Positions 1 through 32,000 of a DNA stretch of 32,000 nt are shown piece after piece. The stretch is taken from contig WBXG01000005.1 in NCBI GenBank assembly GCA_008932965.1, positions 1-32,000 of the forward strand. The letters run 5' to 3'. The DNA comes from Verrucomicrobiota bacterium. GTDB lineage: Bacteria; Verrucomicrobiota; Verrucomicrobiia; Chthoniobacterales; UBA6821. A model generated the notes under the pieces. That model saw only the letters and a program-made list of their open reading frames with translations. It searched no databases and was not told the origin of the DNA. The position numbers and the translations under genes were made by a program. Position 1 is the stretch's first letter; the number at the start of each line of letters is the position of its first letter.

Positions 1-165
1 CTACCGATCTACTACGGAAGCCGGGAAGTCAGATGGATGCTGCGTTAGACTCCCATTTTGATTTGGGCAGTATGTACACATACAGCCCTGCATCAAAATA
101 CTCCTGCCTTACCCCATCAGCCTTCGCGGTCTCCTCGTCACGATCAGTATGAAATATGCGGGTTA
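1..165 (+). mobile_element. MITE-like repeat family, copy A (left TIR cut off by the window edge)
   Basis: Aligns along its length with copies at 6277-6457 and 7419-7599. Shared blocks are gggaagtcagatggatgctgcg and agccttcgcggtctcctcgtcacgatcagtatgaaa. The right end atgaaatatgcgggtta is the inverted-repeat terminus. Confidence 0.8.
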
Positions 166-167
166 AT

Positions 168-226
168 GGAGTAAGCACCGAGCCTTTCACAAACCGTAAT
201 AGATTTAGTGTAAAATATTCGGGCTA
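168..226 (-). repeat. Left-end fragment of the same repeat family (subtype shared with copy C), inverted and abutting copy A
   Basis: The reverse complement reads tagcccgaatattttacactaaatctattacggtttgtgaaaggctc. This matches the left arm of copy C (cgaatatttcacactaaatttattacagcttgtgaaaagctc). Confidence 0.6.
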
Positions 227-261
227 GGTAAGCATTAATTTATGAATTATAGTAGCAATCG

Positions 262-1092
262 ATGAATTACAGCAGACTTTTTTCTTTTCGTGAAAGTGAG
301 GATGCATCACGCCCTTTGCTCGAGCACCTAGATGACTTGCGCCGAATGGTTATTAAAATAGCCATTACCCTTGTGGTAGCCATGGTGGGGAGTTTTTTCT
401 TTCGGAGTTTTCTAGCAGCGTTCATTCAAAAACCATTGATGATCGTTGATCCCACACGTGTCGGGAGTTTGCAATCACTCGGTGTTGCCGATTCTATGAC
501 GATTTCCCTAGAGCTCTCATTTTACGCTGGATTTATCCTCTCCTTTCCACTCTTACTTTATTTTGTTGGTGAGTTTCTTTTTCCGGCACTAAGTCGTGCC
601 GAAAAACGTTTAATCTTGCCTGTGACAGCGGGTAGTTTTTTTCTTTTTGTTCTTGGGGTGAGTTTTAGTTACTACGTGGTTCTGCCAGGAACCCTTGACT
701 TTTTTTTTCGTGATGCCAAGGCAATGCATTGGGTTCCAACCTGGACGGTCCGTGATTACTACTCTTTTACAACACAATTCCTCATCGCTTTTGGAGTTGC
801 TTTTGAAATGCCGATTGTCGTTTTGATTCTTGTAAAGTTAGGGTTTCTCAACTCAACAACATTACGCAAAACCCGTTCTATTGCTATTGTGACTATTTTT
901 ACAATTGCGGCTTTTATTACTCCATCACCTGATCTGATGACCTATTTATTAATGGGGGTTCCTATGGTTTTGCTCTATGAAGTGTGCATTCTTCTCGCAC
1001 GATGGGTTGAGGATCCAGCAGAGGAGCTGATTTTGGAACAACGAGTCGAAAGAAATCTCAGTGCCGAAATTGAAAAAAAGGGAGAGTTCTAA
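262..1092 (+). CDS. tatC: Sec-independent (Tat) protein translocase subunit TatC
   Basis: 276-aa polytopic membrane ORF. The N-terminal PLLEHLDDLRRMVIK motif and overall helix layout are typical of TatC. Its stop overlaps the next start (TAATG). Confidence 0.85.
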   Translation: MNYSRLFSFRESEDASRPLLEHLDDLRRMVIKIAITLVVAMVGSFFFRSFLAAFIQKPLMIVDPTRVGSLQSLGVADSMTISLELSFYAGFILSFPLLLYFVGEFLFPALSRAEKRLILPVTAGSFFLFVLGVSFSYYVVLPGTLDFFFRDAKAMHWVPTWTVRDYYSFTTQFLIAFGVAFEMPIVVLILVKLGFLNSTTLRKTRSIAIVTIFTIAAFITPSPDLMTYLLMGVPMVLLYEVCILLARWVEDPAEELILEQRVERNLSAEIEKKGEF

Positions 1093-2330
1093 TGGAAAAG
1101 AAAATCTCTCGACAGGCTATCTCTATTGTTTGGGGAGGAGCTATTTCATTTGTAGTTGCCATGGGATTTGCTAGGTTTGCATTCACCCCTCTTCTTCCGA
1201 TGATGCTTCACGATCATGTAATTGATCTGCAAGGGGGGACTTTCTTAGCGAGTATTCATTATATTGGATATCTTTTAGGGGCCAGTACATGTGTGCTCCT
1301 ACCATGGTTGCTCTCTCACTATAAAATTAGGATACCAAGTCATAGTGCAATCATTCGCTATAGTCTTTTGGTAACAGTGCTCTTGATTTTTGGCATGGCT
1401 CTTCCTTTTCCATGGCTCTGGCCTGCATGTCGATTTCTCACAGGAATCTCTACTGCTTTTGCATTTGTCTACACCTCGGGATGGTCTCTTGAACGACTTG
1501 CACAGCTCCAGGCTCTCTCATTAAGCGGACTCATTTATACTGGGCCTGGGATTGGCATTGTTCTCTCGGGGATGATTTCTATCCTGATGATTTTTTTTCA
1601 TTTCTCCTCTAGTGCTGCATGGTTGGGATTTTCAGTAATAGCAGCTTTCATGATCGCTGCTGTTTGGAAGACATTCCATGGGGATTTGATGAAGCATTCC
1701 TCCATTACCGAAACAAGAGATCTCCTGATTCCTGTGCCAGAAATGTGGACCTTAGAATCGATTTTCTTAATCATTGCCTATGGTCTTGCTGGATTTGGCT
1801 ACATTATTACCGCGACATTTTTACCCGTAATTGCCCATGAGGTGATTCCCAAATCGGCTTGGATTGATTATCTTTGGCCAATTTTTGGAGTGAGTGTTGT
1901 CATTGGAGCTCTCATCACAAAAAAAATTCCCCATGGAGCAGATCGTCGCTCTGTTTTATTTTTTATTTACATCATGCAATTAACAGGAGTTCTGATGCCT
2001 CTTGGGTTTCCTAGCCAAGGGGGCTTTCTCCTAGGGATTATTTTGGTGGGATTTCCTTTCAATATTATCTCACTTTTAGGAATGCAGGAAGCACGCCGGC
2101 TGCGACCGCAAGAATCAACAACACTCATGGGCTTGCTAAGTGCCATGTATGGATTAGGACAAATTTTAGGTCCATCGGTGGCTTCCTATTTTCTAAGTCA
2201 TAGCAAAAGTCATGCTCAGGCATTCTCCTTTTCCTTGATGACCGCAGCTGCAAGTCTCGGGGTCGGTGCATTTTTTTTCCTGCTCATGAGATGTTTATTT
2301 CCAATCAAAGCGATTGTATCTCACGATTAG
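1092..2330 (+). CDS. YbfB/YjiJ-type MFS transporter
   Basis: 412-aa ORF with about 12 hydrophobic segments. The N-terminal GFARFAFTPLLPMM motif is as I recall for the YbfB/YjiJ MFS family. A 1-nt overlap with tatC suggests translational coupling. Confidence 0.7.
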   Translation: MEKKISRQAISIVWGGAISFVVAMGFARFAFTPLLPMMLHDHVIDLQGGTFLASIHYIGYLLGASTCVLLPWLLSHYKIRIPSHSAIIRYSLLVTVLLIFGMALPFPWLWPACRFLTGISTAFAFVYTSGWSLERLAQLQALSLSGLIYTGPGIGIVLSGMISILMIFFHFSSSAAWLGFSVIAAFMIAAVWKTFHGDLMKHSSITETRDLLIPVPEMWTLESIFLIIAYGLAGFGYIITATFLPVIAHEVIPKSAWIDYLWPIFGVSVVIGALITKKIPHGADRRSVLFFIYIMQLTGVLMPLGFPSQGGFLLGIILVGFPFNIISLLGMQEARRLRPQESTTLMGLLSAMYGLGQILGPSVASYFLSHSKSHAQAFSFSLMTAAASLGVGAFFFLLMRCLFPIKAIVSHD

Positions 2331-2438
2331 CCTGAATATTTTAACGATGGCTGCCTCCTTTAGTAGCGGAGTATGAATGTGCGCTTGCAGTAGAGATGCG
2401 CCTGTGGCCACGGCATTGAAAGCATTTACATGCTCTAG

Positions 2439-2514
2439 TGGCGACCCTAACGGGATTCGAACCCGTGTTACCCCCGTGAAAGGGGGGTGTCCTAGGCCTC
2501 TGGACGATAGGGTC
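2439..2514 (-). tRNA. tRNA-Glu (anticodon UUC), CCA encoded
   Basis: Hand-folded cloverleaf. Acceptor GACCCTA/TAGGGTC, D stem GTCC/GGAC, anticodon stem CCCCC/GGGGG with loop CTTTCAC, T arm CGGG-TTCGAATC-CCG. Close to E. coli tRNA-Glu. Confidence 0.93.
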
Positions 2515-2817
2515 AAAAGTCTGCTTTAAAATTTTATGAATGCTAATATTGGAGGGGCTACTTTGAACTATAGAAAGCCTCTGAGACCTATTGAGAGTTT
2601 CATGATGAAGCCGAAGTCAAACCGCTTTAGAAAATTCTAATACATGAACTCAAGCTAGCACAAAGAGACTCAAGTATCGCTTTTCCCCTCTTCAAAACTC
2701 AAAAATGTGAAAGCAGACTTTCTTGAGGAGCTAAACACCCTAATAGCAAAAGTAGAGAAGTTCAATGGGAAAAAGAAAAATTCAGAAGAATAAAGTATTC
2801 TCTCAAGTGTTATCGAT

Positions 2818-2849
2818 TAACCCGGGTATTTTAAACTGATCGTGACGAG
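2818..2849 (-). repeat. Terminal remnant (right-end TIR region) of the MITE-like family
   Basis: taacccgggtattttaaactgatcgtgacgag matches the reverse complement of the copy A right end (taacccgcatatttcatactgatcgtgacgag) at 28 of 32 positions. It lies 14 nt past the HIT gene stop. Confidence 0.6.
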
Positions 2850-2863
2850 TCCCTCTATCGCTT

Positions 2864-3211
2864 TTATCCGGGAGGCCATTCCATCTGGCGCCCACCTAGA
2901 AGATGGAGATGTAAGTGAGGTACCGCCTCTCCCCCTTCTTTTCCATTGTTGATAACAATGCGAAAACCAGATTCAGTGAGATGTTCTATTTCTGCAACTT
3001 TTACTGCAGCTAAGAGTAATCTGCCTAAAATCATCTGATCCTCTGCTGTTGTCTGAGTGATACGTGGGATCGGTTTTTTAGGAACAATGAGAAGGTGTGT
3101 TGGTGCTTGTGGAGCTATATCTCTAAAAGCAATCCAATCCTCTTCTTCTGCGACAATATCGGCAGGAATAGTACGTGCGATAATTTTTTCAAACAGGGTC
3201 ATGGAAGGCAT
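2864..3211 (-). CDS. HIT-family (histidine triad) nucleotide-binding protein
   Basis: 115-aa ORF with the C-terminal histidine triad HLHLHLLGG and a HinT-like N-terminus (LFEKIIARTIPADIV). Confidence 0.88.
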   Translation of the reverse strand: MPSMTLFEKIIARTIPADIVAEEEDWIAFRDIAPQAPTHLLIVPKKPIPRITQTTAEDQMILGRLLLAAVKVAEIEHLTESGFRIVINNGKEGGEAVPHLHLHLLGGRQMEWPPG

Positions 3212-3319
3212 GTCACGGGTAATGGGTATTGGGTAAAAGAAAATGATTGTTGCAGGACTATTTTAAAAAAAAGATTCAAAAATGGTGCTCGTTGCCCATT
3301 ACTTGTTACTACAGTCAAT

Positions 3320-3895
3320 CTAAGAAAGTTCTATTTCGAGTGGCTTTTGATTTTTTCTTTTGTTGAGAAAAAAGTGTGAGCGGCCGTAGCGTCTAATAAA
3401 GTTCACAATTTCTTCACGTAATATGTCGTGACTTCCTAAACGAACTCGATGTTGGAGCTGACGCAAGCAGGGTTCTAGGTCATTAATCTCCAGACGAAGG
3501 CTACTTGATTCAGCGATTTCTTGAAGACGTTTACGTAGGAGGGGAAAAAATACCAGCTCGTAAGCAGTTCCTGCTTCTTGCACAAGCTCTAGAAGTGAGA
3601 GCGATACAGGGGGATCAGGTAGAGAAAATGTGGCAGCAATTGCCTCATATTTTAAAGAGATAAGCAGGTTCTCAATCACCTTTTCTAGTTTCTCAAGAGT
3701 GATGACGGTTCCTTTACACTCTTGTTGAAGGTAAATAGTAATAGCATCTGTGAGCTCTGATGCCATGGACCAATGCTCCTGGCCCGCTCTCTTTGAAGCC
3801 TGTTCTAGCGCTACTATTATCCACTCTTTATTAAAGGAAGCAGAATGGCCTTTAGGAGTAATAACCAATGGTATTCCATGCCGAAGAACGATCAT
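3320..3895 (-). CDS. Hypothetical protein (no recognisable family)
   Basis: 191-aa ORF on the same strand, lying between nrdR and the HIT gene. I recognise no motif. Called on ORF length and operon-like context only. Confidence 0.5.
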   Translation of the reverse strand: MIVLRHGIPLVITPKGHSASFNKEWIIVALEQASKRAGQEHWSMASELTDAITIYLQQECKGTVITLEKLEKVIENLLISLKYEAIAATFSLPDPPVSLSLLELVQEAGTAYELVFFPLLRKRLQEIAESSSLRLEINDLEPCLRQLQHRVRLGSHDILREEIVNFIRRYGRSHFFLNKRKNQKPLEIELS

Positions 3896-3974
3896 TCTTT
3901 TTTAGAGTGAAAAAGTTATTGAAAATTTCATGAGAAGGGGAGGTCTCCAACTTTCTTGAAGCCTGCCGATCTTG

Positions 3975-4439
3975 TCAATATGTCATTGGTGGTTGCTTCA
4001 AGGATTGAATTTCTTCAAGAAATTCTCCTACTTCCTGGAAAGCACGATAGACAGAAGCATAGCGGACATACGCAATCGGGTCAATTTTGCGAAGTTGCTC
4101 CATCACCTGATCGCCGATGAGTTTCGTAGGAATCTCTTGCTGTTGCAACGACTCCAAATTTTGTACAATTTGAGCAATCGCCTCTTCCATCACCTCGAGT
4201 GCAATGGGGCGCTTTTGACATGCTTTAACCAAGCTAGAAAGCAGCTTCTGTCGATCCAAAGACTCACGACGACCATCGCGCTTCACAGCTAGGAGCTCAA
4301 TACGTTCTATCTCTTCGTAGGTTGTGAAGCGATGGTTGCATTGCAAACATTCCCGACGACGACGGATGCTATTTCCTTCTTTAGTAAGACGAGAATCAAT
4401 GACTTTATCGTCGAGTGAATGACACTTGGGGCAGAGCAT
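3975..4439 (-). CDS. nrdR: Transcriptional repressor NrdR
   Basis: Starts MLCPKCHSLDDKVIDSRLTKEGNSIRRRRECLQCNHRFTTYE (zinc ribbon) followed by an ATP-cone. I chose the ATG at 4439. The ORF-track start at 4499 adds 20 non-homologous residues. Confidence 0.9.
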   Translation of the reverse strand: MLCPKCHSLDDKVIDSRLTKEGNSIRRRRECLQCNHRFTTYEEIERIELLAVKRDGRRESLDRQKLLSSLVKACQKRPIALEVMEEAIAQIVQNLESLQQQEIPTKLIGDQVMEQLRKIDPIAYVRYASVYRAFQEVGEFLEEIQSLKQPPMTY

Positions 4440-4586
4440 GTATAAGGCTGAGACTTCTAGTTGAAAAAAGTTAATTAGAAAAGAACACCCAGATCTCAAA
4501 AAACAGAAATCTTTGAATCTATGTTCATTGAAAAGAGATCAGGGATTGACGACTGTTGTGCGTTTCTTGAAGTACATTTTTTTCTC

Positions 4587-4660
4587 CGGAGTCGACGGGA
4601 CTCGAACCCGCAACCCCCGCCGTGACAGGGCGGTGCTCTAACCAATTGAGCTACGACTCC
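4587..4660 (-). tRNA. tRNA-Asp (anticodon GUC), no encoded CCA
   Basis: Hand fold. Acceptor GGAGTCG/CGACTCC, D stem GCTC/GAGC, anticodon stem CCGCC/GGCGG with loop CTGTCAC, T arm GCGGG-TTCGAGT-CCCGT, discriminator G. Confidence 0.93.
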
Positions 4661-4806
4661 TAGAAAAATAAAATCGAGATCGAAGAGGGAACATCATCCA
4701 TGCATTCTTCCTAGGAGCAATCTTATTTTTCAAAATTATAAAACTTTTTTTAAGAATGGTTTTTTAGGCCTCGTTATTATTTACTCATGGATCGTTACGG
4801 CTTTGT

Positions 4807-6279
4807 ATGTCCTATTCTTCTCTTGCTCATTTTGTAAAAACTCTTGAAGAGGCTGGTGAATTGATCCGCATCACTCTTCCCGTAGCGACAGAGCTGCAAA
4901 TTACAGAGTTAGCGAATCGCGAAATGAAGAAGCCAGAAGGAGGAAAGGCGTTGCTTTTTGAAAAACCAACGATCCATGGAGTCATTTCCAAATTTCCTGT
5001 TTTAATCAACGCGATGGGTTCACGCAGGCGGATGGCAATGGCCTTAGGGCTTCATTCGGTGGAAGAACTATCCAGTCAGTTGGAATTCCTGATGAAGGCA
5101 AAACCGCCCAAAACATTCCGTGATGGTCTGACTCTCTTGCGGCAAGGAATCGATCTTGTTCATGCACGTCCCCGTTATGTGAAGCGCGGACCGTGTCAAG
5201 AGGTGGTCTATCGTTTAGATCAGGCGCAAAGTGATTTTTCGCTCAGCAGTCTCCCTATTCTTAAATGCTGGCCTCATGATGGAGGGCGCTTTGTAACCCT
5301 ACCAACAGTTTATACTAAAGACCCTGACACTGGGGATCGTAATATCGGCATGTACCGAATGCAGGTCTATGATGGCTCCACAACCGGAATGCATTGGCAG
5401 GTGCACAAGGTGGCGGCGCGCCATGGAAAGCGTTACTATGAGCGAGGAGAACCGATGCCAGTGGCTGTTGCCTTGGGTGGTGATCCTGTCTTTCCCTTTT
5501 CAGCAATGGCTCCACTTCCAGATGGTATTGATGAAATTCTCTTCGCAGGATTTGCACGCAAACGTTCTGTAGAGCTCGTGAAGTGTATAAGTGTGCCTCT
5601 GGAAGTACCAGCGGAGAGCGATATCGTGATCGAGGGTTTTGTCTATCCAGGGGAAACCCGCCCGGAAGGGCCATTTGGTGATCATACGGGATTTTATACG
5701 CCAGTCGATGACTATCCTGTTTTTCATGTCACCGCAATCACCCATCGTCGTGAAGCCATCTATCCTGCAACTATTGTGGGTGTACCTCCCATGGAAGATT
5801 TTTATATGGGAGAGGCAAGTGTGCGCATTTTTCTTCCTATCTTTAAAATGAATTTTCCAGAGATCGTCGACATGGCCCTGCCTGCAGAAGGAGTCTTTCA
5901 CAATCTTGTTTTTGTGAGTATTCGAAAGCAATACCCTTGGCAGGCATTCAAGGTAATGCATGGCCTCTGGGGAATGGGCCAGATGATGTTTTCGAAATAT
6001 ATCATTGTGGTGGATGAGGATTGTAATGTTCAAAACACTTCCGAAGTGATCTTCCGACTTTGTTCTAATACTGATCCACAGCGCGATAGCATTGTGACTA
6101 AAAATCCCAGTGATAGTCTCGATCATGCCCCAACCATTGCTAATCTGGGATCCCATATGGGATTTGATGCCACAAAAAAACTGCCTGGGGAAGGTTATAC
6201 CCGGGGCTGGCCAGACTTAGTTAAGATGGATCCAGCAGTTGAGGCATGGGCAGATCAGTTTGTTGGATATCCGGGTTAA
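4807..6279 (+). CDS. UbiD-family (prenylated-FMN dependent) aromatic decarboxylase, quinone biosynthesis type
   Basis: 490-aa ORF with the UbiD hallmark block GGRFVTLPTVYTKDPDTGDRNIGMYRMQVYDGSTTGMHWQVHK. The stop codon lies inside the terminal palindrome of repeat copy B. Confidence 0.85.
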   Translation: MSYSSLAHFVKTLEEAGELIRITLPVATELQITELANREMKKPEGGKALLFEKPTIHGVISKFPVLINAMGSRRRMAMALGLHSVEELSSQLEFLMKAKPPKTFRDGLTLLRQGIDLVHARPRYVKRGPCQEVVYRLDQAQSDFSLSSLPILKCWPHDGGRFVTLPTVYTKDPDTGDRNIGMYRMQVYDGSTTGMHWQVHKVAARHGKRYYERGEPMPVAVALGGDPVFPFSAMAPLPDGIDEILFAGFARKRSVELVKCISVPLEVPAESDIVIEGFVYPGETRPEGPFGDHTGFYTPVDDYPVFHVTAITHRREAIYPATIVGVPPMEDFYMGEASVRIFLPIFKMNFPEIVDMALPAEGVFHNLVFVSIRKQYPWQAFKVMHGLWGMGQMMFSKYIIVVDEDCNVQNTSEVIFRLCSNTDPQRDSIVTKNPSDSLDHAPTIANLGSHMGFDATKKLPGEGYTRGWPDLVKMDPAVEAWADQFVGYPG

Positions 6280-6457
6280 CCCGCATATTTGATACCGATT
6301 CTGCTGCGGCTTGCGAACCCCTAATGGATACTGCGTCAGTCTCGAATTGCTCCTCGGGCAGTATGAAACATACAGCCCTGCATCAAAATGCTCGCCTGCC
6401 TTACCCCATCAGCCTTCGCGGCCTCCTCGTCACGATCAGCATGAAACATCCGGGTTA
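6277..6457 (+). mobile_element. MITE-like repeat family, copy B (181 bp, full length)
   Basis: TIRs are taacccgcatatttgat at the left and atgaaacatccgggtta at the right, with TA at both ends. Internal blocks are shared with copies A, D and E. Confidence 0.85.
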
Positions 6458-6473
6458 ATGAGGCTTGTTTTTT

Positions 6474-7247
6474 TTAGTCGATAGTATCAAAAAAATATAC
6501 TTTTACTGCTAGTGCTATTTTTTTTATGAAACCAACACGATAGACCTGATGAAAAACATCATAACGATCACGCTTTATTTTTTCTAAAAGTGTTCGATAG
6601 ATAGCTTCCATCAGGCGTGCAGGGCGCATGAGATGGCGCTCGCATGGTGACATTTTTTTCCAAGCAATTTCTGCTTTTGCAAAAAAGGAGAGGGCTCTTT
6701 CTGCTTCGTAATCGAGTAGATGGATTGCTTGGGGTGAAGGGGTTGAATTGAGAATTTCTTTTTCTGTGACATGAAAGCGGGCGAAATCTTCAAGAGGTAA
6801 ATAGATTCTTCCTCGAGTAGCATCTTCGGCAACATCCCGCAGGATGTTGGTCAGCTGCAAGGCAAGTCCAAGATTCTCAGCATACTCGTTGACATTTTTT
6901 CCGCTGGCTCCAAAAAGTTGTGCGCTGACGAGTCCGACTGCAGAGGCAACGCGCCACGCATAGAGCCGAAGATCTTCAAATGTTTCATAACGATTAATTG
7001 AAAGATCCATCCGCATCCCTTGAATGATCTCCTCAAGTACTGTTCGATCTAGTTGATAACGTTCCCTCAGTTCCTCCAATCTCTCAAGAGCCGTCTGTAG
7101 AACGTTTTCTTTTTCACGCAATGAAAGTGATATGCTATCTACGCATTCATCAATGCTATGACACAAGTCATAGAAACGAAGTGCGCTCTTACGACGAGCT
7201 CGTGGTAAGAGGTAAAGAGCAATGGCTAAGTTTGATTGAAAATTCAT
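6474..7247 (-). CDS. Squalene/phytoene synthase family protein (HpnD/CrtB-like)
   Basis: 257-aa ORF. First Asp-rich motif is IDECVD. Second motif is NILRDVAEDATRGRIYLP, the characteristic DxxED...GRxYLP block. It is shorter at the N-terminus than the typical 280-310 aa. Confidence 0.8.
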   Translation of the reverse strand: MNFQSNLAIALYLLPRARRKSALRFYDLCHSIDECVDSISLSLREKENVLQTALERLEELRERYQLDRTVLEEIIQGMRMDLSINRYETFEDLRLYAWRVASAVGLVSAQLFGASGKNVNEYAENLGLALQLTNILRDVAEDATRGRIYLPLEDFARFHVTEKEILNSTPSPQAIHLLDYEAERALSFFAKAEIAWKKMSPCERHLMRPARLMEAIYRTLLEKIKRDRYDVFHQVYRVGFIKKIALAVKVYFFDTID

Positions 7248-7265
7248 ACCATGATGGTGATTGGT

Positions 7266-7420
7266 TCATTCGAATATTTCACACTAAATTTATTACAGCT
7301 TGTGAAAAGCTCTATGGCTACTGCGTTAATCTCGAATTGTGATTGGGGTGGTAGGGACTCCTACAGCCGTCATTAGCCTTCGTGGTCTCCTCGTCACGAT
7401 CAGTATGAAAATTCGGGTTA
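7266..7420 (+). mobile_element. MITE-like repeat family, copy C (shorter variant, about 155 bp)
   Basis: The left end cgaatatttcac and the right end cctcgtcacgatcagtatgaaaattcgggtta match the family. The left arm matches the fragment at 168-226. It shares its terminal TA with copy D. Confidence 0.75.
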
Positions 7421-7599
7421 GCCCGAATATTTCATCCCAATCTACTGCGGAAACCGGGAAGTCAGATGGATGCTGCGTTGATCTCGAAGTCTTCCTCGGG
7501 CAGTGTGTATACACACAGCCGTCGTCAGACTTCATCACTCGCCTTGCCCCATGAGCCTTCGCGGTCTCCTCGTCACGATCAGTATGAAAATTCGGGCTA
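7419..7599 (+). mobile_element. MITE-like repeat family, copy D (181 bp, full length)
   Basis: TIRs are tagcccgaatatttcat at the left and atgaaaattcgggcta at the right. There is a central perfect 14-nt palindrome gtgtgtatacacac (7503-7516). The reverse strand is open through the whole element. Confidence 0.88.
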
Positions 7600-7649
7600 G
7601 AGATTCTTTGACTCGTTACCCATTACTCGCTACCGGTTATGTGTCTCAT

Positions 7650-8249
7650 ATGACACTACCTAATCAAATTACTCTTGGTCGGATTTTACTGATTCCCATT
7701 TTTGTGCTCTTAGCTGTCTATTATGGACATAGTGTTGAAGCAGGGGAACCTGAAGAAAAATTACGTATTGCTGCTATTATTGTTTTTTTAGTCGCAGCGC
7801 TTAGCGATGGGGTTGATGGATGGTTAGCACGTCACTTTCGTCTTCAATCTCGCTTAGGGGCTATTCTGGATCCCATTGCTGATAAAGGATTGATGCTAAC
7901 TGCGATCATTACACTGAGTGTGAGTAATTGGGATCGGTCATTACCACTTTGGTTTCCAGTCTTAGTGATTACTCGCGATATCATTATTTTAACCGGATGT
8001 GCTCTGCTTCGTTTTCTCAATGGTTCTCTGGAAATTCGTCCCAGCTCTCTTGGAAAAATTTCTACTTTTTTTCAGATGTTTGCAATCGCAGTGGTATTGC
8101 TGCAGTGGCGTTATTACAGCATTATTGTTGGAATAGCTGGTATTGTTACCTTGCTCAGTGGTATCGGATATATAATCGATGGTGTTCGACTTTTAAAATT
8201 AGGGGGTCATGATAGGCCGACATCGGGAGATGTAATGGGTAATGGGTAA
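7650..8249 (+). CDS. pgsA: CDP-diacylglycerol--glycerol-3-phosphate 3-phosphatidyltransferase (CDP-alcohol phosphatidyltransferase family)
   Basis: Contains the motif DGVDGWLARHFRLQSRLGAILDPIADK. I chose the ATG at 7650 (MTLPNQITLGRILLIP), because the ORF-track start at 7503 lies inside repeat copy D. The last 5 codons and the stop are encoded by the heptamer array. Confidence 0.85.
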   Translation: MTLPNQITLGRILLIPIFVLLAVYYGHSVEAGEPEEKLRIAAIIVFLVAALSDGVDGWLARHFRLQSRLGAILDPIADKGLMLTAIITLSVSNWDRSLPLWFPVLVITRDIIILTGCALLRFLNGSLEIRPSSLGKISTFFQMFAIAVVLLQWRYYSIIVGIAGIVTLLSGIGYIIDGVRLLKLGGHDRPTSGDVMGNG

Positions 8250-8315
8250 TGGGTAATGGGTGGTGAGTGGTGAGTGGTGAGTGGTGAGTAAGGGGTAATG
8301 AGTGATGAGTGATGG
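8232..8315 (+). repeat. Heptanucleotide tandem array 1 (12 units, G-rich on the + strand)
   Basis: Counted by hand: gtaatgg x4, gtggtga x4, then gtaaggg, gtaatga, gtgatga, gtgatgg. Units are reverse complements of units in array 2. Confidence 0.95.
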
Positions 8316-8410
8316 GTTCTAAAGAGCACTATTCATTATCGAACGTAATGTTGAGAAGAGGATTACTCTCAGTACAAATTTCGAAATTTAATTTCATTTC
8401 GATTCTAAAA

Positions 8411-8641
8411 TTACTCCTTACCCATTACCCATCACCCATCACCCATCACCCATCACCCATCACCCATCACCCATCACCCATTACTCCTTACTCCTTACTC
8501 CTTACTCCTTACTCCTTACTCCTTACTCCTTACTCCTTACCCATTACCCATTACCCATTACCCATTACCCATTACCCATTACTCATTACTCATTACTCAT
8601 TACTCATTACTCATTACTCATTACTCATTACTCATTACTCA
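8411..8641 (+). repeat. Heptanucleotide tandem array 2 (33 units in homogeneous blocks, C-rich on the + strand)
   Basis: Counted by hand: ttactcc x1, ttaccca x2, tcaccca x7, ttactcc x8, ttaccca x6, ttactca x9. The array ends 10 nt before the der ATG. Confidence 0.95.
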
Positions 8642-8651
8642 TTCCTTTTTT

Positions 8652-10100
8652 ATGTATCGTGTAGCCATTGTTGGCCGACCTAACGTCGGCAAATCCTCTC
8701 TCTTTAATCGTCTTCTGGGTAGACGTCTTTCTATTGTTCATGACCAACCTGGGGTTACCCGTGACCGGCTTGCAGCAGTGTGTGAAAAAGGAGATATCCC
8801 TTTTGAAATTATCGATACAGGCGGGATTGGAGATGCACCTGACCCTGATTTTGCCGAGGCTACTCATGCCGCAGCCATGGCAGCAATTCAATCTGCAGAC
8901 CTACTTCTCTTTGTGGTTGATGGTCGTGCTGGGGTGACTCCGCTAGATCAAGAATTAGCTCAGCAACTACGTCGAACCGATCGCCCGCTTCTCCTCATTG
9001 TTAATAAAATCGATGAAAAAATGCACGAGTCATTTGTAAGTGATTTTTATGAGCTCGGTTTTGATCAGATTTTAAGCGTGAGTGCAGCCCATGGTGTGGG
9101 ACTGCATCATTTAATGGAGTCTATTGAAAAACATCTTGGGGTATGTGACGAAAAACAATCTCTAGTAAAAGAGGCGATTCCAAAACTTGCTATTGTAGGA
9201 CGCCCTAATGTTGGTAAATCTTCTTTGCTTAACACCATTCTTGGAGAGGAGCGAACTATTGTAAGTCCTATTTCTGGCACAACACGGGATGCTATTGATA
9301 TTCGATGTGACTTAAAAGGGGTTCCCTATTTACTGGTCGATACAGCAGGACTGAGGCATCGATCCAAGCCTGATACCTCAGTGGAGATTTTTAGTGCAAT
9401 GCGAACCCAGGAGGCCTTGCGCCGTGCTGATGTTGGTATTCTTGTTCTTGATGCTACCGTTGATATTACAGCTCAAGATAAACGTATTGCCGGAATACTT
9501 CAGGAATCTTTTAAACCTTGCCTAATTGTTGCCAACAAATGGGATCTTGTTCATAAAGAGGATGGTGGTCGTGCCTCCCAAGGTGAATACGCAGCGATGA
9601 TCCGAAGTGAATTATTTTTTCTCGATTATGCACCGATTATTTGTCTGTCCGCTAAAACCGGTCAGGAAGTAGGACGTCTACTCACCGCCCTTGAAGAAGT
9701 GAGAAAAGCTGCAGAGGTCCGTATCACTACAGGAGAGCTTAATCGATTTTTTAAGGCAGTATGGGAACATCAGCCACCTCCATCACGTGGAGGACGTCGT
9801 TTTAAGCTGCTGTATGCAACTCAGGTTGCTCCCGAAGTGCGCCCTCCATTTCATGCTCCAGAATTTTTGCTCTTCGTCAACGATGCAAAATTAATGACCG
9901 ACTCCTATCATAAGTACCTTCTTCATGCACTTCGCTCGGAGTGGCCTTTTTCAGGACTTCCCATTCGACTGCGTCTTCAGGGAAGGCTCTCTCGCGAAGA
10001 GCAAGATCGCAAGGCTGAAGGAAATGAGCAGCATATTCGAACAAAAATAGAACCGTATGTACTAAAGAGGAATGAAAAAGGAAACCGCTTAGGGGGGTAG
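8652..10100 (+). CDS. der: Ribosome-associated GTPase Der (EngA), two tandem GTPase domains plus a KH-like domain
   Basis: Two G1 motifs, GRPNVGKSSLFN and GRPNVGKSSLLN, each followed by DTGG/DTAG and NKxD motifs. Confidence 0.92.
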   Translation: MYRVAIVGRPNVGKSSLFNRLLGRRLSIVHDQPGVTRDRLAAVCEKGDIPFEIIDTGGIGDAPDPDFAEATHAAAMAAIQSADLLLFVVDGRAGVTPLDQELAQQLRRTDRPLLLIVNKIDEKMHESFVSDFYELGFDQILSVSAAHGVGLHHLMESIEKHLGVCDEKQSLVKEAIPKLAIVGRPNVGKSSLLNTILGEERTIVSPISGTTRDAIDIRCDLKGVPYLLVDTAGLRHRSKPDTSVEIFSAMRTQEALRRADVGILVLDATVDITAQDKRIAGILQESFKPCLIVANKWDLVHKEDGGRASQGEYAAMIRSELFFLDYAPIICLSAKTGQEVGRLLTALEEVRKAAEVRITTGELNRFFKAVWEHQPPPSRGGRRFKLLYATQVAPEVRPPFHAPEFLLFVNDAKLMTDSYHKYLLHALRSEWPFSGLPIRLRLQGRLSREEQDRKAEGNEQHIRTKIEPYVLKRNEKGNRLGG

Positions 10101-10134
10101 GGCCTTCAACATCGAGAATATTGACATTGTCTTT

Positions 10135-10338
10135 TTGACAAGCTACAAGACTCCACTCATGGAACAGTTCCCATATCCTACACCTCCTACTGATCAAGAG
10201 CGTATTGCTGAAAATAAACTGATTCGATTCTTCTTGTTTTCAACCCCGCCTCTCTTCATTGCAGTCCTGATAATCGTTGCGCTTCTATGTGCGGTCTGTA
10301 TTGCTTTGAATTTTAATCCGATGAATTGGCTGGAGTAG
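10135..10338 (+). CDS. Possible small membrane protein (hypothetical)
   Basis: 67-aa ORF with one clear hydrophobic helix (PPLFIAVLIIVALLCAVCIALNF). No family recognised. It could be spurious. Confidence 0.3.
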   Translation: MTSYKTPLMEQFPYPTPPTDQERIAENKLIRFFLFSTPPLFIAVLIIVALLCAVCIALNFNPMNWLE

Positions 10339-10388
10339 ATTCAAAAAGTGGCCCTGTAAAATAGGGTTTGTAAAGGGGGTGACTCTTT

Positions 10389-11030
10389 TTAGGGATTTAA
10401 TCGTTCGATAATCCAAGCACTTTCTTTTTTTGTGTACTGAAAACAATCATGGAGGCGGTCGCTTCTCCCTTGCCAAAATTGCATTGAATGAGGTGCAACA
10501 AGGTAGCCATTCCAGAAATCAGGAACAGGAACCTCTTGGTTTTTATATTTTTTTTTCAGTTCCTGCATGCGGCTTTCTAAAGTGTGACGATTAGAAAGCG
10601 TCATGCTTTGAAACGAGGCACACGCGGCTAACTGACTATTCCTCGGGCGAGAGTGAAAATATTTTTCTGTTTCTACACGGGGTAGTAGGCTAGCCGTTCC
10701 ATTAATTCTAACCTGGCGTTCCAAAGGTGGCCAATAAAAGAGGAGTGCGACATTGGGATTTTCAGCAATGTGTCGTCCTTTAATACTGGTGCTATTGGTA
10801 AAAAAACGAAAACCATCCTTTTCGTATCCTTTAAGTAAAACCATACGAGAGGTTAGTAAACGGTCACAATTGGCTGTAGAGAGGCTCATCGCATTGGGTT
10901 CTGTGATTGCATCACACATGCTTGCTTCTTGAAACCAAAGATCAAATTGTTCCATAGGGATTTTCTTAAGATCTGCACGCCGCAGTGCTCCTTGGCAATA
11001 GTCTTTACGCTGTGAAGAAAGTGATTTCAT
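10389..11030 (-). CDS. pdxH: Pyridoxamine 5'-phosphate oxidase
   Basis: Contains the C-terminal signature FWQGRSDRLHDCFQY and the block RMVLLKGYEKDGFRFFTN. I chose the ATG at 11030 (213 aa). The ORF-track start at 11105 adds 25 residues. Confidence 0.88.
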   Translation of the reverse strand: MKSLSSQRKDYCQGALRRADLKKIPMEQFDLWFQEASMCDAITEPNAMSLSTANCDRLLTSRMVLLKGYEKDGFRFFTNSTSIKGRHIAENPNVALLFYWPPLERQVRINGTASLLPRVETEKYFHSRPRNSQLAACASFQSMTLSNRHTLESRMQELKKKYKNQEVPVPDFWNGYLVAPHSMQFWQGRSDRLHDCFQYTKKESAWIIERLNP

Positions 11031-11333
11031 GCAAGAAAAAAAGTATCTTTTTGTGAAGTTAAATGCAAAAAAAATATTGGACTCACAAAAAAATGGTTTT
11101 GACACTGACGCTTAGGCTGGTATTCGTAACAACCCGAATTCTAACGAAACGCATCATCTGCTCCTTACCTAAAACCTAAAATAGTAACAGAAGAATGATT
11201 ATTCCTTACTCATTCTTATGATCGCTGGAGGTTTACCTTGGCTAATGTGCAGATTCTGTGTAGTGTTACAACTTGAATATTTCTCAAAATCATTCTTTGA
11301 ACATAAACTTGCTCGGTCCTTTGGATTGAACAA

Positions 11334-11409
<76 letters not shown>

Positions 11410-11445
11410 GAAGAGTATAACAACAACAACCACTAGAACACTAAT

Positions 11446-12630
11446 ATGGCTAAGGACACATTCCAACGCAACAAGCCGCACGTTAACGTCGGCACCATTG
11501 GTCACGTCGATCACGGCAAGACCACACTCACTGCTGCGATCACTACGGTGCTTGCAAAGTCTGGTAAAGCCCAAGCACGAGCTTATGACCAAATCGATGC
11601 TGCTCCCGAAGAAAAAGAGCGCGGTATTACGATTTCAACAGCCCATGTGGAGTATGAAAGTGATGCTCGTCACTATGCCCACGTCGATTGTCCAGGACAT
11701 GCTGATTATGTTAAAAACATGATTACTGGTGCTGCTCAAATGGACGGAGCAATTCTTGTTGTGAGTGCTGCTGATGGTCCAATGCCACAAACACGTGAGC
11801 ACATTCTTTTGGCTCGTCAAGTAGGTGTTCCATCCATGGTTGTTTTCATGAACAAGGTAGATCTTGTAGATGATCCTGAATTACTCGATCTCGTTGAGAT
11901 GGAAATTCGCGATCTTCTTAGCTCCTATGATTTCCCTGGTGATGAAATCCCTATCGTCAAAGGAAGTGCAAAAAAAGCTCTTGATGGAGATCCAGAAATG
12001 GAAAAACAAATTCTTGCACTCATCGATGCTGTAGATAAATACATTCCACTTCCAGAGCGTCCAAAAGACCAACCATTCCTCCTTCCTGTGGAAGATGTCT
12101 TCAACATTGAAGGACGTGGAACTGTTGCCACAGGTCGTGTAGAACGTGGTATTCTTAAGAAAATGGAGGAAGTCGAAATTGTAGGTTTGAAGCCTACAGT
12201 CAAGACAACAGTCACTGATATTGAGATGTTCCGTAAACTTCTTGATACTGCAGAAGCAGGCGACAACGTTGGTCTCCTACTTCGTGGTGTCAAAAAAGAA
12301 GATATTGAGCGTGGTCAGGTCATTGCAAAAGTCAACTCCATCAAGCCTCATAAAAAGTTCAAAGCTGAAATTTATGTCCTAAGCAAAGATGAAGGGGGCC
12401 GTCATACACCTTTCTTCTCTAACTATCGTCCTCAATTTTACTTCCGCACTACCGATGTTACTGGCAGCGTTAAACTCCCAGAAGGAGTTGAAATGGTCAT
12501 GCCCGGTGATAACGTAGCTATCGAAGTAGAACTCATTACTCCAATCGCTATGGAAAAAACGATCCGCTTCGCTATTCGTGAAGGTGGTCGTACCGTAGGT
12601 GCTGGACGTGTTTCCGAAATCCTAGACTAA
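11446..12630 (+). CDS. tuf: Elongation factor Tu
   Basis: 394-aa ORF with [18 protein letters not shown] and NKVD motifs. Full-length EF-Tu. Confidence 0.98.
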
Positions 12631-12709
12631 TCTACGAAAATAGAAGATTGGGAGTCTGAAAAAAGTACTCCCATCTACTATTTCTGGATTTTAATATCCT
12701 CAAACGTAA

Positions 12710-12782
12710 AGGCCAGTAGCTCAATTGGTAGAGTAGCGGTCTCCAAAACCGTTGGTTGGGGGTTCAAGTCCCTCCTGGCCTG
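12710..12782 (+). tRNA. tRNA-Trp (anticodon CCA), no encoded 3' CCA
   Basis: Hand fold. Acceptor AGGCCAG/CTGGCCT, anticodon stem GCGGT/ACCGT with loop CTCCAAA, T loop TTCAAGT. Close to E. coli tRNA-Trp. Confidence 0.92.
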
Positions 12783-12888
12783 AATGACGTTCGAAATTTT
12801 TAAAACGCTACCATTACGAATTAAAATTAGAGAAAAAGTACAAAAAAGTTCCTCGATTTTCTATTTATAGCGGGTACTACAGCACTTT

Positions 12889-13104
12889 ATGGTTCAAAAA
12901 ATTAGTAACTACATCAAAGAAGTTCAAATAGAACTTCATAAGGCACAATGGCCTTGGAGCAATGAAGAGCATGGAATCAAACGCTTCAGGGAGCTTTGGA
13001 GTTCCAGTCTGATTGTCATTATTGCAATGCTCCTAGTTGGTGGTTATATCTCATTTTTTGATTTTATTGCCATTAACATCATTGGCTTCTTAACACGTTC
13101 GTAG
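12889..13104 (+). CDS. secE: Preprotein translocase subunit SecE
   Basis: 71-aa ORF with KEVQIELHKAQWPW followed by a single C-terminal TM helix. It sits in the canonical position between tRNA-Trp and nusG. Confidence 0.8.
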   Translation: MVQKISNYIKEVQIELHKAQWPWSNEEHGIKRFRELWSSSLIVIIAMLLVGGYISFFDFIAINIIGFLTRS

Positions 13105-13328
13105 TTATTAAGAGTATAGGATTTTCACGAGTAGAATTTCACTTAGTAAAATCAAAGGAAAAAAATATTATTTTCTTTGAATTTATACCTCTTTAATCTT
13201 TCACTCTTATCGCATTCACTTTAAAAGAATAGTTCTCCCTTTGTGGATTGCTTTCAATTCAACTTCTTCTTTGCGGCTGCAGAATCCGTACAGTAGCTAA
13301 ATTTTAACTTTTAACATCAATTTTAAAC

Positions 13329-13892
13329 ATGCCTCTCGCTCCTAAAGATCAATGGTTTGTCGTTCATGTGCTCTCTGGCCAAGAACAGAAAATTCACGAC
13401 AACATTGTCAAACGTATTAAAACAGAAGAAATGGGAGACTCTATCTTTGAAGTGCTCATTCCTACAGAGCGGGTCCAAGAAATTAAGAGAGGTAAAAAAA
13501 CGGAAACAACCCGAAAATTTTTTCCAGGATACATTATTATCAATATGCATCTTTTTGATGCAGAGGATAATATCATTGAGAACTCATGGACCTTTATTAA
13601 AGAGACAACGGGAATAATTGGTTTTGCTGGAACCAAAGATCGTCCTATTCCGATGAGACCAAAAGAAATTCAAGGAATGCTTGCACAGATGAAAGAGCGT
13701 GAAGAGAATATCACGCAAAAAATCATTTTTGAAGTCGGTGACAAAGTTAAAGTTGCTGATGGTCCATTCCAAAATCAACAAGGTATTGTTGAGGAAATTG
13801 ATCCTGAGCGTGGTAAACTACGTGTCTCTGTTAGTATCTTTGGAAGAGATACACCTGTAGAGTTAGAATACTGGCAGGTAGAAAAAGCGTAG
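13329..13892 (+). CDS. nusG: Transcription termination/antitermination factor NusG
   Basis: 187-aa ORF with an NGN start (WFVVHVLSGQEQKI) and a C-terminal KOW domain (GDKVKVADGPFQNQQGIVEEID). Confidence 0.93.
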   Translation: MPLAPKDQWFVVHVLSGQEQKIHDNIVKRIKTEEMGDSIFEVLIPTERVQEIKRGKKTETTRKFFPGYIIINMHLFDAEDNIIENSWTFIKETTGIIGFAGTKDRPIPMRPKEIQGMLAQMKEREENITQKIIFEVGDKVKVADGPFQNQQGIVEEIDPERGKLRVSVSIFGRDTPVELEYWQVEKA

Positions 13893-14098
13893 AATGTCTC
13901 CCAAATTTTACTGATGCAACGAGGAACTGCGTCGCGTCAGTGTTCAGCTCGTCGAGTATTTTCATATACACTTATTGTTCTTCATCTGCCTCAGTGAACT
14001 TTGAACACATCCTTTTTTTAGTTTTCGGATGCTATTAGCTCAACGAATTTAAAACAGCCTCTTTGTTCTCTGAGTAGGTTTTTTGATTTATTTACTAG

Positions 14099-15880
14099 AT
14101 GCAAAAAAAATGGATTCTTCCTTCTTCGGCAGATTCTAAGCTAGTTGAGAGGCTTGCTAAGGAATTGAAACTACCGCTGGCTCTTACTGAGGTGCTGGTG
14201 CAACGAGGATATGCCTCTGTAGAAGTTGCTACCAATTTTCTCAATCCACGTTTGGCTCAGTTGCGACCTCCTGAGGAGATTCCAAATATTTCTGCGGCAG
14301 CAGATCGTTTGCAAGTGGCATTGCAAAAAAAAGAAAAGATTATTCTTTATGGGGATTATGATGTTGATGGCATTACTTCATTAACCTTGTTGTGTCGCTC
14401 TTTGAGAGCTTTGGGAGGTGACGTTGATTGTTTTATTCCAGAGCGTGCTTCAGAGGGATATGGGCTTAGCAAGGCAGGATTGAAACGGTGTTTTGAAATA
14501 TTCAAGCCAGGCCTTATCGTAGCTGTTGATTGTGGTACAAATTCTTTTGAGGAAGCTCAAATCATCCGGGAACAAAAAATCGATCTTATTGTTGTTGATC
14601 ACCATGAAATTCAAAATAGAGGTCAGGCTAAGATTTTTGACAAAACTTCAATAGTAGTAGAATCAATAGAAACATCATCATGTTTTGTCAAAAATCTTAG
14701 CTTGACCTCTATTTTAGTAAATCCTCAGCTAGGTTCTGACTATCACTATCTTTGTAGTGTTGGCTTGGTTTTCAAGCTCGTTCATGCACTGCTCAAGCGT
14801 TATCCCGCTCCCCCTTTTGACTTACGTGAATATCTTGATCTTGTGGCTTTAGGAACGGTTGCTGATATCGTCCCTCTTACGAAAGAAAATCGTATTTTTG
14901 TGACACATGGTCTCAAGCAGCTAGCTAAATCACGATGGCCGGGAGTAGTAGCTTTAATTAAGATTGCGGAGGTTCAACCCCCCTTTACTACCTATGACGT
15001 AGGTTATAAATTGGGACCTCGTTTAAATGCAGCTGGTCGTCTTTCCTCTGCTTTAGAGGCATTGGAGCTATTGCTCACTGATGATCCTAATACTGCAACT
15101 CGTCTTGCCCATGATTTGGATCTTCGTAACCGTGAACGTCAGCTCATTGAGCGTGCTGTGACCCAAGAGGCAGAGGAATTAGTGACCTCGATTTTTTCAA
15201 CATCCTCTCCTAAAAGCATCGTTTTGGGCCGCTCTCATTGGCATCACGGTGTTGTGGGGATTGTGGCTTCTCGTATTTCAAAACGCTGGCATCGTCCAAC
15301 TCTTATTATTGGTTTTGATGAACAGGGTCTTGGAAAAGGGAGTGGACGGAGTATTGAAGACTTCTCTCTAGTAATGGCTTTAGAAAAGTGCGCTGCTGTT
15401 TTAGAAACTTTTGGAGGGCATGCAATGGCAGCTGGACTCACATTAAAAAAGAAAAATTGTGACATCCTCGCTAGCTCTTTTGAGCAGGCTGCAGAGCTTC
15501 TTCTCACAGAAGAGGAGCTTACTCCTAAATTAAGATTCCATGCAGAAATAAAAACCTCAGAGCTTGATTCCAGTTGGTTGTTGGCACAAGAGAGGCTAGC
15601 CCCGTTTGGTGCAGGAAATGCACAACCGCTTTTTCTGGCTTATTCACTAATTCCGTTGCGAGAGCCACGTCTCTTAAAGGAAAAACATCTTCGTTTTGAA
15701 TTTGCTGGAAAAAAGAATGTTCCCCTCATTGGAATTTTCTTTAATGGCGCTCAAGAGCCCCTTCCAAAGCCACCGTGGGATATTGCTTTTACGCTTATGA
15801 GCAATACTTACCTTGGAAGAACAACGATGCAACTTCAGATTGTTGCGATTCGAACATCCTCGTTATCGCAGTTGATTTAA
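14099..15880 (+). CDS. recJ: Single-stranded-DNA-specific exonuclease RecJ, carrying an in-frame 29-codon palindromic insert
   Basis: DHH-family motifs are present (GDYDVDGITS, VDCGT, VVDHH, GGHAMAAG). The DHH-to-NP spacing is 38 aa here, versus about 13 in E. coli RecJ as I recall it. Confidence 0.92.
   Translation: MQKKWILPSSADSKLVERLAKELKLPLALTEVLVQRGYASVEVATNFLNPRLAQLRPPEEIPNISAAADRLQVALQKKEKIILYGDYDVDGITSLTLLCRSLRALGGDVDCFIPERASEGYGLSKAGLKRCFEIFKPGLIVAVDCGTNSFEEAQIIREQKIDLIVVDHHEIQNRGQAKIFDKTSIVVESIETSSCFVKNLSLTSILVNPQLGSDYHYLCSVGLVFKLVHALLKRYPAPPFDLREYLDLVALGTVADIVPLTKENRIFVTHGLKQLAKSRWPGVVALIKIAEVQPPFTTYDVGYKLGPRLNAAGRLSSALEALELLLTDDPNTATRLAHDLDLRNRERQLIERAVTQEAEELVTSIFSTSSPKSIVLGRSHWHHGVVGIVASRISKRWHRPTLIIGFDEQGLGKGSGRSIEDFSLVMALEKCAAVLETFGGHAMAAGLTLKKKNCDILASSFEQAAELLLTEEELTPKLRFHAEIKTSELDSSWLLAQERLAPFGAGNAQPLFLAYSLIPLREPRLLKEKHLRFEFAGKKNVPLIGIFFNGAQEPLPKPPWDIAFTLMSNTYLGRTTMQLQIVAIRTSSLSQLI
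14621..14707 (+). repeat. 87-bp palindromic element inside recJ (26-nt arms, 35-nt loop)
   Basis: The left arm ggtcaggctaagatttttgacaaaac (14621-14646) pairs with the right arm gttttgtcaaaaatcttagcttgacc (14682-14707), with 25 of 26 positions complementary. It starts on a codon boundary, and 87 nt equals 29 codons. Confidence 0.85.
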
Positions 15881-15893
15881 TTTGATGAGAGAG

Positions 15894-16577
15894 TCAAAAA
15901 TCTGATTTTGTATCCTCAATGGGCCTTTTCATAATCGTATCCATGGCTGAATCATGGGGTGCACCAAGGTCGAGTGCTCGTTGATAATGGCGACGTGCTA
16001 CTTCGATGGCAGGTGGATTGTGTCGCATGTAATAAACTGCTAAATTAAAATGTGCGTCAGCATACTTAGGATCGAGTTCAATAGCTTTGCGTAAGGAGGC
16101 TTCTGAGATTTCATGCCACTCTTTCCGTCCAGCTACAATGCCTAGATAATGATAAGCTTTAGCATTTTTAGGATCGTACAGAGTTGCTTGAACTAAAGCT
16201 GCAAAAGCCTCATCGATCCTTTGCTCCTGAAGATCATTCAAACCAAGCAAGAGCCACGCATTAGGATTTTCTAATTTCTGTTGAAGTGATTCTTTTAGGA
16301 GACGCTCTGTTTCTTCAGTTTTATTAAGGTGAATTTCTACTGCTGCAAGATGATTGAGTGTTTCTACATCATGAGGAGTAATGCTTAAGAGCTGTTGGTA
16401 TTTTTTTTCCGCAGAGGTAAAGTTTCCTCTGTCGTAATCTTTGCTTGCTTCAAGAGCAATTATGTTTGTTTCTTGTAAAACCTTTTTATTAGTAGTTGCT
16501 ACTGTTTTATCCTCTTGAGCCTCGGTAGAAGCAACCCAAAGAAGAGAAAATATTAGCAAATAAAAACAGGGATTCAT
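15894..16577 (-). CDS. Secreted tetratricopeptide-repeat (TPR) protein
   Basis: 227-aa ORF with an N-terminal signal-like segment (FYLLIFSLLWVASTEAQ) and several TPR-like 34-aa repeats (AKAYHYLGIV, ADAHFNLAVYY). Confidence 0.75.
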   Translation of the reverse strand: MNPCFYLLIFSLLWVASTEAQEDKTVATTNKKVLQETNIIALEASKDYDRGNFTSAEKKYQQLLSITPHDVETLNHLAAVEIHLNKTEETERLLKESLQQKLENPNAWLLLGLNDLQEQRIDEAFAALVQATLYDPKNAKAYHYLGIVAGRKEWHEISEASLRKAIELDPKYADAHFNLAVYYMRHNPPAIEVARRHYQRALDLGAPHDSAMDTIMKRPIEDTKSDF

Positions 16578-16596
16578 CTGTGGTGTTTTTGTAAAA

Positions 16597-17400
16597 TTAA
16601 GAGGCTAATTCCTGAGCTCTTTTAGTGGCTGCATGCACTGCCCTAATAATAGTGTTCGAAAATTGTTCTACCTCAAGAAGGTTAAGACCTGCTTCTGTTG
16701 TTCCCTTAGGGCTTGCAATCTCGGCTCGAAGGGCTGCTGGGGAATCCTCTGTTTCTAAAATAAGTGCTGCCGATGATGCTAGTACATGGGCTGAGAGAGC
16801 TCGTGAGAGTGAAGGATCAAGGCCTTCCTGGATTCCTCCTTGAAAAAGAGCTTCCAAAAAGAGCAGTGCAAAAGCGGGTCCACTTCCACTAACGGCAGTA
16901 GTAGCATTCGTTTGCTTTTCACCAATTTCAAAAACCTTGCCGACAGTGGTAAACAATCTTGCTGTAAGCTCCATGTCATTTGCTGTTGCAGAGTGGTGTG
17001 GGGTTATTGTTGTGACTCCCTTGCCAATACGAACAGCAATGTTTGGCATTGTACGAATGATGCGTGCCTCTCTCCCAACTGCATCATAGAGATCTTCTAA
17101 TAAAATCCCAGCTGCAATGGAGATGATTAATTTATTTTTGAACAAAGAGGCATTTTGAGAGAGAGCCTCTAAGGCCTGTGCAGGCTTGGTGCAAAGAAAA
17201 ATCACGGGTGAAGCCATGATTGCTTCTTCATTATTAGAGGTAGCATTGACTTGATATTCTCGAGCAAGTTCTTGAGCTGATTCTCCATGACGTGAAGAGA
17301 CAAATATTTTTTCTTTTTCTATGAATGGGGCCTGCAATAGGCCTCTAATCAGTGATCGTGCCATTCGGCCTGCCCCAAGAAATGAAAGTGAAGGAGTCAT
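16597..17400 (-). CDS. proC: Pyrroline-5-carboxylate reductase
   Basis: 267-aa ORF with a Rossmann start (LSFLGAGRMARSLIRGLL) and a C-terminal ProC signature region (SPKGTTEAGL). Confidence 0.88.
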   Translation of the reverse strand: MTPSLSFLGAGRMARSLIRGLLQAPFIEKEKIFVSSRHGESAQELAREYQVNATSNNEEAIMASPVIFLCTKPAQALEALSQNASLFKNKLIISIAAGILLEDLYDAVGREARIIRTMPNIAVRIGKGVTTITPHHSATANDMELTARLFTTVGKVFEIGEKQTNATTAVSGSGPAFALLFLEALFQGGIQEGLDPSLSRALSAHVLASSAALILETEDSPAALRAEIASPKGTTEAGLNLLEVEQFSNTIIRAVHAATKRAQELAS

Positions 17401-17453
17401 TATTTGTAATTGAGAATCGGTCTGTAAGTGAAATGCTTGAAAAATTTCAGATG

Positions 17454-18866
17454 TTATAATTGTTGGTAAGCCTCTAGAGCATTATCTCGAGACGATGCAA
17501 GAGCGACAATCGGTTGGGGATAGGTCTTTCCTAGTTCCACTTCAGCCGATCTTAGGATCTCCTCTGGAGCTTCCCATGGTGTAAATAGGTATTTTTTTGG
17601 GATCTTTTTTAGCTCAGGAACAAAGTGGCGAGTATAGTCCCCCTCTGGATCAAATTTTTCACCCTGAAGTACAGGATTGAAAATTCTAAAATAGGGGGCT
17701 GCATCAGCACCCGAGCCAGCTACCCATTGCCAGCTGGCACTATTATTAGCGAGATCGGCATCCAAAAGAGTGTCCCAAAACCAAGCCTCACCATGGTGCC
17801 AATGAATGAGGAGATTTTTTACTAAAAAGGAGGCTACAATCATGCGCACTCGGTTATGCATGGTTCCGGTTTGCCACAGCTCGCGCATTCCAGCATCGAC
17901 AATCGGGTAGCCTGTTTTTCCTCTTTGCCAGGCTTTTAAGAATGATTCATTTTCTTTCCAAGGGAAGCGATCGAACTTAGATTGAAAATTTTTCCAAGGT
18001 AACTCGGGAAAATGGTAGAGCAGGGAGTATGAAAATTCACGCCAGCCAAGTTCGCTTAAGAAATGATTTTTATCTGTTGTTGGAATCTCAGGACCTACCT
18101 TATTGACTGCATGCCAGACCTGTTGAGGAGAGATTTCACCAAAATGAAGGTAGGGGGAGAGATGAGAGACATGGGCTTGAGCAGGATGGTTGCGTCCCTC
18201 CTTATAGCCAGATAGTCCATGAGATAAAAAAGTGTTTAGTTTTTTGTGTGCTCCCATTTCCCCAACTTCCCACTCCTTTTCAAAACCGTGATGCCAGGGA
18301 ATTGTTGGAAGTAATGCTAAATCAGACAAGGTCGTGGTATTGGTGGAATCTTTTAAAAATTCAACAGAATGGGGTCTAGATAATGGCTCTCGTGGTGCCC
18401 TGGAAGAGGCCTGGCGATAAAAAGGAGTAAAAACCTTGTAAGGGGTTTGATCACTTTTAAGCACCTCCCATGGTTCCCAAAGCAATGATCCATTAAAACT
18501 TTCACAGAAGATTCCTTGCTCCTGAAGTTGTATTTTAAGAGCAGTATCATTTTTAATACGCCATGATTCGTAGCAACGATTCCAATAGACAGCTTCAATT
18601 TTTTGAGAATCTATTAATCCAGTAATGATCTTAATTGGATCACCCGAATAAAAGTGAAGCTTTCCATCGAGCGCCTGATTTAATTTTACTAAGGAGTGAT
18701 GAAGCCACCAGCGACTCGCAGCTCCCATTTTAAAATCTCCAGCATTTTCATCATCTAAAATATAAATTGCGATGATAGGACCTTTTTTGGCAGCTTGAAG
18801 TAGTCCTGGATTGTCCGCAAGTCTGAGGTCTTGACGAAACCAAAAAAGGGTAGGAGAAGGTTTCAT
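17454..18866 (-). CDS. phrB: Deoxyribodipyrimidine photolyase (class I CPD photolyase/cryptochrome family)
   Basis: Contains TGYPIVDAGMRELWQTGTMHNRVRMIVASFLVK and WQWVAGSGADAAPYFRIFNP. I chose the ATG at 18866 (MKPSPTLFWFRQDLRL). The ORF-track start at 18923 would leave only 14 nt before sodN. Confidence 0.9.
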   Translation of the reverse strand: MKPSPTLFWFRQDLRLADNPGLLQAAKKGPIIAIYILDDENAGDFKMGAASRWWLHHSLVKLNQALDGKLHFYSGDPIKIITGLIDSQKIEAVYWNRCYESWRIKNDTALKIQLQEQGIFCESFNGSLLWEPWEVLKSDQTPYKVFTPFYRQASSRAPREPLSRPHSVEFLKDSTNTTTLSDLALLPTIPWHHGFEKEWEVGEMGAHKKLNTFLSHGLSGYKEGRNHPAQAHVSHLSPYLHFGEISPQQVWHAVNKVGPEIPTTDKNHFLSELGWREFSYSLLYHFPELPWKNFQSKFDRFPWKENESFLKAWQRGKTGYPIVDAGMRELWQTGTMHNRVRMIVASFLVKNLLIHWHHGEAWFWDTLLDADLANNSASWQWVAGSGADAAPYFRIFNPVLQGEKFDPEGDYTRHFVPELKKIPKKYLFTPWEAPEEILRSAEVELGKTYPQPIVALASSRDNALEAYQQL

Positions 18867-18937
18867 AATTCGATCATATACAGAATAGAACATTCTATTG
18901 TAGCTTTTGATCAAAGAAACCAAAACGAAAAAAAACT

Positions 18938-19375
18938 ATGAAGAAAATATTATTACTGCTATGCCTCCTCGGCGCTCTGACTTTTATGCCTGCTAGGGTC
19001 ATGGCCCACTGTCAAATTCCCTGTGGTATTTTTCATGATGGTCTTATTTTTGAAACATTAGAGCAAAACATAGAGACCCTACAAAAAGCCGATCATGAGC
19101 TCAGTGACTCATCTCTTTCTAACAATCAATCGGTGCGTTGGATCTTAAATAAAGAAGCCCAATCTGATCAGATCGCGCAGACAATGTTGACCTATTTTTT
19201 ACAACAACGTATTAAGCTAGATGATCCCAAACGCGCTGAAAAATTAGACCTTATTTCCAAAATTGTGATGCAATGCACCAAAGTAAAACAAACCACAGAT
19301 GCTAAGGAGGTTTTCACTCTTGGTGATGAAATTCAACAACTCAAAGGACTTTCTGGTGTTGTTTTAGCAAAATAG
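18938..19375 (+). CDS. sodN: Nickel superoxide dismutase precursor with a Sec-type signal peptide
   Basis: The Ni-hook HCQIPCG (consensus HCxxPCG) follows a 23-aa leader, MKKILLLLCLLGALTFMPARVMA. The mature length of about 122 aa fits NiSOD. Confidence 0.8.
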   Translation: MKKILLLLCLLGALTFMPARVMAHCQIPCGIFHDGLIFETLEQNIETLQKADHELSDSSLSNNQSVRWILNKEAQSDQIAQTMLTYFLQQRIKLDDPKRAEKLDLISKIVMQCTKVKQTTDAKEVFTLGDEIQQLKGLSGVVLAK

Positions 19376-19470
19376 GGGTCAGTTTCGGCTATTTGGCTAA
19401 TGGAGTGCCAGCTGGGATATTTATGTTATCGAGAAAGGGGAGAGTTCTTGGAAAGTGGTCGCTTCCTTTA

Positions 19471-20073
19471 TCAAGATAAATCTCCTTTTTCCACAGCCTT
19501 TTGAATCAGTGATTGTGTAAAATCCCAGAGCAGGGTGGAGCCCTTTTCTATATGATTGTTTTTATCGATGATCTGTTTTTGGGTGATTGAAAATTTATTC
19601 CAGATTTTAGTTTCAGAGAAACTATGAAGCAAGATAGGCATGAATCGATCAATGCTATTCGCAAATTGAGCTTCTGGGGTCTGTTGACTTTCAAACTCAA
19701 TCCAAAGAGAGAAGAAATCTTGTGCTTGCTCTGCAGGAAGAAGACCAAAAATCTTTTGAGCAGCCTTTATTTCTCGTTCCGATAACGTTGTATCATCTTC
19801 CTTGTGATAGTGAAAAGTATCACCACAGTAGACCTCCACAAGGTCATGAACGAGGAGTATTTTTGTTACATGAGCAATATCAATCTTCTCATTAGCATAT
19901 TCGGCAAGGATGATAGCAGCTAATGCTATCTGCCAACTATGTTCTGCAGAATTTTCAAAACGATTCTCATAGAGGAGCATTGTTTTGCGTAATACAGTTT
20001 TCAGTTTATCAATTTCTAGGATAAAACTGATCTGCTGATAGAATTTTTCGCCAAACAAAGAAGTTATTTCCAT
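19471..20073 (-). CDS. HD-domain phosphohydrolase (YfbR-like 5'-deoxynucleotidase family)
   Basis: 200-aa ORF with ENSAEHSW and LVHDLVEVYCGDT, matching the H...HD...D metal-binding pattern. Confidence 0.75.
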   Translation of the reverse strand: MEITSLFGEKFYQQISFILEIDKLKTVLRKTMLLYENRFENSAEHSWQIALAAIILAEYANEKIDIAHVTKILLVHDLVEVYCGDTFHYHKEDDTTLSEREIKAAQKIFGLLPAEQAQDFFSLWIEFESQQTPEAQFANSIDRFMPILLHSFSETKIWNKFSITQKQIIDKNNHIEKGSTLLWDFTQSLIQKAVEKGDLS

Positions 20074-20085
20074 ACTAGTGATTCG

Positions 20086-20805
20086 TTATTGTAATTCCCT
20101 TTTGTAATGGTGGATGGTTGTTTCAAGTCCGAGGTAAAGCGCATCAGCAATCAGAGCATGTCCGATGCTTACTTCATCGAGGCAAGGAATATTTTTTTTA
20201 AAAAAATGAAGATTATTTAAATCCAAATCGTGTCCGGCATTGAGCCCGAGACCTAGCTCTTGTGCTTTGTGAGCAGCCTCTACATAAGAAGCGATTGCCT
20301 CCTCTTGAAGTCCTGCTGCATATTTTCTCGCATACTCTTCCGTGTATAACTCAATGCGATCAGTTCCCACAGCTGCTGCACCCTCCACCATGGCAGAATT
20401 AGGATCAACAAACAGGGAGACTCTAATGCCTGCTTTTTTAAATAGTGAGATGATCTTTTTTAAATAATCACAATTCGCAATCGTATCCCATCCATGATCC
20501 GAAGTCAGCTGTCCCAACGTGTCAGGAACGAGTGTTACTTGATCTGGTCTCACCTCTAACACAAGATCTACAAAGGGTTGATGATCAGGATTTCCTTCAA
20601 TGTTAAACTCGGTTGTAATATTTTTTTGAAGCTCTCGCACATCTGCATAGCGTATATGGCGTTCATCGGGGCGAGGATGGACTGTGATTCCATCTGCCCC
20701 AAAATGTTCAATATTGATGGCTGTTTGAAGCACGTTGGGGATAGCGCCTCCACGTGAGTTTCGCAATGTTGCGATTTTGTTGATATTGACTGAAAGCTTA
20801 GTCAT
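20086..20805 (-). CDS. pdxJ: Pyridoxine 5'-phosphate synthase
   Basis: 239-aa ORF with LSVNINKIATLRNSRGG, GITVHPRPDERHI and NAGHDL, all typical of PdxJ. Confidence 0.92.
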   Translation of the reverse strand: MTKLSVNINKIATLRNSRGGAIPNVLQTAINIEHFGADGITVHPRPDERHIRYADVRELQKNITTEFNIEGNPDHQPFVDLVLEVRPDQVTLVPDTLGQLTSDHGWDTIANCDYLKKIISLFKKAGIRVSLFVDPNSAMVEGAAAVGTDRIELYTEEYARKYAAGLQEEAIASYVEAAHKAQELGLGLNAGHDLDLNNLHFFKKNIPCLDEVSIGHALIADALYLGLETTIHHYKRELQ

Positions 20806-20813
20806 GAGGGGCT

Positions 20814-21236
20814 TTAAAGTTTTAACGAAAAGTGATGACTAGTGAGCTCAAAACCATAGCGTAAATAAAGACGGTGAGCCTTATTTCGCATGTAACCACT
20901 ATCGAGGTGCACTTGATTGCAATGGAGTTCGTTCGCTTGTTTTATGGCATCATCAAGTGGTGCAGTTCTATATCCTTTCCCATGAAGGTGAGTCTTGGTG
21001 GTGAGATCATCAATGTAGAGAATCTTTCCCCAGGCAAAAGTCGTTATGAAACGAAAACCGATGGCTGCTACTGCTTCTTCTCCTTCAAAAATAGCAGCTA
21101 ATTGAAACCCTTCTTGTTGCTGAAGAAGCACCTTTTTTATAAAATCTTTTTTATTTTCAAGATGTGGGCGCAGTTCTAAATAGACCTCAAAACAAGCATT
21201 TATTTTATCAGGAGAGATGACATTTTCTATAGGCAT
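20814..21236 (-). CDS. GNAT-family N-acetyltransferase
   Basis: About 140 aa from the ATG at 21236 (MPIENV). Acetyl-CoA-binding-like segment HGKGYRTAPLDDAIKQA and C-terminal AHRLYLRYGF. The longer ORF-track start would overlap the upstream gene. Confidence 0.7.
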   Translation of the reverse strand: MPIENVISPDKINACFEVYLELRPHLENKKDFIKKVLLQQQEGFQLAAIFEGEEAVAAIGFRFITTFAWGKILYIDDLTTKTHLHGKGYRTAPLDDAIKQANELHCNQVHLDSGYMRNKAHRLYLRYGFELTSHHFSLKL

Positions 21237-21246
21237 GGAAAAACTC

Positions 21247-22146
21247 TTACGGCAGCAGTTCAATAATGCAGTGAACTTGATTCTGTGATAATTCAGCAAT
21301 CTGAGCAATTTGTTCCAAGGGTAAACCAGAGCGATGCATACTGATCACAAATCTTTTTTTCTCCTCTTCTTTTCCTTTAGCCTCACCTTGAGCAAGCCCT
21401 TTAGCCTCACCTTGAGCAAGCCCTTGAGCAAGCCCTTCTTTGTACTTGCCACTGAACAGAGTTCTTTCAGAGCTCACTGCATCCCAGCTTTTATCGTAGG
21501 CAAGTAATTCAGCTTCGCTGTAGGAAGCGATTTCTAGAAGAGAGATGGCCTCTTTGATCGAATCTACTTCCAAAAAACTGGGATCGACAACTTCTGTTTT
21601 TTCGTTGATCTCTTTTAAAAAACGGAGCCAAAGAACAGTAGCTCTTTTTGTGGTGATGCTGGTTGGTTTGAACTTAGGAAGTTCAATAAGGACCAATTGA
21701 ATATCTTCTAAACTCTTGCTTTCATCATGAGCATTGGTCATTCGGTAATGATGAAACCACTCTTGTTCTTGAGAAAAAGTGGTATCTAGTAACGCCACTC
21801 CATAGACAGGGCTGAGGTGTTCATAGCTTTTCCCTTTCTTTAATTGCCGAGCATAGGTTGTAGCTGTGTTGAAAAGCATTCTCTTGATAAAATCACTCGT
21901 CCATTGCAATTGCATTTCTACGATGAAGTGACGTCCGTGATTGTCAAAGCAACGCACATCAACAATAGAATATTTTAACGCAGTAATTTCAGGAACACTC
22001 TCCGAAGGCAAGTAGATCAAACTCTCAATGACGCAATCTGGAGGCAACGGCAAAATAGCATTGAGAAAATCTTGGAGTACATTGGGATGGTGACCAAAAA
22101 TTTTCTTAAAGACTAAATCACTCTTAGGGTCCAGGTAGCGTGGCAT
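21247..22146 (-). CDS. Rpn-family recombination-promoting nuclease / PD-(D/E)XK putative transposase
   Basis: The N-terminus MPRYLDPKSDLVFKKIFGHHPNVLQDFLNAIL is characteristic of the Rpn/YhgA-like family. It has an internal low-complexity GLAQGEAKG repeat. Confidence 0.8.
   Translation of the reverse strand: MPRYLDPKSDLVFKKIFGHHPNVLQDFLNAILPLPPDCVIESLIYLPSESVPEITALKYSIVDVRCFDNHGRHFIVEMQLQWTSDFIKRMLFNTATTYARQLKKGKSYEHLSPVYGVALLDTTFSQEQEWFHHYRMTNAHDESKSLEDIQLVLIELPKFKPTSITTKRATVLWLRFLKEINEKTEVVDPSFLEVDSIKEAISLLEIASYSEAELLAYDKSWDAVSSERTLFSGKYKEGLAQGLAQGEAKGLAQGEAKGKEEEKKRFVISMHRSGLPLEQIAQIAELSQNQVHCIIELLP
21374..21433. repeat. 24-bp tandem repeat (2.5 units) inside the Rpn-like gene
   Basis: cctttagcctcaccttgagcaagc occurs at 21374-21397 and 21398-21421, followed by the half unit ccttgagcaagc. 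It encodes GLAQGLAQGEAKGLAQGEAKG. Confidence 0.9.
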
Positions 22147-22220
22147 AATTCGGGTGTTCTATAGAATGGGAATGGGTTTGTCAACGAGGCATCGCGTGTT
22201 CCTGTCAATCGATACAGTTA

Positions 22221-24218
22221 TCATAAGTTCTTCACTCGGAAAATATGCGCTGGGTGTGTGAGTGGATTGAGAGAGATAAAATTATGAGTTCCTTTCCACT
22301 CATAGCATTCCCCGGTGAGAAGATCTTCGACACAATAAGGACTTTCATAAGGAATTCCTAGCCGATGGAGAGGGATTTCTACCGTTGCTGCTTGCTGCTG
22401 GTGAGGATCTAGATTGACCATAATCAAGAGATGGTTTGTGTTATCTTCCGAAGATCTTAAATAAGCAATAATAGCATTATTATTACTATGGCAAAATTGA
22501 AGCTGATGGGTGTTTTGAAGGGCACTGTTAGAGTTGCGAATCTGATTTAAACGAGTAATCCAAGGTTTGATATTGCCAGGAGCATTCCAATCACGTTCCT
22601 TAAATTGATATTTTTCTGAATCAGCATACTCCTCCTTGCCAGGCAGAGCAGCATTTTCACAAAGTTCAAAACCACTATAAATTCCATAAATCGAAGAGAG
22701 GGTGGCTGCCAAAGCAGCTCTAATAAGGAAAGCAGAACGTCCCCCCTCTTGAAGATAGAAAGGGAGAATATCAGGAGTGTTGGGGAAAAGATTAGGGCGA
22801 AAATATTCTTTCATTTCCGAGTGAGTAAGTTCGGTAAAGTAATTTTCTAGCTCTTCTTTGGTATTACGCCAGGTGAAGTAACTATAACTTTGCGTAAACC
22901 CAATCTTTGCGAGTTTTTTCATCATCGCTGGGTGGGTAAAAGCTTCACTCAAAAAAATGACATCAGGATACTTTTCCTGAACCTCTGCAATGACCCATTG
23001 CCAAAAAGTAACTGGCTTGGTATGGGGATTGTCGACACGGAATATGCGCACTCCACGCTCCGCCCAAATAAGAAAGATGCCTAATAGCTCCTTCCAGAGT
23101 TCTTTCCACCTTGTGTTATAAAAATTGAGAGGAAAAACATCCTCATATTTTTTGGGAGGATTTTCGGCATATTTTATCGATCCATCTGGCCGATGATAGA
23201 ACCATTCAGGATATTGTTGAACATAGGGATGATCTGGAGAACAGTTGAGTGCAAAATCCAAAGCTACTTCCATATTGCGTTCACGGACTTGAGCGATAAG
23301 CCATTGAAAATCCTCGATTGTTCCCAAAAGTGGTTCTATTGAATCATGTCCTCCTGTTACTGCGCCAATCGCATAAGGAACACCAGGATCTTCTGGTAGA
23401 CATTCTAAAGAATTGTTCCTCCCTTTTCGTCCAGTAAGACCAATAGGATGAATAGGGGGGAAGTAGATAACATGAAAGCCCATTGCTTTGGCATCATCGA
23501 TGCGTGCAAGAGCTTCACGAAAGTTAGACCCCGATTCTTTTTTTCCCTCTGCTGAACGAGGAAAAAATTCATACCATGCCCCAAAAGCTGCTCGCAGACG
23601 GTCTACTCGAACTTGTTGAAAGGGCTCGAATAATGTCGAAAAAGAACGATCAGGATAGCGATGCATCAAAAAAAGCAGTCGCTCCGTTTTTAAAAAATCT
23701 TTCAAAGAGTAAAGGGAAGATTTTTTTTCTAATTCAATAGCAAAGTTTATGAGCTCTTGTTGTTCTGCATTATCTTTAGATCGCTGAGCCGCTGCATGAA
23801 TCAGGATTGCTCCTTCTTGTGCTTCTAGATGAAGATCCTCAATACCAGCCTCAATCTTTTTTTTAACCTCTTGCAACCAGGAATCAAAGGGATCTCCCCA
23901 TGCTTCGATCGTATATTCAGTGAATCCCACAGAGGTTACTTGAAACGAGCCTTGAAACCGATGGTTCTCAAGAAGTTTCATCGGTATTTCTTGCCACAGG
24001 GATTGATTTTTAGAATTTCTATTTTCAGTTTCAGTTGATTTTGAATGGCTGCTCTTAGCGCGCCATTTCAAAAGAGCACGCACAGCATCATGCCCCTCTT
24101 TGAAGATGGTAGCCTCTATTACGACTGATTGACCAGGAACACGTTTGATTGGAAATTGGCCCCCTTCGATAGAGGGAGAGAGATCTTCAATAGTGATGCT
24201 TGGGAAAGGAGAGCCCAT
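22221..24218 (-). CDS. glgE: Alpha-1,4-glucan:maltose-1-phosphate maltosyltransferase (GlgE)
   Basis: GlgE-type N-terminus ITIEDLSPSIEGGQFPIKRVPGQSVVIEATIFKEGHDAV plus a GH13 catalytic core (FRVDNPHTKP, FLSEAF). Start uncertain: I chose the ATG at 24218, and the alternatives (ATG 24272, TTG 24293) overlap the kinase gene. Confidence 0.88.
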   Translation of the reverse strand: MGSPFPSITIEDLSPSIEGGQFPIKRVPGQSVVIEATIFKEGHDAVRALLKWRAKSSHSKSTETENRNSKNQSLWQEIPMKLLENHRFQGSFQVTSVGFTEYTIEAWGDPFDSWLQEVKKKIEAGIEDLHLEAQEGAILIHAAAQRSKDNAEQQELINFAIELEKKSSLYSLKDFLKTERLLFLMHRYPDRSFSTLFEPFQQVRVDRLRAAFGAWYEFFPRSAEGKKESGSNFREALARIDDAKAMGFHVIYFPPIHPIGLTGRKGRNNSLECLPEDPGVPYAIGAVTGGHDSIEPLLGTIEDFQWLIAQVRERNMEVALDFALNCSPDHPYVQQYPEWFYHRPDGSIKYAENPPKKYEDVFPLNFYNTRWKELWKELLGIFLIWAERGVRIFRVDNPHTKPVTFWQWVIAEVQEKYPDVIFLSEAFTHPAMMKKLAKIGFTQSYSYFTWRNTKEELENYFTELTHSEMKEYFRPNLFPNTPDILPFYLQEGGRSAFLIRAALAATLSSIYGIYSGFELCENAALPGKEEYADSEKYQFKERDWNAPGNIKPWITRLNQIRNSNSALQNTHQLQFCHSNNNAIIAYLRSSEDNTNHLLIMVNLDPHQQQAATVEIPLHRLGIPYESPYCVEDLLTGECYEWKGTHNFISLNPLTHPAHIFRVKNL

Positions 24219-24234
24219 GAGGTGGAGTTGGAAT

Positions 24235-25320
24235 TTAAAATTGGAGTTTGGATAAAAAACTTGAAAACTCATTCCAATGACTCTCTGGTTCAAGCTGAGT
24301 TAACGCATGTCTGAGCCCCTTGAGAGCCGATGGAACATGCTCAAGAAAATGGGATTTTCCTCGATCGAGTCCTAAAAAACCGTAACAGCCAAGAGCCTGC
24401 ATCAAGCGTTGAAGTGCACAGCACCAAAAAATCTTTTCAATATCATAGGAAAAAACAAATTGGTGTTTTTTCATTTCTTGCTGATAAAAGTCGAGCAATT
24501 CTTGTCTCTCCAATGCAGTAAGTGTGACATAAGGATCACATAGTAGAGAAGCAAGGTCATAAGGGGCTAGTCCAGCTCGCATTCCTTGAAAGTCAATCAA
24601 TCCAACCTGATTTCCAAAGAGAAGAATATTTTGAGATTGAAAATCACGATGAATGAGTTGTCGAGGCAGGGAGGCAAGTTGATTTGAGAGAGTTTCAAAG
24701 GGGTGGGTAGAAAGGAGTTTATTTCTTATTTTTGGATCAACCTTAAAAAGAGAACCCAAGGCATGTTCAAAAAAATAATGTTGCTCCCAACGATAGAGTT
24801 CTTGTTCAAATGCTGGTTGCAATGTGACTTCCTCTTTTGCTTTTTCAAGTGAAATTCGATGTAATCGTGCTGCCTCGATCAGGCTCTTTTCATACCATGG
24901 GCGGCGCTCTTCCCATGAAGCCTCACGCATACTCCATAGATTTTTTTTACCAAGGTCTTGAAGCCACAACAGGCATTCTTGCTCAGAATAATTCATGACT
25001 GAGGGAACAGAAATACCTTGTTTTCTTAAAAAAAAAGCGTGCTCTGCATAAGAACTATTTTCTGATTTTTCTCTGTTGTAGTGAACCAGGATAAGAGAGT
25101 CTCCAGAAGTATTGATACAACGGTAAAATTCCCGATCAGAACCCCCTTCATAAATAGAAAGGAGAGTGGCTTGTTCAAACTGAGGAAAACGTTCGCTCGT
25201 TTTCCTCAAAAGCTGGTCATGCGTCATCATTGCATGATTATGAGTACTTTTGGACTGAAACGCAATTTCTTCGAAATCAGTTTTTAACTCTTTTTGTAAA
25301 AAGAAGCGGTAGAAACTCAA
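24235..25320 (-). CDS. APH-fold sugar kinase, AmgK-like anomeric kinase pattern; candidate non-canonical maltokinase
   Basis: 361-aa ORF with GGSDREFYR near the N-terminus, the catalytic loop HRDFQSQNILL, the metal-binding IDFQGMRAG, then APYDLASLLCDPY. It sits between glgX (21-nt gap) and glgE (16-nt gap or overlap). Confidence 0.7.
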   Translation of the reverse strand: MSFYRFFLQKELKTDFEEIAFQSKSTHNHAMMTHDQLLRKTSERFPQFEQATLLSIYEGGSDREFYRCINTSGDSLILVHYNREKSENSSYAEHAFFLRKQGISVPSVMNYSEQECLLWLQDLGKKNLWSMREASWEERRPWYEKSLIEAARLHRISLEKAKEEVTLQPAFEQELYRWEQHYFFEHALGSLFKVDPKIRNKLLSTHPFETLSNQLASLPRQLIHRDFQSQNILLFGNQVGLIDFQGMRAGLAPYDLASLLCDPYVTLTALERQELLDFYQQEMKKHQFVFSYDIEKIFWCCALQRLMQALGCYGFLGLDRGKSHFLEHVPSALKGLRHALTQLEPESHWNEFSSFLSKLQF

Positions 25321-25341
25321 TAGCTCTGTTCAAATAGGAAA

Positions 25342-27696
25342 TTAATTTTCCATTTTTGAAACTAAAATCACAACAGAGCGTGATTCTACTAAGTAACTTT
25401 CCGCATTGATGGAAGGGGCTTCTTTCCAAGGGAGGATGTCCTGAGGCGATTCCTTAAAAGTATCAATACAACAACGCCAGGGTGTGTAGAAATTAGTGCA
25501 CAAGGGAATTTCAAATTCTAGAGATTTCCAAAAAGAATTGATCATGATATGAATCATCACTTTGTGATCATAATTACGCATTGTTGCAGCTAAGGCGTGT
25601 GAATCTGCACCTAGGTCAGGAGCATTGAGTTTGACACCATGCCACTCAATGGCTTTTTCGATAAGAAGTTCTCTCAATGTTTGAGCATAGGTGTCACAAA
25701 GATGACTGCGGTCTAAACGAAAATTAATGAGTTGCCGTGTGAATCGATGGATATCGGCATGTTTCTTGAGGAGGGACCAGTCAAAGGATCCGATATCACC
25801 TGCATGACAGTAGGCATTGTTATTTCCTTGTTGAGTACGTCTCACCTCATCACCAGCTAAAATCATTGGTGTTCCTACAGAGAAAAAAAGTATTGTTAAA
25901 AAATTTTTAATTTGTCGATTGCGTAATTTTTCAATTTCAGAATCCTCCGTAGGCCCCTCCATTCCGCAATTCCAGCTGCAATTGAAATTAGATCCATCGC
26001 GGTTGTTTTCTTGATTAGCTTCATTATGCTTTTCATTATAGCTCACCAGATCATTGAGAGTAAAACCATCGTGACAGGTAATAAAATTGACGCTCTGTTC
26101 AGGGTTTCTCTCTTCATTTTCATAAATATCTGGGCTCCCTGTCATGCGGTAAGCAAGAGATCTAATAGTATTATTATCTCCTTTAATAAAAGAGCGAACA
26201 TCATCACGAAAATGTCCATTCCACTCATTCCAGGAATCTCCAGGAAAATGTCCCACTTGGTACAGTCCGGCAGCATCCCATGCCTCTGCAAATAACTTAA
26301 TGTTTGCTAGTACAGGATCGGATTCGATATCCCAGATAGTAGGAGGATGAGCCATGGGAGTTCCTGATTCATCACGAGAGAGAATAGAGGCTAGATCAAA
26401 ACGAAAACCATCGATATGCATCTCATCAACCCAATAACGAAGAGAGTCAAGAATGAGACGACGCACAATAGATTCATTAGCGTTGAAGGTATTTCCACAA
26501 CCACTAAAGTCAGCATAGGTTGCTTTATCTTTTCCTAAAATATAGTAGGTTTCATTGCCAAGTCCACGGAAAGAGAGTGTAGGGCCATGAAGGCCTCCTT
26601 CCGTAGTGTGATTAAAAACGACATCGAGAATTACTTCAATGTTTGCACGATGCAGTGCTTTGACCATGGAACGAAATTCATCTAATACGGCTAATGGCTC
26701 TTTTTTTGAGGAATACTGAGGATGCGGTGCAAAAAAAGCATAGGGTTGATAGCCCCATATATTAGAAAGGCCATCGGGTGCGTCTTCCGGGTCAAAGGCA
26801 AAGATCGGGAGTAATTCCACAGCAGTGATTCCAAGCTCTTTTAAATAGGGGATTTTTTCAATAACTCCAGCATAGGTACCTCTTTTTTCAGGAGAGAGAC
26901 CAGAATTAGGATTGCTAGTGAATGTCCCAATATTCATTTCGTAAATAACTGTTTTACATAAAGGATGGCGCAAAGGCAAATCACCCTCCCAATCGTAAGA
27001 TTTAGAATGAACAACTACATTTTTTATCGCAGTAACACAATTATCCCCTGGTGCTGCAGCAGCTTTACGGGAACGAGAAGAAGGGAGAGCTATACATTTT
27101 CCATAAGGATCAAGTAATACTTTTTCAGAGTCAAAGCGAAGTCCCTCCTTGCTATTAAAGGGACCATACATACGCCAAGCATAAATTTGGCCCTCTTTCA
27201 GACCAGGTACAAAAACATGCCAATAATGATAAGATCTATTTTGCTGGGTTGTAAGTGGAATCACTTTCGAGGGCTTGGTATCCTCAATATGATCAAAAAG
27301 CAGCAACTCCGCCTGCTTTGCATGTTTTGAAAAGATGCTAAAGTTAACGCCATGCTTAAATACAGTGGCTCCAAGTGGAAAACTTCTCCCCGTCTCCTTG
27401 CCAAATGCTGCTCTTGAAACTAATCCAGATATTTCATGCTCATCACCTACAACAATTGGGGAGCCAGATGGATGCTGCGATGAGCTCAAAGTAGTGCTCT
27501 GGCAGTGTATGCTTGCACCTAGGTCGTCAGACTTCATCACATATCCTGACCCATCAGGCTTCGCAGCCTCCTCGTCACGATCAGTATGAAATATCTCAGT
27601 GAGCTGGGAGGACTCCATGTTTACCTCCTTGGGTTTATTCAAGGACTGAGCGCTAGGAGCTGCTCCAGGGATATTCTTTGTGGTAAGATCTGTCAT
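25342..27696 (-). CDS. glgX: Glycogen debranching enzyme GlgX with a repeat-derived N-terminal extension
   Basis: GH13 debranching core beginning FPLGATVFKHGVNFSIFSKHAKQAELLLFD at about residue 105, with GFRFDLAS and EAWD motifs. About 100 extra N-terminal residues include a translated copy of the MITE-like repeat. An alternative start is the ATG at 27537, inside the repeat. Confidence 0.88.
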   Translation of the reverse strand: MTDLTTKNIPGAAPSAQSLNKPKEVNMESSQLTEIFHTDRDEEAAKPDGSGYVMKSDDLGASIHCQSTTLSSSQHPSGSPIVVGDEHEISGLVSRAAFGKETGRSFPLGATVFKHGVNFSIFSKHAKQAELLLFDHIEDTKPSKVIPLTTQQNRSYHYWHVFVPGLKEGQIYAWRMYGPFNSKEGLRFDSEKVLLDPYGKCIALPSSRSRKAAAAPGDNCVTAIKNVVVHSKSYDWEGDLPLRHPLCKTVIYEMNIGTFTSNPNSGLSPEKRGTYAGVIEKIPYLKELGITAVELLPIFAFDPEDAPDGLSNIWGYQPYAFFAPHPQYSSKKEPLAVLDEFRSMVKALHRANIEVILDVVFNHTTEGGLHGPTLSFRGLGNETYYILGKDKATYADFSGCGNTFNANESIVRRLILDSLRYWVDEMHIDGFRFDLASILSRDESGTPMAHPPTIWDIESDPVLANIKLFAEAWDAAGLYQVGHFPGDSWNEWNGHFRDDVRSFIKGDNNTIRSLAYRMTGSPDIYENEERNPEQSVNFITCHDGFTLNDLVSYNEKHNEANQENNRDGSNFNCSWNCGMEGPTEDSEIEKLRNRQIKNFLTILFFSVGTPMILAGDEVRRTQQGNNNAYCHAGDIGSFDWSLLKKHADIHRFTRQLINFRLDRSHLCDTYAQTLRELLIEKAIEWHGVKLNAPDLGADSHALAATMRNYDHKVMIHIMINSFWKSLEFEIPLCTNFYTPWRCCIDTFKESPQDILPWKEAPSINAESYLVESRSVVILVSKMEN
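27421..27601 (+). mobile_element. MITE-like repeat family, copy E (181 bp, diverged), embedded antisense in the glgX reading frame
   Basis: The left end taatccagatatttcat, the internal block ccagatggatgctgcg, and ggcttcgcagcctcctcgtcacgatcagtatgaaatat align with copies A, B and D at the same spacing. Confidence 0.8.
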
Positions 27697-27784
27697 GGAA
27701 GCACTACATTTTGAATGAGAACGGCATTTCTTAAAATTTCAGAGGGGTCCTCTCTTACTCATGATAAGGCCTATTTTTCTCTAT

Positions 27785-28939
27785 TTAGGAGATAGCATCA
27801 ACTTTACTGAGGCGACGTAGATGTCTCTCTGCATGACTGTAGTTACTCTGAAGAAAGGTTTGAACGAGATCCCAAGCGACCTCTAGTCCCATTGTTCTTC
27901 CTCCCATACAAAGAAGATTGATATGATCATCTTCAACTCCCTGCTTGGCGGAAAAGTGATCTTCAATAAGTGCTGCTCGAACTCCTTGGATTTTGTTAGC
28001 ACAGACAGTCACTCCAACCCCACTTCCGCATATGGCAATACCTCGAGCGACTGTTCCCTTGGAAACAGCATGCGATAATGGAATGATGTAGTCAGGATAA
28101 TCATCTTCAGGAACGAGTGTAGGAGCACCAAAATCAGTAACGTGATATCCTAGAAATTGAAGTCGTTTTACTAACGCCTCCTTGAGCTCAAAACCACCGT
28201 GATCTGAAGCGATACCTATGGTGAGTGGATGTTCTTTCCATAGGGAGAGATCTAGGGAGCCTAAAGCTGTAGTATCCGCAAATAGAGTTGCTTGATTTTG
28301 CTGGACTACCCCGCCTGGAATAGAGGCATCACGATTTAAAAGATGACACAAAGCTCCTGTTTTTTCTTTTCCTGTAACAACCCAGAGAATTTTTCTAGCA
28401 CGATTAATGACGGGGTATGTTAATGTCATACGCTGATGATTTTGATAAACTCCTGTAATGGCTACCTCTCGATCAACAACATCTAAAACGGAATCTCCAG
28501 GAATGAGTGAAGCAGTATGACCATCTGGTCCAAGTCCAAGATGAATTAAATCCAAAAGGATTGGAGAACCTGTAATATTCTCTAAAAGATGAGTATATTG
28601 TTGGGTTGCAGCCTCAATGTGCTTCTCCTCAACAGGCATTGCAATTATTTGCTCAGGTGGCAATGGAGCGTGACTTAGGAGACTTTCTTGAAGGTGAGTT
28701 AAATTTCGATCTGCTGATCCGCTCGGAGCGATACGTTCATCTACTTGAAAAATATAAACATTTTCCCATGGGATCTCCTCTTGAGCAAGCATGCGCAGCA
28801 TGATCCAGGGAGTTTTACCACCACTCACTGCCATTACAAAACGACCCCGTTCTGCAACCGCTGCCCGAGCTGTAGCAGCTATAAAACAAGCTGCTTCTCG
28901 AGCCACAGAAGTCTCATCAGGAAAAATTTCAATATTCAT
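27785..28939 (-). CDS. Fusion protein: 6-phosphogluconolactonase (N-terminal) and ribose-5-phosphate isomerase B (C-terminal)
   Basis: The N-terminal half has AVSGGKTP, FQVDERIAP and GLGPDGHTASL (Pgl/DevB type). The C-terminal roughly 145 aa has IGIASDHGGFELK and CGSGVGVTVCANK (RpiB/LacAB type). It is a single uninterrupted 384-aa ORF. Confidence 0.85.
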   Translation of the reverse strand: MNIEIFPDETSVAREAACFIAATARAAVAERGRFVMAVSGGKTPWIMLRMLAQEEIPWENVYIFQVDERIAPSGSADRNLTHLQESLLSHAPLPPEQIIAMPVEEKHIEAATQQYTHLLENITGSPILLDLIHLGLGPDGHTASLIPGDSVLDVVDREVAITGVYQNHQRMTLTYPVINRARKILWVVTGKEKTGALCHLLNRDASIPGGVVQQNQATLFADTTALGSLDLSLWKEHPLTIGIASDHGGFELKEALVKRLQFLGYHVTDFGAPTLVPEDDYPDYIIPLSHAVSKGTVARGIAICGSGVGVTVCANKIQGVRAALIEDHFSAKQGVEDDHINLLCMGGRTMGLEVAWDLVQTFLQSNYSHAERHLRRLSKVDAIS

Positions 28940-29033
28940 ACAAAAGTTTTTAAAGTGAGGGGTTTTTGGAAATGGGATAATCTCATCTGCAGAGCGATGA
29001 GGTTGTTAGAAAAACAAAAAAAATATCTTAGTT

Positions 29034-30404
29034 CTACTGAGGATTATGCCATCCTCCTTTTGGAAGAAGGTGCAAGTCTGTTTCTTGAGGGCCCCAAGTA
29101 TGAATTTCATACTGATAAATCGGGGTGCTAGCTTTGATGATCGGGTCAACAATACGCCAAGCTTCCTCGACATAGTCTTCACGAGCAAAAAGAGTTGGGT
29201 CGCCTGCGAGAGCATCTGTTAACACGCGCTCGTAAGCAGTCATTTCAATAGAATCTGGTTGATGAGTTGTGATGAGTTCAACAGAACGGCTTTCTGTTTC
29301 ATTATCAGGGTTCACAGCATTCATCCCCATGCCAATAATGACTTCCGGGCTAATACGAATACGAATATGATTTTGTCTTACTTGGTAGTTCGTATAAAAG
29401 GGAGTGCTTGGCTTTAATCTAATAAAGATTTCAGTGCATTCTACTGGAAGATTCTTGCCAGCTCTCAAAAAGATAGGGACTCCTTGCCAACGTGGAGAAT
29501 TCACCTCAAGTTGAAGAGCTGCGAATGTTTCTGTTTGAGAGCCACCAACAACACCTGGTTCTTGGAGATAGCCTTGAAATTGACCTCGTATGATATTTTT
29601 CTCTGAGAGTGGGGGTATTGCTTGGAGCACTTTTACCTTTTCATCTCTAATAGATTCACTGTCGAGACCTTGAGGCTGCTCCATAAGAATGTTGGTTAAT
29701 AACTGGAAAAGATGATTTTCCATGACGTCACGGACGGTTCCAGTTTTATCATAAAAACTTCCCCTTCCTTGAACTCCAAAATCTTCTGCCATTGTGATCT
29801 GAATGCTTTCTATATGATCACTACTCCAAAGAGCTTCAGGGATCATATTTGTAAATCGGAAAAAAAGCATGTTATGTACAACCGGTTTTCCCAAATAATG
29901 ATCAATCCTAAAAATGCGTGATTCATCAAAGACATTGAGTAAAATAGCATTTAATTTTTTCGCTGATTCTAGATCCGTGCCAAAGGGTTTCTCAATAACA
30001 ACACGTGCATTTGCTCCAGCACATCCGGAGGAACTGAGCTTTTCGACAACAAGTCCAAAAAGAAGAGGAGGAATAGCTAAATAGTGAGCTGGATGGGTTG
30101 AGGTGCCAAGTTCTTGGCGTAGTAAATCATAGGTGGAATCATCATTGTAATCTCCATCTACGTAGCGTAGGAGATTTGAGAGTTTTTTCCATGCATCAGG
30201 ATCAAGACCTCCATGTTTCTCAAGACTATCCTGAGCCCGTGCTTTGAGTTGATCTAGATTCCATCCTGCTTTGGCAACTCCAATAATAGGGATGTCAAGA
30301 TGGCCTCGCTTGACCATTGCTTGTAGTGATGGGAATATTTTTTTATAAGCGAGATCACCAGTCGCACCAAAAAAAACAAGGGCATCAGAAGAGTGGTTTT
30401 TCAT
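29034..30404 (-). CDS. zwf: Glucose-6-phosphate 1-dehydrogenase
   Basis: 456-aa ORF with FGATGDLAYKKIFPSL (NADP site), the active-site motif RIDHYLGKP and EKPFG. Confidence 0.93.
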   Translation of the reverse strand: MKNHSSDALVFFGATGDLAYKKIFPSLQAMVKRGHLDIPIIGVAKAGWNLDQLKARAQDSLEKHGGLDPDAWKKLSNLLRYVDGDYNDDSTYDLLRQELGTSTHPAHYLAIPPLLFGLVVEKLSSSGCAGANARVVIEKPFGTDLESAKKLNAILLNVFDESRIFRIDHYLGKPVVHNMLFFRFTNMIPEALWSSDHIESIQITMAEDFGVQGRGSFYDKTGTVRDVMENHLFQLLTNILMEQPQGLDSESIRDEKVKVLQAIPPLSEKNIIRGQFQGYLQEPGVVGGSQTETFAALQLEVNSPRWQGVPIFLRAGKNLPVECTEIFIRLKPSTPFYTNYQVRQNHIRIRISPEVIIGMGMNAVNPDNETESRSVELITTHQPDSIEMTAYERVLTDALAGDPTLFAREDYVEEAWRIVDPIIKASTPIYQYEIHTWGPQETDLHLLPKGGWHNPQ

Positions 30405-30488
30405 AAAATGGTTTTTAAATTTCTATAGCGAAAACTAGCTTCTAGGTATTTCTAATACGTATTCCTACTTGGTGAGTTGAATTATTTA

Positions 30489-31535
30489 TTAATCCTTTTT
30501 TTCAAGATGTCCTCCGAAGCCAAAGCGCATCGCAGAGAGGATTTTATTTTGGAATTCAGCTTCACCACGTGAGCTAAAACGGGCATAGAGTGCTGTTGTA
30601 AGGACAGGTGCTGGTGTTCCTTCATCGATTGCAGCCTTAATTGTCCAGCGTCCTTCTCCAGAGTCAGAAACACGACCTGCAAATTTACTGAGTGCTGGAT
30701 CTTGAGCAAAAGCATTTGCAGTGAGGTCAAGTAACCATGAAGCAATAACGCTTCCACGACGCCATACCTCGGATATTTCAGGAAGATCCATATCGTACTG
30801 ATAATGCTCTGGATCACGAAGTGGAGTTGTCTCAGCATCGATATCATGAGTCTTCTTTCCAATATCAGAATTTTTAATGATACTAAGTCCCTCTGCATAG
30901 GCTGCCATGATGGCATACTCGATACCGTTATGAACCATTTTTACAAAATGGCCTGCTCCATTAGGTCCACAATGGAGATATCCATTTTCTGCGGTTCCTT
31001 TATTAGGAGGACGCCCCTCCGTCCGTGGAATCGTTCCAATACCAGGAGCTAATGTTTCGAAGATAGGGTCAAGATATTGAACGGAATTTTTCTCTCCACC
31101 AATCATCATGCAGTAACCACGTTCGAGTCCCCAGACTCCACCGCTTGTCCCGACATCAACATAATGAATATTTTTTGCAGCAAGCTCTTTAGCACGTCGT
31201 ATATCATCGATATAATAGGAGTTACCACCATCAATAATAATATCATCTTTGCTTAAATGAGGTACGAGTTCAGCAATGGTTTCATCAACAACTGCTGCAG
31301 GAACCATGAGCCAAATGGCACGAGGAGTTGTTAACTTGGAAACCATGTCACTTAGCGATGTGGAGCCAATTGCCCCTTCTTTTTCTAAGATAGTCACATT
31401 CTCCTGGGACTGATCAAAGGCAATGCAATGATGCCCCTCCTTCATAAGACGTCGAACCATGTTAGCGCCCATACGACCAAGACCAACCATTCCAAGTTGC
31501 ATTGCTTTAGGATTATTCATAATTTGAGATTTCAA
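30489..31535 (-). CDS. gnd: 6-phosphogluconate dehydrogenase, decarboxylating (short-form, Gnd-like)
   Basis: Contains [19 protein letters not shown] (Rossmann fold), [16 protein letters not shown], and a short C-terminus typical of the 300-350 aa form. Start uncertain: TTG 31535, ATG 31520 or ATG 31502. Confidence 0.88.
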
Positions 31536-31543
31536 GGTTAAGG

Positions 31544-32000
31544 TTAAAAGTTTTGGGAAGAAGAAAGTTGTTTCATTGCTGCTGCAATACCAAGAGGAGA
31601 TTTAAAAATAGAAGTTCCAGCCACAAAAACAGTTGCTCCTGCTTTTTCAGCAAGTGAAATAGTTGAAGCATCAATACCTCCATCAACTTCTAATTCACAT
31701 TCTGGATTATTCAGTGCAATCATCTTCTCAATGAGTCCAATTTTCTTTAATGTAAGCTGCAAGAAGTGCTGGCTTCCAAAGCCAGGATTAACAGTCATTA
31801 CTAAGACAAGATCTAGTTCTGGTAAGATTTCCTCGAGAACACAAGCAGGAGTTGCAGGGTTAATTGCTACTCCAATTTTTTTACCAATCTGTTTAGCTTT
31901 TTGGACTGTCCTATGTAAATTATTGTTTCCTTCATAATGAACAATAAAGCTGCTAGCCCCAGCTTGAGCAAATTCTTCCATAAAGAAATCAGGGTTAGTG
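31544..32000 (-). CDS. rpe: Ribulose-phosphate 3-epimerase (partial; N-terminus lies beyond the window end)
   Basis: Contains [15 protein letters not shown] and LEVDGGI, with a C-terminal VAGTSIF. The ORF stays open to the window edge. Confidence 0.88.

Follow-up and report, generated by a model that had tools for sequence, protein, structure and literature searches.

A high-copy palindromic miniature element of freshwater Verrucomicrobia with a 60-codon footprint in and around genes

The 32,000-nt stretch of Verrucomicrobiota DNA analysed here (the window) carries several copies of a short repeat, some next to gene starts and stops and one inside a gene, which raises the question of what kind of element this is and how genes come to accommodate it. 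The copies were traced by repeat finding, MAFFT alignment and a profile HMM for which 81 copies outside the window were used. Matches of the window to this profile had E-values from 1e-55 to 1e-4, and the following copies and fragments were obtained:

1..166, plus strand: copy A, truncated by the window boundary (HMM positions 18-183, E = 1e-50; MAFFT alignment)
168..227, minus strand: solo arm of a divergent subfamily (nhmmer positions 2-59, E = 8.5e-5)
2817..2849, plus strand: solo left terminus, TTAA followed by CCCGGGTATTTTAAACTGATCGTGACGAG (two inverted-repeat pairs; nhmmer E = 2.4e-5)
6276..6458, plus strand: copy B, with TTAA (6276-6279), a 175-nt core (6280-6454) and TTAA (6455-6458)
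7265..7421, plus strand: copy C, divergent subfamily (HMM positions 7-183, E = 4e-29)
7418..7600, plus strand: copy D, with TTAG (7418-7421), a 175-nt core (7422-7596) and CTAG (7597-7600) (E = 3e-55)
27420..27603, minus strand: copy E, with CTAA (27420-27423), a 176-nt core (27424-27599) and a degenerate TGAG (27600-27603)

All seven copies and fragments listed in the initial annotation were thereby recovered at exactly the same positions, and its three full copies (6277-6457, 7419-7599 and 27421-27601) do come to 181 nt with the two TA dinucleotides counted in. One correction concerns copy E, whose termini are degenerate (CTAA ... TGAG) and which matches the profile at 27421-27595, its 3' terminus being degenerate. 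The single junction said to be common to copies C and D is TTAG at 7418-7421, the right target-site duplication (TSD) of copy C. Copy C, the shorter variant (7266/7271-7420), has in addition lost about 28 nt internally (core 7269-7417) and a degenerate left end (TTCA followed by TTCG...). In copy A the core ends with CGGG at 162 and the right TSD, TTAA, occupies 163-166, while the solo arm at 168..227 is an arm of the kind seen on the left of copy C and has the terminus ...AAAATATTCGGG, followed by CTAG (224-227).

The modal core, running from CCCG to CGGG, is 176 nt long, copies B and D having 175 nt. It begins with CCCGnATATTTCATACTGATC and closes with the inverse of this sequence, the element ends reading CCCGnATATTTCATAC...GTATGAAATATnCGGG and being bounded by YTAR. 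In the consensus of 81 copies the terminal inverted repeat (TIR; CCCGnATATTTCATACTGATC plus flank) is near-perfect over about 25 nt, a length that had been put at 15-17 nt. The earlier description of a non-autonomous TIR/TSD element, a MITE, is supported. Open reading frames (ORFs) in the element are read-through frames only and none encodes a transposase. There is also a long class of 257-295 nt, the extra content of which is a non-coding module only; in 99%-identical strains (L097 and L098) copy B has a 119-nt segment with this central module in place of a 37-nt internal segment. We take the repeat to be a real palindromic MITE of freshwater Verrucomicrobia.

The abundance of the repeat is far beyond chance. 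In 627 kb of MAG blocks the profile model matched 262 times, full copies and fragments counted together, and a second set yielded 149 terminal-repeat pairs. The two sets together sampled about 1.3 Mb of Chthoniobacterales MAGs and freshwater metagenomes and amount to several hundred copies and fragments. A 22-nt core motif was found in more than 96 stretches in four Verrucomicrobia MAGs; for the 21-nt right terminal repeat, more than 79 metagenome stretches were obtained. All hosts were Verrucomicrobia/Chthoniobacterales MAGs and freshwater metagenomes; 99%-identical strains are contained in, for example, JGI 3300027969 and the ENA sets KRAE22, GROS21 and BUCK21. Extension of the contig past the window gave only short contigs that break off at repeats.

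The entire core is an imperfect palindrome whose pairing runs the full length of the element, and a hairpin unit selected by the host, either REP/BIME-like or small-RNA/terminator-like (with an effect on the stability of mRNA, on termination or on RNase III processing), therefore has to be considered. The full-length RNA hairpin far exceeds shuffles in stability (z = -5.4 and -7.0), 83.7% of cells are paired across 64 copies (89.7% in helix 1), and double-sided changes number 88 in these copies versus 40 in shuffles (0/500 shuffles), all of which would fit such a unit, as would the copies that lie in promoter regions or where genes end. However, arm covariation should be shown by any palindromic transposon with subfamilies, and the TIR, the TSD and the target specificity are transposon features. 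Moreover, copies lie in both orientations relative to genes, coding regions included, and have no terminator-like or promoter-like consensus; a scan of 6100-7800 for promoters and terminators gave nothing within the copies. RNAalifold on the 64 copies yielded the terminal helix only, because the subfamilies are mosaics. A match to a catalogued family, which would have made the repeat ordinary, did not emerge from Rfam 15 for the elements or the module: the whole window at gathering threshold returned tRNAs only, and five loci with long-class copies at E <= 1 returned only tRNAs and chance matches. We therefore regard a host-selected hairpin as quite improbable.

We then considered what is duplicated upon insertion. 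MITEs derived from IS630/Tc1-mariner duplicate TA only, and the initial annotation linked the repeat to them. The two share a central TA in the target, TIRs and small size, and TA is indeed kept almost without exception at the two junctions (103-106 of 111 copies). Insertion of such an element into NTAN with ends A...T or G...C would mimic the TTAA and CTAG junctions, and the majority of copies are intergenic, as expected for an ordinary intergenic IS630-type MITE whose in-gene copies are incidental or pseudogene debris. The flanks nevertheless indicate a duplicated target of 4 bp, YTAR (TTAA, CTAG or CTAA). The base in the flank and the inner base vary together in the manner of a 4-bp direct repeat (Fisher p = 7e-11 and 7e-10), an association replicated in the second set (p = 1.5e-4 and 1e-6). 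Pairs of the non-palindromic form CTAA...CTAA occurred nine times in the first set and six times in the second, which also held four TTAG...TTAG pairs, and it is from such pairs that the duplication is concluded to be 4 bp YTAR. Perfect 4-bp direct repeats were present in 64/91 copies of the MAG set and 63/143 of the metagenome set, and hence missing in about 30-55% of copies. The TA-only duplication is accordingly not upheld, and an IS630/Tc1-mariner origin is disfavoured by the 4-bp target. The left flank is G-rich and 25/91 copies directly adjoin another copy. Copies often lie beside an older one, as an element end together with its TSD re-forms the preferred target (GGG-YTAR).

The length of this duplication bears on the coding properties of the element. 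A core of 176 nt plus a TSD of 4 nt gives 180 nt, or 60 codons, and the frame in which YTA is read as Leu is free of stop codons in both orientations, the peptide being L-(T/A)-RIFHTD...(D/N)(Q/E)YEISG-L. This Leu-phase frame was open in 59% and 47% of copies, as compared with 3-7% for the other four frames and 7% for shuffled sequences. The window contains one gene with such an insert:

25342..27618, minus strand: glgX, glycogen debranching enzyme, host of the in-frame copy E (Pfam CBM_48, Alpha-amylase and ISOA1-3_C)

The glgX start is ATG 27618, with AAGGAGG ahead of it, and in the minus-strand frame copy E adds 60 residues (L-TEIFHTDRDEEAAKPDG...DEHEISG-L) after codon 5. The segment is absent from the GlgX homologues compared, which have 685-698 aa versus 758 aa in the window; the closest homologue begins MESCAST..., whereas the window protein begins MESSQ-(insert)-VSRAAFGKETGRSFPLGAT. 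The predicted translation across the host-insert junction reads ...MESSQLTEIFHTDRDEE..., and copy E is, as judged from this reading frame, a putatively translated portion of glgX.

Residence of this kind was frequent in both sampled sets, in which about 18-24% of copies were in frame within, or fused to, long ORFs. Among the 102 standard copies of the MAG set, 17 lay inside ORFs with at least 50 open codons on each side and seven formed terminal fusions, and all 24 had a core of exactly 176 nt. The metagenome contigs replicated this with 18 in-ORF and eight terminal copies among 143, the core plus 4 being divisible by 3 in every in-ORF copy. For cores of exactly 176 nt, up to 41% (26/64) were in genes; copies B and D have a 179-nt footprint and hence fall outside the 60-codon rule. 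Domains were intact on both sides of the insert in PheT, Dxr, a PMT-family (GT39-type) glycosyltransferase and a PD-(D/E)XK (PDDEXK_1) nuclease-domain protein, and likewise in a second group of hosts comprising GcvP, IspG, MacB/FtsX, a family-5 solute-binding protein (SBP_bac_5) and PyrF. In Dxr the insert interrupts the NADPH-binding domain (reference PDB 2c82). In-frame copies flanked by intact Pfam domains, those of the MAG set being of one exact length, argue against incidental insertions or pseudogene debris, and together with the 4-bp duplication they make an ordinary IS630-type MITE improbable. The initial annotation contained neither the in-frame arrangement of 60 codons nor the observation that copies often reside in genes.

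The conserved peptide ends (RIFHTD...YEISGL), which recur in many unrelated proteins, could also be taken to mean that the repeat is a genuine 60-aa protein module, duplicated for its function, with the intergenic copies as decayed remnants. The non-coding copies are, however, the majority, and the same DNA read both ways gives two unrelated middle sequences. Substitutions by codon position (242/339/319, and 10/10/6 in an orthologous pair) show no bias and thus no third-position excess, and the 102 synonymous versus 257 nonsynonymous changes are about neutral. A database search with the encoded peptide returned 31 small hypothetical ORFs (57-107 aa) and no large host protein, the MAG proteins evidently lying outside the collection. 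AlphaFold2 gave pLDDT of about 29 for the first 82 residues of the window GlgX in a model that was poor as a whole (mean 54), so the N-terminal insert is predicted, from a weak model, to be unstructured. A functional module is thus highly improbable, and the substitution pattern suggests that the encoded peptide is tolerated, not selected. The chance of an open frame together with a length divisible by 3 in the consensus is roughly 2%, and adaptive tuning of frame and length is plausible.

Copies were also positioned at gene ends. The TAR of the TSD served as the stop codon of a gene in 28/112 and 25/143 copies (17-25%), as compared with 2.4% of background YTAR sites. In the window, the stop codon of ubiD (4807-6279) is TAA 6277-6279, part of the TSD of copy B, which takes up the greater part of the space separating ubiD from the convergent SQS_PSY (squalene/phytoene synthase-family) gene. 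Copy C begins 18 nt upstream of where SQS_PSY starts (start codon 7247, minus strand) and copy D lies 50 nt upstream of a pgsA-like CDP-alcohol phosphatidyltransferase gene (likely ATG 7651), the two copies spanning the divergent promoter region between these genes. The solo terminus at 2817..2849 is immediately 3' of a HIT-family gene (stop 2864, minus strand), and tatC starts 35 nt downstream of the solo arm at 168..227. The proposal that the repeat acts on gene ends is supported by copy B at the ubiD stop, copies C and D in the promoter region and copy E within the glgX frame.

With regard to insertion history, presence/absence was seen between species: glgX versus all GlgX homologues, L096 versus L085, and Dxr versus its PDB homologues. 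Two cases at the strain level were read differently. Copy D is missing from assembly L097. The reading of L097 as an empty site, and of copy D as a fresh jump, was withdrawn because copies C and D have identical right arms, and a deletion from one arm to the other explains the CTAG junction with no extra mutation. A 134-nt copy missing in L114 (versus L113) was likewise rejected as a recent jump, since slippage between 14-nt direct repeats fits. Deletion between arm repeats or assembly collapse explains each of these cases at least as well as fresh transposition, which makes the comparison within the population ambiguous.

As the initial annotation stated, the window has no transposase for the element. 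Searches of about 1.5 Mb around the copies and of viral contigs also yielded no autonomous IS or transposase with these ends, and no IS630-family transposase sharing the TIRs emerged from the sampled DNA. TIR matches outside the known copies revealed no autonomous partner, TIR pairs 0.3-4 kb apart enclosed ordinary genes, and self-BLAST of the loci for multicopy genes gave orthologous blocks only. One 94%-identical block among these encodes glucose-6-phosphate dehydrogenase-like and ABC-transporter ATPase-like ORFs (translations judged by eye). The single match in the viral contigs, of 20 nt, is a chance match within a 992-aa ORF. The PD-(D/E)XK "transposase" (PDDEXK_2) gene of the window is single-copy and syntenic, and was rejected as the mobilising enzyme for want of any link to the element.

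Palindromic repeats in frame in genes are known from Rickettsia. The Rickettsia palindromic elements (RPEs) comprise RPE-1 to RPE-10 (Ogata et al. 2000, 2002, summarised in PMC10969869), and the spread of such repeats in frame into housekeeping genes has been called "unique but recurrent" in Rickettsia (title of Ogata et al. 2002, listed in PMC10969869). Both the RPEs and the present element are short, palindromic and high-copy, lie in frame in unrelated housekeeping genes with the ORF intact, add a tolerated peptide and occur in intergenic DNA too; their hosts are obligate intracellular Alphaproteobacteria and free-living freshwater Verrucomicrobia, respectively. The RPEs are not known to use a defined mechanism based on TSDs or TIRs, whereas the 25-bp TIRs, the 4-bp YTAR duplication and the fixed 180-bp footprint allow a transposase mechanism to be inferred here. 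Likened by architecture and with differing hosts, and with no relationship in sequence to be expected, the element is best described as an analogue, not a member, of the RPEs.

Among insertion sequences, IS5 has ends reading GGAAGGTGCGAA..., which the TIR of the element, CCCGGATATTTCATACTGATC, does not fit. The 4-bp duplication resembles IS5 in motif, YTAR being the conserved IS5 TSD motif (PMC10359306), and IS701 in length, IS701 members having duplications of exactly 4 bp (PMC2266710). The same TIR does not, when compared by eye, fit the published IS701 end consensus, ---YACT-Y--YR (PMC2266710), and the element differs from both families in having no transposase gene. Other MITEs that make in-frame fusions, namely QMITE1 of Coxiella, MITEb/MITEe of Anabaena and intragenic ERIC and BOX (PMC10969869, PMC5896051), are also non-autonomous TIR elements that at times lie in ORFs and alter protein ends, but in-gene residence is systematic here, involving about one-fifth of copies and being tied to the stop-free 60-codon footprint.

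Taken together, the repeat is most probably a high-copy, non-autonomous cut-and-paste MITE of freshwater Chthoniobacterales whose 60-codon footprint lets copies persist in genes, a reading to which we assign a probability of about 0.8. The TIRs and the TSD suggest that a DDE-type transposase supplied in trans would bind the ends of about 25 bp and cut YTAR with a 4-nt stagger. Owing to the 60-codon, stop-free Leu phase, two kinds of insertion would be harmless and pile up: those in Leu phase inside a gene, giving a tolerated 60-aa addition (glgX, and pheT, dxr, ispG, gcvP and pyrF in relatives), and those that fall on a stop codon, which the TAR of the kept TSD would continue to provide (copy B at ubiD). 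The remaining copies would lie in intergenic DNA, often beside an older copy, and later recombination from arm to arm may have produced the mosaics, the long class (central module of 85-105 nt) and the loss of tandem copies. Whether selection on the element itself shaped the footprint and the stop-free frames, thereby opening essential genes and stop codons to it and making it an independent second "protein-coding palindromic" case, is to us an evenly balanced question.

For these genomes, the element means that starts, stops and "novel insertions" will be mis-annotated by gene callers and aligners, and that assemblies break or collapse at copies. It is also a natural 60-aa insertion scan of enzymes, Dxr, IspG and PheT among them, and, if selection at the level of the element holds true, it would be a steady supply of 60-aa protein insertions. 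The presence of selfish DNA in essential genes is turned into a testable design rule that combines target phase, a length in multiples of three and frames free of stops. The Rickettsia repeats reach the same result by a route that is unclear, and the present element does so with distinct TIRs, a 4-bp target that is defined and a footprint of 60 codons. Selfish DNA of the protein-coding palindromic kind has so far been regarded as peculiar to Rickettsia and would thereby extend to a new phylum, with terminal repeats and target duplications.

The repeat copies in the window were recovered in three ways, by repeat detection, by a five-way alignment and by a profile HMM for which 81 copies outside the window were used, and the outcome was the same list that the initial annotation had drawn up.

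Repeat copies in the window
1-165: copy A, truncated by the window edge
168-226: fragment
2818-2849: fragment
6277-6457: copy B
7266/7271-7420: copy C, about 28 nt deleted internally
7419-7599: copy D
27421-27601: copy E

The best-conserved part of the element is CTCCTCGTCACGATCAGtATGAAA. Rfam reported four tRNAs in the window and nothing else. The consensus reads YTAR-CCCGnATATTTCATACTGATC ... GATCAGTATGAAATATnCGGG-YTAR, with a terminal inverted repeat (TIR) of about 25 nt, and complementarity runs on over the entire element: the folding energy of copy D is -71.8 kcal/mol for one strand (z = -5.4) and -81.8 kcal/mol for the other (z = -7.0), and 83.7% of cells were paired over 64 copies, with modest arm-arm covariation.

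The initial annotation had taken the family for a MITE that duplicates a TA target, as a relative of IS630/mariner elements, in which TA alone is duplicated. At the junctions, however, 4 bp are duplicated. TA stands at both ends in 91 copies, and 64 of these are bounded by identical tetranucleotides (TTAA 36, CTAG 19, CTAA 9); the right inner base can be predicted from the left flanking base (odds ratio 30, p = 7e-11), and the right flanking base from the left inner base (odds ratio 35, p = 7e-10). This was replicated in an independent metagenome set, with a perfect 4-bp repeat in 63/143 copies (p = 1.5e-4 and 1e-6). The MITE interpretation is upheld by the TIR and the fixed 4-bp target site duplication (TSD), whereas the TA duplication and the IS630 link are not. 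Left of the element the flank is rich in G (G-N-N-YTAR); 25 of the 91 copies adjoin another copy with the tetranucleotide common to both, as C and D do in the window. In IS5 the conserved TSD motif is YTAR (PMC10359306), and in IS701 elements exactly 4 bp of target are duplicated (PMC2266710). The TIR does not match the IS701 end consensus.

Together, the TIR, the fixed TSD and the sequence-specific target would suggest mobilisation in trans by a DDE transposase. About 1.5 Mb of sampled DNA, and viral contigs as well, yielded no transposase gene bounded by the element ends. The only viral TIR match (IMG/VR contig L110, 2387-2413) was rejected as fortuitous: it spans 20 nt of an ORF of 992 aa, in which these bases likewise read ...ARIFHTD..., and is no element copy. 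The window also encodes, at 21247-22146 (-), a 299-aa PDDEXK_2 protein (PF12784, Rpn/YhgA-like "PD-(D/E)XK nuclease family transposase"); this gene is single-copy and identical across strains, is syntenic with a Kiruna MAG orthologue (L049) at 59% identity, and showed no link to the repeat.

The length of the element is sharply defined, with a modal core (the element without its TSD) of 176 nt in 63 of about 100 standard copies as judged by left-right TIR pairing, and core plus duplication give a footprint of 180 nt, or 60 codons. The frame that reads YTA of the TSD as leucine is free of stops in 59% (one strand) and 47% (opposite strand) of copies, whereas the remaining four frames are open in 3-7% (shuffled copies, about 7%). 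One orientation encodes LTRIFHTDRDEEAAKADG...VDQYEISGL and the other LTRIFHTDLLRKPGSQMD...RHDQYEISGL, the ends being shared by both types. When these leucine-phase frames were extended into the flanks, many copies lay within long ORFs that stay open for hundreds of codons in both directions.

Reading-frame classes among the 102 standard MAG copies (in ORF: 50 or more open codons on each side)
In ORF: 17/102, core 176 nt in all
Terminal fusion: 7/102, core 176 nt in all
Leucine phase open, short flanks: 44/102, core mostly 176 nt
Closed: 34/102, core mostly of other lengths

The 143 metagenome copies included 18 in ORFs and 8 terminal fusions; core plus 4 was divisible by three in all in-ORF copies (cores of 92, 176, 182, 188, 209 and 272 nt). 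A gene of about 1,020 aa without a Pfam domain (L096, Kiruna lineage, 2859-5912) holds two in-frame copies, and on a related metagenome contig (L156) its downstream copy is a 272-nt long-class element, also in frame (272 + 4 = 276).

The host ORFs are real genes in which Pfam domains flank the insert on both sides. It occupies aa 191-251 of PheT, between the tRNA_bind and B3_4 domains, and aa 60-120 of Dxr, where it splits the NADPH-binding domain; alignment of this Dxr with that of M. tuberculosis (PDB 2c82) breaks at residue 47 and restarts at residue 147. Further hosts are GcvP, IspG, PyrF, MacB/FtsX, a PMT-family (GT39-type) glycosyltransferase, a PD-(D/E)XK (PDDEXK_1) nuclease-domain protein, a polysaccharide deacetylase–GT2 fusion, a family-5 solute-binding protein (SBP_bac_5) and an endonuclease/exonuclease/phosphatase-family (Exo_endo_phos) protein.

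In the window, copy E (core 176 nt) lies inside glgX, whose strong Shine-Dalgarno sequence and ATG at 27618 are kept; the product reads MESSQ, 60 element-encoded residues, then VSRAAFGKETGRSFPLGAT. All 120 GlgX homologues among the matches listed align to no more than the final ~75% of the query, a 399-residue N-terminal segment of the ORF, and the closest of them (82% identical) begins MESCASTEPLSKLKQEPGRTFPLGAT. Since the homologues lack the segment, copy E was inserted after about codon 5 with the frame kept. An AlphaFold2 model of this GlgX, poor overall, gave a pLDDT of about 29 for residues 1-82.

The idea in the initial annotation that the element shapes gene ends is supported, and more strongly than was proposed there: the left TTAA of copy B contains the ubiD stop codon, and the pattern is general. 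In 28/112 and 25/143 copies, TAR of the TSD ends an ORF of 80 codons or more, against 2.4% of background YTAR sites, a contrast that overstates any preference because the background includes coding sites; we read it as survival of harmless insertions. The final 27 nt of ubiD (6253-6279, GATCAGTTTGTTGGATATCCGGGTTAA) resemble the right TIR plus TSD (GATCAGTATGAAATATCCGGGTTAA), and copy B may have inserted beside an older, eroded copy that gave rise to the UbiD stop codon and C-terminal residues. Copies C and D fill nearly the whole divergent intergenic region between a squalene/phytoene synthase-family (SQS_PSY) gene and a CDP-alcohol phosphatidyltransferase (pgsA-like) gene; a scan of both detected no promoter or terminator consensus. 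Between the pgsA-like gene and der lie two inverted blocks of heptanucleotide tandem repeats, GTAATGG / GTGGTGA at 8232-8314 (+) and the complement type ATTACCC / ATCACCC / TTACTCC / ATTACTC at 8410-8643 (33 copies, 95% match), the latter stopping 9 nt ahead of the der start. We take them to resemble cyanobacterial STRR-type heptamer repeats. Several same-strain metagenome contigs start within this array.

The element peptide is not under selection; the open frame and the length are kept, the amino-acid sequence is not. Against the consensus, 26 coding copies carry 242/339/319 substitutions at codon positions 1/2/3, and their single changes are near neutral (synonymous to nonsynonymous, 102:257). 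Non-coding copies gave 692/819/819 in the same pseudo-frame, and orthologous in-gene copies of L085 and L096 differ by 10/10/6.

Occupancy differs between orthologous genes: an insert at aa 84-144 in L096 is missing from L085, and both carry one at an identical downstream site. Best matches average 93-94% identity within a genome (maximum 98.9%) and 89-91% between genomes (maximum 95.5%), where flanking genes are merely ~75-80% identical; these comparisons suggest lineage-specific amplification, combined with either concerted evolution or horizontal spread. The arms and centres of the copies fall into a few discrete haplotypes that are joined as mosaics. In a long class (257-295 nt) the centre holds a module of 85-105 nt, which may face either way, has no Rfam match and is essentially never seen on its own (the exception is a partial match ~1 kb away from the nearest copy). 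In two strains 99% identical to the window, a 37-nt internal segment of copy B (6378-6414) is replaced by a 119-nt module-bearing segment (L097 5043-5161, L098 1939-2057) between identical flanks. Its 85-nt conserved module, found in both orientations and inside elements only, is 98.8% identical to Tobar2m MAG copies, though Tobar2m genes are only ~75-80% identical.

Copy D is missing from L097, and a 134-nt copy from L114. We do not take either absence to prove that transposition is ongoing, as both fit assembly collapse, or a deletion between the directly repeated arms of tandem copies, better than new insertion. The copy missing from L114 is short and internally deleted (L113 378-513; 130-nt core plus TTAA), the two strains being 99.7% identical; it lies directly upstream of a full copy, with boundaries that fit slippage between the 14-nt direct repeats of the two left TIRs.

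Over 627 kb of MAG blocks, the profile HMM found 262 copies or fragments that do not overlap, and many contigs break off within a copy. A 22-nt core motif occurs in at least 96 stretches of GTDB species genomes, among the matches listed all from four Verrucomicrobia MAGs (Kiruna_bin-02438, Tobar2m-G38, Deming_bin.170 and a Lac Pavin MAG), and the right TIR in at least 79 stretches of JGI metagenome contigs. Kiruna MAG loci share ~70% DNA identity with window genes; strains at 99-100% identity occur in several freshwater metagenomes and two NCBI assemblies. The window has the order tRNA-Thr - tuf - tRNA-Trp - secE - nusG at 11334-12782, and the EF-Tu protein of this locus is 100% identical in 17 metagenome/assembly contigs, which made strain comparisons possible.

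A literature search on Chthoniobacterales MITEs returned nothing relevant. Rickettsia palindromic elements (RPEs) are the textbook, reputedly unique, case of in-frame palindromic repeats within housekeeping genes (PMC10969869); for other MITEs, fusions are only occasional (PMC5896051, PMC10969869). The present element behaves like RPEs but is no member, being set apart by its hosts. We rate the family as a MITE, in a new phylum, whose in-gene tolerance is RPE-like and which combines an explicit TIR and TSD with a 60-codon footprint.

Follow-up and report, generated by a model that had tools for sequence, protein, structure and literature searches.

Five small hairpins recur at the same position within homologous repeats of about 180 nt in the window (the whole 32,000-nt stretch of DNA analysed here), and their stems differ in sequence from copy to copy. 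This raises the question whether the hairpin is maintained as a structure, as the original prediction had it (an RNA, or a single-stranded DNA hairpin recognised by a transposase or host factor), or is a relic of shared ancestry. Our analysis gives good support to the view that the hairpin marks the place where a non-autonomous, non-coding transposon (MITE) of about 180 nt folds back on itself; covariation is real, albeit thin at the apex, and stronger along the whole foldback. Direct reading of the sequence confirmed all five hairpins, which are listed here together with the copies that hold them:

1..162, plus strand: copy A of the MITE, left end cut by the window edge; TTAA at 163-166; outer arms a and inner helix i1, arms cognate; nhmmer match 2-165, 162 bits.
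70-83, plus strand: apex hairpin of copy A, gtatg-taca-catac; -11.3 kcal/mol, z -4.1.
2813..2849, minus strand: solo right end of the MITE (CTCGTCACGATCAGTTTAAAATACCCGGGTTAA), just downstream of a HIT-family gene.
6280..6454, plus strand: copy B of the MITE, flanked by TTAA at 6276-6279 and 6455-6458; a chimera (left half b/i4, right half i1/a).
6361-6373, plus strand: apex hairpin of copy B, gtatg-aaa-catac; -10.4 kcal/mol, z -4.1.
7268..7417, plus strand: copy C of the MITE, with a degenerate left end (ttcgaatatttcac) and left half c/i3; right inner arm shortened by a deletion of about 29 nt.
7351-7364, plus strand: apex hairpin of copy C, gtagg-gact-cctac, in which stem position 4 has the rare compensated G-C; -11.0 kcal/mol, z -2.7.
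7422..7596, plus strand: copy D of the MITE, flanked by TTAG (7418-7421) and CTAG (7597-7600); cognate arms a/i2; nhmmer match of 181.7 bits.
7503-7516, plus strand: apex hairpin of copy D, gtgtg-tata-cacac, a perfect 14-nt palindrome; -11.5 kcal/mol, z -3.3.
27424..27599, plus strand: copy E of the MITE, the most diverged; in frame within the 5' part of a minus-strand glgX-like ORF (25342-27696).
27505-27518, plus strand: apex remnant of copy E, gtgta-tgct-tgcac; z +0.32 and +0.45, no better than shuffled sequence.

Copies retrieved with nhmmer are 150-228 nt long (mode 177-178) and are bounded by terminal inverted repeats of some 18-22 nt (CCCGSATATTTCATAC ... GTATGAAATATSCGGG), the left end starting with CCCGGATATTTCATAC and the termini pairing as ACCCGGATATTTCATAC.GATC with GATC.GTATGAAATATCCGGGT; these repeats form helix 1 of the fold, with 22 pairs and 86.7% of cells paired. 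Insertion is at YTAR, mostly TTAA or CTAG, with a 4-bp target duplication: left and right YTAR flanks are identical in 61 of 105 copies (TTAA 41, CTAG 12, CTAA 6, TTAG 2), and flank agreement among isolated copies amounts to 38 and 41 of 54, where 27.5 and 28.7 would be expected. Copies C and D stand head-to-tail, with the TTAG at 7418-7421 common to both. The interior between the termini is a single long imperfect palindrome, of which the 5-bp stem and its loop of 3-4 nt are the apex. Protein family matches were not found inside the copies, whose minus strand has an open frame without coding for a transposase. The family is thus an ordinary MITE-type element, with nothing that points to a new kind of system.

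The IS1380 family comprises prokaryotic relatives of piggyBac, and presumably it is an IS1380-family DDE transposase that binds the termini and moves the MITE in trans. Two metagenome contigs (L116, L148) carry candidate autonomous partners, i.e. full-length IS elements with MITE-type ends and YTAR flanks. The one on L116 (1813-3888) runs from CCCGGATATTTCATAC to GTATGAAATATGCGGG within a CTAG direct repeat; the one on L148 (374-2007) is bounded by ends of this type too, and its ORF (540-1943, minus strand) matches the IS1380-family transposase model NF033539 with 378.2 bits (cut-off 180) and PF13701 with 496.8 bits (E 4.5e-149), the protein encoded by the L116 element being a 40%-identical homolog. 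These elements have 15-16 of 16 terminal bases identical to the MITE; by end, IRL agrees with the MITE terminus at 16 of 16 bases and IRR at 14 of 16. Compared with them, the MITE has no transposase, is 10 times shorter and has only the terminal 18-20 nt or so in common, whereas the IS elements are without an internal foldback. Both lie on contigs of 58% GC; the MITE hosts have 42% GC. In the MAG loci, transposase genes were not found between widely spaced MITE ends, where only host genes lie. Termini of the form CCC...GGG and a 4-bp duplication of TTAA or the near variants CTAG, CTAA and TTAG are features that the MITE has in common with IS1380/piggyBac elements (PMC10813416).

The MITE is abundant in genomes of some freshwater Verrucomicrobia (Chthoniobacterales/Spartobacteria). 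We gathered 197 near-full copies, drawn from metagenomes and from two MAGs of Chthoniobacterales/Spartobacteria; 185 (three genomes plus metagenomes) have the canonical centre and 12 a different one. Searches with nhmmer gave 231 non-overlapping matches in loci totalling 599 kb and another 210 in 737 kb, figures that do not translate into a density since the loci were picked for holding a copy. Between the window and a syntenic relative of 80-85% identity (L060), occupancy of orthologous intergenic sites differs. Heptamer repeats in the window had made us suspect a cyanobacterial origin of the repeats (Nostoc-type, SDR or Nezha), which is ruled out by the finding of the family in Chthoniobacterales/Spartobacteria MAGs, one of them syntenic with the window. 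We also considered a coding repeat, as the frame RIFHTDRDEEAAK... recurs at the starts of long ORFs, and rejected it for the family at large, since most copies lie between genes, in either orientation. The build is mosaic: left and right modules are strongly diverged, outer arms being of three types and inner helices of five or more, and halves are swapped at the apex.

Among known systems, Nezha (Anabaena/Nostoc), whose terminal inverted repeats and direct repeats are common with ISNpu3, and Chunjie (Geobacter) resemble the present family in size (about 130-235 bp), in terminal inverted repeats that equal those of a full-length IS, in flanking direct repeats, in very stable predicted stem-loops, in filled and empty sites between relatives and in having a partner IS that resides in another organism (PMC3184786). 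The present MITE differs from both in its Verrucomicrobiota (Chthoniobacterales) host, its tie to IS1380 with a 4-bp YTAR duplication and its strongly mosaic build. The bcr1 element of the Bacillus cereus group is likewise a mobile repeat (about 155 bp) with short direct repeats, compensatory changes and loss of stability in some copies (PMC3184786). It differs in being known to be transcribed and in its 5-bp direct repeats. Co-transcription with adjacent genes is frequent for Correia (nemis) and ERIC elements, and RNA-level effects have been documented for them in work on RNase III and RNase E. They differ in their TA duplications, and the present MITE is without orientation bias or sign of a transcript-level function; the likeness lies in their shortness, their terminal inverted repeats and an end-to-end long RNA hairpin (PMC3184786). 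REP/BIME sequences with their RAYT and IS200/IS605-derived palindromes also show small conserved hairpins in dispersed repeats (BIMEs being mosaic too), but they lack terminal inverted repeats and a target duplication and use a Y1 HUH transposase, and none of these three traits fits the MITE.

How well, then, is the apex itself preserved? Folded as 24-nt RNA segments and scored as z against shuffles, the apices of copies A-D reach -10.4 to -11.5 kcal/mol (z -2.7 to -4.1), a lower stem of 3-4 bp (GGGC/GCCC) prolonging the 5-bp stem across an A.A mismatch. The claim that every copy carries the hairpin holds for these four but not for copy E, whose apex attains only -4.4 kcal/mol (z +0.32), with 118 of 200 shuffles folding as well, and for which no hairpin is predicted as DNA. 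In the 185 copies with the canonical centre, five Watson-Crick pairs are seen in 128, and GTATG/CATAC is the stem in 110. Disrupted stems had been named as potential counter-evidence, and both sides are seen: at least one apex pair is broken in 52 of the 185 (28%), although 133 have all five positions paired if G.T counts as a pair. In the 135-copy alignment stem positions 1 and 2 are essentially invariant, and the remaining pairs are distributed as follows:

Stem position 3: A-U 109, G-C 18, G-U 2, other 6.
Stem position 4: U-A 116, G-C 4, U-G 3, other 12.
Stem position 5: G-C 123, G-U 2, A-U 1, other 8.

Only GTGTG/CACAC (16 copies) and GTAGG/CCTAC (2-4 copies) are compensated variants present in several copies, so of the double changes predicted at positions 3, 4 and 5 those at 3 and 4 occur in multi-copy variants while that at position 5 comes from the singleton E. 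GTAGG/CATAC and its derivatives, by comparison, form a lineage of 9 copies with an uncompensated G.A mismatch at position 4. The compensatory pattern thus exists, yet its basis is thin, i.e. about two independent lineage-level events plus the singleton E. At the level of subfamily consensuses, one of the five apex pairs varies. Like the terminal repeats, the apex is more than 90% conserved, and it carries fewer private mutations than expected (15 vs 25.7, P 0.016). Mostly invariant as it is, the apex stem alone is weak evidence for a maintained structure.

The picture is stronger for the foldback that the apex tops, an imperfect structure of 63-69 pairs and nearly full length. In copy D the full-length hairpin reaches -70.1 kcal/mol (z -5.4), whereas the long foldback of copy B is weak (z -1.35) because its halves are chimeric. 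RNAalifold returned a trivial 3-pair structure for the 135 copies, chimeras and MAFFT gaps breaking the consensus, and we used the consensus of per-copy minimum-free-energy folds instead. This has 68 pairs (median minimum free energy -67.9 kcal/mol), and pairing extends to 78.7% of cells, compared with 30-41% in slid controls. The suggestion that flanking stems covary too is borne out by the inner helix, which exists in at least seven sequence versions, each with its left/right complementarity kept:

CATTTTGAT/ATCAAAATG
CATTGTGAC/GTCAAAATG
GAAGTCT/AGACTTC
ATTGTGAT/ATCACAAT
ATTGC/GCAAT
TTTGAGC/GCTCAAA
TTTTGGC/GCCAAAA

Of 160 copies, 135 combine a left module with its cognate right module, where 49.8 would be expected; the other 25 (15-18% of copies) are chimeras whose halves switch at the apex, six times in the form b,i4|i2,a. 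Between subfamily consensuses, 12 pairs are changed on both sides, while shuffles give 8.3+/-1.5 (4/500) and slid controls 1-8, and cell-based covariation measures of the whole foldback exceed all 500 shuffles and all slid controls. Conservative pair-based measures on the 135-copy alignment, however, are not above shuffles (double-change pairs 38 vs 36.6, 165/500; pair types 109 vs 110.8, 384/500). All of these comparisons are made with shuffles and slid controls as nulls. So the claim that structure is maintained beyond shared ancestry draws its support from module complementarity and consensus-level covariation, while the apex alone adds little and templated mutation could yield such a pattern free of selection (see below).

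Once inserted, copies decay neutrally. Counted by a nearest-neighbour method (a simple singleton-based count gave too few events), private mutations per column amount to 2.52 in paired, 2.73 in unpaired and 2.75 in terminal repeat positions. With elements masked, copies show no preferred orientation relative to tandem neighbouring genes (31 co-oriented vs 24, p 0.42); an apparent bias of 31 vs 9 (p 0.0007) was an artefact of ORFs that run through the open frame on the element's minus strand. Terminator-like sites are absent from 6200-7700 (copies B-D), where AGCC(G/C) follows the apex, as are promoter-like sites from copies B-D; Rfam at gathering score finds only four tRNAs in the window and, at E<=10, nothing meaningful in 7260-7610. 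Of the two strands, the minus strand has the better fold in 124 of the 135 copies, as it does in all 10 subfamily consensuses (-67 to -100 kcal/mol, either strand being very stable), and private transitions viewed on the plus strand yield A.C over G.U at 102:52 (27 vs 14 per pair, p 0.06). We have set this asymmetry aside as a sign of one functional strand, given the p of 0.06 for the per-pair split and similar G.U counts on both strands.

These data bear directly on a structured RNA at host level, in which co-transcribed copies would use the hairpin as a stabiliser, processing site or terminator (as reported for ERIC, Correia and bcr1) and each copy would be under selection. A fold that is very stable on either strand and an intergenic location beside genes would suit such a role, and there is precedent in MITEs that fold into long RNA stem-loops and in the compensatory changes of bcr1 (PMC3184786). 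But paired columns mutate no more rarely than unpaired ones, and neither orientation, terminator- or promoter-like sites in B-D, Rfam nor G.U counts single out a transcript, so that the predicted selection on each copy as RNA is not upheld and we regard this role as very unlikely. Hardly credible is a hairpin that serves a single-strand transposase of HUH/Y1 type as its recognition structure, the arrangement known from IS200/IS605 derivatives and REP/RAYT: while the conserved small hairpin does speak for it, terminal inverted repeats with a 4-bp duplication, a hairpin that is central instead of subterminal and the DDE transposase of the matching IS1380-type elements contradict it. Shared ancestry plus chance would see the palindrome as a relic of its origin and the few double changes as coincidences, inflated in number by copying. 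This gains from the identical GTATG/CATAC stem in most copies, from the single apex pair that varies at consensus level, from pair-based measures at shuffle level, from the 28% of broken stems and from a chance of P about 0.085-0.12 (10-12 substitutions) for one compensated pair anywhere in the fold, two subfamily consensuses differing at 11 sites (positions 1 and 178 of which adjoin the target duplication). Against it stand two separate compensated apex variants, each in several copies, for which the apex-specific P is 0.007-0.011 per event, as well as the mutually divergent yet complementary inner-helix versions, the excess of cognate modules and the double changes at consensus level. On balance, coincidence appears distinctly unlikely. 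Complementarity is therefore a property of propagating lineages, through snap-back of source copies or through templated mutation, and not of a host RNA.

Since multiplied lineages stay complementary while inserted copies decay equally in paired and unpaired positions, we place the constraint on the source copies, and to a MITE with IS1380-type ends whose complementarity is kept in this way, instead of by a host function of each copy, we give an even chance. A source element would snap back on itself, as single-stranded DNA at the replication fork or as an extruded cruciform, and this may bring its two ends together; the element capable of it would be the one mobilised and copied, with GTGTG/CACAC and GTAGG/CCTAC as surviving compensated lineages. 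For DDE transposition of the IS1380/piggyBac type, we know of no experiment or mechanism in which an internal hairpin is needed. The 9-copy lineage with its G.A mismatch, the chimeras, the conservative covariation measures at shuffle level and the IS partners on contigs of 58% GC all count against a snap-back constraint; chimeras at 15-18% imply that a perfect foldback is not strictly needed, or else that they are dead copies or assembly products. A more specific version, unlikely to our minds, is that short IS1380/piggyBac-type derivatives are mobilised efficiently only if the foldback (single strand or cruciform) pre-aligns their ends for a transposase supplied in trans, with the apex as the point where folding nucleates or as a site for a host factor. 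If true, the covariation would be the footprint of a structural requirement undescribed for this DDE superfamily. Templated mutation without selection, which we consider possible though not probable, would dispense with such a requirement: template switching at the centre of the quasi-palindrome copies one arm onto the other, so that mutations are erased or 'compensated' in a single event. Intramolecular switching of this kind is documented at quasi-palindromes in E. coli (PMC7202029), and template switching has been proposed as a source of compensatory changes in stems (PMC8794818). It would fit some eight copies with GGGCTGT-ACACAT-ACAGCCC, whose left arm exactly matches the reverse complement of the right one, with the customary A.A mismatch 'repaired', four copies (L013_4342, L063_3872, L046_3457, L134_9466) in which one half has given way to a right half in reverse complement, the 25 of 160 chimeras that switch halves at the apex, and the apex of copy D, palindromic over all 14 nt including the loop; self-correction would also yield fewer uncompensated private changes in the apex stem. 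Homogenisation should, however, erase the mismatches and internal loops that subfamilies keep in common (A.A beside the stem, the pyrimidine-rich loop of i2), most loops (TACA, GACT, TACT, AAA) are not self-complementary, loop inversions are absent except in grossly rearranged copies, and a left/right asymmetry of the outer arms is conserved in all three arm types.

A modular foldback with compensated helices could serve as a test case for whether complementarity in MITE interiors is selected or a by-product of templated mutation. The family is linked to IS1380 by its TTAA/CTAG-CCC...GGG signature and by the transposase-bearing elements that match it, and a well-defined, abundant MITE is added to the poorly studied, largely uncultured freshwater Chthoniobacterales/Spartobacteria. 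Its copies break assemblies, lengthen ORF calls and can turn into coding sequence; copy E contributes at least 22 codons to the glgX-like gene.

Direct reading of the sequence bears out the five small hairpins listed in the original prediction, with their coordinates (70-83, 6361-6373, 7351-7364, 7503-7516 and 27505-27518 in repeat copies A to E), stems and loops, and all five sit at an equivalent position within a repeat of ~180 nt. Together with these five near-complete copies the window contains one isolated end:

2813-2849, minus strand, solo right end of the element

When 24-nt segments were folded in isolation, the apexes of A-D reached -10.4 to -11.5 kcal/mol with RNA parameters (z -2.7 to -4.1) and -5.2 to -6.4 kcal/mol with DNA parameters; beyond an A.A mismatch, the 5-bp apex stem runs on into a 3-4-bp GGGC/GCCC stem. 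Apex E gave -4.4 kcal/mol as RNA (z +0.32, with 118 of 200 shuffles equally stable) and no predicted hairpin with DNA parameters. Copy E (27424-27599) is embedded in frame within the 5' portion of a glgX/isoamylase-like ORF (25342-27696, minus strand) and is hence the least suitable copy for inferring hairpin constraint. Solved bacterial GlgX/TreX proteins align to this ORF from residue 103 only, its CBM48 begins at residue 107 and in-frame start codons occur at residues 1, 19, 27, 53, 54 and 70 only. Since no start follows residue 70, the reading frame predicts, if the gene is expressed, a translated N-terminal extension of at least 22 element-derived codons, possibly all 58.

The predicted structures place the apex hairpin at the tip of a foldback that spans the whole element. 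Copy D folds over its entire length (-70.1 kcal/mol, z -5.4), the median fold energy of 135 copies is -67.9 kcal/mol and the consensus of individual folds is a 68-pair hairpin with the originally described stem at its tip. The suspicion that flanking stems covary too proved justified: outer arms come in three types (a, b, c) and inner helices, the paired segments between outer arms and apex, in at least five types in MAGs plus two in metagenome copies, and within every type a specific left sequence pairs with its own right counterpart.

Inner helix versions (left/right)
CATTTTGAT/ATCAAAATG
CATTGTGAC/GTCAAAATG
GAAGTCT/AGACTTC
ATTGTGAT/ATCACAAT
ATTGC/GCAAT
TTTGAGC/GCTCAAA
TTTTGGC/GCCAAAA

Cognate left and right modules make up the outer arms of 137 of 168 copies (89.6 expected) and the inner helix of 135 of 160 (49.8 expected), the non-cognate copies being chimeras, mostly half-swaps at the apex. 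In the window, B and C belong to this class, which explains why B folds poorly as a whole (z -1.35), with its apex kept. At least 12 copies have the apex module exchanged for other sequence (for example L029 6969-7135, L078 2412-2580, L121 ~1477, L125 ~10322, L107 ~7862 and L118 ~1424, loci from MAGs and metagenomes); the replacements include a G+C-rich hairpin, GGGCAACACCAGTGCTCGGGAGAGCCTGGGGT, in some copies with an extra ~50-nt insert (..GCCCTTTCAGGGCTGCCTAAAGGCAGTCTCC..), and also TTCGCTTAAAATCATGTCCTGCCTAC. The pattern suggests that the foldback tip was a site of nested insertion or of module replacement.

It is the whole foldback that appears to keep complementarity in excess of what ancestry gives, and the apex stem, largely invariant, supplies one or two compensating events. 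Among 185 copies with a canonical centre (12 others have an entirely different one), GTATG/CATAC accounts for 110 apexes, GTGTG/CACAC for 16 and GTAGG/CCTAC for two, or four if two GCAGG/CCTAC derivatives are counted. The stem is wholly Watson-Crick in 128 of these apexes but has at least one broken pair in 52 (28%). As for the compensated changes originally read from it, GTGTG/CACAC and GTAGG/CCTAC do recur in several copies, but the position-5 A-T pair occurs in copy E alone. A GTAGG/CATAC lineage of about nine copies carries an uncompensated G.A mismatch and looks like an intermediate toward GTAGG/CCTAC. The GTATG/CATAC and GTGTG/CACAC subfamily consensuses differ at 11 positions in total; simulated sets of 10-12 random substitutions produce a compensated pair anywhere in the fold at P 0.085-0.12 and within the apex stem at P 0.007-0.011.

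Covariation in the 135-copy alignment, which omits 10 grossly rearranged or alternative-centre copies (included, or listed as skipped, in the anchor-based apex counts)
Cells paired: 78.7%; shuffles 74.8%, reached by 0/500; slid controls 30-41%
Cells with both sides changed: 392; shuffles 215, reached by 0/500; slid controls 136-193
Pairs with double change: 38; shuffles 36.6, reached by 165/500; slid controls 33-42
Further pair types: 109; shuffles 110.8, reached by 384/500; slid controls 91-109

Comparing ten subfamily consensuses, which removes copy-number inflation, yielded 12 double-change pairs (shuffles 8.3+/-1.5, reached by 4/500; slid controls 1-8) and a covariation score of 0.136 against 0.090 in shuffles (0/500).

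Private changes, called against the five nearest relatives of each copy (455 events in 92 copies), bear on where a constraint would act.

Private changes per column
All paired columns: 2.52
Unpaired columns: 2.73
Terminal repeats: 2.75
Apex stem: 1.5
Apex loop: 4.0

No class but the apex stem falls below expectation (15 events vs 25.7, P 0.016), and four of its 15 events reflect swapped modules, not point changes. The elements show no preferred orientation with respect to neighbouring tandem genes (31 vs 24). Judged by these rates and the lack of orientation preference, inserted copies behave as neutrally decaying DNA, and complementarity therefore belongs to the lineages that multiplied. An apparent orientation bias was an artefact of ORFs running through the element and vanished once elements were masked. 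The element's minus strand contains an open reading frame (RIFHTDRDEEAAK...; seen at L038 3559-5918, L045 2046-6060 and L138 298-2513), so mechanical ORF calls of downstream genes span the whole element and ORF lengths are inflated. Of 135 copies, 124 fold more stably as the complementary strand (median -83.0 vs -67.9 kcal/mol), and every one of the 10 subfamily consensuses does so too; viewed from the plus strand, private transitions give A.C over G.U at 102:52, an excess that per pair is only 27 vs 14, with G.U counts alike on both strands.

The repeat has the hallmarks of a mobile element. Its left end reads ...YTAR followed by CCCGSATATTTCATAC and its right end GTATGAAATATSCGGG followed by YTAR, the two ends being mutual reverse complements, and head-to-tail copies with one common YTAR are frequent (C and D in the window). 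The 4-nt flanks are equal on both sides in 61 of 105 copies (TTAA 41, CTAG 12, CTAA 6, TTAG 2), and in isolated copies the two variable flank positions match in 38 and 41 of 54 (27.5 and 28.7 expected), an agreement that points to a 4-bp target duplication with palindromic TTAA and CTAG preferred. A two-block pattern scan of one genome per species returned 87 stretches, nearly all from the MAGs Chthoniobacterales Tobar2m-G38 and 'Spartobacteria' Kiruna_bin-02438; nhmmer on these loci gave 231 non-overlapping matches, 145 distinct near-full copies among them, and searching metagenomes with the terminal 18-mer brought 52 more. The window (42% G+C) is syntenic with the Tobar2m-G38 contig L060 at 78-85% nucleotide identity, and copy occupancy at orthologous intergenic sites differs between the two, which implies that elements moved or turned over after the genomes split.

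Full-length elements with MITE-type ends were found on two metagenome contigs:

L116, 1813-3888, 2,076 bp, reading CTAG, CCCGGATATTTCATAC ... GTATGAAATATGCGGG, CTAG
L148, 374-2007, 1,634 bp, flanks TTAG and CTAA

Their termini (CCCGGATATTTCATAC) and YTAR flanks are those of the window MITE, and the L116 element has a perfect CTAG/CTAG duplication. The 467-aa ORF of L148 scores 378 bits against the NCBIfam model for IS1380-family transposases (cut-off 180) and hits Pfam DDE_Tnp_1_4 at E 4.5e-149, and that of L116 is a 40% identical homolog. Likeness between MITE and IS is limited to the terminal ~18-20 nt, and both contigs have ~58% G+C against 42% in the window, which indicates an organism other than the MITE hosts. 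Among prokaryotic elements, the nearest relative of piggyBac is IS1380. A piggyBac phylogeny used IS1380 transposases as prokaryotic outgroup, and TTAA duplication and termini beginning CCC characterise piggyBac elements (PMC10813416); the window elements, with their TTAA/CTAG-CCC...GGG signature, agree well with this relation. The element is a MITE comparable to Nezha, Chunjie or Correia, being likewise small, bounded by terminal repeats, flanked by direct repeats and endowed with IS-type ends (the IS lying on other-organism contigs) and a very stable stem-loop (PMC3184786). Particular to it are the host lineage, the IS1380/piggyBac-type ends with TTAA/CTAG duplication and a pronounced modular mosaic. 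Structure-maintaining compensatory changes are also described for bcr1, a dispersed mobile repeat of the Bacillus cereus group (PMC3184786).

On the reading we prefer, to which we give about as much belief as doubt, a trans-acting IS1380-type transposase would mobilise those source elements able to snap back as single-stranded DNA or cruciform, with folding nucleated at the apex and the two ends brought together. Its main rival, to our minds clearly less probable, is templated mutation at the quasi-palindrome, which would yield the pattern without selection. Established in E. coli (PMC7202029) and proposed as an origin of compensatory changes (PMC8794818), this mechanism is consistent with several copies whose two apex arms are exact reverse complements, the A.A mismatch being gone, with several in which the inverted right half substitutes one half and with the concentration of breakpoints at the apex. 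It does not, however, sit easily with identical mismatches and internal loops kept across subfamilies, nor with loops that are mostly not self-complementary.

Pure ancestry plus chance seems improbable. More improbable still is a host-level RNA function; an Rfam search gave no family matching the element, and no promoter-like or terminator-like site was found for copies B-D. Terminal repeats, target duplication and a candidate partner of DDE type all contradict the idea, close to one offered originally, that a single-strand HUH transposase recognises the hairpin.

At 2331-2383 lies a possible remnant of the element with an internal deletion (TTAG, then cctgaatattttaacgat ... gtatgaatgtgcg); it is absent from the nhmmer matches, and the related genome has two full copies at this intergenic site (L060 3929-4298). 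An intact small ORF of about 28 codons at ~2706-2792, (M)KADFLEELNTLIAKVEKFNGKKKNSEE, is interrupted in that genome (L060 ~3630-3380, minus strand) by a diverged MITE copy (L060 3428-3603). A 34-nt inverted repeat at 14613-14646 and 14682-14715 (97% complementary, 35-nt spacer, AAAATAGAGGTCAGGCTAAGATTTTTGACAAAAC) bears no relation to the MITE family. Directly downstream of the gene that comes after copy D are 7-nt tandem repeats, (GTAATGG)n at 8232-8317 and (ACTCCTT / ACCCATT / ACTCATT)n at 8383-8681; a cyanobacterial origin hinted at by them proved wrong, and the two blocks are mutual reverse complements with 86-nt arms that are 76-78% complementary.

Follow-up and report, generated by a model that had tools for sequence, protein, structure and literature searches.

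Length-variable convergent heptanucleotide arrays surround an invariant 95-nt core between pgsA and der in a freshwater verrucomicrobium

Tandem repeats with a seven-nucleotide unit have been found in several bacterial groups. In cyanobacteria, Mazel et al. reportedly described the STRR sequences in 1990 as polymorphic tandem heptanucleotide arrays in non-coding DNA. STRR units (CCCCAGT, TTGGTCA and CAACAGT) occur in many dispersed copies in heterocystous cyanobacteria, and heptad (7-bp) repeats tune the promoters of the hmw genes in H. influenzae. In Xanthomonas and Nostoc, G-rich heptamers form convergent pairs, 70-75 per genome, whose lengths are polymorphic between relatives (Rehm 2015, PMC4692102). 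These arrays have a fixed polarity: the G-rich strand is sense just after a stop codon and antisense just before a start codon (PMC4692102). Direct repeats of the heptamer TAACTGA are found in marine Beggiatoaceae, cyanobacteria and Bacteroidetes, and binding of S1, Csp or CsrA-like factors has been proposed for them (MacGregor 2015, PMC4679880). According to the summary given there, heptamers are the commonest long class among the long simple sequence repeats (LSSR) of Mrazek et al. (2007), and slippage was proposed as their origin. Finally, short repeats of contingency loci include the AGAT repeats of M. catarrhalis uspA2 (as cited in PMC4679880) and the TTTTGAT heptads of V. cholerae ctxAB, for which a preprint describes promoter tuning (bioRxiv 10.1101/2021.05.14.444153).

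Here we describe a pair of heptamer arrays between pgsA and der in a low-GC, Chthoniobacterales-like freshwater verrucomicrobium. A chlamydial origin, which gene order and EF-Tu had suggested, was rejected in favor of Chthoniobacterales/Verrucomicrobiae on the basis of Der homologues and the names of metagenome-assembled genomes. The stretch of DNA analyzed, 32,000 nucleotides long, is referred to as the window. Its relevant features are as follows:

3217-3236, - strand: mini-array of the array unit family, three units, 4 nt 5' of the start of a HIT-family gene
7616-7626, + strand (sense): 1.5 heptamer units, TTACCCATTAC, of the same family as the arrays, 24 nt 5' of the pgsA start
7650-8249, + strand: pgsA (CDP-alcohol phosphatidyltransferase), an open reading frame starting with ATG at 7650; PF01066 detected on orthologues
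8232-8315, + strand: array 1, 12 G-rich heptamers with no C in 84 nt; four GTAATGG (8232-8259), four GTGGTGA (8260-8287) and the variants GTAAGGG, GTAATGA, GTGATGA and GTGATGG (8288-8315)
8316-8410, + strand: core, 95 nt, unique and AT-rich, between arrays 1 and 2
8351-8356, in the core: TTGAGA, followed after 16-17 nt by TACAAAT, a weak promoter-like pair
8376-8389, in the core: palindrome AAATTTCGAAATTT
8411-8641, + strand: array 2, 33 C-rich heptamers with no G in 231 nt; one TTACTCC (8411-8417), two TTACCCA (8418-8431), seven TCACCCA (8432-8480), eight TTACTCC (8481-8536), six TTACCCA (8537-8578) and nine TTACTCA (8579-8641)
8642-8651, + strand: T-rich tail TTCCTTTTTT, 10 nt, from the end of array 2 to the der ATG (8652)
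8652-10100, + strand: der (engA), encoding a ribosome-biogenesis GTPase of 482 aa

A first-pass annotation made from the sequence alone had placed both arrays, their unit makeup, the core length and the palindrome correctly to the base. Its gene names and its assignment of the host to the PVC group also agree with the domains detected, the Der homologues and the names of the metagenome-assembled genomes: homologues of the downstream product are named Der and have two MMR_HSR1 domains and a KH-like domain. It had further stated that the arrays fill the pgsA-der spacer, which is true of array 2 but not of array 1, because the latter overlaps the end of pgsA. The encoded protein ends in ..GDVMGNG within array 1, and the stop codon TAA (8247-8249) lies inside GGGTAATGG; in one allele (L134), a different block composition yields a PgsA product of 222 rather than 221 aa. 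Array 1 units contain stop codons in all three frames, and array 2 has neither a stop codon nor an ATG in any of the three.

The tracts far exceed chance expectation, as LSSR do, and their unit falls within the 1-11 nt range of that class: the two-unit pattern TYACYCMTYACYCM has 37 matches in the window, all within arrays 1 and 2, and none in 100 dinucleotide-preserving shuffles. Tandem Repeats Finder (TRF) scores in the window are 60, 60 and 251. The HIT mini-array reads TTACCCA ATACCCA TTACCCG on the sense strand; the sister species also has three units there, but their sequences differ, and at the position equivalent to the pgsA mini-array it has a CGTTAYC-like 7-nt periodicity. The window also contains an unrelated dispersed repeat of ~170 nt.

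The convergent-pair architecture is not new, as it was known earlier from Xanthomonas and Nostoc (PMC4692102), and the similarities to the GGGNATC and GGGGA(C/T)T repeats of Rehm et al. are extensive. Both have a 7-nt unit with strong G/C strand asymmetry, both are intergenic and lie mostly between co-directional genes associated with housekeeping functions, and in both the G-rich strand is sense within 50 bp past the stop codon or overlapping it and antisense within 50 bp before a start. Convergent arrays are close to each other (95 nt apart at pgsA-der), and close relatives differ in unit number but share the same type of site. On the other hand, many of the units here (GGGTAAT, GTGATGA and GTGGTGA) contain no G3 tract, array 2 is up to 33 units long compared with a published maximum of 26, the host is a verrucomicrobium, and an invariant core of 95 nt separates the arrays. 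In the 15-32 kb examined per genome, we found one long array locus and two mini-arrays, whereas Xanthomonas has ~180 sites per genome.

The other systems are more distant. The TAACTGA repeats resemble this locus in lying a few nucleotides 5' of start codons in a "forward" orientation, in intergenic regions without canonical ribosome-binding sites, and in differing between strains by 7-nt indel steps, with contigs often breaking in the arrays. However, they have another unit, mostly in 2-6 copies and on many genes per genome, and a paired inverted array or a conserved core has not been described for them (PMC4679880). LSSR are a statistical category, silent, as summarized in that paper, on paired arrays, polarity and function. 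STRR sequences are likewise non-coding tandem heptamers whose arrays vary from strain to strain; the pgsA-der arrays do not belong to them, as they have other units and a Chthoniobacterales-like verrucomicrobial host. The first-pass annotation had regarded heptamer arrays as cyanobacterial and unfamiliar in the PVC group. This proved too narrow: a contig scan with a degenerate four-unit pattern detected this unit family in Pirellulales, other Verrucomicrobiota, Acidobacteriota, Bacteroidota and further groups among the matches listed, none of which came from the host lineage.

The arrays are hypervariable around an unchanging core. In six conspecific assemblies that share 98.4-99.5% nucleotide identity, array 2 has 33, 30, 28, 23, 31 and 17 units and array 1, in the same order, has 12, 13, 13, 13, 11 and 12, although short-read metagenome assemblies underlie most of these counts, and exact numbers may be off. 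A seventh conspecific allele, with 29 units in array 2, was deduced from a read-through protein call. Species B has alleles with 21/27 and 5/15 units (array 1/array 2) at 99.6% der identity, and species C has 6-7/8 units. All length differences between conspecific alleles are multiples of 7, and every sampled genome has its own allele. Individual blocks expand and contract between conspecific genomes: the TTACTCC block has 2, 2, 7, 8, 8 or 15 units, and 3-10 are found in the terminal TTACCCA block. Alleles also have their interspersed unit types in different orders. As the first-pass annotation had anticipated, unit number varies between strains, and its reading of homogeneous blocks as products of slippage fits these data; identical arrays in all relatives, which it held would argue against slippage, are not what we observe. 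Thus, the repeats probably grow and shrink by slippage.

The same annotation had raised the concern that the region might be an artefact of low-complexity reads. The array-core-array layout is not an assembly artefact, because it was seen in ~13 independent assemblies (from NCBI, JGI, ENA and Logan), always between pgsA and der and with the same boundaries in three species. We therefore consider it highly improbable that the locus as a whole is explained by mis-assembled low-complexity reads or by the termini of a MITE-like insertion. In favor of the former, the arrays of one scaffold (L120) are separated by a run of N, and the longest block of identical units, 15 (105 nt), is under typical maximal k-mer sizes, so longer blocks could have been collapsed; however, layout, boundaries and core are alike across different projects, and the alleles vary in the order of unit types rather than in counts alone. 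As for a mobile element, the window does hold the dispersed repeat mentioned above, but the core occurs just once in the window and in each locus compared, plasmid and phage collections had no match to it, and the locus has no target-site duplications or transposase. A dispersed element of the MITE or REP type was rejected on similar grounds (single-copy core, fixed locus in three species).

Variation of this extent raises the question of a contingency (phase-variation) locus, in which unit number would switch or tune der expression as adaptive bet-hedging, acting via the distance between promoter and start or by shifting an upstream frame into or out of phase with der. The short tandem repeat, here between a putative promoter and the start, and its strain-variable copy number are shared with contingency loci, as is the different allele in every genome, and the ctxAB preprint provides a precedent for promoter tuning by heptads (bioRxiv 10.1101/2021.05.14.444153). 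Because array 2 is free of stops in all frames, an open reading frame from the array 1/core junction can fuse to der in frame, which happens when the number of units equals 2 modulo 3, and gene callers have yielded such fused products (558 and 586 aa). However, stop codons break the upstream frame in L136 and L137. The contingency repeats cited above serve surface or virulence genes with measured expression effects, whereas der encodes an essential housekeeping GTPase, and the repeats described by Rehm et al. were not associated with phase-variable functions (PMC4692102). We consider this explanation quite unlikely.

In contrast to the arrays, the core is identical at 95 of 95 positions in species A and C, and the single substitution found anywhere is in part of species B. 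The species compared share only 85-86% identity in der and 63-67% at third codon positions. The core is the second-longest exact match to the sister species, behind tRNA-Thr/tuf; judged by sequence comparison, it is conserved at the level of a tRNA. This invariance across species is the most unusual feature of the locus and had been overlooked in the first-pass annotation.

Several candidate identities for the core were considered and rejected. It is not a coding sequence: its sole open frame is broken by the stop codons in L136 and L137, and fusion with der hinges on unit number modulo 3. It does not appear to be a structured RNA, as its folding showed no significant structure by itself on either strand (z = -0.6 on both) and an Rfam 15 search returned no family, only sub-threshold miRNA-hairpin noise (best 22.9 bits versus a gathering score of 85). 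A dif/Xer site was discarded: the motif CATTA-N7-TAATG is faintly dif-like, but the cumulative GC skew climbs steadily with no switch in the window. Inspection by eye gave no convincing match to CIRCE or a DnaA box. The likeness between GGGTCATGATAGGC beside array 1 and GGGTCATGGAAGGC beside the HIT mini-array is coincidental, because GGGTCATGATAGGC belongs to the pgsA reading frame (encoding GHDRP) and is conserved there in all relatives. Scanning the core for promoters revealed nothing sigma-70-like on its + strand, and a 24-mer taken from it had no match in a metagenome contig collection that evidently lacks the JGI samples carrying it. Alignment with outgroups in search of a core homologue gave nothing firm, only a short ATTATYGAAC..GTAWTGTT shared with L122. 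The core most probably carries the der promoter, an operator or the start of the leader; however, complete invariance over 95 nt exceeds what a simple promoter usually needs.

The complementarity of the two arrays offers another view of the locus. The first-pass annotation had proposed that the four GTAATGG units pair with the TTACCCA block in a stem or cruciform. The exact pairing is there, as the reverse complement of these four units is found in three registers within that block, but a DNA cruciform is unlikely, with perfect 28-bp arms ~280 bp apart. Pairing in RNA is possibly more relevant: folded as RNA, the whole spacer reaches -144 kcal/mol (z = -10.5) with 85 pairs between array 1 and array 2, G-U pairs included. 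In the folded read-through RNA, the T-rich tail lies directly 3' of the base of the array 1:array 2 stem, and a T-run 5' of the der ATG is also present in species B, species C and the outgroups L128, L122 and L126.

One could therefore imagine a selected long-range RNA hairpin, in which complementarity is needed, the stalk serves processing or termination, and the core is the apical RNA, perhaps a small RNA freed by RNase III much as rRNA is cut out of its flanking stems; a stalk made of repeats would simply be free to drift in length. In keeping with this, the array 1 segment is 82-96% paired, nearly all of it to array 2, in all eight alleles folded, array 1 is the shorter of the two arrays in each allele, the U-run adjoins the stem base, and the core is as conserved as a tRNA gene. 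In outgroups with unrelated repeat units, the spacer ends still pair (z = -4.0 in L128, where the paired ends are GGGGUUGAGGAG/CUCCUCAACCC, and -2.4 in L122). Against this stand the lack of structure or an Rfam family for the core alone, an invariance that leaves no covariation available, a stem that is not significant in the outgroup L126, and a pgsA-der spacer of only 36 nt in L129. Moreover, the stem is weak evidence of selection, because one unit family and its complement, as in any convergent pair, will pair almost automatically, and arrays in the same G-then-C order are found across many phyla, 0-400 nt apart and lacking a shared core. On balance, we regard such a hairpin as unlikely. 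The fuller version of this idea, in which array-core-array is a selected module with arms of complementary heptamers, a stalk length set by slippage and an enclosed invariant 95-nt element, read-through being stopped at the U-run or cleaved in the stalk by RNase III and the core serving either as a small RNA set free or as an insulated promoter of der, is in our judgment likewise unlikely. If it were true, G-then-C heptamer pairs elsewhere would represent a general, unrecognized class of intergenic insulator or processing signals.

The G-richness of the units suggests a further alternative, a G-quadruplex (G4) element. Units of the G3N4 type (GGGTAAT, GGGTGAT) would form G4 DNA or RNA and modulate der transcription or translation, or pgsA termination, as was proposed for the GGGNATC repeats. 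The only canonical G4 motifs of the window fall within the arrays:

8237-8260, + strand: canonical G4 motif, the only one on this strand of the window
8421-8479, - strand: canonical G4 motif
8540-8577, - strand: canonical G4 motif

At the pgsA stop there are exactly four GGGTAAT tracts, reminiscent of the preference for four units reported by Rehm et al. (PMC4692102). However, the + strand motif is kept in three of eight alleles and the - strand motif in seven of eight, and, while GGGTAAT and GGGTGAT contain a tract of three to four G, blocks of GTGGTGA, GTGATGA, TTACTCA and TTACTCC have no G3 or C3 tract. A G4 element is thus, in our view, unlikely.

Among the matches listed in the contig scan (at least 119 loci from many phyla), neighboring arrays of opposite type were arranged G then C in 38 cases and C then G in 3 (p = 1e-8), a count that does not depend on gene calls. 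Crude gene calls at the same loci gave an odds ratio of 3.2 (p = 1e-4), a test that is biased because G-type units hold stop codons and C-type units hold none. In the G-then-C pairs of other phyla, a T-run 3' of the C-type array is not a regular feature. In the host clade, leaders at positions -30 to -1 contain 10-12% G, compared with 21-24% genome-wide, and a Shine-Dalgarno-like motif was found in 1 of 22, 1 of 15 and 0 of 12 genes. The HIT and pgsA mini-arrays, just 5' of the respective starts, are both in the sense orientation. The greater length of some Der homologues was considered as a hint of further arrays and dismissed, as it results from linker and C-terminal insertions.

The arrays are most likely driven by slippage and kept in the sole orientation that gene expression allows. 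Taking the locus as a whole, we consider it probable that slippage-generated repeats, a tolerated orientation, a constrained core and a read-through stem that insulates der together provide the best explanation. Replication slippage would lengthen and shorten the arrays in 7-nt steps, and the convergent pair, with its G-rich strand sense right after the pgsA stop and antisense right before the der start, would be the product of selection on orientation, gene expression tolerating only the G-then-C arrangement. On the pgsA side, array 1 units supply stop codons in each frame; on the der side, a sense strand without G, ATG or stops matches the G-poor, Shine-Dalgarno-less leaders of the clade. 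The invariant core would be a constrained functional element, putatively the der promoter, operator or leader start. If a promoter or leader start does reside in the core, array 2 would be a length-variable, unstructured 5' leader. In RNA reading through from pgsA, array 1 can zip onto array 2, forming a duplex of ~40-125 bp that ends at the U-run just 5' of the der AUG; this duplex may terminate the read-through RNA or be cleaved from it, and der would thereby be insulated.

These findings extend the poorly understood class of convergent G-rich heptamer arrays to Verrucomicrobiota. With many alleles in near-identical genomes, a non-coding core conserved at the level of a tRNA and an essential gene downstream, the locus is a clean natural experiment and a convenient system in which to distinguish tolerated slippage products from leaders, insulators or G4 elements. 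The locus can also serve directly as a marker for typing strains of this freshwater lineage. The arrays have practical consequences for databases as well: they break or gap assemblies, as in the scaffold with a run of N, and two database Der proteins are falsely extended at the N-terminus, by 76 and 104 residues, because gene calls read through the stop-free array 2.

The pgsA-der spacer is best explained as a slippage-driven convergent pair of heptamer SSRs, with a polarity compatible with expression, around a strongly constrained core. The pair would be lengthened and shortened by slippage, and the polarity of both arrays would be held in the orientation compatible with gene expression. The spacer comprises a G-type array (G-rich strand sense), a unique segment and a C-type array (the complementary sense):

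8232-8315, array 1: GTAATGG x4, GTGGTGA x4, GTAAGGG, GTAATGA, GTGATGA, GTGATGG
8316-8410, core: unique 95-nt segment between the arrays
8376-8389, palindrome AAATTTCGAAATTT within the core
8411-8641, array 2: TTACTCC x1, TTACCCA x2, TCACCCA x7, TTACTCC x8, TTACCCA x6, TTACTCA x9

These elements match their description in the first-pass annotation exactly. TRF scores the arrays at 60, 60 and 251. There is no C in array 1 and no G in array 2, and all 37 matches to a two-unit degenerate pattern in the window fall within the two arrays (0 in 100 shuffles). The pgsA frame extends into array 1, which supplies its stop codon (8247-8249), and 10 nt (TTCCTTTTTT) separate the end of array 2 from the der ATG at 8652.

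The window (G+C 42%) carries, in this order, tatC, an MFS transporter gene, a HIT-family gene, nrdR, ubiD-like and SQS/PSY-like genes, pgsA, der, pdxH, tRNA-Thr and tuf, with nusG and recJ further along. Freshwater and soil MAGs labelled Chthoniobacterales, Verrucomicrobiae or Verrucomicrobiota supply the closest Der proteins; thus, judged by these MAG names, the earlier guess of a "PVC-like" host was correct. Because synteny around pgsA-der is conserved, orthologous spacers could be retrieved from relatives, which were placed in four groups by der nucleotide identity.

Relatives of the window and unit numbers of their arrays
Species A (the window's own): window, L132-L135, L141; L132 der 99.4% identical to the window, with 98.4-99.5% identity over the aligned DNA of all five loci; array 1, 12, 13, 13, 13, 11, 12 units; array 2, 33, 30, 28, 23, 31, 17 units
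Species B (sister species): L120, L121, L136, L137; der 86% identical to A, 99.6% within B; array 1, 21 (L121) and 5 (L136, L137) units; array 2, 27 (L121) and 15 (L136, L137) units
Species C (sister species): L138-L140; der 85% identical to A, 95% to B; array 1, 6-7 units; array 2, 8 units
Outgroups: L122, L126; der 75-77% identical; neither array present
Outgroups: L128, L129; Der protein 87% and 79% identical, respectively; neither array present

Length differences among alleles are multiples of 7 without exception, and array 2 is the longer array in every allele. Individual counts may be lower bounds, since they come mostly from short-read assemblies and one scaffold (L120) has a gap at the site, with no homogeneous block exceeding 105 nt. 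A database Der protein whose translation runs through the stop-free array implies a further species A allele, with 29 units in array 2. Single blocks grow and shrink between alleles (the TTACTCC block has 2, 2, 7, 8, 8 or 15 units) and the order of interspersed unit types also varies; judged from the alleles, this is what slippage would predict. The comparison across strains thereby bore out the proposal of slippage with strain polymorphism: unit numbers differ between conspecific genomes, array 2 of species A ranging from 17 to 33 units in 7-nt steps.

The core is identical across species A, species C and L121 of species B, with one substitution in L136 and L137, while A shares only 63-67% of der third codon positions with B or C. 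Of the exact matches that the window has in the sister species, the core (103-106 nt including adjoining units) is the second longest; only the tRNA-Thr/tuf start (229 nt) is longer, and tRNA-Asp (82 nt) and tRNA-Trp (75 nt) rank below it. Together, these comparisons argue for strong constraint on the core. It is single copy in the window and in all relatives' loci compared, was not found in plasmid and phage collections, matches no Rfam family and, on both strands, does not fold significantly (z = -0.6). It contains a weak promoter-like pair (TTGAGA, 16-17 nt, TACAAAT), which a consensus promoter scan does not call. The core is probably a control region of der; we infer a promoter, operator or leader start. 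A coding role was rejected: a stop codon interrupts the sole open frame in L136 and L137, and how that frame relates to der depends on unit number.

The orientation of the arrays extends to other phyla. A pattern of four degenerate units, scanned against 185,579 species-representative genomes, matched at least 119 loci, those listed including cyanobacteria, Pirellulales, other Verrucomicrobiota, Acidobacteriota, Bacteroidota, Chloroflexota, Gemmatimonadota and others. Among the matches listed, neighbouring arrays that differ in strand type and lie within 500 nt of each other run G-type then C-type in 38 cases and C-type then G-type in 3 (binomial p = 1e-8). This is a real polarity, because the order reads alike on either strand, and the count is independent of gene calls. 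A crude gene-call test among the matches listed agrees (odds ratio 3.2, p = 1e-4), though the stop codons within G-type units bias it. Pyrinomonadaceae and others among these matches show the layout "stop - G-array - short spacer - C-array - ATG". In a Dolichospermum sp. (L086, 4038-4583), a unique segment of ~360 nt lies between arrays of GGTAATG and TACCCAT units and, by eye, looks like a small complete gene, possibly of the four-helix-bundle "23S rRNA intervening sequence protein" type.

Convergent heptamer pairs have been described before. GGGNATC repeats in Xanthomonas and Nostoc are enriched between co-directional genes; their G-strand is antisense in the 50 bp ahead of an ORF, or sense where the repeats overlap a stop or lie no more than 50 bp from it. 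Each Xanthomonas genome has 70-75 inverted pairs in convergent orientation, lengths vary extensively between relatives, the neighbours are housekeeping genes and the function is not known (Rehm et al. 2015, PMC4692102). This is exactly the convergent layout of the window. The novelty in PVC bacteria claimed earlier therefore fails as a new kind of repeat: the locus belongs to one already described, and what it adds is a new phylum, unusually long arrays and a conserved core. TAACTGA heptamers occur just upstream of starts, in regions without ribosome-binding sites, and binding of S1, Csp or CsrA was proposed (MacGregor 2015, PMC4679880); as summarised there, Mrazek et al. report heptamers as the commonest long bacterial SSR. 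In Nostoc, heptamer repeats near start codons are reported to affect reporters (preprint 10.1101/2022.06.06.494920).

G makes up 10-12% of the 30 nt that precede start codons in this clade (22 starts in the window; likewise L122 and L126) vs 21-24% overall, and a Shine-Dalgarno-like motif is rare there, in 1 of 22, 1 of 15 and 0 of 12 genes. Such leaders suggest initiation independent of Shine-Dalgarno motifs, a mode shared with Bacteroidota and many cyanobacteria. The sense strand of array 2, facing der, lacks G, ATG and stop codons, and downstream of pgsA array 1 offers a stop codon in each frame. Heptamers of the same family form small arrays, in the sense orientation of array 2, just upstream of pgsA and of the HIT gene (the latter with three units in species A and B). 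Several outgroup spacers keep the polarity with short repeats of other units, purine-rich GTTGAAG-like after stops and CTTCAAC-like before starts. Short tandem repeats of 6-8-nt units (AGTTGA / TCAACT, GTTGAAAA, CTACGAA) stand with this polarity at several intergenic ends in outgroup Chthoniobacterales:

L122: 5173-5204, 6170-6198, 7922-7948, 8034-8058
L126: 5392-5416, 6444-6481, 9890-9910, 9966-9995
L128: 735-759

Because the C-type array is stop-free in every frame, a frame opening at the array 1/core junction joins der when the unit number is 2 mod 3. Two database Der gene calls from conspecific assemblies, P0126 (586 aa) and P0127 (558 aa), are falsely extended at the N terminus (MGSKEHYSLSNVMLRRGLL...PITHYPLPITH...; locus L141, 2167-3843).

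The TTACCCA block is perfectly complementary to the four GTAATGG units, as the first-pass annotation had it, in three registers; the DNA cruciform it proposed is unlikely because the perfectly complementary blocks are too far apart. Folded as one RNA, the whole spacer has a predicted energy of -144 kcal/mol (z = -10.5), with ~85 predicted pairs joining array 1 to the der-proximal part of array 2, a stem base abutting the U-run before the der AUG, and 82-96% of the array 1 segment paired in eight alleles. Outgroups with unrelated units also pair both ends of the spacer (L128, z = -4.0; L122, z = -2.4); end-to-end pairing in L126 is not significant. The predicted stem may have been selected as an insulator or as a processing hairpin, although convergent arrays built from one unit family are complementary almost automatically. 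Canonical G4 motifs in the window occur only in the arrays and are retained in 3 of 8 alleles on the + strand and 7 of 8 on the - strand. The arrays may act as an unstructured leader, as a hairpin insulator or as a G4 element, candidate roles that the many natural alleles make testable. Directly upstream of der, between its AUG and the stem that closes the spacer, L128 has a terminator-like signal at 758-797: a small hairpin (GCUGCGUUAGCAGC) and then a U-rich run.

Other repeats were also observed. A dispersed intergenic family of ~170 nt has a highly conserved 3' block (CATCAGCCTTCGCGGTCTCCTCGTCACGATCAGTATGAAA), with copies also in the sister species (L120):

4-170, 6290-6460, 7285-7424, 7437-7603, 27429-27605: copies in the window
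2813-2849: partial inverted copy in the window

Conspecific L132 has one tandem copy fewer than the window upstream of pgsA (about 7421-7550) and ~80 nt extra at 6377-6415. Within a minus-strand ORF (21247-22146) lies a 24-nt/12-nt tandem repeat (CCTTTAGCCTCACCTTGAGCAAGC x2.3; 21374-21437), presumably, given its position, a coding repeat. Finally, recJ (14099-15880) contains a 34-nt inverted repeat (14613-14646 and 14682-14715, 97% complementary, 35 nt between arms). It encodes an in-frame insertion of ~28 residues (~172-200), absent from RecJ of outgroup L126, and resembles a palindromic element that entered the gene without breaking it.

Follow-up and report, generated by a model that had tools for sequence, protein, structure and literature searches.

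The recJ gene in the window—the whole stretch of 32,000 nucleotides that was analysed, from a Chthoniobacterales-like verrucomicrobium—carries a long, near-perfect palindrome just downstream of the codons for its DHH motif. This raises the question of where the palindrome came from, how the exonuclease bears it, and why its two arms still match. The locus comprises the following features:

14099 to 15880, plus strand: recJ, the host gene, coding for the single-stranded-DNA-specific 5'-3' exonuclease of 593 aa (ORF, Pfam and PDB matches).
14597 to 14605, plus strand: codons of the DHH motif (D167-H168-H169), from translation and alignment; the element starts 7 nt downstream.
14613 to 14646, plus strand: arm 1, AAAATAGAGGTCAGGCTAAGATTTTTGACAAAAC, from the inverted-repeat search and the nhmmer family-arm profile (E = 1.4e-10), with the family core GGTCAGGCTA and the encoded peptide QNRGQAKIFDKT.
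14647 to 14681, plus strand: the 35-nt spacer (hairpin loop), coding for the central, variable part of the inserted peptide.
14682 to 14715, plus strand: arm 2, GTTTTGTCAAAAATCTTAGCTTGACCTCTATTTT, from the inverted-repeat search, the reverse complement of arm 1 save for one G.T, with the encoded peptide CFVKNLSLTSIL; the nhmmer family-arm profile matches it on the minus strand (E = 4.7e-9).
19369 to 19382, plus strand: possible remnant of a second family copy, AAAATAGGGGTCAG (nhmmer E = 0.033, weak alone).

The inverted-repeat search of the window delimits a 103-bp palindrome at 14613–14715 that consists of two 34-nt arms around a 35-nt spacer. The arms are complementary at 33 of 34 positions (97%), and the sole non-Watson–Crick position is a G.T. 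The preliminary description had recognised the inverted repeat and its 35-nt loop, both of which stand, but had drawn the element too short, with 26-nt arms and 87 bp at 14621–14707. Its reading of an insert that starts on a codon boundary and runs exactly in frame for 29 codons was a product of these limits; 103 bp cannot be divided by 3. The RNA folding of the 115-nt stretch reaches −49.5 kcal/mol (z = −13.6) and the DNA folding −31.6 kcal/mol (z = −11.1), with 0 of 200 shuffles as good in either case. The inverted repeat in recJ is far above chance. Even with as many as 3 mismatches allowed, the arm has no other match in the window, the expectation from 100 shuffles being 0. The nhmmer profile, which was made from the arms of the repeat family described below, adds the 14-nt fragment at 19369–19382: it is identical to the family arm over its outer 14 nt and overlaps the TAG stop of the ORF 18938–19375. 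The 32-kb window thus holds the recJ copy and this fragment only, with no second full copy and no transposase gene.

The host gene is intact, as had been claimed from the start. Its product matches the Pfam families DHH (9e-20), RecJ_OB (1e-16) and DHHA1 (5e-12) as well as RecJ chains in the PDB (2e-69 to 3e-51), and the catalytic columns D86, D88, D144, D167, H168, H169 and G439-G440-H441 are invariant in 20 homologs including that of the window. Of the six reading frames, the plus frame read by recJ is the only one that stays open across the element. The distance from the DHH to the NP motif is 38 residues, the value given in the preliminary description, compared with 13–15 in insert-free relatives. 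Filled and empty sites are both found among orthologs, and at the DNA level the insert-bearing gene is longer by 25 codons than in the sister clade and by 23 codons than in the others, rather than by the 29 first proposed. The filled site features the element in place of 21 nt of the sister-clade loop, not added to it, so simple insertion is insufficient to account for the site. The AF2 model of the window RecJ (mean pLDDT 82, pTM 0.80) places residues 175–202 at a pLDDT below 50 (about 30), between the strands 162–166 and 205–207. The insert is hence predicted to form a disordered loop after the DHH motif—a low-confidence excursion off a confident core. Two further candidates were rejected. 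An intein or intron is at odds with a length of 103 bp, the lack of splice or intein signatures, and an excision that would break the frame. A function at the protein level is opposed by the predicted disorder, the variable middle, and residues of arm 2 that track synonymous changes in arm 1. A padded profile of the element peptide, run against a set of 5.8 billion proteins, gave 59 word candidates and 0 matches at E ≤ 0.01; this search is underpowered and says nothing on how often the element is translated.

The arm is not confined to recJ. A genome scan found (A)AATAGGGGTCAGGCTAAGAATATTGACAAAA in six related MAGs, and a degenerate arm pattern found 24 loci, all in Chthoniobacterales/Verrucomicrobiia MAGs. 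Deming_bin.170 carries at least 15 complete doublets on 13 contigs. The doublets measure about 100 bp and have 0–1 arm mismatches, arms of 33–40 nt and spacers of 31–46 nt; elements of 172–180 bp hold an internal remnant of the transposase gene described below. In the related MAG surveyed, most other copies of the family are intergenic, and a second in-frame copy lies in an ORF of a PMT-family glycosyltransferase in a related MAG. The flanks of the recJ copy and of the other copies share no common target and show no direct target-site duplication. The family arms contain GGGGTCAG, which fits the motif GGGGWSAS, and arm 1 of the window carries the variant GAGGTCAG. The arm has no GTAG or CGTC tag, and its self-complementarity is limited to a 4-bp pair (GTCA…TGAC). 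Judged from these sequences, it looks like a long terminal inverted repeat (TIR) rather than a REP.

Single arms adjoin ORFs of 344 and 351 aa in two related MAGs (loci L014 and L023). Both ORFs match Pfam Y1_Tnp (4.8e-12 and 1.1e-9) and feature the HUH motif NHYHLF and the tyrosine motif YIHLNPV. Their best NCBIfam match is the REP-associated tyrosine transposase (REP_Tyr_transpos) at 63 and 53 bits, against 19 bits for IS200, both scores lying under the curated cut-off of 80 bits. At L023, an arm of about 30 nt precedes the gene and an inverted doublet follows it, giving the layout arm, gene, arm–loop–arm. A PDB sequence search with the transposase gave 0 matches at E ≤ 0.01. With arms beside a Y1/HUH transposase gene, the element is classed as a doublet that resembles REPINs and is of the "TIRtron/TIRYT" type.

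The recJ palindrome is thus very probably a copy of a dispersed, non-autonomous mobile doublet of this REPIN-like kind, which folds into a long hairpin as single-stranded DNA or RNA and is tolerated in frame. The Y1/HUH transposase would mobilise the element via a single-stranded hairpin intermediate and leave no target-site duplication. One copy would have entered the variable RecJ loop that joins the DHH strand to the strand after it, probably in the ancestor of a small Chthoniobacterales clade. The net 23–25 residues gained are predicted to be disordered and directed away from the fold, which would explain why the enzyme tolerates the insert. Since the insertion, the arms would have been kept complementary by paired changes, most likely because one arm is copied onto the other, by template switching or by hairpin-directed repair at the quasi-palindrome, whereas two lineages would be losing the palindrome by decay. 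The earlier suggestion of a selfish palindrome tolerated in the loop after DHH, independent of the 181-bp family of the same window, is supported by the checks run. Neither a homologous segment free of palindromy in RecJ of unrelated lineages nor a palindrome unique to recJ and explained by local duplication and inversion was found.

The paired changes are best seen between the window and the ortholog L005, whose recJ genes differ at 25.6% of nucleotides. Arm 1 differs at three positions, all synonymous, and all three changes are complemented in arm 2, where they cost the replacements L>F, T>P and S>P. Such mirroring at three of three positions has p = 6e-5 to 2e-4 under independent evolution of the arms and suggests that the arms are homogenised in place. 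Quasi-palindrome template-switch mutagenesis is known from E. coli genetics. It would yield just the pattern observed, in that an alteration of one arm is carried over to its partner and a perfect palindrome is restored. It is a mutational process and not an element, and for these organisms it is a candidate only. Family-wide, 97.7% of the cells in 11 distinct copies are paired, 9 of 31 pairs are altered on both sides, and 0 of 500 shuffles equal this paired variation on any of five measures. The case for paired changes rests on this family-wide count and on the pairwise calculation for the window and L005.

Selection on the stem would be another way to keep the arms matched: the hairpin could be domesticated and useful to the host or to the element family, for example by tuning recJ expression through RNase III cleavage or ribosome pausing, or by giving the transposase a binding site that ties it to the single-strand exonuclease of the host. 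In L005 the stem pairs at every position (35/35), and in the window at nearly every one, even though the gene has diverged and the pairing has cost amino-acid changes in arm 2. Several departures from Watson–Crick pairing are sense-strand wobbles (G.U or U.G), one arm pair among the orthologs occurs as G-C, G.U and A-U, and the arms are about 12–15% diverged compared with 46% at third codon positions of recJ. Moreover, replication and repair genes are reported to harbour intragenic REPs often (PMC3733652). Against this, the orthologs L001 and L004 have 5–6 non-Watson–Crick positions—in L001, six non-pairs with a minimum free energy of −31 as opposed to −51—so upkeep of the palindrome is not universal. 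Covariation among the four orthologs is not significant, with three double-sided pairs and 44–76 of 500 shuffles attaining the observed values. Equal covariation of the arms runs through the whole family, intergenic copies included, and being a property of the family it does not require a function specific to recJ. Rfam gives four tRNAs as its only matches at gathering score in the whole window and none at the element, and the terminator and promoter scan around recJ calls nothing at the element; a loop of this length is beyond the reach of the scanner used. Domestication is therefore considered unlikely.

Separate acquisitions of the element by recJ at a preferred target, with perfect arms marking young copies and not upkeep, are less probable still. 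The RecJ proteins that carry the insert in the window, L001, L004 and L005 form one clade (n = 4, 93% bootstrap) and are 77–100% identical in amino acids. Their genes align without gaps over 115 nt, and their spacers are 70–78% identical to one another, compared with 50–66% to other copies of the family. All four share the recJ-specific arm variant TAARATTTTTGAC, while the other copies in the L005 MAG carry TAAGAATATTGAC. By this alignment and tree, the insert in the four orthologs is inherited by descent. Re-insertion finds its support in a more distant RecJ, P0015/L006, which 100 of 100 bootstraps separate from the insert clade and which contains a perfect copy with 28-nt arms at the identical right junction (…ATT|TTAGTAAATCC). 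The arm of this copy is of a different subfamily, present also at the loci L038 and L040. A metagenome scan with the arm pattern found 6 loci, 0 of them in recJ; the L006-type arm is thus present elsewhere. The recJ-junction pattern TAGNNTGNCCNCNATTTTRGTAAATCC gave 0 matches in the metagenome scan, in a collection that evidently does not contain these contigs, as the JGI-derived L002 should match. An origin in place by inverted duplication of the RecJ loop through a template switch, in which nothing mobile took part, would agree with a net gain of 69 nt over most insert-free orthologs (one arm plus spacer) and with the likeness of the right end of arm 2, CCNCNATTTT, to the empty sister-clade loop, CCTCCAATTTT, but is hardly credible given the arm sequence at dozens of unrelated loci across six MAGs, also beside the transposase gene, and the matches of the family-arm profile to both recJ arms (E = 1e-10 and 5e-9).

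The mobile-doublet reading makes the locus a clear, datable case of a transposase-associated hairpin repeat within an intact DNA-repair gene of a little-studied phylum. Its orthology across several species, together with the coding constraint on it, makes the copy a natural experiment on how a palindrome persists after mobility ends, which bears on arm-to-arm copying versus selection. In RecJ, the loop that follows DHH turns out to be permissive: it has taken up this family at least twice, and other repeats have gone in just downstream. Knowing this is of use in annotation and in RecJ engineering. We give little credence to the bolder combination in which the recJ hairpin is actively kept perfect in place across long spans of evolution, by selection or dedicated conversion, and the loop has been struck at least two times by the family and, in other lineages, by a second repeat family adjacent. 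If true, it would indicate a functional link of single-strand-hairpin elements with a host single-strand exonuclease. RecJ might be adjusted by the insert in a way that spares hairpin or single-stranded DNA intermediates of transposition, or the site might be a regulated RNase III or pausing switch on recJ.

Among known systems, a classical DDE-derived MITE was rejected: the element has TIRs, but no flanking duplication, and the associated enzyme is Y1, not DDE. REPINs are REP doublets that form a hairpin and are mobilised by RAYTs, as described in Pseudomonas fluorescens SBW25 (Bertels & Rainey 2011, PMC3116915). Like the present family, they consist of two inverted units and a spacer, measure about 100 bp and form a long hairpin; their arms covary between copies, and the repeats flank a Y1/HUH gene whose best match is the REP-associated tyrosine transposase. 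They occur in many copies per genome, as the family does in Deming_bin.170. Unlike REPINs, the arms here are about 33 nt long, without a clear internal palindromic REP core and without a GTAG tag. The transposase, at 344–351 aa, differs from REPIN RAYTs by scoring under the curated cut-off and by a long C-terminal extension. REPINs are, in addition, defined as extragenic, whereas the recJ copy is intragenic.

Rickettsia palindromic elements (RPEs) are in-frame inserts in protein-coding genes (Ogata et al. 2000, as cited in PMC10969869 and PMC3733652). RPEs share with the recJ element a selfish palindrome of about 100–150 bp, its in-frame position, a conserved peptide in intact proteins and retention across species; the likeness is one of description. 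They differ in that their host phylum is unrelated, that no dedicated transposase is known for them, and that they are described as genic and in frame, while the family of the recJ element is mostly intergenic in the related MAG surveyed.

TIRtrons/TIRYTs are RAYT-like tyrosine transposase genes with long TIRs, a subset of which carries the motif GGGGWSAS. Their TIR repeat families form dimers, and examples come from Stenotrophomonas, Acidobacteria and other groups (Di Nocera et al. 2013, PMC3733652). As in these systems, a RAYT-like gene here lies between long inverted repeats that are not classical REPs, the arm sequence GGGGTCAG fits the motif, and the repeats belong to moderately abundant families in which they are found dimerised and clustered. 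The assignment is made by motif and architecture alone, with the protein and the TIRs set against the published ones by description.

The same study reports intragenic REPs, frequent in genes of replication and repair such as uvrA, uvrB, recB, dnaE2 and DNA ligase, and most numerous in the verrucomicrobium Opitutus terrae (PMC3733652). In the available parts of its text and supplementary files, recJ is not among the targets. The recJ repeat differs from intragenic REPs in belonging to a distinct family that is not GTAG or CGTC tagged. It resembles them as a repeat or dimer that lies wholly inside an intact DNA-metabolism gene of a Verrucomicrobium and is translated into additional residues, which shorter homologs do not have. 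The recJ element reveals no new kind of system: a mobile repeat in frame within a DNA-repair gene is a kind of insertion already known from other bacteria.

The recJ gene of the window encodes a protein with the DHH, DHHA1, and RecJ_OB domains all present (Pfam), which matches RecJ chains of solved structure with values of 2e-69 to 3e-51. It carries a palindrome of 103 bp in total, the two arms of which are separated by 35 nt:

14099..15880, + strand: recJ, intact ORF of 593 aa
14613-14646: arm 1, 34 nt, starting 7 bases past the DHH codons
14682-14715: arm 2, 34 nt, complementary to arm 1 at 33 of 34 positions

The palindrome noticed in the preliminary description is real, but it was mis-measured: the size of 87 bp at 14621-14707 with 26-nt arms is too small, and the equation of 87 bp with 29 codons that begin at a codon boundary is solely a product of the boundaries picked. 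The DHH-to-NP spacing of 38 residues was given correctly and compares with 13 to 15 in relatives without the insert. The folding energy of the element region is −49.5 kcal/mol (z = −13.6) for RNA and −31.6 kcal/mol (z = −11.1) for DNA. Allowing up to three mismatches, the window contains no further match to the recJ arm; the number expected by chance is likewise zero.

The recJ palindrome belongs to a family of dispersed repeats. A search for further arms had been proposed, and a scan with the degenerate arm pattern GNGGNCAGGCTANNANTNTTGACAA, using one genome per species, yields 24 loci, every one of them in Chthoniobacterales or Verrucomicrobiia MAGs. The MAG Deming_bin.170, which is also the source of a RecJ 77% identical to that of the window (P0004), carries the family on 13 contigs, with at least 15 complete doublets in addition to several single arms. 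The typical copy consists of 33-nt arms—(A)AATAGGGGTCAGGCTAAGAATATTGACAAAA and its reverse complement, with 0–1 arm mismatches—around a spacer of 31–46 nt, at a total of ~100 bp; copies in the related MAG are mostly intergenic. The family-arm profile matches both recJ arms of the window (E = 1.4e-10 and 4.7e-9) and, in addition, a single short fragment:

19369-19382: 14-nt fragment AAAATAGGGGTCAG, the sole other family-arm profile match in the window

The sequence of this fragment matches the outer end of the family arm exactly, and it may be left over from a second family copy. It overlaps the end of the ORF 18938..19375, the TAG stop of which it provides. The ORF is sodN-like, as judged by synteny with L001, a related recJ locus. 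In four copies, the palindrome is longer than the shared core (L017 103-217, L027 6067-6177, L029 4458-4570, and L036 6364-6466). The extra bases are copy-specific yet complementary on both sides (CAAATGG…CCATTTG, AATAA…TTATT, GGCAAA…TTTGCC), which is not expected of a cut-and-paste element with fixed ends and hints at either insertion into small palindromic targets or fold-back copying.

On the evidence of related genomes, the family appears to travel with a Y1/HUH transposase. At each of two loci (L014 and L023), an ORF of 344 or 351 aa has a single arm directly upstream; the two ORFs match Pfam Y1_Tnp at 4.8e-12 and 1.1e-9. For both, NCBIfam ranks "REP-associated tyrosine transposase" first, with scores (63 and 53 bits) below the curated cut-off of 80 yet far above the 19 bits of the IS200 model. 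The protein features the HUH motif NHYHLF and the tyrosine motif YIHLNPV. The order at L023, a locus in the MAG with the numerous doublets, is arm, gene, and complete arm–loop–arm doublet. The elements of L020 and L034 (172–180 bp) enclose between their arms a short internal remnant of the transposase gene (…HAWVLTSNHYHLFIE…). A target-site duplication is absent at every family copy examined. Y1 enzymes of the IS200/IS605 family are not expected to produce one, and the missing duplication is hence as expected for such an enzyme.

Only one of the six frames through the window copy is free of stops, namely that of recJ; family copies generally have two frames open in arm 1 and one in arm 2, and translation of the open frame yields NRGQAK…FV.NLSLTPI, a recurrent peptide. 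The structural modeling that had been suggested was carried out with AlphaFold on a 20-sequence alignment (mean pLDDT 82, pTM 0.80). It places the insert residues 175–202, at pLDDT <50 (about 30), between the strands 162–166 (…VVDHH) and 205–207. The catalytic columns D86, D88, D144, D167-H168-H169, and G439-G440-H441 are invariant among 20 homologs, the window included. A second in-frame family copy (L025 3503-3616) is located in a related MAG in the middle of the ORF 2720-4597 (− strand), a 626-aa PMT-family glycosyltransferase, and encodes KNRGQARILDK…YFVKNSSLTPIF. The earlier reading as a selfish in-frame palindrome is supported by the family copies with their transposase link, the filled and empty sites of aligned orthologs, and the AlphaFold model. 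In-frame palindromic repeats have a precedent in the RPEs of Rickettsia (PMC10969869). Intragenic REPs are reported as common in genes for replication and repair, with the highest number in the verrucomicrobium Opitutus terrae (PMC3733652); recJ is not found among the intragenic-REP targets in the text of that paper.

Alignment of RecJ orthologs, likewise proposed before, finds the same insert in P0002 (89% identity to the window), P0003 (86%), and P0004 (77%), while it is missing from most homologs at 55–70% identity. The four proteins that have the insert group together as a clade (93% bootstrap), and the sister clade of P0006 and P0008 (85% support) is insert-free. The four DNA copies (window, L001, L004, and L005) are taken as orthologous because they align without gaps over 115 nt, have in common the recJ-specific arm variant TAARATTTTTGAC, and have spacers 70–78% identical to one another versus 50–66% to other copies. 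From DHH to VNPQ, filled sites span 44 codons and empty ones 19 (sister clade) or 21 (elsewhere). At the element position, the sister-clade loop has 21 nt, i.e., seven codons (DPDQLPP or DKAHLPP; L007 about 650-710, L009 about 1290-1350), so the filled site is no simple addition to the sister loop. The sister LPP-ILVNP resembles the element-encoded SL(T/P)P-ILVNP (L009 CCTGCCACCCATTTT versus L005 CCTGCCCCCTATTTT). This likeness to the end of arm 2 is suggestive of a sister loop that may be a deletion footprint of the element, in which case the insertion would be older than the split from the sister clade.

A distant RecJ (P0015, encoded by L006) joins the insert clade in 0 of 100 bootstraps. 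Its gene carries a 96-bp copy with perfect 28-nt arms and the same right junction as in the clade. The arm is of another subfamily (…GCTACAAATCTTGAC…), found also at the unrelated loci L038 and L040, and the spacer is no more similar to the window type than background. These sequences are most economically read as a second, independent hit on this RecJ loop. The single arm at L040 1715-1739 (contig Ga0194116_10001932, 64% GC) is identical over ~30 nt (TGGGGTCAGGCTACAAATCTTGACAAAAAG) to the L006 recJ arm at 2857-2890, and L006 stems from a much lower-GC relative; such identity points either to extreme conservation of the arm or to its movement between genomes.

The arms change in pairs. Between the window and L005, recJ is 25.6% divergent over the gene and 45.6% at third codon positions, and the palindrome differs at three positions in arm 1 and five in arm 2. 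All three arm-1 changes are synonymous (AGA>AGG, GGT>GGG, AAG>AAA) and matched by a complementary change at the arm-2 partner, where the protein is altered (S>P, T>P, L>F). Such mirroring has a probability of 6e-5 to 2e-4 under independent arms, and a perfect palindrome hit by eight random substitutions on both arms retains at most one non-pair with a probability of about 5e-5. Across the four orthologs, covariation is not significant: three pairs are double-sided, and 44–76 of 500 shuffles reach the observed values. L001 and L004 have 5–6 non-Watson–Crick positions (MFE −31 and −44 versus −51 and −60 kcal/mol); some stem departures are G·U on the sense strand, with one pair being G-C, G·U, and A-U across orthologs. 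Over 11 distinct family copies, 97.7% of arm positions are paired and 9 of 31 arm pairs vary on both sides; none of 500 shuffles equals the observed value on any of five measures, and slid controls collapse. A domesticated hairpin with a function specific to recJ, to which the mirrored changes could also be ascribed, is improbable. Arm-to-arm copying at the quasi-palindrome is favored as the general process that would underlie the paired change, since the covariation is found family-wide, intergenic copies included.

Further repeats occur near recJ and in the window:

Window 1-175, 6285-6465, 7280-7430, 7426-7610, and 27420-27610: '181-bp family'
L006 about 2960-3090, L007 about 710-900, L009 about 1350-1500, and L011 about 5560-5730: larger RecJ insert, just after the LVNPQ codons

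The '181-bp family' had been held to be independent of the palindrome and is indeed a second, unrelated dispersed repeat; it recurs at 72–90% identity in L001, L004, L009, L015, L030, L032, L034, and L036. The larger insert (45–60 aa) is distinct from the palindrome, lies a few codons downstream of its site in P0015, P0006, P0008, and P0013, and contains strong hairpins in several of them. In P0013, this second insert is formed by a 95-nt piece of the '181-bp family' (76% identity, L011 5608-5701). Larger inserts in four more lineages mark this part of RecJ as one where repeats have landed repeatedly. The window also features long arrays in which a 7-nt unit is repeated in tandem (8232-8320 and 8383-8681), an inverted pair ~100–190 nt apart with GTAATGG on one side and ACCCATT/ACTCCTT/ACTCATT on the other, overlapping the predicted ORFs 7503..8249 and 8309..8683.

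The element is a REPIN-like, TIRYT-type doublet; within the literature cited, such a doublet is without earlier description in this phylum and gene. Classical REPs are short palindromes, often with a GTAG or CGTC tag, whereas the family arms have neither tag and no clear internal REP palindrome. The architecture of the family is like that of REPINs and RAYTs (PMC3116915). A closer match is provided by the TIRtrons/TIRYTs of Di Nocera et al. (PMC3733652)—RAYT-like genes with long flanking TIRs that share the motif GGGGWSAS and belong to families forming dimers—as the family arms read GGGGTCAG, consistent with this motif.

Follow-up and report, generated by a model that had tools for sequence, protein, structure and literature searches.

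AmgK (N-acetylmuramate/N-acetylglucosamine 1-kinase) and MurU form a peptidoglycan-sugar salvage shortcut in Pseudomonas and other Gram-negative bacteria, and to our knowledge AmgK, NahK, Mak and MtnK all phosphorylate an anomeric hydroxyl. GlgE, the alpha-1,4-glucan:maltose-1-phosphate maltosyltransferase, requires a source of maltose-1-phosphate. Only two routes to this compound, TreS-Pep2 and GlgC-GlgM, are given in a 2024 review (PMC11046441), and in the canonical clusters of the Rhizobium plasmid pRetKim5c, Chlamydiae and Pseudomonas, TreS-Mak and GlgB adjoin glgE (PMC7935935). Analysis of a 32-kb stretch of DNA (32,000 nucleotides, hereafter the window) confirmed the glgX-kinase-glgE module described in the original prediction. 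Like the canonical glgE-treS/mak-glgB operon, the locus carries an apparently true glgE that in the clade of the window is clustered with the glycogen gene glgX; unlike that operon, it lacks TreS-Mak and GlgB, which are absent within about 10 kb at any Chthoniobacterales locus. The best reading of the data, to which we assign a probability of about 0.62, is that the kinase is of the AmgK salvage type and that its synteny with glgE is inherited.

The three genes lie on the minus strand downstream of pentose-phosphate genes: glgX, encoding a glycogen debranching enzyme of 784 aa (25342..27696; TIGR02100 glgX_debranch, Pfam CBM_48 and Alpha-amylase), the candidate AmgK-like APH-fold anomeric sugar kinase of 331 aa starting at ATG 25230 (24235..25230; Pfam APH, E = 4e-18) and glgE, encoding 665 aa from ATG 24218 (22221..24218; Pfam GlgE_dom_N_S and GLGE_C). 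Upstream, also on the minus strand, are a pgl-rpiB fusion (27785-28939; Pfam Glucosamine_iso and LacAB_rpiB), zwf (29034-30404) and gnd (30489-31535), and beyond gnd the 3’ part of rpe (31544-31981); judged by Pfam labels, the same order of pentose-phosphate genes is found in the relatives L085 and L176. The kinase stop codon is separated from the start of glgE by 16 nt (24219..24234, minus strand), in which sequence reading and a terminator scan revealed no terminator-like site. The maximal open reading frames are longer, extending in glgE to 22221-24293 and in the kinase to 24235-25320 (361 aa, TTG start at 25320). All kinase motifs quoted previously were found in the translation, and for the maximal frames the gaps given were right (21 nt between glgX and the kinase, 16 nt from the kinase to ATG 24218 of glgE). 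The length of 361 aa is correct for the maximal frame only; given that about 120 kinase homologues begin at the position of M31, the true protein is most likely the one of 331 aa (24235-25230), in which case the glgX-kinase gap becomes 111 nt.

To characterize the neighbours of the kinase, we compared GlgX and GlgE with known enzymes. GlgX reached the equivalog cutoff of TIGR02100 (678.9 bits, cutoff 640.9) and carries about 100 residues more than the model at its N-terminus; glgX likewise precedes the kinase gene in the related loci L081, L084, L085 and L176. GlgE aligned over its full length with Streptomyces coelicolor GlgE (3ZSS; E = 1.2e-182) and matched the Mycobacterium tuberculosis enzyme with E = 6e-156, and Pfam detected the complete domain set, i.e. 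the N/S domains, the GH13 catalytic domain and the GlgE C-domain. In the alignment with 3ZSS, the segments RVDNPH, (L/S)EAF, NTPDIL and PPKKY are identical between the two proteins; from the S. coelicolor structure we take the first three to hold the catalytic Asp, Glu and Asp and the last to be the phosphate-site Lys/Tyr segment. In the 96%-identical locus L081, the glgE gene call is also 665 aa. Judged by these sequence features, glgE is predicted to encode a true GlgE maltosyltransferase (GH13_3), and the conservation of its donor-site segments indicates that it should need maltose-1-phosphate.

By HMMs, solved structures and predicted fold, the kinase between glgX and glgE is AmgK-like and not Mak-like, as had been suspected from its motifs. 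Its top NCBIfam matches were two AmgK models, NF045759 (69.6 bits, cutoff 550) and NF045698 (38.5 bits, cutoff 500), and since both scores are far below the equivalog cutoffs the protein is AmgK-like without being a certified equivalog. The maltokinase model TIGR02457 (TreS_Cterm) gave no match at E ≤ 0.01 and a Pfam scan detected no N-terminal cap domain (PF18085, Mak_N_cap), while the Rhizobium TreS-Mak used as positive control scored 520.3 bits with TIGR02457 and also matched PF18085. Searching solved structures with phmmer, we found the AmgK-like protein 3CSV as best and sole significant match (E = 2e-16), at just ~20-27% identity; no maltokinase (4U94, 4O7O, 5JY7) was recovered at E ≤ 1, while a control Mak domain retrieved the solved maltokinases at 1e-43. 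The AlphaFold model (pLDDT 95.4), in which the kinase N-lobe begins right at the model start, had 3CSV as its top Foldseek match (TM 0.77-0.79), and no maltokinase was among the 50 matches listed. As in AmgK, the protein consists of an APH fold of ~330 aa with no extra domain, an HRDFxxxN catalytic loop (HRDxxxxN across the family) and a DFQ metal-binding motif, and it has the C-terminal motifs YDLxSLLxD and QRxMxxxG in common with 3CSV; some of its homologues are annotated by JGI as N-acetylmuramate 1-kinase. With Mak/Pep2 (EC 2.7.1.175) it shares the protein-kinase-like/APH superfamily, a predicted anomeric phosphorylation chemistry and the glgE neighbourhood, but it is 331 aa long versus about 450 aa, reads HRDFQSQN and IDFQG where a true Mak domain reads HGDFHLGQ and IDFEGEP, and has no TreS partner nearby in the loci examined. 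Mak/Pep2 identity was rejected on these grounds: no Mak HMM match, cap domain or Mak length, no Mak among the fold matches listed or the phmmer matches at E ≤ 1, and no TreS neighbour in the loci examined.

A survey of about 170 related loci from genomes and metagenomes, with ~2 Mb of flanking sequence, showed that the usual partner of the kinase is a MurU/GMPP-like nucleotidyltransferase. Of 80 genome loci, ~68 have an NTP_transferase gene immediately upstream of the kinase in the same orientation, as do most metagenome loci; the context classes comprised transferase-kinase without glgE (n=44), transferase-kinase-glgE (n=15) and transferase-kinase with glgE nearby (n=3). Among the best 150 cluster representatives, ~45 are fusion proteins of 546-672 aa, and a further one has 901 aa. 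Scanning of ten long proteins placed the NTP_transferase N-terminal to the APH kinase in seven, an LbH segment was detectable between the two domains in some fusions, and in two fusions scanned by halves the top NCBIfam match was MurU for the N-terminal and AmgK for the C-terminal half. The kinase part of one fusion upstream of glgE (L175), from a sister lineage, has 61% identity with the window kinase. As in the AmgK/MurU pair, MurU was the best or second-best HMM match of the partner (103 bits, equivalog cutoff 250), with GDP-mannose pyrophosphorylases matching about as well; unlike Pseudomonas putida MurU, the partner is a long form with a C-terminal LbH/GMPPB_C domain, often fused N-terminally to the kinase, and in Chthoniobacterales the order is transferase, kinase and then glgE. 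A tblastn search of the whole 32-kb window with the relatives’ transferase gave no match, and the gene is missing from all loci of the window clade examined. Thus, the absence of an adjacent MurU-like partner stated earlier holds for the window and fails for the family, in which the partner is upstream in most loci and fused in many relatives.

In distant relatives the surroundings of the kinase point to peptidoglycan. Of ~28 distant loci, 17 have a SpoIID/LytB gene (173.7 bits with TIGR02669, cutoff 83.3), a gene for an AmpG-family transporter or both immediately upstream. Fused relatives from Syntrophales/Thermodesulfobacteriota are housed in spoIID-ampG clusters, and in L106 the stop codon of ampG overlaps the start of the transferase-kinase fusion. 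These surroundings of the fused forms are a peptidoglycan-recycling context, as in AmgK/MurU systems; AmpG/SpoIID neighbours were confined to Deltaproteobacteria-type relatives and seen in neither the Verrucomicrobia loci nor the window. In the favoured reading, the 331-aa protein represents the AmgK-type anomeric sugar 1-kinases in Chthoniobacterales (Verrucomicrobia), producing a sugar-alpha-1-phosphate that a MurU/GMPP-like nucleotidyltransferase, encoded upstream or fused, would turn into an NDP-sugar. If AmgK/MurU is a guide, MurNAc or GlcNAc recovered from the cell wall is the most probable substrate of the kinase. Several observations count against salvage: the kinase-glgE link is unusually persistent, also where the transferase is gone from the locus, TreS, Mak and GlgB are lacking in the ~2 Mb of flanks, the AmgK and MurU scores are far below cutoff, the transferase carries the LbH/GMPPB_C domain and resembles GDP-mannose pyrophosphorylases about as much as MurU, and the recycling context lies outside Verrucomicrobia.

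The kinase-glgE link is real and extends across a whole bacterial order. In ~35 loci the kinase directly adjoins glgE on the same strand; gaps in window-clade loci are 11-34 nt, and in L087 and L094 the start codon of glgE shares nucleotides with the stop codon of the preceding gene, a kinase or a transferase-kinase fusion. The original prediction, which called for a check of neighbourhood conservation, was borne out in this respect. Neighbor-joining trees nested the window clade among transferase-kinase-glgE and fused lineages, and the order transferase-kinase-glgE, in which stop and start codons often overlap, appears ancestral in Chthoniobacterales. In the clade of the window, the transferase has disappeared from the locus and glgX has been gained on the upstream side. 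The transferase-kinase pair and glgE would thus constitute an old, tightly packed gene string from which the transferase departed, leaving kinase-glgE behind glgX and the pentose-phosphate genes; glgX-kinase-glgE would be inherited synteny around a true GlgE, and the arrangement cannot be taken as evidence of substrate supply from the kinase to GlgE.

The same link is an argument for the proposal that the AmgK-like kinase, in all Chthoniobacterales or at least in the window clade, phosphorylates maltose at C1, supplies the adjacent GlgE and replaces the cap-domain maltokinase. The adjacency is tight and conserved, with overlapping codons, and it persisted in at least four lineages whose locus no longer has the transferase, and also after the move behind glgX. 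Further, tblastn found no TreS, Mak or GlgB in the window, the about 170 loci or their ~2 Mb of flanks (weak GH13 matches fell on glgX only), leaving ~40 glgE loci with none nearby; GlgE should need maltose-1-phosphate, for which the review names two routes only, and known APH-fold sugar kinases act on the anomeric hydroxyl. Nevertheless, we consider this proposal unlikely. Fusion to and near-universal pairing with the transferase imply that the kinase product is an NDP-sugar precursor, and an NDP-sugar is useless to GlgE; a kinase usually beside or fused to a MurU-like nucleotidyltransferase is unlikely to be a new source of maltose-1-phosphate. The AmpG/SpoIID surroundings of distant relatives also speak against it, as does the large Udaeobacter-type clade, in which glgE stands alone beside exbBD and the transferase-kinase pair is intact elsewhere. 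Of 84 columns with conservation of 95% or more among transferase-linked kinases, the window clade retains 82, the exceptions being D to N/T and A to S, so that these sequences give no sign of a new function. Likeness to Mak is confined to the catalytic-loop and DFx segment (24.6 bits), and a canonical TreS-Mak or GlgM could still be encoded elsewhere in the genome. Recruitment of an anomeric kinase from a different subfamily to make maltose-1-phosphate, as first suggested, is thus not upheld.

The ancestral three-gene string, often translationally coupled, would also fit one undescribed pathway of transferase, kinase and GlgE, in which the kinase acts on a glucan-derived sugar other than maltose, e.g. 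free glucose or a malto-oligosaccharide released by GlgX, to give glucose-1-phosphate and NDP-glucose pools for maltose-1-phosphate or trehalose. The transferase resembles GDP-mannose/NDP-glucose pyrophosphorylases with LbH as much as MurU, and in the window clade the pair has genes of carbohydrate metabolism around it (pgi, rpe, gnd, zwf, pgl-rpiB, glgX). However, an enzyme leading from NDP-sugar to maltose-1-phosphate (GlgM, GlgA or OtsA type) was absent from every locus examined, the AmpG/SpoIID context of relatives indicates amino sugars, and absence of the transferase from the window-clade locus breaks the three-step logic; we regard this purely inferential scheme as improbable. Alternatively, with its transferase partner gone from the window and every window-clade locus, the kinase might be decaying or idle and kept only by co-transcription with glgE. 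This is very improbable: the reading frame is intact across kinases 58-96% identical, and its retention together with the 82 of 84 family-conserved positions, the HRDxxxxN and DFQ catalytic motifs among them, indicates purifying selection; moreover, the transferase may be encoded elsewhere in the genome.

Directly downstream of glgE lies an Rpn-type PD-(D/E)XK gene (21247..22146, minus strand; Pfam PDDEXK_2, E = 3.6e-44). A PDDEXK_2-type gene occupies the matching position in L081 and L083 and is missing there in L084 and L085, and it is probably a mobile insertion; in L175, a PDDEXK_2 gene separates the transferase-kinase fusion from glgE.

Exploring the minus strand of the window, we found, in the direction of transcription, the 3' part of rpe, gnd, zwf, a pgl/rpiB fusion, glgX, the kinase gene, glgE, a gene for an Rpn-type PD-(D/E)XK protein, a GNAT gene and pdxJ. 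All three genes of the glgX-kinase-glgE module named in the original prediction were confirmed, and every kinase motif quoted with it was found in the translation. The product of glgX (25342-27696, minus strand) scores 678.9 bits on the TIGR02100 equivalog model vs a cutoff of 640.9; the maximal ORF of the kinase (24235-25320, minus strand) carries a Pfam APH match and that of glgE (22221-24293, minus strand) the Pfam GlgE N/S and C domains. The product of glgE aligns with S. coelicolor GlgE over its full length (E = 1.2e-182), the RVDNPH, EAF, NTPDIL and PPKKY segments being identical in the two proteins. Because about 120 homologues of the kinase begin at the position of its M31, the gene likely spans 24235-25230 and would encode 331 aa, in which case 111 nt separate it from glgX and 16 nt from the glgE ATG at 24218. 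A promoter/terminator scan gave counts no higher than those of shuffled sequence and revealed no terminator-like site between glgX, the kinase gene and glgE, nor anything else separating them. The window GlgX has an N-terminal extension of about 100 residues, the TIGR02100 model beginning at residue 103, and is 784 aa long vs 695 aa in the related locus L085. Ahead of glgX, 6-phosphogluconolactonase and ribose-5-phosphate isomerase B are joined in one 384-aa protein (27785-28939; Glucosamine_iso and LacAB_rpiB), a fusion kept between zwf and glgX in the related loci L084, L085 and L176.

The kinase had been judged from its motifs to be nearer AmgK than the maltokinase Mak, and HMM searches, a sequence search of solved structures and the predicted fold all bear this out. 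Its best NCBIfam matches were two AmgK models (69.6 and 38.5 bits, both far under the equivalog cutoffs), and it matched neither the NCBIfam maltokinase model TIGR02457 nor Pfam Mak_N_cap. As a positive control we used a canonical glgE-treS/mak-glgB cluster from a Rhizobium plasmid, whose TreS-Mak scored 520 bits on TIGR02457 and matched Mak_N_cap, and whose Mak domain recovered solved maltokinases at 1e-43. Against this Mak domain the window kinase reached 24.6 bits and was alignable only around the catalytic loop and the metal-binding motif, where the Rhizobium protein reads HGDFHLGQ and IDFEGEP whereas the kinase reads HRDFQSQN and IDFQG. A sequence search gave a single significant solved relative of the kinase, the AmgK-like structural-genomics protein 3CSV (E = 2e-16), which was also the top Foldseek match (TM 0.77-0.79) of its AlphaFold model (pLDDT 95.4). 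Further Foldseek matches listed included the APH-superfamily kinases PsiK, homoserine kinase, APH(2'') and methylthioribose kinase, with no maltokinase among the 50 listed. Together, the data indicate that the kinase probably belongs to the AmgK-like salvage kinases (probability about 0.6), and that its position beside glgE is no ground to annotate it as a maltokinase. By analogy with cell-wall sugar salvage, the logic of this family would run from sugar to sugar-1-phosphate to NDP-sugar. Strict AmgK membership is putative at best, as the equivalog cutoffs were missed and the transferase that partners the kinase is of a long type with an LbH domain.

That partner is a GMPP/MurU-like nucleotidyltransferase: in about 68 of 80 genome loci its gene immediately precedes the kinase gene on the same strand. 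The named homologues of the kinase belong to Chthoniobacterales/Verrucomicrobia, Chthoniobacterales being an order abundant in soil and freshwater. A Chlamydiae origin, initially considered in view of GC content and the Rpn gene, was rejected on the strength of these names. The transferase (about 315-340 aa) combines NTP_transferase with GMPPB_C/LbH domains; among NCBIfam models it scored best on one for mannose-1-phosphate guanylyltransferase (134 bits) and on MurU (103 bits), and in the PDB it is related to GDP-mannose pyrophosphorylases and to MurU of P. putida. Three arrangements are seen repeatedly among the loci. In the first, transferase, kinase and glgE follow one another (e.g. L001-L007 and L087), and in L087 the stop codon of the kinase overlaps the start of glgE. 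In the second, found in a large Udaeobacter-type clade, an MBL-fold gene and prc come after transferase and kinase, and glgE is lacking; glgE of this type (L089-L092) is flanked by a SufR-like regulator gene on one side and exbB-exbD-TPR genes on the other, and no further glycogen or trehalose genes occur within 10 kb. The third comprises kinase-glgE without the transferase and includes the window clade, in which pgi-rpe-gnd-zwf-pgl/rpiB-glgX precede kinase-glgE and the kinases are 58-96% identical to that of the window. MAGs with a window-type locus are GCA_027452685.1, GCA_049314455.1 and the assembly that contains MDH4470584.1. Counted by context, 44 loci carried transferase-kinase only, 15 transferase-kinase-glgE and three transferase-kinase with glgE nearby; the transferase was missing from five loci with kinase-glgE only and four with glgX-kinase-glgE. 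Two window-clade loci have ORFs inserted between glgX and the kinase, one of 709 aa and coiled-coil-like (L176, 6814-8943) and one of 190 aa (L084, 7310-7882); neither gave an informative family or structure match, and neither is a leftover piece of the transferase, of TreS or of Mak.

An exhaustive search among 1.84 billion cluster representatives recovered 454 relatives of the kinase at E <= 1e-30, and about 45 of the best 150 of these were 546-672 aa long, with one more of 901 aa. In 7 of 10 long proteins scanned, NTP_transferase lies N-terminal to the kinase, with a detectable LbH segment between them in some, and the two fusions scanned against NCBIfam had MurU as top family for one half and AmgK for the other. 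Fusion of a kinase with a nucleotidyltransferase is a classic mark of successive steps, sugar-1-phosphate and then NDP-sugar. Such fusions also adjoin glgE in Verrucomicrobia: at one locus (L094) the fusion stop overlaps the glgE start, and at another (L175) the order is GNAT-fusion-Rpn-type gene-glgE, the kinase part being 61% identical to the window kinase. The MAG GCA_964724675.1 is of the fused type. A fusion-seeded metagenome scan yielded further Chthoniobacterales-type loci and a distant group with kinases 34-41% identical to the window's. In 17 of about 28 distant loci, the same strand carries immediately upstream a gene for SpoIID/LytB, one for an AmpG-family muropeptide transporter, or the two together, and at L106 the stop codon of ampG overlaps the start of the fusion. 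By their source names, the AmpG/SpoIID-linked fusion proteins come from Syntrophales/Thermodesulfobacteriota, and this neighbourhood points to cell-wall sugars. The spoIID/lytB-ampG-(MurU-like::AmgK-like fusion) cluster is itself conserved in metagenome contigs of these groups (L105-L136, e.g. L106 at 895-5275), and looks like a compact module for muropeptide import and MurNAc salvage.

The conservation of the kinase-glgE neighbourhood, proposed as a check with the original prediction, was evident: the adjacency is tight and old and persists through rearrangements, so it cannot be put down to a single accident. Neighbour-joining trees, with the root placed either at the midpoint or on an AmpG-linked fusion, are unbootstrapped distance trees for coarse placement only; in them, transferase-kinase-glgE lineages were basal and scattered, and the window clade was nested among these lineages, with L087 and the fused L175 as its neighbours. 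The simplest history starts from an ancestral transferase-kinase-glgE string; one large clade then lost glgE from the locus, and the transferase left the locus on at least four occasions, one of them in the ancestor of the window. The kinase locus is best read as inherited synteny with a true glgE, plus a newly juxtaposed glgX. Neofunctionalisation of the transferase-less kinases was not supported: 84 columns of the alignment show conservation of at least 95% in transferase-linked kinases, and the window clade departs from them only by two conservative changes (D to N/T and A to S); the remaining transferase-less lineages depart at two other positions and share neither change. Judged from these residues, there is no sign of functional change in the window kinase.

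The AmgK-like family, the pairing and fusion with the transferase and the lack of any sign of functional change do not support the proposal that the kinase is a recruited, non-canonical maltokinase, which we regard as improbable. In favour of the proposal are the persistent kinase-glgE adjacency and what the surroundings of glgE lack. TreS, Mak and GlgB are clustered with glgE in canonical systems (PMC7935935), as TreS-Mak and GlgB are in the Rhizobium plasmid control; none of the three was found in the window, in about 2 Mb of sequence from related loci, or near any of the GlgE loci covered, which number roughly 40. This absence raises the question, worth follow-up, of how Chthoniobacterales make maltose-1-phosphate. 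A 2024 review lists TreS-Pep2 and GlgC-GlgM as the only sources of this substrate (PMC11046441); neither the review nor the GlgE papers mention an AmgK-like route, and our literature searches found nothing on Chthoniobacter with trehalose synthase and glycogen. There is a small chance that in Chthoniobacterales, at least in the window clade, the kinase doubles as, or became, the maltose-1-phosphate former for a putatively co-transcribed GlgE; if so, it would be a third route besides TreS-Mak and GlgC-GlgM. In a broader form of this unlikely reading, the conserved transferase-kinase-glgE string could encode an undescribed link from sugar-1-phosphate salvage to alpha-glucan synthesis. Limited searches found no description of a murU-like/amgK-like/glgE string in the literature, and its retention across Chthoniobacterales, sometimes fused and with overlapping stop and start codons, merits specialist follow-up.

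Immediately downstream of glgE, the Rpn-type PD-(D/E)XK (PDDEXK_2) gene (21247-22146) has a matching gene at this position in the related loci L081 and L083 and is absent there in L084 and L085; in L175 a PDDEXK_2 gene sits between the transferase-kinase fusion and glgE, a distribution which suggests a mobile element landing repeatedly beside glgE. Elsewhere in the window, heptanucleotide tandem repeats occupy 8232-8314 and 8410-8643, a short way upstream of der/engA; there are about 33 copies of ATTACTC (95% match), with shorter GTAATGG, GTGGTGA and ATGAGTG arrays nearby, and the repeats produce a spurious repetitive ORF at 8309-8683. A small ORF at 18938-19375 carries an N-terminal HCxxPCGxF, a motif typical of nickel superoxide dismutase, and the gene at the matching position in L081 is labelled Sod_Ni.
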